Virus record (IMG/VR): IMGVR_UViG_3300045902_000133
Direction: 5' to 3' (one strand)
Length of the DNA stretch: 20,000 bases
Source: an uncultured virus (IMG/VR IMGVR_UViG_3300045902_000133)
Taxonomy: Duplodnaviria; Heunggongvirae; Uroviricota; Caudoviricetes
Made by a program: the position numbers and the translations under genes. Numbering within the stretch: the stretch's first letter is position 1; every line of letters begins with the position of its first letter. The notes beneath the pieces are model-generated. The model had not been told where the DNA came from. It worked only from the letters and a program-made list of their open reading frames with translations, and made no database searches. Of this stretch, positions 1-20,000 are shown piece by piece.

Positions 1-2
1 TT

Positions 3-827
3 GCGGCTGCCGCCGAGGCGCAGTTGCTTGAACAGATTCAAGCCGAACAAGACACCAACGAAACCGAAGCTGAGCGCGTCAAGCGTATCGCGGAACGTTT
101 TACTGTGATGTATAAGTTGACGCACGGTGCAATCGGCGGACATGTGCGCTCATTGATCGTGTCGGGTGCTGCGGGCACGGGCAAGTCCTATACGATCAAT
201 CATCTGCTTAGCACGGCACACGAGCGCAATCAAATCCGCTATGAACCCGTCACGGGTGCGAACGTTACGGGTATCAATCTGTATAAGTTGCTGTTTCGTA
301 TGCAGAACGAGCGGGATATTATCCTGATGGATGACTCGGACGAAATCTGGAACGACGAAGTTTCGTTGAACATGATGAAGGCAGCGCTGGATACTTCCCC
401 TGTGCGGCGTTTGTCGTGGTTCTCGGAATCGTCGGTGTTGAAGGCCGAGGATATTCCGCAGCAGTTTGAGTATAAGGGTTCGATGATCTTCATTACGAAC
501 AAGGACTTCCAGACGATCATCGATATCGGAAAGAGCAAGGTTGTTCCTCATTTTGCCGCGTTGATGAGTCGGTCCATTTATCTCGACTTGAAGTTGCATC
601 GTCCGAAGGATCTGCTTGCGTGGGTGTTGCACATGACGGCGAAGAATCACATCCTGGTGCAGAATGGATTGACGCACGCGGAAGAGAATATGGTGCTTGA
701 CTGGACCCGTGAACACTATACCGAGTTTCGAGAAATCTCCATCCGCACGTTGATGAAGATTGGCATGTTCGTGAAGACGAGTCCGAGCGATTGGGAAACG
801 TTTGCCAAGGTCACCATTCTGCGCTAA
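3..827 (+). CDS. AAA+/P-loop ATPase, phage type (5'-truncated by window edge)
   Basis: Frame is open from position 3; Walker A GAAGTGKS, Walker B IILMDDSD, downstream IFITN sensor-like motif and ALMSR. Confidence 0.85.
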   Translation, partial: AAAAEAQLLEQIQAEQDTNETEAERVKRIAERFTVMYKLTHGAIGGHVRSLIVSGAAGTGKSYTINHLLSTAHERNQIRYEPVTGANVTGINLYKLLFRMQNERDIILMDDSDEIWNDEVSLNMMKAALDTSPVRRLSWFSESSVLKAEDIPQQFEYKGSMIFITNKDFQTIIDIGKSKVVPHFAALMSRSIYLDLKLHRPKDLLAWVLHMTAKNHILVQNGLTHAEENMVLDWTREHYTEFREISIRTLMKIGMFVKTSPSDWETFAKVTILR

Positions 828-862
828 TCGGCGCACCATCATTCATCGAGGAGGAAAGAAAC

Positions 863-1144
863 GTGTTCAAGAACGAAATCGCCACGGTTGATCACATCGC
901 TGGTCTGACCAATGATCTTCACATCGCAACAGATTTTCTTTGGGACGACACCGAAGACATCGCGCAGGCGCTGCGCGACTTGGATTTCGAAGAGTTGACG
1001 GACGACGAAACCGATTCCATTTTCGATTCGATGGTCGATGCAGAGCGATGGGCGGCGCGTCATCTCAAGGAGTTTGATACGGTGCTTCGCAAGATCATCG
1101 CTGCACGTCGGAAGCTCGGTGATTTCCCCATTACCTCGGAGTAA
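863..1144 (+). CDS. hypothetical acidic phage protein (93 aa)
   Basis: GTG at 863 preceded by GAGGAGG; same frame as the 791..1144 track ORF. Confidence 0.75.
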   Translation: MFKNEIATVDHIAGLTNDLHIATDFLWDDTEDIAQALRDLDFEELTDDETDSIFDSMVDAERWAARHLKEFDTVLRKIIAARRKLGDFPITSE

Positions 1145-1150
1145 TCAAAG

Positions 1151-1525
1151 ATGACCGCAATCAGCAAGAACGTCGTGCGTGATCTTCGCCCCGTGATCGA
1201 GCGAGCGATCAACGATGTGCTCGTCAAGGCGGGTCTCAATGCTCGGGCCGAACTTGGCCGAATCACCTATGTGCCGGATCAGGAGTTTCGTTGTAAACTC
1301 ACTGTGAATCAGTTGCGGAAGAACGTGGTCAAGTCGCGCCCGAGGGTCGGCGAAAACTGGATCTTCAATGGCAAGCGGTATCATGTCGAGGCGGACAACG
1401 GTGCGACGTTCGTTGTGTCGCGCCCGAGTCGCTCTCGTCGCGCCCGCTTTGTGAGGGGTCGGGGTATGGTGGCCGATTACAAAGTTGCCGCCGATCTGCT
1501 TGAACGTTTGGGAGTGCCTGCCTAA
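1151..1525 (+). CDS. hypothetical basic protein (124 aa)
   Basis: Tightly packed after the previous ORF; TAATG stop/start overlap with the next ORF. Confidence 0.75.
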   Translation: MTAISKNVVRDLRPVIERAINDVLVKAGLNARAELGRITYVPDQEFRCKLTVNQLRKNVVKSRPRVGENWIFNGKRYHVEADNGATFVVSRPSRSRRARFVRGRGMVADYKVAADLLERLGVPA

Positions 1526-1713
1526 TGCCGCGCAAACTCCCGAAATCAGGCGTCGAACAGTTCGTGCGAGAGCTCGAACGACACGAAACGCTATGCCGAA
1601 TGATCGGAGCGGGCGAGGGCGATTATGGAAAGTTAAGCCGCGAAATCGGCACGGTGCGAAATAAACTAATCAAACTGTTCGAAGCAAGAAAAGCACACGA
1701 TGACAACATATAA
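1525..1713 (+). CDS. hypothetical protein (62 aa)
   Basis: TAATG translational coupling to the upstream gene. Confidence 0.65.
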   Translation: MPRKLPKSGVEQFVRELERHETLCRMIGAGEGDYGKLSREIGTVRNKLIKLFEARKAHDDNI

Positions 1714-1762
1714 ACCGTAAAGCGGTGATCCGACGACGTTACCAGTTTGTTACGGGCGGGTT

Positions 1763-1823
1763 TGTAACATCAATGTAACAACCGAGATCATCCCTTGTAT
1801 TCGGCGAGCGACTGTTATATTAT
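1763..1823 (+). promoter_or_regulatory. TGTAAC-N5-TGTAAC box plus sigma70-like promoter
   Basis: TGTAAC at 1763 and 1774; TTGTAT 1795-1800, 17 nt, TATTAT 1818-1823. Confidence 0.8.
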
Positions 1824-1828
1824 ACATT

Positions 1829-2059
1829 GTGAAAGCGATTCCAACCTCTATGGAGAACAGCACGATGGCAAAGCTGATCCGCAATCAAGCGTTTGACGTG
1901 TTCCGCACCGAACGTGATCTTTTCGGCGGTTCCTCGACGCGGTGCATCGACACCGTTTTCTATTCGGAACACCCGAAGATGACTGTCGAGGAAGTGCGGC
2001 GCTCGCTTATCGAGCACGACGGTTATCCCGCTGACATCGTCGTGCGGAGGGCGAAGTGA
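1829..2059 (+). CDS. hypothetical phage protein
   Basis: GTG 5 nt after the -10 box (alternative ATG at 1865 downstream of GGAG); C-terminal VRRSLIEHDGYP. Confidence 0.75.
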   Translation: MKAIPTSMENSTMAKLIRNQAFDVFRTERDLFGGSSTRCIDTVFYSEHPKMTVEEVRRSLIEHDGYPADIVVRRAK

Positions 2060-2280
2060 TGGCAAGGTTCAACCGAGTTCGAGCGGGGTCCGTTTATGTG
2101 TTCCGTCCTGTGATGATTGATGTGATCTATCCTCAGACGGACGCGGAACCTGGTCAGCGCGTGCGCGTCGTGAATCTTACTGGCGCACCTAAGTGCAATA
2201 CGGCGGGTCACTGCCATATTGAATCGTTGGACGGCGACTTTCTCGGTTTGGTCCACGTCAACAGTCTCACTAAGGAGTAA
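2059..2280 (+). CDS. hypothetical protein (73 aa)
   Basis: TGATG overlap with the upstream stop. Confidence 0.7.
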   Translation: MARFNRVRAGSVYVFRPVMIDVIYPQTDAEPGQRVRVVNLTGAPKCNTAGHCHIESLDGDFLGLVHVNSLTKE

Positions 2281-2284
2281 CATC

Positions 2285-2515
2285 GTGTCCGTTCAATCCG
2301 AAATCGACCGTCATCTCATCGACGCTGATCTCATTCGCCTTCGCAAGCTGATGGAATCGCATGACTGGTATTATGACTTCAGCGACGATTATAGCGTATG
2401 GTCGAGGGGTCACCAACAGTATAACGCCATTCGCCGACTGGCGGAGTCGCTGGATCAGCGTGGCGTCAGCGATGAAGTTGACGAGCTGTTCAAGCGATAT
2501 CGTCCCCAACCATAA
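2285..2515 (+). CDS. hypothetical phage protein with HDWYYxxSDD motif
   Basis: GTG at 2285 after AAGGAG; motif recognised from small phage proteins. Confidence 0.75.
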   Translation: MSVQSEIDRHLIDADLIRLRKLMESHDWYYDFSDDYSVWSRGHQQYNAIRRLAESLDQRGVSDEVDELFKRYRPQP

Positions 2516-2527
2516 TCGGTAAAAGGG

Positions 2528-2615
2528 TGTCACAAATGTGATATCCGACCGACGTGTCACATCAATGTAACAACCGAGGTCATCCCTTGTATTCGGCGAG
2601 GGAATGTTGTATTAT
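2528..2615 (+). promoter_or_regulatory. palindrome + direct-repeat box + promoter
   Basis: TGTCACA-AA-TGTGATA 2528-2543; TGTCAC-N5-TGTAAC 2555-2571; TTGTAT 2587-2592, 17 nt, TATTAT 2610-2615. Confidence 0.8.
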
Positions 2616-2636
2616 ACATGGTAACAAAAAATCCAA

Positions 2637-2720
2637 TGTAGGCGGGGCTGCATACAAGCGCCCGATAGTCGCGTTGTCCTTGACGCCGCGCCTACACCGG
2701 ATTATTATTCTGGTGTGGGC
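2637..2720 (+). promoter_or_regulatory. structured 5' leader with mutually exclusive pairings; contains copy 1 of a 40-bp repeat (2681-2720)
   Basis: TGTAGGCG 2637-2644 pairs with CGCCTACA 2689-2696, which overlaps the hairpin 2690-2700/2710-2720. Confidence 0.5.
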
Positions 2721-2754
2721 CTCGATGTTTCACCTTTCTTTCGACGGAGCTAGA

Positions 2755-3009
2755 ATGAACATTCAGACTGCACGGTTCGTCCATCTCAGCGAGATTGTTG
2801 GGGACAAGCTCCATCTCTTTGAGCTTTTGGCTGAATCTTCGGACATGACGTGGGGAGACGCTAACCGCACCCTGATGGACGTTTCACGAGTACGAGGTGA
2901 ACTGGTGGAGATGAACGACAACCGGGAAGACGACGCCGAAGATATTTCGGACGTGTTGGCTCGCATCGACGCTATCCCTCAGGGGGTGTATATCGATATG
3001 GAGAACTGA
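2755..3009 (+). CDS. hypothetical protein, TWGDxNR family (paralog of 11770..12075)
   Basis: ATG at 2755 after GGAG; TWGDANR motif and C-terminal VYIDMEN. Confidence 0.8.
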   Translation: MNIQTARFVHLSEIVGDKLHLFELLAESSDMTWGDANRTLMDVSRVRGELVEMNDNREDDAEDISDVLARIDAIPQGVYIDMEN

Positions 3010-3036
3010 CCTTTTTCTGGTTATTCCCATTCCCCC

Positions 3037-3076
3037 TGACGCCGCGCCTACACCGGATTATTATTCTGGTGTGGGC
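3037..3076 (+). repeat. copy 2 of 40-bp hairpin repeat, probable terminator
   Basis: Identical to 2681-2720 (TGACGCCGCGCCTACACCGGATTATTATTCTGGTGTGGGC); followed by a T-rich tract. Confidence 0.85.
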
Positions 3077-3101
3077 ATGGTTTTCTTCTCTCTATTAAGG
3101 A

Positions 3102-3190
3102 TGTCACAAATGTGACACTCGACCGGTGTGTAACGGAATCGTAACAACTGGTTTCCTCTACTGGATTTTGCTTCATATATGGTATATGTT
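3102..3190 (+). promoter_or_regulatory. palindrome + direct-repeat box + promoter
   Basis: TGTCACA-AA-TGTGACA 3102-3117; TGTAAC-N5-CGTAAC 3129-3145; TGGATT 3162-3167, 17 nt, TATGTT 3185-3190. Confidence 0.65.
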
Positions 3191-3196
3191 TACACT

Positions 3197-3826
3197 ATGA
3201 AAAATACTCCTCGCCTCCGCATGCCCAACGGTATGGACCTCAGTAAGTCGATGTCCCGTCCCGACTCCCGCGCCAACAAGGTGTTGGCATATCTTCGCAC
3301 CCACCCGCACGCGACGAAGGCAGATATTTTGCGTGATGTTTTCGGTCGCACCATCGTGAAAGAACTTGTGTATGGTCCCAATCGTGGGAACACGGTCACC
3401 CGAGGTTGGGGCGCATACTTGTTCGGTTTGCTTCAGTCGCACGGATACATTCGTAAGACCCGAAAGGGTAATACCGTGACTTACGCGGTGATATCGTCTC
3501 CGTGTAAGTCCGACCTACACGGAGATGGGACGACCACAGTCTTCAAAGAAGGCACGAAAGTTTGGCCCGTTCATGCTCGTTCGAAAAATCCCGTAGTAGA
3601 TTCCGTGTGGTGGCAGTCGGCGACCATATGGTGCGCGAAGTCGGTGAAGTTGAATCGTGCGATTACCATTGAGGAACCGCCAGTGGACGTGCCCGCCGAT
3701 CCGAAGTTCTCGCGTTTTCTGGAAATGAACGCGAGAGGCGCGCGGTATGCAATCTACCTGTTCTCAAATCCCGTTCCACGAAAAAAGCATTTTGTGATCG
3801 GATTTGTGGCATCCGCTTCGATCTGA
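3197..3826 (+). CDS. putative winged-helix DNA-binding protein with extra C-terminal domain
   Basis: ATG 6 nt after the -10 box; KVLAYLRTHPHATKADIL...LLQSHGYIRKTRKGNTVTY has a wHTH-like pattern. Confidence 0.55.
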   Translation: MKNTPRLRMPNGMDLSKSMSRPDSRANKVLAYLRTHPHATKADILRDVFGRTIVKELVYGPNRGNTVTRGWGAYLFGLLQSHGYIRKTRKGNTVTYAVISSPCKSDLHGDGTTTVFKEGTKVWPVHARSKNPVVDSVWWQSATIWCAKSVKLNRAITIEEPPVDVPADPKFSRFLEMNARGARYAIYLFSNPVPRKKHFVIGFVASASI

Positions 3827-3843
3827 TAAATGGATTGTGGTAA

Positions 3844-3930
3844 TGTCACAAATGTAATGTCCGGCCGATGTGTAACGGAATTGTAACAACCGCCTAGGGG
3901 GCTTGTTATTCTGTCGGGAAGTGTTATTAT
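3844..3930 (+). promoter_or_regulatory. degenerate palindrome + direct-repeat box + extended -10 promoter
   Basis: TGTCACAAATGT at 3844; TGTAAC at 3871 and 3882; TTGTTA 3903-3908, 16 nt, TGn-TATTAT 3925-3930. Confidence 0.8.
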
Positions 3931-3936
3931 TATTGT

Positions 3937-4695
3937 ATGACCAACACGATCAAGCTTCTCACGACGGGCAACCCCAAGGTTGCCAAGGGCCAGTCTCAGG
4001 GTTACCTGACTAACATTCTCCACCTGGCCCCGAGCCGTATGTCGGGATACAATACGTGCCCGATGGCGACGAAGGGTTGCGCCGCTGCGTGCCTCAATAC
4101 GGCGGGGCGTGGCGGACTGTTCGCTGGTCACGCGACGGGCGTTCTGTCAGGTGCCGACCTGGTACAGGCCATTATGGACGGTCGGATCACGAATAAGATT
4201 CAACTTGCCCGCATCGCCCGCACCCGATTTTTCTTCGAGAATCGTGCGGCGTTTATGGCGCAACTGGTGAAGGAAGTCAAGGCGGCGATCAAGCGTGCCG
4301 CGAAGTATAACCTGACTCCCGTGTTTCGTCTGAACGGCACGAGCGACATTCGTTGGGAAACGGTGAAGGTTGACGGTTTCGACAACATTATGGCGATGTT
4401 TCCGAATGTGCAGTTTTACGATTATACGAAAATCGCCAACCGTCGCGATCTGCCCGCTAACTACCACCTGACGTTCTCGCTGGCCGAGAGCAATCTTGCC
4501 GACGCCGAGCGGGCGCTCGCCAACGGTATGAACGTTGCTGCGGTGTTCCGCACGGTGCCCAAGGTGTTCCTTAGTGTGCCCGTGATCGACGGCGACGCAA
4601 CGGACCTGCGGTTCCTGGACCCGAAGGGTGTCATTGTCGGTCTGAAGGCGAAGGGCAAGGCGAAAAAGGACGATAGCGGTTTCGTTCAGAACTAA
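3937..4695 (+). CDS. gp88-like phage protein with Cys cluster (possible Fe-S enzyme)
   Basis: CPMATKGCAAACL, FRLNGTSDIRWE, QFYDYTK, NYHLTFS and VIDGDATDLRFLDP motifs typical of the GP88 family. Confidence 0.8.
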   Translation: MTNTIKLLTTGNPKVAKGQSQGYLTNILHLAPSRMSGYNTCPMATKGCAAACLNTAGRGGLFAGHATGVLSGADLVQAIMDGRITNKIQLARIARTRFFFENRAAFMAQLVKEVKAAIKRAAKYNLTPVFRLNGTSDIRWETVKVDGFDNIMAMFPNVQFYDYTKIANRRDLPANYHLTFSLAESNLADAERALANGMNVAAVFRTVPKVFLSVPVIDGDATDLRFLDPKGVIVGLKAKGKAKKDDSGFVQN

Positions 4696-4708
4696 ACAAG
4701 GGGCCACC

Positions 4709-5008
4709 ATGAATAACTTTCGTGTGAAGGTTGGAAGTAGCAGGAGCGTTGCCGTTCCCCCGCGTGATGCGGTGCGCCTCGGCAACGATGTCGTGTTGGA
4801 TATGGCTAACTGTCTCATCGACAATATCGAGCGAGATCGCAACAATCTCGTGCGCGAACTCAGTGACCCCGATGATGTTCGGCAGTACTTCGTGTGCTCT
4901 GGTGATGTGATGGTCAAAGCGCTCGTGAGTCGCGGCGACAACGATTCGGATTTGCAAATTGAATTGTATATTTGCCAAATTGAGCGCTATGCGCGTTTCG
5001 CAATCTAA
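4709..5008 (+). CDS. hypothetical protein (99 aa)
   Basis: ATG after AAGGG; operon packing. Confidence 0.65.
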   Translation: MNNFRVKVGSSRSVAVPPRDAVRLGNDVVLDMANCLIDNIERDRNNLVRELSDPDDVRQYFVCSGDVMVKALVSRGDNDSDLQIELYICQIERYARFAI

Positions 5009-5041
5009 TCAACCCAACCCCACTCAACAGGAGAAAACCAT

Positions 5042-5311
5042 ATGTTCAAGCGTGCTCAGGTTCTTCGCGTCACCCGTGCCGTTTCTACCGTTAGCGGCGA
5101 ACTGGTTCCCGCTGGTACTCGCGTTGTGATTCTCAAGCAGGAGGAAAACGGATCGTGGCGCTGCAAGGTGCAGGATGCGTCGCTTGAGACGTTGCGAGGC
5201 GCACGAGTCGTGGTCGGTGCCTCTCGTCTTGAGCAGACGTTCCGTGGTCGCCCGAAGGGTAGCACCAAGGCGGCGTCACAGCCCCAGGCCCCGCAGCCGC
5301 AGGAATCGTAA
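5042..5311 (+). CDS. hypothetical protein with AT-hook-like RGRPKGS
   Basis: ATG after AGGAG; RGRP motif near the C-terminus. Confidence 0.7.
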   Translation: MFKRAQVLRVTRAVSTVSGELVPAGTRVVILKQEENGSWRCKVQDASLETLRGARVVVGASRLEQTFRGRPKGSTKAASQPQAPQPQES

Positions 5312-5326
5312 TTGTAAATCGGCAAA

Positions 5327-5439
5327 ATCGGCCCCACTAGATTTTCTAGTGGGGTCGAGGCGGTGTGTAACGACCGTGTAACAGACGGTTTTGACCCCTT
5401 CCATTCTGTCGAGAATGGGGGTATGTTCATACCATACGA
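5327..5439 (+). repeat. ~113-bp regulatory cassette copy 1 (hairpin + TGTAAC box + promoter) upstream of rIIA
   Basis: Hairpin 5328-5358; TGTAAC at 5366 and 5377; TTCCAT 5399-5404, 17 nt, TATGTT 5422-5427; near-identical to 7629-7741. Confidence 0.9.
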
Positions 5440-5467
5440 AACGAACCCAACCCGAAACGGATTCGAC

Positions 5468-7618
5468 ATGCAGATTATCACCGAAAAGCGAAATGCCACC
5501 GTGGCTGGCATGAAGGCGCAGCGCGAGTTTACCGTCAAGGTCGGTGCGCACATTATGTCCGTGCTCAGCGGCCTTTACAAGAACCCCGTCGATGCTATGG
5601 TTCGTGAATACACCACGAACATGTACGATGCGTGGCTCGCACTCAAGCGCAAGAACCCGAACGCAACCTATACGCCGTGCGAACTTCACCTGCCCACGGC
5701 GTTGTCGCCGTTCCTTGTGTTCAAGGATTACGGCGTCGGCATGAGCTTCGAGACTGTTTGGGAAGTGTATTCCCAGTATGGTAACTCCACGAAGAACGAC
5801 AACAACGACGAAGTCGGTGGCTTCGGCCTCGGCAGCAAGACGGCGTTCTGCTACAACAACGGTCAGCAGTGGACGATTGAAAGCCGCTACAATGGCGAGC
5901 TGATGACGTTCATGGCGTTTGTTGGCGAAGACGGCATTCCGAACATCACGCACGTAACGACCGTGCCGACGAGGGAAGCGAACGGCGTCACGATTCGCAT
6001 TCCGATCCGTCGTGAGCACGTGCAGGACGTTCACGTGGCAGCCCGTAAGTATGTGCCATACTTCCCGATGGACATCGTTGTGCTCAATGCCGATGAGCCG
6101 ATCACGAAGCCGACGTATATCATTTCCGGCAACGGATATGGTATCGATATCAGCGGATCGCATGACTGGCGACGGTGGGGGCGCACCCGTATCATTATGG
6201 GCAATGTGCCCTACGATGTTGACGTACAGCAGTGTGATCTCAGCGGATGGAATCTGCTACAGAACAACGTTGATCTGTATGTGCCGATTGGCACCGTGGA
6301 CATTGTGCCGTCACGTGATGACCTGAAGTATACGGATCGCACGATTGCCTCCGTGAAGGCCGCGTTCGACGCAATGGTGCGTGATCTCGGCGCGGTAGTG
6401 TCTCGCACGATTGATAACGCGCCGACGGAGTGGGCAGCGCACGCGCAGTTTCAGAATATGAACACGCTGCGAGGGCTTCGTGATGTTGTGAAGTCGGTCT
6501 GGTATCGTGGTAAAGAGATTGATACGACGCGCGGCGTCGTGCGCACGGCCGAAGAACTTCTGGCGCTCGACGATACGGCGGAGATCAGTTGCTACGGTGT
6601 CAGCAGCACGGTTCACGGAACGCCAGAAGAGCAGTCCGGCGCAACGATGCGACTGGCTCCGAACCAGCATACGTACCTGATGATTGATGACCTGACGAAG
6701 GGTGCCGCCCGCGTCGCAAAGGGATACTGCTACACGCACCTTGTGAATCGCACCCCGCGAGCGGGGCGGACGCTCAAGTATGGGCATACCATCGGTCACG
6801 TTGTTCTTGTGAAGACGAAGTTGACGAAGCAGCAGCTCAGTGATTTCTTCGGCGGGTTCCCTGTGAACGACATTCTGTTGGCTTCGCAGGTGAGCGGCAA
6901 GGTGAAGCTGCCTGCTGGTCAGAAGGGTAACGACGCACTCTATCGTTTCGACGGTGGTAAGACATGGGGTGCTCGTGTGAACGTGCCGACTGGTGGACCG
7001 TTCTACTACCTCGAGCTGCATCAGGATGTCCACAGCAAGCGTTGGGTGCCTGCATCGTTCGACGCTTCGGACGTTCGTGAACTGCTCACCATTGCCCGTG
7101 ATCTCAAGATTGAAGTCAAGCAGTTGTATGGTATCAAGCACAACGAAGTATCAACGTTTGACGCTTCGGAGTGGAAGCCGCTCATTCCGACGCTGAAGGA
7201 CGCCGCGCAGAAGTTGATTGATGCCGACCCGGCCGCTGCCGTGCGGTTCCAGCGTGAGATCACGCGGCCAATGGTGATGATGCGCAAGATTATCGACGCG
7301 GTTGGCATCCTCGCCGATTTCGCGGATTTCCACGCCGAACTCGCCCAGGTCAACAAGGTGAAGATGAACGAGAACCTTTTGATCGCACAGAAGATTTCTT
7401 CATCTTCGCGTCGTCTGGGCCTCAACGTGGAATGGCCGACCGTTGATAACAACATCGTGCCGTCATTGCAGACGATGTTGGACAAGATCATTGCCAAGTA
7501 TCCGATGATCGGCGTGATGATCGGCATTGCACCTGCGTCAGGTTTCGGCTACGGTGGAACGCAAAACCCGTTTTACCAGTATAAGGATCAGATTACCGAT
7601 TACATCACTAATCGGTAA
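5468..7618 (+). CDS. rIIA: RIIA-like protein (N-terminal GHKL ATPase domain)
   Basis: LSGLYKNP, VREYTTNMYDA, DYGVGMS, GGFGLGSKT, MGNVPY and PSRDDL motifs; lies upstream of rIIB. Start moved to ATG 5468 because the 5363 start lies inside the promoter cassette. Confidence 0.9.
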   Translation: MQIITEKRNATVAGMKAQREFTVKVGAHIMSVLSGLYKNPVDAMVREYTTNMYDAWLALKRKNPNATYTPCELHLPTALSPFLVFKDYGVGMSFETVWEVYSQYGNSTKNDNNDEVGGFGLGSKTAFCYNNGQQWTIESRYNGELMTFMAFVGEDGIPNITHVTTVPTREANGVTIRIPIRREHVQDVHVAARKYVPYFPMDIVVLNADEPITKPTYIISGNGYGIDISGSHDWRRWGRTRIIMGNVPYDVDVQQCDLSGWNLLQNNVDLYVPIGTVDIVPSRDDLKYTDRTIASVKAAFDAMVRDLGAVVSRTIDNAPTEWAAHAQFQNMNTLRGLRDVVKSVWYRGKEIDTTRGVVRTAEELLALDDTAEISCYGVSSTVHGTPEEQSGATMRLAPNQHTYLMIDDLTKGAARVAKGYCYTHLVNRTPRAGRTLKYGHTIGHVVLVKTKLTKQQLSDFFGGFPVNDILLASQVSGKVKLPAGQKGNDALYRFDGGKTWGARVNVPTGGPFYYLELHQDVHSKRWVPASFDASDVRELLTIARDLKIEVKQLYGIKHNEVSTFDASEWKPLIPTLKDAAQKLIDADPAAAVRFQREITRPMVMMRKIIDAVGILADFADFHAELAQVNKVKMNENLLIAQKISSSSRRLGLNVEWPTVDNNIVPSLQTMLDKIIAKYPMIGVMIGIAPASGFGYGGTQNPFYQYKDQITDYITNR

Positions 7619-7628
7619 ACTGTAAATC

Positions 7629-7741
7629 ATCGGCCCCACTAGATTTTTCGGTGGGGCCGATGGCGGCGTGTAACGACCGTGTAACAGACGGTTTTGACCC
7701 CTTCCATTCTGCCGAGAATGGGGTATGTTCATACTATACGA
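7629..7741 (+). repeat. ~113-bp regulatory cassette copy 2 between rIIA and rIIB
   Basis: Near-identical to 5327-5439; TGTAAC at 7669 and 7680; TTCCAT, 16 nt, TATGTT. Confidence 0.9.
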
Positions 7742-7773
7742 CCAGAAGGCGTCTTTTGATTGGATCAGAGGGC

Positions 7774-7802
7774 TTGACGAAAAAGTTGTTATTGTGTAGA
7801 TT
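7774..7802 (+). promoter_or_regulatory. second sigma70-like promoter for rIIB
   Basis: TTGACG 7774-7779, 17 nt, TAGATT 7797-7802. Confidence 0.65.
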
Positions 7803-7850
7803 TAGAAAGTAACCCAACCCGAACGGAAACCCCAAAAGAGGATACTCAAG

Positions 7851-8960
7851 ATGACTGCAACGAACGCTGTTCCTCCGATGATCGTCACCGACACCGGCAT
7901 TACCATCTTTATTGATGGTCAGGTGTTGGTTGCGCCGAACGATCATCCTAACTTCCAGGCCGTCAAGGATGCCATCGCTGCGTCCGATTTCGACAAGATT
8001 CCGGCACTGCTCGATGTTCGCAGCGCGGTCAACCGTTATGTCGGTTCCGTGAACGCTCCTGGTTTCACGATGATCGGTGACTTCCTCGCGCTGGATGGTA
8101 AGCCGTTCACCTTTGAAGTGACTGAAAAGGTGCTCAACATGATTGCCGAGGGTCAGCCCGCCGAACCGATTTACAACTTCCTGCGCAAGGTTCGCCAGAA
8201 CCCGCGAGTTGCTGCACAGGACGAACTCTTGCTGTTCTGCGTCGCCAACAACTTCATGATCCACGCTGATGGTGATATCATCGCCTACAAGAGCGTGCGT
8301 GGAGACTACAAGGACATTCACTCCGGCACCATCCTCAACACGGTTGGTAGCGTGGTCCAGATGCCGCGTCAGGCGGTTGACGATGATCGCGACCGCACGT
8401 GCTCGACGGGTCTGCATTTCGCCAGTTACGAATATGCGAGCACGTGGGCTGGCACGATTGATGGGGTGAACCTTCGCCTTGTCGTGATGAAGATCAATCC
8501 CGCCGATGTTGTCGCCATCCCGAGCGATTACAACAATCAGAAGGGTCGCACGTGGCGTTACGAGATCATCGCGGAAATCACGGGTCGGGGTGGCCCGCTG
8601 CCGAAGCGTGAGGTGTATACCAACAGCGATCTCGGCGTGACGAACAGCACGGATGTTAGTGAGAGTCGTTGGTCGGAGAGTGAAATCCAGCGCAAGAACG
8701 AAGTGCTCAAGGGTTGGCTCGAACGCCAGTCGGAAGTAGACCGTGAGATTGAGTCGATGCAGTCCGACCTCGATGACCTTTACGACCGCATCGCGAGGAT
8801 CAACGATCTCGGCGGTGATGCGCCGGCGCTCGAGGATGAGGCCAACGACATGGAGAACGAGATCGGAGAACTCGCCGAGGAAAGTGGTCGCCTCGCAGAC
8901 AAGATCGCTCGCATCGAGAATGAGATTCGCGATCTCGGCGGCGTTCCGGTCACGGCGTAA
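7851..8960 (+). CDS. rIIB: RIIB-like protein with acidic coiled-coil C-terminal extension
   Basis: DGDIIAYKSV, MPRQAVDDDRDRTCSTGLH and KINPADVVAIPSDYNNQKGR motifs; GAGGA RBS. Confidence 0.9.
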   Translation: MTATNAVPPMIVTDTGITIFIDGQVLVAPNDHPNFQAVKDAIAASDFDKIPALLDVRSAVNRYVGSVNAPGFTMIGDFLALDGKPFTFEVTEKVLNMIAEGQPAEPIYNFLRKVRQNPRVAAQDELLLFCVANNFMIHADGDIIAYKSVRGDYKDIHSGTILNTVGSVVQMPRQAVDDDRDRTCSTGLHFASYEYASTWAGTIDGVNLRLVVMKINPADVVAIPSDYNNQKGRTWRYEIIAEITGRGGPLPKREVYTNSDLGVTNSTDVSESRWSESEIQRKNEVLKGWLERQSEVDREIESMQSDLDDLYDRIARINDLGGDAPALEDEANDMENEIGELAEESGRLADKIARIENEIRDLGGVPVTA

Positions 8961-8991
8961 TCACCAAGGAGTCCCCAATCGGGTTGGGGCA

Positions 8992-9031
8992 GAAAAAGGG
9001 CCGAGTCCAGAAATGGACTTGACCCTTTTTC
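8992..9031 (+). terminator. intrinsic terminator
   Basis: GAAAAAGGGCCGAGTCCA-GAAA-TGGACTTGACCCTTTTTC. Confidence 0.8.
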
Positions 9032-9045
9032 GTTGGCGGGCGGCA

Positions 9046-9106
9046 TGTAACGGAATTGTAACACCGCAAAAAGGGGCTTGATTGTGTTGGGGGATTGGGG
9101 TATTAT
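9046..9106 (+). promoter_or_regulatory. TGTAAC box + promoter
   Basis: TGTAAC at 9046 and 9057; TTGATT 9078-9083, 17 nt, TATTAT 9101-9106. Confidence 0.85.
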
Positions 9107-9224
9107 TATAGTGTAATGACTGACGAAAACAAAATCGAAATGGTTGACGGGTCGCCTCACAAAGCGTAAAAACCCCCGTCACCTTCCGATTAGACAAAAC
9201 CCAACTCAAAAGAGGAAAACGAAC

Positions 9225-9518
9225 ATGACCGCAAAGGCTGCAAAGACCGTGAAGGCTCCGTCGGCCAAGGCGATGGCTCGCAAGCGCACGGTGCAGGAGC
9301 GTAAGTCGATTACCGCGCAGATCCGCTCGGCCGAGAAGATCGCCCGTTCTTTCGAGAAGGCGCGTGAGACTCTGACTGCCGAGGTGGCGAAGCTCAACGG
9401 CGATATCAAGACTCAGCTCGAGCAGGTTCTCGCACAGCTCGGCGTGGCCGCAACCATCGTCGATGCCGAGGTCGAGTCGCAGGCGGTTGCACTGGCTCGG
9501 ACGTTCGTGAAGCGATAA
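9225..9518 (+). CDS. basic Ala/Lys-rich coiled-coil protein (97 aa)
   Basis: ATG at 9225 after AGAGGA; K/A-rich N-terminus. Confidence 0.8.
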   Translation: MTAKAAKTVKAPSAKAMARKRTVQERKSITAQIRSAEKIARSFEKARETLTAEVAKLNGDIKTQLEQVLAQLGVAATIVDAEVESQAVALARTFVKR

Positions 9519-9529
9519 TCGCGTTCGTA

Positions 9530-9633
9530 ATCAACTGTCGCCACAGACGGATGGATAATCCGAAGTAGCCTAAAGGCACGGTCGTTAGACCGCCGGGGAG
9601 TGTGACGGACAGGAACCCATCCCTTCAGTTGAT
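9530..9633 (+). ncRNA. candidate structured RNA (multi-hairpin junction), family unknown
   Basis: Closed by ATCAACTG/CAGTTGAT; internal hairpins CGGAT/ATCCG, GCC/GGC and CGGTC/GACCG. Confidence 0.45.
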
Positions 9634-9638
9634 ACACC

Positions 9639-9669
9639 TCCAGGTCGTGTCGCGGTGGCACGACCTGGA
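9639..9669 (+). terminator. 13-bp GC-rich hairpin, possible terminator
   Basis: TCCAGGTCGTGTC-GCGGT-GGCACGACCTGGA; weak U-tract. Confidence 0.5.
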
Positions 9670-9684
9670 ATCGTTTGCCCGACA

Positions 9685-9701
9685 TGTAACATCCGTGTAA
9701 C
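9685..9701 (+). promoter_or_regulatory. TGTAAC-N5-TGTAAC box without an obvious promoter at the usual spacing
   Basis: Exact box; no -35/-10 pair 15 nt downstream. Confidence 0.65.
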
Positions 9702-9924
9702 AACCTTCGTTGACCCATAAGCACCTGCTCAGCGACCTGAATGATCTTTCGCCGCCGAGCGATGATCCGTGGAACGAATAACTGGGGTTGCGCCCGCAGC
9801 CCCCTCCACAAACACCAGTCAAAATGGTCACTCGCATTAACTTGCTGTCGGATCTGCCATATCAGGAAGCTGAAGATATGCCGATCTGCTGCTCGCCGGC
9901 GTCCGAAACATATTGGAGCATATA

Positions 9925-10323
9925 GTGCGCAAGACTTTCCTTGTCGTGTTCGGCGTGGATCTCGCCACCAAGCAACTCGCAACTTGGTGGTTGCCATCAT
10001 TCGTAGTATACAACACCGAGATAAGCAAGGTCGGTTTGAGCAACATCGGACATATCGTGTTGACCGTAATGCTCTGCTGGTTTTTTTGGGAGCTTGGTCA
10101 GCGACAGGACATTGCCAATATCAAGCCCTATGCTGCTACAGCGGTCGCTGGATCATTAGCTAATTTGGTGAGCTATGTATCAGATCCACCGGGTGTGCTT
10201 GATTTCATTCCCGTGCCTGGCATTGGCATTGCCAATTTCGCCGATTTTGCAATATGGGTCGGCACAATCGGTGTGGTCTATGTTGTTGCAAGACAAGCAC
10301 TTACGCTACACGCCGGCGTGTAA
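9925..10323 (+). CDS. lspA: divergent lipoprotein signal peptidase II (LspA-like)
   Basis: GTG after GGAG; DLATK (DxxTK), AGSLANL (GxxGN-like), GVLDF and ANFAD carry both catalytic-position Asp residues; four hydrophobic segments. Confidence 0.75.
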   Translation: MRKTFLVVFGVDLATKQLATWWLPSFVVYNTEISKVGLSNIGHIVLTVMLCWFFWELGQRQDIANIKPYAATAVAGSLANLVSYVSDPPGVLDFIPVPGIGIANFADFAIWVGTIGVVYVVARQALTLHAGV

Positions 10324-10379
10324 CGACCGTGTAACATGGGATTTGGGGGCTTGTGGTTTAGTCGCCTCTGGTGTATTAT
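10319..10379 (+). promoter_or_regulatory. TGTAAC box + promoter at the start of the RNA cluster
   Basis: TGTAAC at 10319 (supplies the lspA stop codon) and 10330; TTGTGG 10351-10356, 17 nt, TATTAT 10374-10379. Confidence 0.8.
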
Positions 10380-10464
10380 TTATTTAGAGTAAATGATGAA
10401 CGGTGGTCACCAACCGAAATGGTGACGGACTCTTGACCAGGTATCAAGAGCGGCACCCGTGGTC

Positions 10465-10520
10465 CGTAACAAAAGTGTTACAAAAGTAAGCTTGACCTGA
10501 GACACCGAATGGGTTATCTT
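10465..10520 (+). promoter_or_regulatory. second promoter of the RNA cluster with variant box
   Basis: CGTAAC-N5-TGTTAC 10465-10481; TTGACC 10492-10497, 17 nt, TATCTT 10515-10520. Confidence 0.7.
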
Positions 10521-10605
10521 ACTAACGTTGATTGACAAACGAAACGAGTGTCCTGCCACCGACCGTCGGGACTAATGACGGCTCTCGCGTCCGTCGCTCG
10601 TTTAT

Positions 10606-10677
10606 GGCGCTATCGTCTAGTGGCTAGGACATGAGACTTTCAATCTCAGAACACGGGTTCGACTCCCGTTAGCGTCA
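10606..10677 (+). tRNA. tRNA-Glu(UUC), CCA not encoded
   Basis: Acceptor GGCGCTA/TAGCGTC; anticodon arm TGAGA-CT-TTC-AA-TCTCA; T arm ACGGG-TTCGACT-CCCGT. Confidence 0.95.
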
Positions 10678-10682
10678 CCTAT

Positions 10683-10746
10683 GGTCGATGGGTATGGATG
10701 GGTCATTCGTGGGTCATCCGGACGAGTTCGAGTCTCGTTACGACCA
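10683..10746 (+). ncRNA. tRNA-like RNA lacking a D arm
   Basis: Canonical T arm ACGAG-TTCGAGT-CTCGT; acceptor-like GGTCG/CGACC; single GGATG/CATCC stem in place of the D and anticodon arms. Confidence 0.6.
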
Positions 10747-10910
10747 ATTCGATAAAGAGCTCGGCATCTCTGAAAACTGCCTATAAGAGAATGGCGCTGA
10801 TACTCTTTAATAAACTGCGCAAGTGGCTACCAGTGTGAACGGTGTTGGCGCACTAAGCACGCTCGGTAGAAGCGACCGATTTTGTATAGCGCCAAATATA
10901 CATTATCGGA

Positions 10911-10979
10911 TATCACATGGTCTAACGGATAGGACGGCCCCTGGGGGGGCAGATATGGGTTCGAGTCCCATTGTGATTA
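10911..10979 (+). ncRNA. tRNA-like RNA (Glu/Gln-type body) with 4-nt anticodon loop
   Basis: ATCACA/TGTGAT acceptor; D arm GTC-TAACGGATAG-GAC; GCCCC-TGGG-GGGGC; T arm ATGGG-TTCGAGT-CCCAT. Confidence 0.75.
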
Positions 10980-10983
10980 TAGC

Positions 10984-11037
10984 GGACATAGGAATTACCC
11001 GTCGGATGATCCGACGCAGCCGATCTCGGCGATGTTT
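10984..11037 (+). ncRNA. GGAATTACCC three-way-junction motif, copy A
   Basis: GGACAT/ATGTTT closing stem; GGAATTACCC; GTCGGA/TCCGAC; GCA; GCCG/CGGC. Confidence 0.6.
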
Positions 11038-11051
11038 GACAATCGTTGTGT

Positions 11052-11207
11052 GTGATGCCTGGCCGCCCCAAGGAGGGGTCTGTGATCAGAAACCTGCCAG
11101 TTTCTGGTCACACAGGTTGAGCAGTGGCAGCTGCAATTAGCCATTAACATAAGGCAAAAATCCGGGAAACATCTGAATAGGCGAAACCCGGACATCACCA
11201 CTATTCA
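11052..11207 (+). ncRNA. candidate ~155-nt RNA with kissing loops and pseudoknot
   Basis: GTGATG/CATCAC closure; loops CTGCCA (11094-11099) and TGGCAG (11125-11130) are complementary; TGAATAG (11174-11180) pairs with CTATTCA (11201-11207). Confidence 0.6.
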
Positions 11208-11247
11208 TCCTTAGATCAGAGGTCGAGAAATTCTCGGGGTGATTTAC

Positions 11248-11320
11248 GCTTCGATAGCTCAATTGGCAGAGCAGCTGACTTTTAATCAGTAGGTTACAGG
11301 TTCGACTCCTGTTCGAAGCA
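11248..11320 (+). tRNA. tRNA-Lys(UUU), CCA not encoded
   Basis: Acceptor GCTTCGA/TCGAAGC; D arm GCTC/GAGC; GCTGA-CT-TTT-AA-TCAGT; T arm ACAGG-TTCGACT-CCTGT. Confidence 0.95.
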
Positions 11321-11374
11321 CTAAAGGCTGGAATTACCCGCTGGGTTCATACAGTGCAGCCGAATGGCGGTTAG
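11321..11374 (+). ncRNA. GGAATTACCC three-way-junction motif, copy B
   Basis: GGAATTACCC 11330-11339; GCTG/CAGT; GCA; GCC/GGC; same layout as copy A with different stem sequences. Confidence 0.6.
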
Positions 11375-11464
11375 ATAATCTCCTGTCCTTGCATAAAACT
11401 AACAACGCCAGTAAAGGTCGCTCGATGACAATACTCTAGCGGCCCGTTTGTCATTGGACCGGTA

Positions 11465-11525
11465 TGTAACATCCGTGTAACAACAGCCTAAACCCCTTGT
11501 ATTCAAACTGGTTTGGGTGTATTAT
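11465..11525 (+). promoter_or_regulatory. TGTAAC box + promoter
   Basis: TGTAAC at 11465 and 11476; TTGTAT 11497-11502, 17 nt, TATTAT 11520-11525. Confidence 0.85.
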
Positions 11526-11531
11526 TCCACT

Positions 11532-11786
11532 GTGATAAAGATGATGACATCAAAGCTCATCGTCGTTTCAAGCAACTTCGCCGTGAGGGCAAGTAACATG
11601 GCAGACCATACATTCTGGCGTTCGTGGAACATCATCGGCACCGATCTCAACGGTCGCAAGTGTCCGATTCGGCAGGTCACCATTCCTGCGAGTTACAACA
11701 CCGTGGAAGCGGCATTGCGCTACATCCAGCGCACCGTAAGTGCCACGGTATCTGAAATCGAGGCTGTCCATGATTACCAGCGCTAA
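11532..11786 (+). CDS. hypothetical protein
   Basis: In-frame GTG 6 nt after the -10 box; alternative ATG at 11598. Confidence 0.6.
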   Translation: MIKMMTSKLIVVSSNFAVRASNMADHTFWRSWNIIGTDLNGRKCPIRQVTIPASYNTVEAALRYIQRTVSATVSEIEAVHDYQR

Positions 11787-12075
11787 CCTTGAGACGTGTC
11801 AGTTTGTTTCGGCCAATGCGATCTATCGTGATGTGATCGAGCACTTTGGAATGCTCGGTGAAAGTGCCGACGATTTTCTGGACAGTATCACGGATCAAGC
11901 GCCGTGGACTTGGGGCGACACGAACCGTGTAATGGTGGGCAACAACGAGTTTGTGGAGTTTCTCATCAATCGGCTTGAGGATCTGGATTACAACGATTCC
12001 GAGATTGACGTTTACTGCGCGAACCTGCTCGATTTTCTGGTAACGCAGTGCGCCTACGTGGACATCGCTAACTAA
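11770..12075 (+). CDS. hypothetical protein, TWGDxNR family (paralog of 2755..3009)
   Basis: ATG at 11770 after GAGG; WTWGDTNR motif and C-terminal AYVDIAN. Confidence 0.8.
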   Translation: MITSANLETCQFVSANAIYRDVIEHFGMLGESADDFLDSITDQAPWTWGDTNRVMVGNNEFVEFLINRLEDLDYNDSEIDVYCANLLDFLVTQCAYVDIAN

Positions 12076-12088
12076 CTACGGAGCAAAT

Positions 12089-12466
12089 ATGGGCAAGCTG
12101 ACTCCCAAGTGGTTTGAGTTCCGCCAGAACAACCCTGGCGGTAGGCTCGTGTTCAACGATTCCGTTGGCAACTACGTCTACATTCAGGCGTTCACCGCCG
12201 CCGAAGCAAATAGCAAGGCCGAAGACATCGGCGTGTATTTCGACGGCGTGGCCAAGGGCTATGACTGCGAATGTTGTGGCGACCGCTGGTGTTCCGTGTG
12301 GGACCGCTGCGAAGGTTCGGTAGATATGCCCAAGCAGTATGTTTGGAATCGTGGTCAGGTGGACTACGAGCTGTGCGATACCGCTCCTCGTAATAGCGAG
12401 TATGCGGTGTTCTACCATATCGACGGACGCCGTGAATATGGCGTGTCGATGGAGTCGGAAAACTAA
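12089..12466 (+). CDS. conserved phage protein with QNNxGG and DCxCCGDRW motifs
   Basis: GGAG RBS; motifs recognised from phage hypothetical proteins. Confidence 0.8.
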   Translation: MGKLTPKWFEFRQNNPGGRLVFNDSVGNYVYIQAFTAAEANSKAEDIGVYFDGVAKGYDCECCGDRWCSVWDRCEGSVDMPKQYVWNRGQVDYELCDTAPRNSEYAVFYHIDGRREYGVSMESEN

Positions 12467-12478
12467 TCCCCTCAAATA

Positions 12479-12507
12479 GAAAAAGGGCGAGAAATCGCTC
12501 TTTTTTC
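12479..12507 (+). terminator. intrinsic terminator
   Basis: GAAAAAGGGCGA-GAAA-TCGCTCTTTTTTC. Confidence 0.85.
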
Positions 12508-12520
12508 ATACCGCCCGGCC

Positions 12521-12580
12521 TGTAACGAGAATGTAACACGGAGCGTAAGGGCTTGATCGAACCCCCAGACGGTTTATATT
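12521..12580 (+). promoter_or_regulatory. TGTAAC box + promoter
   Basis: TGTAAC at 12521 and 12532; TTGATC 12553-12558, 16 nt, TATATT 12575-12580. Confidence 0.8.
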
Positions 12581-12609
12581 ACACTCATAACCTCAACACG
12601 GAGCGGCTT

Positions 12610-12756
12610 GTGGAATACGATCTCATGGATTATTCGTTTTATCTGGAAGCCGAACGCGACGCGATGCTCAGCGATGCCGTGACCGAGGAATATCCCGCCG
12701 AAGAGCAGAGCGATGTGTTTGATCAGGAAATCAAGCACATGCTTGAAATCATCTAA
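12610..12756 (+). CDS. small acidic protein (48 aa)
   Basis: GTG at 12610 after GGAG. Confidence 0.65.
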   Translation: MEYDLMDYSFYLEAERDAMLSDAVTEEYPAEEQSDVFDQEIKHMLEII

Positions 12757-12770
12757 CCCAAGAGGATACC

Positions 12771-13016
12771 ATGCTGGATTTCAACGATCTCGACAATCGT
12801 TCGCAGGAACTTGAGGACGAAATCGATGAGTCTGAGTTTGAGGAACTGACCGAGGAAGAGCTCGAGGAACTGTTTGACGACGATTTCGACGACGAAGATG
12901 ACTTCGACGACGAATATGACTTCGACGACGATATGGATGGTGACCACGCCACGGGTCTGCGTGATGCTGGCTTCGGCACTGACGAGGACTATGGTTATTA
13001 CGGCGAATGGGACTAA
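12771..13016 (+). CDS. extremely acidic protein (81 aa)
   Basis: AGAGGA RBS; 40 of 81 residues are Asp/Glu by manual count. Confidence 0.85.
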   Translation: MLDFNDLDNRSQELEDEIDESEFEELTEEELEELFDDDFDDEDDFDDEYDFDDDMDGDHATGLRDAGFGTDEDYGYYGEWD

Positions 13017-13036
13017 CGGTTCGTGTAACCGAATAA

Positions 13037-13132
13037 ATCGGCACTAGATTTTTCGGTGGGGCCGAACCGGTTTGTAACGACCGTGTAACAGACCGCATTG
13101 CCCTTGACAACCGCGCCCTTGCGGGTTATTAT
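13037..13132 (+). promoter_or_regulatory. partial third copy of the rIIA-flanking cassette joined to a different promoter
   Basis: ATCGGC-ACTAGATTTTTCGGTGGGGCCGA (3-nt deletion relative to 7629); TGTAAC at 13073 and 13084; TTGACA 13104-13109, 17 nt, TATTAT 13127-13132. Confidence 0.85.
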
Positions 13133-13165
13133 TATTATGTCACCTTTCCCCTGAACGGAGCACAC

Positions 13166-13480
13166 ATGAAAAATCGGGTCGAGCACATGGTGTACGACAA
13201 CGGGTACGAGTCATGGTCCACGTACGACGATCTCGGGAACAAGACCCATTTCCGAGACTCTAACGGATACGAGGAGTGGTCCACGTACGACGAACGCGGA
13301 AACGAAACCCATTTCCGAACCTCCACCGGGTACGAGGAATGGACCACGTACGACGATCTCGGGAACAAGACCCATTTCCGAGACTCTAACGGATACGAGG
13401 AGTGGTTCACGTATGACGAACGTGGAAACAGGATCCCCGTCCGAGACTCTGACGGGTACGAGGAATGGACCACGAACTAG
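13166..13480 (+). CDS. YD-repeat-like protein (four 21-aa repeats)
   Basis: GGAG RBS; GYEEWxTYDxxGNxTHFRDSN units; 63-bp DNA repeat. Confidence 0.8.
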   Translation: MKNRVEHMVYDNGYESWSTYDDLGNKTHFRDSNGYEEWSTYDERGNETHFRTSTGYEEWTTYDDLGNKTHFRDSNGYEEWFTYDERGNRIPVRDSDGYEEWTTN

Positions 13481-13513
13481 GTGTGACCCCCTGACACCGC
13501 GCCCACACCGGTG

Positions 13514-13573
13514 TGTAACGAAAGTGTAACGACACGTTGTTCCCCTTGTATTCCGTCCGATGTTGACTATATT
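13514..13573 (+). promoter_or_regulatory. TGTAAC box + promoter
   Basis: TGTAAC at 13514 and 13525; TTGTAT 13546-13551, 16 nt, TATATT 13568-13573. Confidence 0.85.
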
Positions 13574-13579
13574 ACTCAC

Positions 13580-13801
13580 ATGACTGAAACGACTCCGCTT
13601 TTCCTGTTTGCTGGATCGACCTACTATCCCAAAGGTGGGATGTTGGATTTCATCGGCACCTTTGAGTCCGTCGAGGATGCCGAGAACGTGGTTCGATCCC
13701 CGGAACCCGACGAAGATGGTTATACCCCGACATACGATTGGTGGCACATTGCCACCGTCGTAGACGGTAAGCTCACCATCGTCAAGATTCACCGAGGCTG
13801 A
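13580..13801 (+). CDS. phage protein with YYPxGGxxDF and DWWHI motifs
   Basis: ATG 6 nt after the -10 box with no RBS. Confidence 0.8.
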   Translation: MTETTPLFLFAGSTYYPKGGMLDFIGTFESVEDAENVVRSPEPDEDGYTPTYDWWHIATVVDGKLTIVKIHRG

Positions 13802-13802
13802 T

Positions 13803-14000
13803 ATGCGCAATCGCATCGCTGTAGGCGATACGGTCGCCTTTCCTGTGGATGGCATTTATGTGACTGGGCGCGTCACGCGCCTTTTGCCCGCTGGCTGGCT
13901 CGTCAAGACGGTGGAAGGCCGTTTGAGTCGGCAGGTGGCAGTATTTCCGATGCGCACACCCGAGGAAGCGGCCGCACTGATCCATTGGATCTCCGCATAA
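13803..14000 (+). CDS. hypothetical protein (65 aa)
   Basis: GAGG RBS; 1 nt after the upstream stop. Confidence 0.7.
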   Translation: MRNRIAVGDTVAFPVDGIYVTGRVTRLLPAGWLVKTVEGRLSRQVAVFPMRTPEEAAALIHWISA

Positions 14001-14041
14001 CGACCGCCTCACAATCAGCCATAACCCCAACGAATACTGCT

Positions 14042-14215
14042 GTGCCTCGCTTGAATCTGCAACATCTTGATTTCGACGAAGTAGACGAACCCATTTTCGA
14101 ACCCGTGCGGCGTTCCACCGAACCCGTGAACGGTAAGCATGACCTTCAACGCCGTGCTGAAAACGGAATCAACCGATTTCGCAAGGCTCGTCTTTTGAAG
14201 GAGCAAACCCGCTAA
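14042..14215 (+). CDS. hypothetical protein (57 aa), start uncertain
   Basis: GTG at 14042 in the 13985..14215 frame; fills the operon gap. Confidence 0.5.
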   Translation: MPRLNLQHLDFDEVDEPIFEPVRRSTEPVNGKHDLQRRAENGINRFRKARLLKEQTR

Positions 14216-14246
14216 TGGAAAACTTCACGAACGGGAACAAGTGATC

Positions 14247-14639
14247 ATGAGCAACGCGATGATTCAGAAAACGGCAATGTCGGACCTTCTCAACACCTTC
14301 GCCTGGACAATCGGACGCGATACGATGAATCGTTTGATTGCTGACAGACTCGACTGTGCAGCGAACATGGAAAACGCGCACGTCAAGATCGCAATGGGTC
14401 GCAAGTTTGCCAAGGTCATCGTGGGGTCCAGTGTTCGGTATTTCGTCCGACTGACCGACGGCGTGATCTTCGCCTCGGCGAGTCACAATGCTCCGAACTT
14501 CAATCGTAGTTTTGGCACGCTGTGGACGATTGACGATTTCAACTGGGGCGGATACGAAGCGAGAGCGAAGTTTGGCACTCCCTGGAAGATGGTTCCCGTC
14601 AAGGGCGGCAGTGGATACCTGACGGCGGTGTCGGTGTGA
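14247..14639 (+). CDS. conserved phage protein (GRKFAKV...FV...DGxIFxxASxxAP family)
   Basis: Motif pattern seen in widespread phage hypothetical proteins. Confidence 0.75.
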   Translation: MSNAMIQKTAMSDLLNTFAWTIGRDTMNRLIADRLDCAANMENAHVKIAMGRKFAKVIVGSSVRYFVRLTDGVIFASASHNAPNFNRSFGTLWTIDDFNWGGYEARAKFGTPWKMVPVKGGSGYLTAVSV

Positions 14640-14794
14640 AGCGTGTCACCGAATACAAAAATTTCACGATTTATGTGAAACTGCCGGAAGGCGAGTATTA
14701 TGTGGCGGGGCATGCACAAATTTATCGGTCGCTTGCCTCAGCCAAGCGCGGAATTAATCGTTTAATCAAAAAAGATAAAATCGGCGGTAAGTAA
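14636..14794 (+). CDS. small basic protein (52 aa), not in ORF track
   Basis: GTGA overlap with the upstream stop; MKRVTEYKNFTIYVKLPEGEYYVAGHAQIYRSLASAKRGINRLIKKDKIGGK. Confidence 0.6.
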   Translation: MKRVTEYKNFTIYVKLPEGEYYVAGHAQIYRSLASAKRGINRLIKKDKIGGK

Positions 14795-14850
14795 CAAAAA
14801 TCTAACAACGCCGATTGGGTCTTGATTTCGCCCCCATTTTCGCGTAGATT
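14790..14850 (+). promoter_or_regulatory. degenerate box + promoter
   Basis: AGTAAC-N5-TCTAAC 14790-14806; 15 nt; TTGATT 14822-14827, 17 nt, TAGATT 14845-14850. Confidence 0.7.
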
Positions 14851-14897
14851 ACCCCGTGTAAAGAGCATGACGCGCAACCCTCTAAGGCAAAGGCAAC

Positions 14898-15119
14898 ATG
14901 GCACCCCGCATCAAGATGTCCGATGAAACCGAAACCGCGCTCCGTCGCGTGTGGGCCGAGGTGTCACCCGATGCCATCCCTTGTTCGTGGGACGAAGCGG
15001 CGGAACTGACCTTGGATCGTGTCGGTGGTGACGCAGGCCGTGAGATTGATAAGCTCATTGCCCGCCACGGGTATAATGCCGTATGCAAAGTTACGGTCGC
15101 CGCCCTCGGAGGTCCATAA
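14898..15119 (+). CDS. hypothetical protein (73 aa)
   Basis: ATG after AAGG, downstream of a promoter. Confidence 0.7.
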   Translation: MAPRIKMSDETETALRRVWAEVSPDAIPCSWDEAAELTLDRVGGDAGREIDKLIARHGYNAVCKVTVAALGGP

Positions 15120-15234
15120 CTAGGGTCCATATTACACAATTGTTACAGACCGCCTCACGATGTCCTCTTTTGAGGACACCGGGGATCAACTAAAGGGTGT
15201 AGTCGGTCAAGGGTGGAACGACCGGTGTAAAAGG

Positions 15235-15480
15235 TTAGTCGTCGTAAGCGTCGTAGTCTCCAAACTCTGCCGCAGCGATGGCTCGCTTCGCCGCCGTAGC
15301 GGGGCTAACGTCGTCTTCATACCAGTCGCGATACGGGCAATCCGGAAGGTCATCGACGCCAAGACCGAACGAGCGAACGAGCAAGAAGTTCACCTTGCCC
15401 TTCCATTGGGTGTAGGTTTGCATATCAATCATGGAAACTCGCCCTTCCACTGGGTGGGTGTAGGTTTGCGTATCAGTCAT
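15235..15480 (-). CDS. phage protein with DDLPDxPYRDWYED motif
   Basis: ATG at 15480, 6 nt after the -10 box. Confidence 0.8.
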   Translation of the reverse strand: MTDTQTYTHPVEGRVSMIDMQTYTQWKGKVNFLLVRSFGLGVDDLPDCPYRDWYEDDVSPATAAKRAIAAAEFGDYDAYDD

Positions 15481-15486
15481 GGAAGA

Positions 15487-15547
15487 ATAATAGCTCGAAA
15501 GTGTTTGAAACACAACCCCTCGTTATCGTTGTTACATTCTCGTTACA
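15487..15547 (-). promoter_or_regulatory. TGTAAC box + promoter (minus strand)
   Basis: TGTAAC-GAGAA-TGTAAC 15547-15531; 15 nt; TTGTGT, 17 nt, TATTAT ending at 15487. Confidence 0.85.
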
Positions 15548-15558
15548 AACCGGTTCGA

Positions 15559-16356
15559 TCAAGTCAGAAACGGAGCGGCATATCTGGCGACATATTCGCG
15601 ATTGAACAGATCGGGATTATTCCGAATGAAATCATAATATGGACGATAGGTATCATCCAACGATGCAAACGGCGTCAAGGCCCGAGTGGCTGGATCTCGG
15701 GATTGCTGCTTGTGATTTTCAAAATTGTCGGGATTATCAATATCGCCGCTTTGTTTGTGACCGGCGAGCTCGGCGGGGTCACTCCAATTGAAACAATACG
15801 ACGGAACAAAATTCGGGTTGTATTCGTCAAGTTGTCGTTCATCACGGAGTTGAGTATACCAACTCAATCCTTCATATCCAGTCAAGTCCGACCGAAAGCC
15901 AATTTCACGAATGCGAGACATACGGACAATAACCGAGGCTTCCAACGTGTTCTGAACCAATATGATTCCTTGTTGACTGGCGAAGAAACTATTTGCGGGT
16001 TTCCACGCATCTTTTCCTATTTCTGTGATGCCTTCTACGGCTTGTTGTAAATGCCACGGTAAGTAGATATCATCATCATCGGCCAACATGAAAAACTCCC
16101 CGGTCGCGTGTGTCACCGCGTCACGGCAAATATCGCCGCGATTTGTATAGGGAAGACCAGTCTGATAATTTCGGTCATTGTTGATCACGATGATTTGTTC
16201 GTCGGGGACGGCCAACGATATCGGATATTCCTGATCGGTATTGAAAATGATGAGCTCGGCGTGTCGATAGGTCTGAGCGTGGAATTGTGCAATGATACGT
16301 TCAACGCAGGTCGCCCGACGAAATGTTGTGCAGACGAAACTCACTTTATCCTTCAT
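15559..16356 (-). CDS. glycosyltransferase, GT-A fold (family 2-like)
   Basis: VSFVCTTFRR, QTY..ELIIF and ATGEFFMLADDDDIYLPWHL (DxD). Confidence 0.85.
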   Translation of the reverse strand: MKDKVSFVCTTFRRATCVERIIAQFHAQTYRHAELIIFNTDQEYPISLAVPDEQIIVINNDRNYQTGLPYTNRGDICRDAVTHATGEFFMLADDDDIYLPWHLQQAVEGITEIGKDAWKPANSFFASQQGIILVQNTLEASVIVRMSRIREIGFRSDLTGYEGLSWYTQLRDERQLDEYNPNFVPSYCFNWSDPAELAGHKQSGDIDNPDNFENHKQQSRDPATRALTPFASLDDTYRPYYDFIRNNPDLFNREYVARYAAPFLT

Positions 16357-16747
16357 ACACACCATCCTTGAGTTTATTCCATACTTCAGGACTCCAACTA
16401 TACAATGACCAGTGCCGAGCATATTGTGATTCAAATTTGCCGTAATGAAAATACTCGTAGTTATGATTTCGGAGTTGTTCAGCAACCGGCGCCTGTGGTA
16501 TTTCGTTCGGTAATCCCAGAAATTTTTTGATGGTCATGCCAAACCACGACGGACCATACCACCCACAGGAACTGTTCATTGATTGAACACAAAACTCTAA
16601 AATCGGCGACGCACGCTCTGCACCGAACACACCGTTCGGAATGGTGAAATACGAGTCATACTTGGTGAAAAATTCTGATGGAATGACATCATGTATAGAT
16701 TCTGGCTTATTCAAATATAATTGTTCAATTACTTGATTTTGTGTCAT
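16346..16747 (-). CDS. possible C-terminal half of a GT32-like glycosyltransferase (may be a fragment)
   Basis: PNGVFGAERASPIL...YGP...YARH resembles the GT32 C-terminal region; no N-terminal GGIYxDxD seen. Confidence 0.45.
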   Translation of the reverse strand: MTQNQVIEQLYLNKPESIHDVIPSEFFTKYDSYFTIPNGVFGAERASPILEFCVQSMNSSCGWYGPSWFGMTIKKFLGLPNEIPQAPVAEQLRNHNYEYFHYGKFESQYARHWSLYSWSPEVWNKLKDGVYEG

Positions 16748-16793
16748 ATGATTCAATAACCTATTTTTTTGATTGTTGCGGCTCCCCATACAC

Positions 16794-17915
16794 TTATTGG
16801 GTGGTTGTTGGAACCCCAATATAGGAATCTGATATCACGATATCGTCAAACCACTCGGATCGGGTATCGGCGGGATCGTTGAACCAGCTCGCAAACCACA
16901 CATCCCGCAGCGAGAAGTTCGACGGCATCGGTGTGGCCAAGTTCCCACTGTAATTGATGATCTGCACCCCGTCGATCCACATTCCGGCCTTTTGCTTGCC
17001 GGGTTCCGAGTAGTCCAACATTACCTCAATGTATCGCCAGCGATCCCTGAAGGTGTTCGGATGGTTCTGGGTGTAGATGGCTTGCGATGTCTCGAAGCCA
17101 GTCTGCCAGATGTTCCATGGGGCTATTGCGAAATCGTCGCCGTAGAACAGGAAGCCGTTCCACTGGATATTGAAGGTGCCGACGGCCCTGCCGCTCTGGC
17201 CATTGATGTCGGCTCGGATCCGGACGGTCTTCTTGATGCCGCTGTTGTCGGCGTTGGCCGACTGCTTGTAACGGAATCGTGCGTGCAACTTGAGACGAGT
17301 CCCGGTCACCGTGTGGGAGATGGCCTGGTCACGATCACCACCTCGTGTCCAATCGAACTGCACGCATCGTCCACCATTAGCAGTGGCATCGGTCACGATG
17401 CGGGGAGAACCCCAGCGACCCATGCCCGCCCAGCCGCCATCATCGAACCCATGACTGAACAGCACGCCGCTTGGCGGCGCTGCGGTTGTTGTTGGTGCAG
17501 CCGTTGTCGTTGTTGGAGCACGAGTCGTAGTCGTTGGAGCACGAGTCGTGGTTGTCGGTGCTAGCGTCGTAGTCGTCGGCGTAGCCGTGGTTGTGGTTGT
17601 TGGTGCAACCGTAGTCGTGGTTGGAGCTAGCGTCGTCGTTGTTGGAGCTCGAGTTGTCGTAGTTGGAGCTAGCGTCGTCGTTGTTGGAGCTCGAGTTGTG
17701 GTTGTCGGTGCTAGCGTAGTTGTAGTCGTCGGTGCAGCCGTGGTTGTGGTTGGAGCACGAGTCGTAGTCGTCGGCGTAGCCGTAGTTGTGGTTGTTGGTG
17801 CAACTGTAGTCGTGGTTGGAGCTAGCGTCGTGGTTGTTGGATCAGCCGTGGTTGTGGTCGTATGTGGACCCCGTTGCCGGCCGAGTAGTCGAAGCCATAG
17901 ATGATAGAAGGACAT
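16794..17915 (-). CDS. Thr/Pro-rich mucin-like protein with C-terminal beta-sandwich (lectin/polysaccharide-lyase-like) domain
   Basis: About 18 TTTTxAP units followed by LFSHGFDDG...WRYIEV...MWIDG...WFDDIVISDSYIG. Confidence 0.75.
   Translation of the reverse strand: MSFYHLWLRLLGRQRGPHTTTTTADPTTTTLAPTTTTVAPTTTTTATPTTTTRAPTTTTAAPTTTTTLAPTTTTRAPTTTTLAPTTTTRAPTTTTLAPTTTTVAPTTTTTATPTTTTLAPTTTTRAPTTTTRAPTTTTAAPTTTAAPPSGVLFSHGFDDGGWAGMGRWGSPRIVTDATANGGRCVQFDWTRGGDRDQAISHTVTGTRLKLHARFRYKQSANADNSGIKKTVRIRADINGQSGRAVGTFNIQWNGFLFYGDDFAIAPWNIWQTGFETSQAIYTQNHPNTFRDRWRYIEVMLDYSEPGKQKAGMWIDGVQIINYSGNLATPMPSNFSLRDVWFASWFNDPADTRSEWFDDIVISDSYIGVPTTTQ
17475..17861 (-). repeat. imperfect tandem repeat (mostly 21/24 bp) encoding TTTT(T)xAP
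   Basis: Visible in both DNA and translation; synonymous positions vary. Confidence 0.9.
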
Positions 17916-18020
17916 AGTTTTATCTTCAATGAAAGAGGGTTACGGAGACGGTCATAGACCATATATATAAGTAGAAAACTGATAAATAGAACAGATCATA
18001 TAACGAAAGTCATAGACATA

Positions 18021-18050
18021 AAAAAAAGAGCGATTTCTCGCTCTTTTTTC
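18021..18050 (-). terminator. intrinsic (potentially bidirectional) terminator
   Basis: A-tract-GAGCGA-TTTC-TCGCTC-T-tract; near reverse complement of 12479-12507. Confidence 0.85.
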
Positions 18051-18076
18051 GTTTCTCAGATAACCGCAAGTGGAAT

Positions 18077-18379
18077 CTAGGTCGGTGGCATCGTGGAAAA
18101 CTTATTGATCCACTCGACCAGCTCGTCGGGCGTCACCCAACCTTTCACCGTGTCATTGCCGAAATCATACATCTTGCCGGCAGCATCCCACGCAGCGATC
18201 TCGGCGTCAGCGCTACCAGTGCTACCCGCCTCGGCAGCGATCTCGTCGATGTCATGCCTATTCCAGACCCGATCATCATTGCGATTGGCACAATAGTTAA
18301 GTGGACCCCACTGCACCGAGAGTGTCCATCCGTTCTGAAACGTTATGTGGAAGCCCTTGTTCTGCGTGATTCTGAACAT
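18077..18379 (-). CDS. conserved phage protein (FxNGWTLSVQWGxxNY motif)
   Basis: NKGFHITFQNGWTLSVQWG, AEIAAW and VKGWVTPD motifs. Confidence 0.8.
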   Translation of the reverse strand: MFRITQNKGFHITFQNGWTLSVQWGPLNYCANRNDDRVWNRHDIDEIAAEAGSTGSADAEIAAWDAAGKMYDFGNDTVKGWVTPDELVEWINKFSTMPPT

Positions 18380-18392
18380 CGTGCGTTAAAGG

Positions 18393-18692
18393 TTAGTATC
18401 CAACATAATAGTCACCGAAAATGGCCCGCAGAACGTCATGTGGACCATAGGTGGAAAACTCCTTCCATCGATGACTGCCACGGTAATCCCAGATTGCGAT
18501 CTTGACCTTCCGCTTCGACCCCTTGACCGTCACATTCGCGGTCCACGAGTTTTCAACTTTATCGGGATCATCCTCGAAGTTCGGCTTGAATCCAAGAAAT
18601 GCGATGATTTCCCGAACGGTGATGCCGCTGAGACCGCCTGTGCGGTGACTCGGGAAATACTTCCGCGACGGAGTGATATTGGTGATTTTCAT
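18393..18692 (-). CDS. hypothetical phage protein
   Basis: ATG at 18692 after AAGGAG (in-frame ATG at 18716 is an alternative); DPDKV..W and AIWDY motifs. Confidence 0.75.
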   Translation of the reverse strand: MKITNITPSRKYFPSHRTGGLSGITVREIIAFLGFKPNFEDDPDKVENSWTANVTVKGSKRKVKIAIWDYRGSHRWKEFSTYGPHDVLRAIFGDYYVGY

Positions 18693-18721
18693 GGTCTCCT
18701 TGGTCGTTGTGGTCATAATGT

Positions 18722-18750
18722 ATAATACCACATTTCACAGAAGAACGCAA
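18722..18750 (-). promoter_or_regulatory. sigma70-like promoter preceded by a G14 tract
   Basis: TTGCGT 18750-18745, 17 nt, TATTAT 18727-18722. Confidence 0.75.
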
Positions 18751-18795
18751 GCCCCCCCCCCCCCCTCACACGATTTTTGTGTCAGCACGAATGGT

Positions 18796-18878
18796 TGTTG
18801 TCCTCTAAAGTGGACACATTGTAACAATTTCAGACCACCCCTTGCGAACGGCATGATTTTTGTTATATTATAGGTAAC
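18796..18878 (+). repeat. ~80-bp promoter-containing repeat, copy 1
   Basis: Matches 19184-19260 with a 6-bp indel; single TGTAAC at 18820; TTGCGA 18842-18847, TGn-TATATT 18864-18869. Confidence 0.85.
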
Positions 18879-18893
18879 TTCACCGCTAACGAT

Positions 18894-19196
18894 ATGCGAC
18901 TCTACCTCGACGACCTTCGCCAGACACCGCCTGATTTCGATCTTCGCGCCTACACTGCCGCTGAGGCGATTGAAATGCTCAAGACTGGTCAGATCACCAT
19001 GATCAGTTTTGACCACGATCTTGGCGAGCGCGAGTGTGGCACGGGTTACGATGTGGCTCTGTGGATCGAGAAACAAGTCTATACGAACCCCGAGTTTCGT
19101 ATGCCCGACTGGCGTGTTCACAGTGGCAACCCCGTGGGTGCTGGTAACATCCATCGCGCTATGCTCTCGGCAGCAAAACGCGCTGTTGTCCTCTAA
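18894..19196 (+). CDS. cyclic-phosphate-processing receiver-like domain protein
   Basis: LYLDDLR, ISFDHDLG, TGYDV and VHSGNPVG signature motifs. Confidence 0.85.
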   Translation: MRLYLDDLRQTPPDFDLRAYTAAEAIEMLKTGQITMISFDHDLGERECGTGYDVALWIEKQVYTNPEFRMPDWRVHSGNPVGAGNIHRAMLSAAKRAVVL

Positions 19197-19260
19197 CACA
19201 TTATAACGATTTCAGACCACCCCTTGCGGATGGCATGATTTTTGTTATATTGTAGGTAAC
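19184..19260 (+). repeat. ~80-bp promoter-containing repeat, copy 2
   Basis: See 18796-18878. Confidence 0.85.
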
Positions 19261-19278
19261 CTCAACGAGGAACGGAAA

Positions 19279-19401
19279 ATGCCCCATCAGCGCCGTGACC
19301 CAGATCACATCGGTTGGTGTGAGCGGATGTTCGTCGAGATGATTCTACCACTGCTCTCTCTCGCGCTGGCGATTTATTTCACCCGACGTCTCGACCGCTA
19401 A
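19279..19401 (+). CDS. small putative membrane protein (40 aa), not in ORF track
   Basis: GAGGA RBS; MPHQRRDPDHIGWCERMFVEMILPLLSLALAIYFTRRLDR. Confidence 0.55.
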   Translation: MPHQRRDPDHIGWCERMFVEMILPLLSLALAIYFTRRLDR

Positions 19402-19402
19402 T

Positions 19403-19744
19403 ATGATCACGGTAGTCAGCACAGCACGACCGACCATTTTTCGGCATCCAACCACGGGTCAACCGTGCTTGGCCGGTGGATCGATCACGCTAGTCAACGG
19501 CGTCAAGCCCTTGAGCGATTACCCTGCGGTGCCTGAAGGCACTAGACTTGAGGATATTTCATGGCAGCGTTTCGTATCGTCCCAATCGGCCAATCCACCC
19601 AAGGTCAAAACCGTGACCGTCAAAGGACGCACGGGCACCTATACCGTGACCGTGACTGGACCTCGGGCCACTTGCACGTGCCCAGGTTACGTGTTCCGCA
19701 AGACGTGCAAACACATAACCCAAGTGCTCAAGAGTCAACCGTGA
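19403..19744 (+). CDS. SWIM zinc-finger protein
   Basis: YTV...CTCPGYVFRKTCKHI (CxC-Xn-CxH). Confidence 0.85.
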   Translation: MITVVSTARPTIFRHPTTGQPCLAGGSITLVNGVKPLSDYPAVPEGTRLEDISWQRFVSSQSANPPKVKTVTVKGRTGTYTVTVTGPRATCTCPGYVFRKTCKHITQVLKSQP

Positions 19745-19859
19745 GTGGTTCCGTCCTGAGGGGTTTTTGGCGGTGGGCGTGGATTTTGAGACCACTTGTT
19801 GCATCGTTGCGACAATGGGAATAAATTTTCTAGGCTTATGAGCGGAAAGTTTTTCCCAT

Positions 19860-19876
19860 TGTAACGATTGTGTAAC
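19860..19876 (+). promoter_or_regulatory. TGTAAC-N5-TGTAAC box
   Basis: Exact box; no clear promoter at the usual spacing. Confidence 0.65.
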
Positions 19877-20000
19877 AAGTCGATGACTTTTTAGGACTCA
19901 AGCAATATCTTTTTACTAAGATAAAAGACCTAGCCAATTTTTATGTGGGCCAGGAGTAAATCAGCTAGACTTTCTACTATTTTCTACTATTTTTTCGGCT

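Follow-up and report, generated by a model that had tools for sequence, protein, structure and literature searches.

Which RNAs does a gene-free stretch of 1.1 kb make in the genome of an uncultured hot-spring phage? Phage tRNA clusters are now being re-read as counter-defence loci. In T4, a pair of small RNAs known as RNAC and RNAD is released by tRNA processing; to our knowledge, a function for them has been lacking for 50 years. The stretch studied here, which we call the island, lies in a window of 20,000 nt (the whole stretch of DNA that was analysed), and all of its parts described below are on the plus strand. A short way upstream lie rIIA and rIIB, and the main tRNA cluster of the same phage, with more than 40 tRNA genes, is located about 27 kb away. 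As the main cluster also contains GOLLD (198 bits), a group I intron, a tmRNA, and other unusual genes that resemble tRNAs, this phage is rich in RNA genes. We favour, with moderate confidence, the reading that the whole locus is a satellite tRNA operon of this large uncultured phage, working as proposed at the end of this text.

The island was compared with a natural strain variant, which was obtained from two metagenome runs (X8 and X10) and differs by 45 events in 1292 nt, with substitutions listed up to position 11208; the strain comparison thus has a single comparator at about 3.5% divergence. The promoter cassette, both tRNA-like units, and the module at 10845-10895 were free of events. 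The three largest event-free gaps were 177, 153, and 143 nt, and under uniform scatter the probability of a third gap of at least 143 nt is 0.00017. Taken singly, the event-free 69-nt blocks are a weak conservation signal, and phage mosaicism can also yield them.

The island is headed by a phage promoter cassette (10316..10385) that consists of TGTAAC, 5 nt, TGTAACA, 13 nt, a -35-like CTTGTG, and a -10-like TATTAT (10374-10379). Five near-identical copies of the cassette exist in the window, the others being at 1760, 9040, 11462, and 12518 (alignment A2), and the variant has no events across 10324-10385. Of the two promoters originally proposed, the one at 10350-10379 belongs to this cassette. 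The other, a sigma-70-like site at 10492-10520, is a 9/12 match, but such matches are no commoner in the region than in shuffled sequences (3 versus 3.3). This second site lies in the 5' leader (10386..10541; fold z -1.15), which also contains twin hairpins at about 10405-10452; the variant carries four substitutions in the leader and none in the two hairpin stems. We judged a 10-codon mini-ORF at 10394-10426, directly after the promoter, to be incidental, because in the other cassettes the similar TGATGA/TGACGA stretch behind the -10 box does not in every case provide a start codon.

A hidden gene was ruled out. None of the six ORFs of at least 40 amino acid residues in the span had a match in Pfam, the 105-residue ORF had no match in PHROGs, and the variant's indels within the latter ORF (-2, -1, and +1) are not multiples of three. 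The statement in the original prediction that there is no credible ORF therefore holds, and so does its description of an RNA-only, promoter-headed locus in which tRNAs and tRNA-like units are accompanied by one or more likely structured RNAs. The features that it listed, namely tRNA-Glu, tRNA-Lys, both tRNA-like units, two copies of GGAATTACCCG, the closing helices, and the loop complementarity, are present where it had placed them.

Two of the genes encode ordinary tRNAs, both predicted by ARAGORN with an anticodon arm of a 5-bp stem and a 7-nt loop that carries a 3-nt anticodon: tRNA-Glu(UUC) at 10606..10679 (Rfam tRNA, 65.7 bits; match at 10606-10677) and tRNA-Lys(UUU) at 11248..11321 (75.7 bits; match at 11248-11320). 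Both come on top of copies in the main cluster. The island tRNA-Glu(UUC) matches its main-cluster paralogue over 64 nt with 86% identity, and the anticodon loops of the two are identical. In the strain variant, a G2>C change opposite U71 produces a mismatch in tRNA-Glu, which we counted against the operon reading.

The two other tRNA-shaped units are different. The first, at 10680..10748 (fold z -1.72), is built from an acceptor stem, a linker of 8 nt, an arm of 9 bp that ends in a UUCG cap, and a T-arm that carries GTTCGAGTC. The T-arm (10722-10739), which belongs to repeat family D1, is the fourth of four copies in the island. With the Rfam tRNA model (RF00005), a search of this unit gave no match even at E<=10. 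As only five clean acceptor pairs are formed and the Rfam tRNA match is absent, the unit may not be a processing substrate. The second, at 10911..10979, has a normal D-arm, T-arm, and acceptor stem (with a U1:U72 mismatch) and an arm of GCCCC-UGGG-GGGGC in the anticodon position. It scored 45.3 bits with the Rfam tRNA model (gathering score, 29), six loop positions of the model being filled by 3 nt, and ARAGORN reported it as 'tRNA-???' with a 2-nt anticodon (gg) and a 6-nt loop. Its anticodon arm is 14 nt long (alternatively read as 5 bp plus UGGG) and about 3 nt short.

When compared with canonical tRNAs (RF00005) and tRNA pseudogenes, the second unit shares the D-arm, T-arm, and acceptor stem, and the first shares the T-arm consensus and acceptor stem; however, both lack the 7-nt anticodon loop of the decoding type and are invariant between the strains (0/69 positions changed in each, the G run of the second being free of listed indels), and the first has no D-arm. 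These invariant units bear directly on an explanation by decay. The island may be a duplicated piece of a tRNA cluster in which two of the four tRNAs are now pseudogenes, and the sequence between the tRNAs, including 11041-11247, may be a functionless spacer that folds by chance. The 11-nt tandem duplication (D14) in the D-armless unit, which is typical slippage damage, and the paralogy of tRNA-Glu with the main-cluster gene agree with such a history. However, both units have neat tetraloop-capped arms instead of scattered damage, and neither unit changed between the strains, whereas the neighbouring spacers changed by 6-15%. We consider decay of the array unlikely, but far from negligible.

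The remaining modules bear on the original prediction itself, in which essentially the whole 1.07 kb is made up of some 12 separate structured RNAs with functions of their own (as decoys, ribozymes, or sponges), freed by tRNA punctuation. In its favour, all the helices that it named are present in the reference sequence, the locus is headed by a promoter and has no ORF, and Rfam has no match for the modules. A three-way module (10542..10603; z -1.99), closed by AAACGAGTG/CGCTCGTTT, lies directly 5' of tRNA-Glu; in the variant, position 10554 changes from a U.G to a C-G pair (pair kept) and position 10559 changes in a loop, which says little either way. The TAAAGAG/CTCTTTA module (10753..10809; z -1.97) lies in a stretch (10749-10844) with a variant rate of 6.2% and has four substitutions, a 1-nt insertion, and a 3-nt deletion that hits the closing helix. 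Two pairs are lost (10762, C-G to A.G; 10767, U-A to C.A), and the module is probably an unconstrained spacer. The TTGGCGC/GCGCCAA module (10845..10895; z -1.93) is unchanged at all 51 positions. Inside it, TTTTGTAT comes directly after a hairpin of terminator-like form (10863-10879), and the hairpin region (10863-10887) could divide the locus into two transcripts; terminator-like matches were found five times, versus 2.6 in shuffled sequences.

Motif A (10991..11040), the trailer of the short-arm tRNA-like unit, consists of GGAATTACCCG, a hairpin, and GCAGCCGA, and motif B (11330..11385; z +0.06), the trailer of tRNA-Lys, consists of GGAATTACCCG followed by GCAGCCGA. The two motifs are paralogues that share the exact 11-mer GGAATTACCCG at 10991 and 11330 and can be aligned over about 45 nt. 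Units of a tRNA and its trailer were thus duplicated, a point in favour of decay. Motif A with its flank (10980-11040) is the most variable stretch of the island (9 events in 61 nt, 14.8%); by hand reading, its hairpin is remodelled in the variant and still foldable, and predicted pairs in the flank are broken without compensation. Motif B has one T inserted behind 11364 in the variant. The 'pseudoknot' of the original prediction is a hairpin at 11410..11462 (ATGACAA/TTGTCAT inside GGTC/GACC; z -0.76) in which a terminator-like T run was looked for and not found. The stretch 11322-11462 as a whole (z +0.09) is indistinguishable from shuffled sequences.

Conservation between the tRNAs in this one variant was therefore seen for 10845-10895 and not for 10753-10809 or motif A. 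The comparison with shuffled controls that had been suggested as a check was favourable for 11041-11247 and not for the single modules, which mostly have z values of -0.8 to -2.0; the fact that shuffled sequences fold as well as most modules also speaks for decay. In 120-nt windows, the mean z of the region was -1.09, versus -0.47 outside (p 0.044), a marginal difference, and a search of the remaining 104 kb of the record found no paralogues of the modules. An array of functional RNAs over nearly the whole span is thus very unlikely: uncompensated pair losses, fold values near those of shuffled sequences, the marginal regional signal, and the lack of paralogues all stand against it. The modules at 10753-10809, the trailers formed by motifs A and B, and 11322-11462 look like spacers or duplicated trailers whose structure is not conserved.

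The stretch between the short-arm tRNA-like unit and tRNA-Lys (11041..11247) is the sole one whose fold clearly surpasses that of its shuffled counterparts (z -4.15; 200 shuffles), and is a non-coding, non-tRNA element among phage tRNA genes without a conserved ORF. Its predicted fold has an outer helix (11048-11057/11190-11200), a core of three hairpins (11062-11155) that includes a 13-bp hairpin at 11081-11112, a further hairpin at 11161-11190, and a 3' hairpin at 11211-11246. As read from the sequence, the loop CTGCCA (11094-11099) is complementary over 6 nt to TGGCAG (11125-11130). The variant has no changes in the three hairpins. Two substitutions, C>U at 11063 and G>A at 11154, fall on partners in the minimum free energy (MFE) structure and convert a C-G to a U-A pair (chance probability 0.011, in a weak 3-bp helix and one comparator strain). 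This helix (11062-64/11153-55) has a base-pair probability of 0.42 and is missing from the centroid and from the MFE structure of the variant; the G>A change at 11154 would also disrupt a competing pairing between 11056-60 and 11152-56. The change of both partners is a possible compensatory one. The fold value, the partner change, and the loop complementarity all argue against a functionless spacer and hence against decay. The kissing-loop RNA of the original prediction survives as the best candidate of the island, and, in the folding model, 11041-11247 is probably a structured RNA.

We searched for families and relatives of these elements. At the gathering score, only the tRNA family of Rfam was matched in the window, in agreement with the claim that the modules match no known RNAs. 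At E<=10, the matches in 10200-11700 beyond tRNA were at chance level (12-21 bits), together with an antisense-of-tRNA match; the sole mascRNA-menRNA match was the true tRNA-Glu (E 0.33). When 10300-11600 was compared by distant blastn with 50,697 phage records, the matches came only through the tRNAs, and the 40 matches listed were all at query positions 946-1044 (tRNA-Lys). In tblastn with rIIA against the same records, the best identity among the 25 records listed was less than 35%, and all 2,916 matching records were in the under-60% identity band. Closer relatives exist for rIIB (80-59% identity). A single rIIB query found no relatives in viral_contigs; an alignment of 18 rIIB homologues (A1) found seven loci with 46-56% identity in metagenome_contigs and one with 51% in viral_contigs. 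None of the rIIB-relative loci found at 46-56% shares the island, and when the region was compared by blastn with 12 loci (seven of the rIIB-relative loci and five of the six G001 stretches, with L006 left out), only tRNA-level matches were obtained. The search with the LspA-like upstream ORF gave two loci at 29% identity without tRNAs. In the pattern scan for GGAATTACCCG...GCAGCCGA, three viral matches were dismissed as chance because, by eye, all were inside coding sequence. The short-anticodon-arm plus T-loop pattern was found in one unrelated viral contig (L020) and not in genome_contigs, and the kissing-loop pattern was found in neither genome_contigs nor viral_contigs.

Among known systems, GOLLD (RF02032), ROOL, and the theta ribozymes are also structured non-coding RNAs within phage tRNA arrays. 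GOLLD is far larger than the island candidate (about 160-200 nt). HDV-like theta ribozymes occur in phage tRNA arrays, and the negative result with Rfam 15 may not cover them. The idea that a tRNA-shaped, non-decoding fold guides RNase P and RNase Z to their cut sites in a long transcript is shared with the mascRNA of MALAT1 and with mitochondrial tRNA punctuation; these are eukaryotic or organellar systems, unlike the phage island. The nearest precedent is in T4, the tRNA region of which is described in PMC3014915 as transcribing two small RNAs of unknown role, RNAC and RNAD. The kind of locus is thus not undescribed, as had originally been proposed; PMC9697503 likewise describes non-tRNA small RNAs among phage tRNA genes. 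By analogy, the locus type is already known and resembles that of RNAC and RNAD: compared by locus type alone, both have non-tRNA RNAs among phage tRNA genes and no ORF, and release by tRNA processing is proposed here as for T4. Unlike the T4 locus, the island is a separate two-tRNA locus away from the main cluster and has two non-decoding tRNA-shaped units.

The extra tRNA-Lys(UUU) and tRNA-Glu(UUC) copies are of the kind discussed as counter-defence. PMC10264068 describes phage tRNAs as proposed or shown to counter anticodon nucleases, and PMC11464382 describes the action of T5 tRNA-Lys against PARIS. The two units without anticodon loops might have been shaped as decoys or sponges for host defence nucleases that attack tRNAs, or for other proteins that bind tRNAs, and be co-expressed with replacement tRNA-Lys and tRNA-Glu. 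Both retain the acceptor/T half without the loop that such nucleases cut, neither changed between the strains, and the two specificities are present beyond the main-cluster copies. However, unlike in nuclease-resistant phage tRNAs, for which mutations in the anticodon loop are hypothesised, the anticodon loop of the island tRNA-Glu has no evasion-type change with respect to its paralogue, and thus there is no sign of evasion mutations. The AriB nuclease recognises the anticodon stem-loop, according to PMC11464382, and such nucleases would not obviously bind a loop-less mimic. We regard this use as decoys as highly improbable. In a wider version, the island would be a three-part counter-defence RNA cassette: replacement tRNA-Lys and tRNA-Glu, two loop-less mimics that sequester or misdirect the host factors that target tRNAs, and a new compact RNA (core at 11062-11155, with a four-way junction and kissing hairpin loops) that works with them. 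The cassette is quite unlikely; if true, it would be a new class of phage tRNA-mimic system and not leftovers of tRNA decay.

Under the reading of the island as a satellite tRNA operon, the RNA-only transcript would start at about 10386 from the stereotyped phage promoter (two TGTAAC boxes, CTTGTG, and TATTAT). We infer that the island is co-transcribed and processed. The four tRNA-shaped units would serve as cut sites for host tRNA-processing enzymes, with RNase P acting at the 5' ends and RNase Z or exonucleases at the 3' ends. Two of the products would be decoding tRNAs, Glu-UUC and Lys-UUU, with specificities already supplied by the main cluster. Two others would retain the acceptor/T-arm half seen by the processing enzymes and could not decode, because tetraloop-capped arms replace the anticodon loop; constrained between the strains, these mimics are probably processing punctuation or tRNA mimics. 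The piece of about 200 nt that would be freed upstream of tRNA-Lys (11041-11247) is itself probably a small RNA with a defined structure, comparable to RNAC and RNAD of T4. On this reading the island carries two normal tRNAs, two conserved non-decoding tRNA-shaped RNAs, and one probable folded RNA; the observations of the original prediction are confirmed in part, and its interpretation is supported in part.

The non-decoding parts of the island are unusually clean, with tetraloops at the place of the anticodon that are invariant across the strains while the adjacent spacers vary, and the mimics adjoin extra tRNA-Lys and tRNA-Glu genes and the candidate kissing-loop RNA. If these RNAs are not expressed and processed, the locus would be a tRNA island of the ordinary kind in partial decay. 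If they are, it would be a compact test bed for the purpose of tRNA mimics in phages.

The window lies on the minus strand of G001, the 105,488-bp linear IMG/VR record of this phage (CheckV completeness 48%), and the island, 10386..11460, maps to 75647-76721 of that record. PHROGs searches placed rIIA at 5363-7618 and rIIB at 7851-8960; among the 25 records listed for the nearest cultured phages, rIIA identity was below 35%. The metagenome runs in which the sequence occurs carry hot-spring or microbial-mat labels. The main RNA-gene cluster is located about 27 kb from the island on the same record (L005, the portion 40001-60000; minus strand, about 2300-19150), and contains 45 ARAGORN genes including a tmRNA with the tag ANPALALAA, a GOLLD RNA (L005 7903-8369, 198 bits) overlapping a called tRNA-Ser, and a group I intron (L005 9806-10007). 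The island is therefore a small tRNA locus of its own, in a phage whose RNA genes are very numerous.

ARAGORN called two tRNAs, tRNA-Glu(UUC) at 10606-10679 and tRNA-Lys(UUU) at 11248-11321, as well as a 'tRNA-???' at 10911-10979 whose anticodon has two bases; their Rfam scores are 65.7, 75.7, and 45.3 bits, respectively. The two tRNAs and the anticodon-less tRNA-like RNA of the original prediction were all recovered. Compared with the Rfam tRNA model, the tRNA-like unit has 3 nt in place of 6 loop positions. The two tRNAs have specificities already present in the main cluster, and the anticodon loop of the island tRNA-Glu is identical to that of its main-cluster paralogue. The proposed D-armless tRNA-like RNA (10680-10748) contains the fourth of four T-arm copies detected by the repeat search (10722-10739), and its predicted fold consists of an acceptor stem, an 8-nt linker, a 9-bp arm with a UUCG cap, and the T-arm. 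The Rfam tRNA search gave no match to it at E<=10. The repeat search also found GGAATTACCCG twice, at 10991 and 11330, where it starts a paralogous trailer of about 45 nt behind the tRNA-like unit (motif A) and behind tRNA-Lys (motif B).

Of the two promoters proposed, the upstream one belongs to a cassette (10316-10385) that is one of five aligned copies, the others being at 1760, 9040, 11462, and 12518 (copy regions 1760-1860, 9040-9140, 10316-10416, 11462-11562, and 12518-12618). Its form is TGTAAC, 5 nt, TGTAACA, 13 nt, CTTG(T/A), and then TATTAT. The paired TGTAAC boxes look like a regulator binding site common to a set of small transcription units, which are probably early. The downstream one (10492-10520) agrees with the sigma-70 motif at 9 of 12 positions, but such matches were no commoner in the region than in shuffled sequences (3 vs 3.3). 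A terminator-like hairpin at 10863-10887 may divide the island. The absence of a credible ORF was borne out: none of the six ORFs of at least 40 aa overlapping the island had a Pfam match, the 105-aa ORF had no PHROGs match, and the indels within the island in a variant strain (-2, -1, +1, +1, -3, +1, +1) argue against coding. The ORF adjoining the island upstream (9913-10323, plus strand) matches signal peptidase II (Peptidase_A8, 29 bits; cut-off 25); a lipoprotein signal peptidase homologue is unusual in a phage.

The island had also been described as an array of structured modules; against 200 dinucleotide shuffles, it was mostly no more structured than chance. Single modules had z-scores of -0.8 to -2.0, the true tRNAs -2.0 and -2.7, and motif B (11330..11385) and the 3' part (11322-11462) folded no better than shuffles (+0.06 and +0.09). 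The exception was 11041-11247 (z -4.15). When the 20 kb was scanned in 120-nt windows, the mean z was -1.09 in the island vs -0.47 outside (Mann-Whitney p 0.044).

Among the loci recovered from the searched collections, rIIB identity was only 46-56% and none had the island, although closer rIIB homologues exist (80, 80, 77, 72, 73, 62, and 59% identity); pattern scans for island elements found nothing related. In a 217-kb relative with a 51% identical rIIB, the gap at L017 11103-11780 (plus strand), some 3.5 kb downstream from rIIB, is poor in ORFs and has a lone tRNA-Gln(UUG). Gln-UUG, Lys-UUU, and Glu-UUC all belong to the tRNAs with a modified wobble U34.

Comparison of Logan contigs of four runs with window 9000-13000 revealed a natural variant strain in two runs, X8 and X10 (records 4, 6, 27, and 28). 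The substitution list is taken as complete as far as 11208, since for the contig spanning 9917-10674 both the list and the reported total give 25 differences. Within the 1292 nt of 9917-11208, 45 events occurred (3.5%), and their spread was very uneven. The rate was 4.4% in the upstream coding sequence, 6.2% in 10749-10844, 14.8% in the motif A stretch (10980-11040), and 3.0% in 11041-11208, whereas no event fell in the promoter cassette (62 nt), the D-armless unit (69 nt), 10845-10895 (51 nt), or the short-anticodon unit (69 nt), and only one in the 74 nt of tRNA-Glu. The three longest stretches free of events, of 177, 153, and 143 nt, take in these quiet blocks; when events were scattered uniformly, 0.017% of trials had a third-longest gap of at least 143 nt. 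The change in tRNA-Glu (G2>C, window 10607) lies opposite U71 and turns a G.U pair into a mismatch, with no change listed at 10676. The variant contigs also lack 448 nt at 9081-9530 and 365 nt at 12089-12455, the latter replaced by 16 other letters. ORFs 9144-9518 and 12089-12466 (phrog_4867) are thereby missing, which indicates that promoter-plus-gene cassettes are gained or lost whole between strains.

With regard to predicted pairs, the variant gave a mixed result. Two pairs were lost in module 10753-10809 (C-G to A.G and U-A to C.A), whose closing helix also carries the 3-nt deletion; two were lost and two kept in the motif A flank; and one U.G became C-G in module 10542-10603. In 11041-11247, four substitutions are listed, and two of them (11063 C>U and 11154 G>A) pair with each other in the minimum free energy (MFE) structure, so that C-G becomes U-A; a partner pair of this sort would arise by chance with a probability of 0.011. 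Caution is needed here: the helix is 3 bp long with a pair probability of 0.42, and neither the centroid nor the variant's MFE structure contains it. The 11154 substitution would also weaken an alternative helix in which 11152-56 pairs with 11056-60. In the same stretch, the loop of a 13-bp hairpin (CTGCCA, 11094-99) could pair along its entire length with TGGCAG (11125-30), a segment that covers the loop of the hairpin that follows.

Odd tRNA genes were also observed elsewhere. Another 'tRNA-???', at L005 9360-9433 (minus strand; Rfam tRNA, 30.4 bits), has the two-base anticodon cc and encodes its own CCA end, which brings the tRNA genes with a short anticodon loop in this phage to at least two. 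At L005 14276-14456 (minus strand), two tandem tRNA-like genes uncalled by ARAGORN each combine a 7-bp acceptor stem and a T-arm with a CTGATAA loop of anticodon type and a long extra region, and have a linker of only 8 nt in the place of the D-arm; they may share the design of the D-armless unit. In an intergenic gap of an unrelated GC-rich 6.3-kb viral contig (L020 2485-2550, plus strand), the identical 15-nt hairpin GGCCCCTGGGGGGGC precedes a T-arm and a matching acceptor-like stem, and together they form a mini tRNA-like element also uncalled by ARAGORN. A tRNA with the anticodon CUA, of amber-suppressor type, is encoded at L005 7207-7279 (minus strand; ARAGORN 'tRNA-Pyl'; Rfam tRNA, 67 bits), a hint that TAG may be a sense codon in some of the phage's genes.

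The original observation is thus partly confirmed and its interpretation partly supported, and the locus is of a known kind. The best reading of the island is a satellite tRNA operon, which would comprise two decoding tRNAs duplicating main-cluster specificities, two constrained tRNA-shaped RNAs unable to decode, one probable structured RNA (11041-11247), and a remainder of spacer and duplicated trailers. Judging from the tRNA-like shapes, tRNA-processing enzymes would release the pieces. A counter-defence role of the island is conceivable, and work on tRNA-targeting nucleases and phage tRNAs points in this direction (PMC10264068; PMC11464382); the island tRNA-Glu, for its part, does not differ from its paralogue in the anticodon loop. 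The leads worth following are the two invariant tRNA mimics without a normal anticodon loop and the 11041-11247 RNA.

What the first reader, a model, noticed from the sequence alone, without database searches (positions are those of the whole stretch)
10984..11374. GGAATTACCC three-way-junction motif placed just 3' of two tRNA ends
Seen: two copies (10984-11037, 11321-11374) share the layout closing stem, GGAATTACCC, hairpin, GCA, GCC hairpin, G, closing stem. The joining nucleotides are identical while the stems differ yet still pair (GTCGGA/TCCGAC versus GCTG/CAGT). The decamer starts 11 nt after the tRNA-like RNA and 9 nt after tRNA-Lys, neither of which encodes CCA. Known: theta ribozymes occupy this position and release tRNA 3' trailers, but this motif does not show the HDV double-pseudoknot layout. 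Inference: a new tRNA-trailer ribozyme or a processing/protein-binding signal.
Basis: partly seen in the sequence, partly recalled or inferred. Interest (0 to 1): 0.8.

Follow-up and report, generated by a model that had tools for sequence, protein, structure and literature searches.

The report
Orphan repeated spacer behind phage tRNAs
Two look-alike stretches of about 52 bases sit just behind two transfer-RNA genes of an uncultured hot-spring phage; they are real repeats, but nothing supports a self-cutting RNA, and they are more likely an ordinary spacer or processing signal found only in this phage.

Summary
The repeat is real. Copies c1 (10991-11044) and c2 (11330-11380) align from GGAATTACCCG to AATC (score 28; 0 of 500 shuffles reach it). 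Each starts 9-11 nt after a CCA-less tRNA. The three-way junction holds only for c1. In c2 it lies 6.4 kcal/mol above the MFE, and the closing stem is not conserved. The "tRNA-like RNA" is a tRNA-Phe(GAA) gene missing 3 nt of its anticodon loop; one strain variant has it intact. Strain variants carry a c1 whose 5' half is c2-like, which weakens its hairpin. One also changes the decamer. No Rfam family matches and no HDV-like fold is possible in c2. There is no third copy behind the other 45 tRNAs of the 105-kb contig. I found no homologue in viral, metagenome, genome or isolate-phage collections. My best reading (0.35) is a lineage-specific, non-catalytic trailer or boundary module: a single-stranded decamer that fits the RNase E motif, followed by two small hairpins. 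A neutral, gene-converted spacer is nearly as likely. The ribozyme reading is at about 0.05. The spacer between the copies is strongly structured, which is a separate lead.

The parts
10991..11044 (+). Copy c1 of the repeated trailer element: decamer, P2, GCA, P3, tail ending in AATC
   Evidence: Local alignment. CM R1 scores 85.3 bits.
11330..11380 (+). Copy c2 of the repeated trailer element
   Evidence: Local alignment. CM R1 scores 71.2 bits.
10991..11000 (+). Decamer GGAATTACCC of c1. It is predicted single-stranded in the local fold and contains GA|AUU, which fits the RNase E core motif RN|WUU.
   Evidence: motif from PMC5222698. Strain X8 has C>T at 10999.
11330..11339 (+). Decamer GGAATTACCC of c2
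   Evidence: Unchanged in the strain variants; the base before it (11329) is T>C.
11001..11015 (+). P2 hairpin of c1 (GUCGGA/UCCGAC, loop UGA)
   Evidence: -6.8 kcal/mol alone. In strains X8 and X10 four changes (insertion after 11001; 11003, 11006, 11008) cut it to -2.1.
11340..11355 (+). P2 hairpin of c2 (GCUG/CAGU, 8-nt loop)
   Evidence: -3.2 kcal/mol alone. Two pairs differ from c1 on both sides.
11019..11030 (+). P3 hairpin of c1 (GCCG/CGGC)
   Evidence: -5.0 kcal/mol.
11359..11368 (+). P3 hairpin of c2 (GCC/GGC)
   Evidence: -2.6 kcal/mol. The strain variants insert a T in its loop after 11364.
   Evidence: ARAGORN calls it tRNA-???. Rfam tRNA scores 45.3 bits. With strain X10's changes (10919, 10941, +AAA after 10944) ARAGORN calls tRNA-Phe gaa.
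11248..11320 (+). tRNA-Lys(UUU), no encoded CCA
11237..11245 (+). GGGUGAUUU in the tRNA-Lys leader. It can form 9 pairs with either decamer (2 of them G-U).
   Evidence: A complement of this length arises by chance in 167 of 2000 shuffles of the operon.
11048..11201 (+). Strongly structured multi-branch domain in the spacer between c1 and tRNA-Lys
   Evidence: z = -3.91, with 0 of 200 shuffles as stable. The predicted pair 11063-11154 changes from C-G to U-A in strains X8 and X10.
10313..10380 (+). Promoter-like repeat (tandem TGTAAC boxes, then GGTGTATTATT) upstream of the tRNA operon
11459..11526 (+). The same promoter-like repeat 1146 nt downstream, marking the end of the non-coding tRNA unit

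Best explanation
c1 and c2 are two paralogous copies of a lineage-specific, non-catalytic module in the 3' external spacer of a phage pre-tRNA transcript.

The roughly 1.1-kb unit between two promoter-like repeats is read as one non-coding RNA: tRNA-Glu, a decayed tRNA, tRNA-Phe (broken in this strain), c1, a structured spacer, tRNA-Lys, c2.

In each module the conserved part is a single-stranded decamer placed 9-11 nt behind a CCA-less tRNA and followed by two small hairpins. I infer that a host endonuclease of the RNase E type cuts inside the decamer (GGA|AUU), 12-14 nt behind the tRNA. That would leave a short trailer to be trimmed by exonucleases before CCA addition. The hairpins would cap the 5' end of the downstream RNA.

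Shown: the repeat, its position, the hairpin potential, and the absence of any ribozyme signature. Inferred: transcription as one unit, the cut, the enzyme, and any benefit to the phage.
For: - The repeat is beyond chance: 0 of 500 shuffles reach its alignment score.
- Both copies sit at nearly the same offset behind two unrelated tRNAs that lack CCA.
- The region is non-coding and bracketed by a promoter-like repeat that occurs 6 times on the + strand of the window (0 of 200 shuffles give 7 or more of the 7 one-mismatch hits on both strands).
- P2 keeps hairpin potential with different sequence in the two copies, with 2 pairs changed on both sides.
- P3 is present in both copies, and the one strain difference in c2 is an insertion in the P3 loop.
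- The decamer contains GA|AUU, which fits the RN|WUU core. The same paper places the RNase E cut that frees the E. coli leuZ 3'ETS 15 nt behind the tRNA (PMC5222698, passages read).
- No covariance model of any ribozyme or other family matches.
Against: - Only 2 of 47 tRNAs in the contig carry the module, so the phage does not need it for tRNA maturation in general.
- No homologue exists in any collection searched, so there is no evolutionary evidence of constraint.
- Between strains c1 is more variable than its flanks: 4-5 events in 54 nt, against about 2.5% in the neighbouring spacers. Its hairpin is weakened and the decamer changes in X8.
- The hairpins of c2 are marginal (-3.2 and -2.6 kcal/mol at 37 C), and the source samples are labelled hot-spring or microbial-mat metagenomes.
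- RN|WUU is a loose motif, about 1 in 64 positions by my arithmetic.
- The host, and whether it has RNase E, are unknown.
Confidence: 0.35

Rival explanations
1. Neutral repeated spacer. The two copies are leftovers of a local duplication or recombination in a decaying, redundant tRNA island. Gene conversion keeps them similar, and they have no function of their own.
For: - Only two copies exist, and only in this lineage.
- The island duplicates tRNA species already present in the main array (Glu-ttc, Phe-gaa, Lys-ttt).
- The island holds decayed tRNAs: a broken tRNA-Phe and a pseudo-tRNA that ARAGORN calls only at a relaxed threshold.
- In strains X8 and X10 the 5' half of c1 is c2-like (25 of 31 aligned positions, against 22 of 33 for the reference c1). 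That is a mosaic best explained by conversion between the copies.
- There is no common fold, and the decamer is mutated in X8.
Against: - The same offset behind two unrelated tRNAs is not expected from a simple duplication, since the tRNAs themselves are not paralogous (alignments).
- 23-24 identical bases persist while the hairpin between them has diverged yet still pairs.
Confidence: 0.3
2. 5' domain or seed of processed small RNAs. c1 is the 5' end of a stable RNA of about 255 nt. That RNA would be released between tRNA-Phe and tRNA-Lys, with RNase P forming its 3' end. c2 heads a shorter one. The conserved single-stranded decamer would then act by base pairing.
For: - The stretch 10980-11247 folds far better than shuffles: z = -4.19, with 1 of 200 as stable. 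The spacer alone gives z = -3.91, with 0 of 200.
- One predicted pair changes C-G to U-A between strains.
- The decamer can pair 9 bp with the tRNA-Lys leader and so close the domain.
- tRNA-spacer-derived regulatory RNAs are known, such as the leuZ 3'ETS (PMC5222698 passages).
Against: - The decamer-leader complement is not beyond chance: 167 of 2000 shuffles.
- In the variant strain the predicted closing helix uses other bases, and the helix holding the double change drops out of the MFE.
- The stretch after c2 is not structured: z = 0.18.
- No target is known.
Confidence: 0.15
3. DNA-level element: a miniature insertion or attachment-site repeat that targets the 3' flank of tRNA genes, so that c1 and c2 bracket an inserted segment (spacer plus tRNA-Lys, 339 bp).
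For: - The direct repeats flank a tRNA-bearing segment.
- Earlier notes of this scan describe tiny insert-like hairpin units behind tRNA genes in other genomes. These are unchecked leads.
Against: - There are no terminal inverted repeats or target-site duplications on inspection of the ends.
- Only two copies exist among 47 tRNA flanks.
- Both strain variants carry both copies, so there is no presence/absence polymorphism.
- No recombinase gene was recognised among the 16 window ORFs scanned against Pfam.
Confidence: 0.08
4. A new class of small self-cleaving ribozyme that frees the tRNA 3' trailer.
For: - Its position just behind CCA-less tRNAs is the place occupied by theta ribozymes (PMC10879173 passages).
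- The joining nucleotides are identical between the two copies.
- The c1 fold is a compact junction.
Against: - The junction is not shared by c2.
- There is no family-wide conservation, because there is no family.
- The 'core' varies between strains: 10999 C>T in X8, and a rebuilt and weakened P2.
- Theta ribozymes cut within 5 nt of the tRNA, whereas the conserved part here starts 9-11 nt away.
- No known ribozyme model matches even at E up to 10.
- No HDV-like P1 is possible in c2: 0 candidates.
Confidence: 0.05
5. Worn-down tRNA genes. Each copy would be the relic of a tRNA that once followed its neighbour at the usual short spacing of a tRNA array.
For: - The offset of 9-11 nt equals typical inter-tRNA spacings in this phage's array.
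- c1 folds into a small four-arm shape.
- The decamer occurs in the D-loop/D-stem of a tRNA-Gly in two unrelated viral contigs.
- ARAGORN's very permissive mitochondrial mode puts calls on both copies.
Against: - The Rfam tRNA model gives nothing on either copy at E up to 10.
- ARAGORN's bacterial mode gives nothing on the + strand even at 70% threshold.
- The mitochondrial mode makes 16 calls in 1.1 kb, so it is not discriminating.
- There is no T-loop or D-loop signature in the expected arms.
Confidence: 0.05

Closest known systems
Theta ribozymes (minimal HDV-like ribozymes next to phage tRNA genes; PMC10879173)
   Same: Both lie directly 3' of phage tRNA genes, where trailer removal is needed.
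   Different: - Theta ribozymes have the HDV nested double-pseudoknot with a catalytic C in J4/2 and sit within 5 nt of the tRNA (passages).
- Here no HDV-like P1 can form in c2.
- No Rfam ribozyme model matches.
- The conserved part starts 9-11 nt from the tRNA.
RNase E-processed tRNA 3' external transcribed spacers, e.g. the E. coli/Salmonella leuZ 3'ETS (PMC5222698 passages)
   Same: - A single-stranded A/U-containing site about 12-15 nt behind a tRNA, fitting RN|WUU.
- Downstream structured RNA that would carry the new 5' end.
   Different: - No sequence relation.
- Cleavage is not shown here.
- The host and its nucleases are unknown.
- This is a phage element present in two copies.
RtT repeats behind the E. 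coli tyrT genes
   Same: Repeated, hairpin-capable units of unknown role in the spacer behind tRNA genes.
   Different: - No Rfam hit to that family.
- RtT units are tandem and, as recalled, end in a copy of the tRNA 3' end. That is not the case here.
Stable small RNAs encoded inside the phage T4 tRNA cluster (species 1 and 2 RNAs; recalled, no call)
   Same: Non-tRNA structured RNA co-transcribed with phage tRNAs and presumably released by the tRNA-processing enzymes.
   Different: Only the structured spacer 11048-11201 resembles this idea. No sequence comparison was made.

Membership tests
Theta / HDV-like ribozymes | Nested double pseudoknot: P1 starting at the cleavage site, plus P2, P3, P1.1 and P4 | tested here: not met
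   A script searched for a 6-7 bp P1 whose 5' strand starts within -6 to +15 nt of the tRNA end. It found 0 candidates for c2 and 13 for c1; 8 of those lack an adjacent 3-bp P3 and none is shared with c2. No HDV-type Rfam model matches at E up to 10.
Theta / HDV-like ribozymes | Cleavage site within about 5 nt of the tRNA end | tested here: not met
   The conserved element starts 9-11 nt after the tRNA ends. The criterion comes from PMC10879173 passages.
Theta / HDV-like ribozymes | Mg2+-dependent self-cleavage abolished by mutating the catalytic C to U | not testable with these tools
   Needs in vitro transcription.
Other known self-cleaving ribozymes in Rfam (hammerhead, twister, twister-sister, pistol, hatchet, hairpin) | Match to the family covariance model | tested here: not met
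   cmscan of 10500-11700 and of each copy alone, at E up to 10, gave no ribozyme family. The only hit on a copy was FinP at 13.4 bits, E = 1.2.
tRNA / tRNA-like element | Cloverleaf with T-loop and D-loop signature recognised by tRNA models | tested here: not met
   The Rfam tRNA model gives no hit on c1 or c2. ARAGORN's bacterial mode down to a 70% threshold makes no + strand call on them.
RNase E-cut tRNA 3' spacer (3'ETS type) | RN|WUU core in a single-stranded stretch a few to about 15 nt behind the tRNA | tested here: met
   GGA|AUU is in both decamers, 12-14 nt behind the tRNA ends, and is unpaired in the c1 MFE apart from a 2-bp GG/CC clip. Motif. The motif is loose, so this is weak support.
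RNase E-cut tRNA 3' spacer (3'ETS type) | An RNA 5' end at that site that depends on the nuclease | not testable with these tools
   No RNA run holding this stretch was listed.
Intrinsic terminator | G+C-rich hairpin followed by a T run | tested here: not met
   The scan of 10200-11800 found one terminator-like site, at 10863-10879, and none in c1 or c2.

The most novel reading that the evidence does not exclude
The decamer-plus-two-hairpin module is a new kind of tRNA-trailer release signal, either self-cleaving or recruiting a nuclease. It would free CCA-less phage tRNAs and, at c1, also create the 5' end of a new structured phage RNA of about 255 nt that is punctuated by tRNAs.
Probability: 0.07. 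Interest if true: 0.7.

Novelty: new member of a known kind. Interest (0 to 1): 0.25.

Why it matters
If the module really directs trailer removal, it would show another way, besides theta ribozymes, for large tRNA-rich phages to mature tRNAs whose CCA is not encoded. As it stands, it is a two-copy orphan sequence in one uncultured phage lineage, so it matters little. The more useful by-products are:
- the strongly structured spacer RNA between the copies;
- the polymorphic tRNA-Phe, intact in one strain and anticodon-loop-deleted in two;
- a clear repeated promoter or operator motif that delimits transcription units in this phage.

Tried and rejected
**Homologue and family searches that found nothing**
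- Rfam at gathering and at E up to 10, on the region and on each copy.
- CM R1, built from the two copies, found no third copy in window plus contig (130,488 bases). The best other hit was 10.6 bits, E = 3.1. With filters off on 9500-12500 there was only a weak partial look-alike at 11122-11162, E = 0.4.
- Pattern scans:
  - decamer + GCAGCC + GGC in viral contigs: 19 loci, 0 with a tRNA or the hairpins;
  - T-arm + decamer: 6 loci. In 2 the decamer lies inside a tRNA-Gly, and 4 are unrelated;
  - metagenomes: 66 loci, 0 tRNAs;
  - genomes: 65 loci, 0 tRNAs;
  - 3'-half pattern: 0;
  - tRNA-Lys 3' half: 0.
- blastn against isolate phages: only tRNA-level or chance hits.

**Relatives by protein**
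- DUF7296 protein: 1 locus, with no tRNA and no motif.
- 751-aa protein: none.
- SbcCD-like protein: one contig at 98% identity that cannot reach the island.
- Promoter-motif scan: 8 single hits, consistent with chance.

**Other negative checks**
- Sigma-70 promoter or intrinsic terminator inside the copies: none.
- HDV-like threading: rejected.
- Leader-trailer pairing as a shared feature: found only for the tRNA-Lys leader, and not beyond chance.
- Sequencing runs: no RNA holder was listed, so expression and RNA ends could not be examined.
- Literature: full-text search for the decamer gave 39 papers. The 10 listed are on unrelated topics by title, and the other 29 were not seen. A search for phage tRNA-trailer motifs gave nothing relevant among the 10 titles listed.
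- Earlier notes of this scan had nothing for this genome or sequence.

Full report
**Setting**

The window matches a 105,488-base IMG/VR virus record (G001), estimated 48% complete. Runs that hold the stretch are labelled hot-spring or microbial-mat metagenomes.

The record carries 47 tRNA genes by ARAGORN. Forty-four lie in one array that also holds a tmRNA. Three lie in a separate island about 17 kb away, inside this window:
- tRNA-Glu(ttc), 10606-10679;
- an odd tRNA, 10911-10979;
- tRNA-Lys(ttt), 11248-11321.

All three anticodons are already present in the main array. Almost none of the 47 genes encodes CCA.

The island lies in about 1.1 kb without a credible ORF. It is bracketed by a promoter-like repeat: tandem TGTAAC boxes and, about 35-45 nt later, GGTGTATTATT, at 10313-10380 and 11459-11526. 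The core CCGTGTAACA occurs 6 times exactly on the + strand of the window (7 hits on both strands at up to one mismatch); 0 of 200 shuffles reach 7. I therefore treat 10390-11460 as one non-coding transcription unit. That is an inference.

**The observation**

GGAATTACCC occurs exactly twice. The best local alignment of the two trailers runs from GGAATTACCCG to AATC, covering 10991-11044 and 11330-11380. It scores 28, against a shuffle mean of 16.1, sd 2.1 and maximum 26; 0 of 500 reach it. It does not extend into the 9-11 nt that link each copy to its tRNA.

Between the identical blocks there is a hairpin-capable stretch, P2, whose sequence differs. Two pairs are changed on both sides. A second hairpin, P3, is nearly identical in sequence. 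With only two sequences the shuffle control cannot show significance (124 of 500).

The three-way junction is the MFE only for c1 (-18.6 vs -20.8 kcal/mol). For c2 it is -7.1 vs -13.5 at 37 C and -0.3 at 60 C. Neither copy alone folds better than shuffles: z = -1.5 and -0.4.

**Strain variants**

Contigs of two runs (X8, X10) cover the operon with 21-22 substitutions and 10-13 gap positions over 947 bases. I rebuilt them in scripts from that table.

1. In X10 the odd tRNA gains AAA after 10944, plus changes at 10941 and 10919. ARAGORN then calls tRNA-Phe(gaa).
2. In both variants c1 differs in a cluster from 10984 to 11008: 2 deletions, 1 insertion and 5 substitutions. This makes its linker and the 5' half of P2 c2-like (25 of 31 aligned positions, against 22 of 33 for the reference). 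The 3' half stays c1. It is a mosaic best explained by gene conversion between the copies. It lowers P2 from -6.8 to -2.1 kcal/mol and removes the 7-bp closing stem.
3. X8 also has C>T at 10999, inside the decamer.
4. c2 differs only by T>C at 11329 and a T inserted in the P3 loop.

c1 therefore changes more than its flanks, and its helices are not protected. RNAalifold finds no common structure over the five forms.

**Known families**

No Rfam family matches at gathering score or at E up to 10. This holds for the region and for each copy alone, which gives the most permissive filters.

An explicit search for an HDV-type P1 near the tRNA end gives 0 candidates in c2. Theta ribozymes sit within 5 nt of the tRNA and depend on a catalytic C in J4/2 (PMC10879173, passages). 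The conserved part here starts 9-11 nt away.

tRNA models and relaxed ARAGORN do not recognise the copies. Only the indiscriminate mitochondrial mode does, and it makes 16 calls in 1.1 kb. There is no terminator or sigma-70 promoter in the copies.

**Homologues**

A covariance model of the two copies finds no third copy in the contig.

Exact-pattern scans gave only hits without tRNAs or hairpins, in numbers I estimate by hand to be roughly those expected by chance:
- viral contigs;
- metagenomes;
- one genome per prokaryote species.

blastn against 50,697 isolate phage records found nothing. Protein-based searches found no relative that carries the island.

Two limits apply. Pattern scans need exact matches, and the tools may withhold records close to this genome.

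**What it most likely is**

Three observations point to RNA-level use tied to the tRNA 3' end:
- the constant offset behind two unrelated CCA-less tRNAs;
- a conserved, unpaired, partly A/U decamer;
- two following hairpins.

The decamer contains GA|AUU, which fits RN|WUU. The RNase E cut that frees the leuZ 3'ETS lies 15 nt behind that tRNA (PMC5222698, passages). Here the cut would fall 12-14 nt behind. I therefore favour a non-catalytic trailer or boundary module, at 0.35.

The neutral, gene-converted spacer reading is nearly as good, at 0.30. It is supported by the rarity of the element (2 of 47 tRNAs), the lack of any family, the decay of the island and the strain data. A ribozyme is unlikely, at 0.05.

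**A lead outside the finding**

The spacer between c1 and tRNA-Lys is strongly structured: z = -3.91 for 11045-11236 (0 of 200) and z = -4.19 for 10980-11247.

Two of its five strain differences, 11063 C>T and 11154 G>A, fall on one predicted pair and keep it as U-A. However, that 3-bp helix drops out of the variant's MFE.

In the reference fold the c1 decamer pairs 9 bp with GGGUGAUUU just upstream of tRNA-Lys, and the c2 decamer could do the same. A complement of that length arises in 167 of 2000 shuffles, so I do not lean on it.

Noticed in passing
window 11045-11236 (core 11048-11201): The spacer between c1 and tRNA-Lys folds into a multi-branch structure far more stable than shuffles (z = -3.91, 0 of 200). 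It includes a perfect 13-bp hairpin at 11081-11112. Two strain differences (11063 C>T, 11154 G>A) hit one predicted pair and keep it. No Rfam match. This is a candidate phage non-coding RNA.
   Followed up: partly
window 10911-10979: tRNA-Phe(GAA) is polymorphic. The reference and strain X8 lack 3 nt of the anticodon loop, and ARAGORN cannot name the gene. Strain X10 has AAA plus two substitutions and gives a normal tRNA-Phe.
   Followed up: yes
window 10683-10748: Directly behind tRNA-Glu lies a decayed tRNA-like sequence with a good T arm (ACGAGTTCGAGTCTCGT) and a 5-bp acceptor stem. It also holds an 11-nt tandem duplication (10699-10720). ARAGORN calls it only at an 80% threshold.
   Followed up: partly
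window 5344-5383, 7647-7686, 9663-9702, 10297-10336, 11443-11482, 13051-13090 (+ strand): A repeated intergenic motif: two TGTAAC boxes one helical turn apart (…TGTAACRWCCGTGTAACA), followed about 35-45 nt later by an A/T-rich -10-like box. It is probably a phage-specific promoter or operator. A scan of viral contigs found only 8 single hits.
   Followed up: partly
G001 44.5-59.2 kb (L027, L028): The main array holds 44 tRNAs plus a tmRNA (tag ANPALALAA). It includes a tRNA with anticodon CUA, an amber suppressor that ARAGORN labels 'Pyl', which raises the question of TAG recoding. Two tRNA trailers there read into ORFs with C-x-x-C…H motifs that, from memory, look like HNH endonucleases.
   Followed up: no
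window 11070-11121: AAGGAGG sits in a hairpin loop, followed 6 nt later by GTG and a 12-codon ORF that lies inside the 13-bp hairpin. This is either a possible tiny leader ORF or chance.
   Followed up: no
window 8627-8940 (ORF 7851-8960): CGATCTCGGCG, which is also the 3' part of c1's P3, recurs at 126-nt spacing inside a 369-aa ORF. That indicates 42-aa tandem repeats in the protein. It is probably unrelated to the motif.
   Followed up: no
L032 and L034 (two related viral contigs): The decamer lies 14 nt behind a T-arm/acceptor-like end (…GGTTCGATTCCC…TCCA) that ARAGORN does not call as a tRNA. The sequence after the decamer does not resemble c1 or c2.
   Followed up: partly

Follow-up and report, generated by a model that had tools for sequence, protein, structure and literature searches.

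The plus strand of the DNA analysed here, a window of 20,000 nucleotides from an uncultured virus of the Caudoviricetes (IMG/VR IMGVR_UViG_3300045902_000133), carries at 11048-11201 a predicted structured RNA of about 155 nt that lies between a tRNA-like element (10911-10979) and a gene for tRNA-Lys(UUU) (11248-11321). The region is very probably a strand-specific, non-coding structured RNA domain that stands outside the described families. The account that we prefer, and to which we give rather better than even chances, is that 11048-11201 is a selected RNA domain that is transcribed within an RNA-only island, freed by the nucleases that process tRNAs, and stable.

In the fold that we propose, the closing helix P1 would enclose two parts: a short helix, P2, that caps a junction of three hairpins (Pa, Pb and Pc), and a further hairpin, Pd, that is stacked on P1. 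In the MFE structure the 5' strand of P1 (11048-11057; GUG, a bulged U and then GUGAUG) pairs with CAUCAC followed by CAC at 11193-11201, as it does in the partition function, where the pair probability for 11052-11198 is 0.99; the core of the helix is GUGAUG/CAUCAC (11052-57/11193-98), to which ViennaRNA adds three base pairs (11048-50/11199-201). P2, three base pairs of GCC with GGC (11062-64/11153-55), belongs to the MFE structure and is missing from the centroid; Pa (11065-11079, GCCCC/GGGGU with the loop AAGGA) is found in both. Pb, evident from the sequence and from the MFE structure alike, is a 13-bp hairpin with one U-G wobble (11081-11093/11100-11112) and the loop CUGCCA (11094-11099). 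Pc (11115-11142) is likewise evident from both and comprises six base pairs plus another four to five, with an AA bulge; its upper stem is GCAG/CUGC (11121-24/11131-34), its six basal pairs (11115-20/11137-42) come from ViennaRNA, and its loop UGGCAG (11125-11130) is the exact reverse complement of the Pb loop, each loop being bounded exactly by its stem. An A-rich linker (11143-11160), which in the MFE structure includes the 3' strand of P2 (GGC, 11153-55), leads to Pd, a hairpin of six base pairs, UCCGGG/CCCGGA (11161-66/11187-92), again seen in both the sequence and the MFE structure, whose 20-nt loop contains UGAAUAG (11174-80), complementary to CUAUUCA at 11201-07. The hairpins, loops, closing helix and loop complements that an earlier note had read from the sequence are all present where it placed them, and all four of its stems are recovered by ViennaRNA.

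Over 11046-11210 the plus strand folds with an MFE of -62.5 kcal/mol and a z-score of -3.70, and none of 200 shuffles was as good; for the minus strand over 11040-11225 the z-score is -1.32, with 21 of 200 shuffles as good. This asymmetry is consistent with the five G-U pairs that we counted in the plus-strand model, each of which the opposite strand would turn into an A-C mismatch. Among 1278 natural 165-nt segments of the phage record, which take in the phage's own tRNAs, tmRNA and GOLLD RNA, the energy of the element is in the best 2%.

The natural variation that bears on this fold comes from the contigs of four metagenome runs, which we compared over 10380-11530. A variant strain, about 97% identical, is represented by one contig in each of two of the runs (X8 and X10); these contigs cover 10654-11530 and carry 20-21 substitutions in 877 nt together with 10-13 gap letters. 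Five differences, common to both contigs, fall within 11046-11210: C11063T, G11154A, an additional A after 11144, T11202C and T11208C. In P2 of the MFE structure 11063 pairs with 11154, and the variant turns this C-G pair into U-A; the pair probability of P2 is 0.41-0.42 in the reference sequence, 0.34 with both changes, and at most 0.011 with either change alone. When four random substitutions were simulated, the probability of a double change that keeps a pair was 0.0106, or 0.0041 if the other stems must stay intact. The extra A sits in the A-rich linker, T11202C and T11208C sit in the 3' tail, and the stems are undamaged by all five differences. A selected secondary structure is likely, because the plus strand folds as it does, the change in P2 is compensatory and no stem is broken. 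The homologs found are limited to the strain level, so that the support for selection consists of one covariation event common to both variant contigs; furthermore, as substitutions are no sparser in the RNA (4 in 165 nt) than in the whole variant contig (20-21 in 877 nt), there is no excess of sequence conservation.

The two loop complementarities fare differently. The duplex between the Pb and Pc loops, CUGCCA with UGGCAG, is fully Watson-Crick and has an energy of -8.4 kcal/mol. We regard this loop-loop pairing as a plausible candidate, since the two arms are similar (13 bp against 11 bp plus the bulge) and their six-base loops exactly complementary; Pb and Pc are neighbours on one junction, and no difference is listed for either hairpin, loops included, in the sole variant strain available. 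The sequence UGGCAG recurs in the D-loop/D-stem of the adjacent tRNA-Lys (11264-69), and the Pb loop is therefore equally complementary to that tRNA. The duplex between UGAAUAG of the Pd loop and the CUAUUCA of the tail has an energy of -5.3 kcal/mol. This second pseudoknot is weakened in the variant: T11202C sets a C against A11179, uncompensated, and one pair is lost. Moreover, CUAUUCA begins at the last pair of P1 with no linker, and its partner belongs to the Pd loop, with Pd stacked on P1 at the opposite end, so that the tail pairing is hard to reconcile with simultaneous formation of P1 and Pd. On account of the lost pair and the missing linker, the pseudoknot is probably fortuitous, or else mutually exclusive with P1, and CUAUUCA probably takes part in no real pairing.

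How often such complementarities arise by chance was gauged by a tolerant measure, applied in the same way to the real sequence and to the controls, in which helices of fewer than 4 bp are pruned and loops widened by 1 nt. Loop-loop complements of at least 6 nt were present in 45 of 1500 dinucleotide shuffles and in 37 of the 1278 natural 165-nt segments, complements of at least 7 nt between a hairpin loop and a single strand in 38 of the shuffles and 26 of the natural segments, and both jointly in none of the shuffles and two of the natural segments. Taken singly, each tertiary pairing is unremarkable, at about 2-3% of controls; their joint occurrence is uncommon, yet chance could supply it in a two-strand scan of 20 kb. 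If the loops are taken strictly as they stand in the MFE structure, the real sequence offers at most 4 nt of loop-loop and 4 nt of loop-tail complementarity, because that structure closes the U11125-G11130 wobble and small pairs inside the Pd loop. The earlier note had argued from two independent tertiary pairings to a selected compact fold of a family that it did not recognise. The fold and its lack of a family are supported by the strand-specific energy, the position in a tRNA unit, the compensatory change from C-G to U-A and the lack of an Rfam match; the argument from the pairings finds no such support, as the kissing loops are invariant and a pair of the second pseudoknot is lost from the variant.

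With Rfam 15 (4227 models), searched at its gathering scores and again with permissive filters to E 10, the only matches in 10300-11700 are to tRNA, and the best non-tRNA scores that overlap or adjoin the element, E 3.3 and 6.2 with snoRNA models, are noise; the earlier failure to recognise a family agrees with the covariance models. A blastn search of 50,697 phage records matched 10500-11700 at tRNAs only and produced nothing but noise with the element as query, and in viral_contigs there were no matches either to an exact 30-mer of the element or to the pattern of Pd with its pseudoknot. The pattern of Pa plus the kissing loops does occur, in 15 stretches of viral_contigs and at least 120 of genome_contigs, and we rejected these stretches as homologs: among the matches listed, their scores with R1, a single-sequence covariance model of the element that distant homologs could escape, are those of chance (best 8.6, 16.1 and 12.5 bits), and the alignments ignore the motif. 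At 67 loci anchored on rIIB (13 from viral_contigs and 54 from metagenome_contigs) blastn, nhmmer and R1 all returned no match, the whole records of five relatives contain no match to the element, and R1 finds no second copy in the phage record. The closest IMG/VR relative, whose rIIB is 44% identical, has a lone tRNA-Glu(UUC) with ORFs directly after it and no comparable island; the rIIB proteins P0002-P0008, at 59-80% identity, represent closer relatives. No description of a comparable small RNA was found in the open-access literature searched. At present, then, the element appears to be an orphan from one phage lineage, outside any described family.

This absence of homologs from every collection searched is one of several observations that would suit a neutral spacer between tRNAs, whose stems and complementarities are either fortuitous or leftovers of decayed tRNA or hairpin sequence; the strain divergence of the element, equal to that of its flanks, the presence of each tertiary pairing in 2-3% of shuffles and natural segments, and the decayed-looking tRNA-like pieces in the island would suit it too. 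We nevertheless consider a neutral origin unlikely. It leaves unexplained a folding energy that no shuffle matched and that is confined to one strand, as well as a compensatory change with a simulated chance of about 0.01 among five differences that break no stem. What unconstrained sequence looks like here can be seen in the upstream spacer at 10984-11008, where there are nine differences in 25 nt between the strains.

The element lies on the plus strand of an island that carries only RNA genes. Upstream of the island stands a promoter-like motif (10319-10380), in which TGTAAC-N5-TGTAACA is followed by CTTGTG (-35-like), a 17-nt spacer and TGTATTAT (-10-like), and the next copy of that motif, located by motif search at 11465-11526, marks the end of the RNA-only unit. 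The first gene is tRNA-Glu(UUC) at 10606-10679 (ARAGORN; Rfam tRNA, 65.7 bits). It is followed at 10682-10746 by a first tRNA-like element, identified through a T-arm repeat family (D1) and its fold and missed by both ARAGORN and Rfam. This element lacks a D arm and is made up of a 6-bp acceptor-like stem, a perfect T-arm (GUUCGAGUC) and an arm with a 4-nt loop in place of the anticodon loop; it also contains the tandem TGGGTCATTCG/TGGGTCATCCG. A second structured spacer, with three hairpins, occupies 10748-10912 (MFE -51.5 kcal/mol and z -3.04, a fold equalled by 1 of 200 shuffles; z -3.48 for 10820-10939 in a sliding scan), and its 3' two-thirds show no variant difference between 10810 and 10918. 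The second tRNA-like element (10911-10979) is a full cloverleaf that ARAGORN reports as 'tRNA-???' and Rfam as tRNA at 45.3 bits; its anticodon loop, inside a G run, is 4 nt long (6 nt according to ARAGORN). In the X10 variant, C10941T together with AAA after 10944 produces a 7-nt loop, and the X8 variant has the sequence of the window, so the length of this anticodon loop is polymorphic between strains. Beyond the element itself comes tRNA-Lys(UUU) at 11248-11321 (ARAGORN; Rfam, 75.7 bits).

The promoter-like motif recurs upstream of plus-strand genes throughout this early-looking gene block in the general form GG-NN-TGTAAC-N5-TGTAACA, about 13 nt, a -35-like CTTG(T/A), 17 nt, and a -10-like TATTAT or TATATT. 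The tandem TGTAAC has 14 copies on the plus strand, between -679 and 19868 in window coordinates, compared with two on the minus strand of the whole 105-kb record, and -35- and -10-like hexamers can be read after 12 of the 14. The motif search places intergenic copies at 1763, 3871, 5366, 7669, 9046, 9685, 10319, 11465, 12521, 13073, 13514 and 19858, with two more in the record at -679 and -183, all on the plus strand. The recurring motif probably represents a class of phage promoters that has a tandem operator or UP-like element upstream, and the island may well form its own transcription unit starting from its copy. Two other candidate signals within the island were set aside. A terminator-like hairpin at 10863-10879 is no more than chance would supply (2 found, 1.9 expected), and the direct repeat GGAATTACCCG that follows both tRNAs is not kept in the variant strain and was therefore given no role.

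In the pathway that we envisage for a selected, stable domain, a sigma-70-like promoter belonging to the island (about 10350-10380) would drive the transcription of a unit made up of RNA genes only: tRNA-Glu(UUC), the two anticodon-less tRNA-like elements, the second structured spacer, the element and tRNA-Lys(UUU). The host's tRNA-processing nucleases would release the element, with RNase P cutting at 11248 and 3' trimming proceeding after 10979, and further trimming back to P1, which joins both ends, would leave a stable small RNA like rnaC and rnaD of phage T4. Co-transcription and co-processing with the tRNAs of the island is most likely. The non-coding character, the strand, the secondary structure and selection on P2 have their support in the present analysis, and transcription, processing and stability are inferred. 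As for its role, our best guess is that the element acts early in infection, alongside the spare tRNAs, as a scaffold or decoy that binds protein or RNA.

The same arrangement could be read in another way, namely that the fold works in cis within the precursor, organising or timing how its two neighbours, the tRNA-like element and tRNA-Lys, are processed, for instance by offering sites for RNase E or RNase P, and is then degraded. The element starts 68 nt past the 3' end of the tRNA-like element and stops 46 nt before the 5' end of tRNA-Lys, and the neighbouring spacer (10748-10912) is likewise structured (z -3.0), so that this precursor may be characterised by structured spacers. We find this quite improbable all the same. 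A five-helix domain of 155 nt far exceeds what the processing of tRNA precursors is known to require, and in the phage's main cluster, with its roughly 45 tRNAs, neighbouring tRNAs often have just a few bases between them, from which it follows that the tRNAs of this phage do not need such spacers.

If the element is instead a stable product, as we prefer, its nearest analogue by context is the pair of T4 RNAs rnaC (species 1, 139 nt) and rnaD (species 2, 119 nt), to which it is not homologous. These too are small RNAs within a phage tRNA cluster and on the tRNA strand; in the T4 record they come directly after tRNA-Arg and are annotated 'small, stable RNA', and their functions were still called unknown in a 2022 omics paper on T4 (PMC9697503). 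Like the element, rnaC is far better folded than its shuffles (z -4.57). Yet the folds differ, and there is no similarity in sequence or structure; with filters off, the best R1 score in the T4 region is 7.3 bits (E 0.3) and does not fall on rnaC or rnaD as a whole. At its end T4 rnaC has a T-arm like that of a tRNA (GGUUCGAAUCC) together with an acceptor-like stem, whereas the element has no T-arm motif, T-arms being present instead in the two tRNA-like elements of the island; and the T4 RNAs are annotated as stable, whereas the stability and processing of the RNA described here are putative.

The other RNAs of comparable setting are GOLLD and ROOL, ornate RNAs of phages and prophages whose function is described as unknown and which are 'often near tRNA islands', and whose tertiary and quaternary contacts, intermolecular ones included, use kissing loops, according to a preprint (10.1101/2024.12.08.627333). 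At over 400 nt they are three to five times larger than the element, and the Rfam models of GOLLD and ROOL gave no match to the region at E up to 10. The T4 RNAs and GOLLD/ROOL are its closest analogues, in context only.

It is tempting to carry the comparison further and to imagine that the element represents a new class of small self-assembling phage RNA in an early counter-defence island, with the Pb and Pc loops pairing between molecules, although we consider this a long shot. Were it true, the RNA would form closed dimers or daisy-chained rings, a miniature of the quaternary kissing-loop bridges from which ROOL and GOLLD nanocages are built, and the phage itself carries GOLLD. The early-expressed RNA-only island beside rIIA and rIIB would then replace or shield tRNAs cut by host anticodon nucleases, its tools being a spare tRNA-Glu(UUC), a spare tRNA-Lys(UUU) and two tRNA mimics that lack an anticodon loop. 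Quite apart from such speculation, phage tRNA islands host structured RNAs, among them T4 rnaC and rnaD, GOLLD and ROOL, whose roles remain unsolved decades after their discovery, and a small, tractable member of 155 nt would lend itself readily to structure probing and to questions of function. The setting adds to its value, with anticodon-less tRNA mimics, spare genes for tRNA-Glu and tRNA-Lys, and both GOLLD and tmRNA in the same phage; as the element is known from one phage lineage, that value is that of a lead and not of an established class.

A compact multi-helix junction with possible tertiary contacts also invites the thought of a ribozyme or a ligand-sensing RNA, in which the kissing loop and the pseudoknot would form an active site or binding pocket, and the earlier note had likened the region to both. 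Self-cleaving HDV-like ribozymes have been described beside phage tRNAs, and in the purine and lysine riboswitches neighbouring junction arms of similar length carry complementary loops, an arrangement that the element recalls. We think it very improbable that the element is either. Rfam ribozyme and riboswitch families, HDV-like, hammerhead and twister among them, gave no match at E up to 10 with permissive filters. The next gene is a tRNA, so that there is neither a downstream ORF to control nor a terminator to act as an expression platform, and the pseudoknot is weakened in the natural variant. From the purine and lysine riboswitches the element differs in the same missing match and platform, in its junction, and in loops that are six fully complementary bases.

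That the region acts not as RNA but as a small protein gene or as a DNA-level inverted-repeat site for a protein is scarcely credible, for although there are ORFs of 68 aa (minus strand, 10995-11201) and 105 aa (plus strand, 10823-11140), and the 13-bp inverted repeat starts with TGTGA and ends with TCACA, both overlapping ORFs are ruled out as coding by frame-breaking indels between the strains (a 1-nt insertion at 11144 in the first and a net -2 from indels at 10984, 10990 and 11001 in the second), neither has a Pfam match at E up to 1, the plus-strand ORF runs through the tRNA-like gene, the folding is strand-asymmetric with G-U pairs, and the two covarying positions are separated by 91 nt, a distance in keeping with an RNA helix but not with a DNA site. 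A Shine-Dalgarno-like AAGGAGG is present in Pa (11070-76), with a GTG 5 nt further on (11082) that opens a 12-codon frame to TGA at 11118-20. Because AGGAGG is rare in this phage (nine copies on the plus strand of the 105-kb record), we judged AAGGAGG a by-product of the hairpin, probably incidental to the CCCC/GGGG stem, and rejected it as the start of a small ORF.

The phage that carries the island is a large one with rIIA and rIIB genes. The window is the reverse strand of part of a linear IMG/VR record of 105,488 bp, with a CheckV completeness estimate of 48%, and DNA of the phage is found in hot-spring and microbial-mat metagenome runs; among the sequencing runs listed as containing the region there is no RNA-seq run. 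It carries rIIA (5363-7618), which is at most about 34% identical to the rIIA of cultured phages, and rIIB (7851-8960); its plus-strand genes are otherwise mostly small and uncharacterised. The rest of the record holds about 45 tRNA genes, a tmRNA, a GOLLD RNA and a group I intron, all on the minus strand of the record, the last three at 2341-2686, 7903-8369 and 9806-10007, respectively, of record segment 40001-60000. The GOLLD RNA scores 198 bits and has a tRNA called within its span, the intron scores 64.9 bits, and the tmRNA tag is ANPALALAA. The phage invests heavily in structured RNA. Among its roughly 45 tRNA genes is one with the anticodon CUA, reported as 'Pyl' by ARAGORN, which is an amber suppressor-type tRNA. 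Downstream of the island, in a block of uncharacterised small genes, a 104-aa ORF (13166-13480) has a weak Pfam match to the RHS repeat (E 9.3e-06, 26.4 bits).
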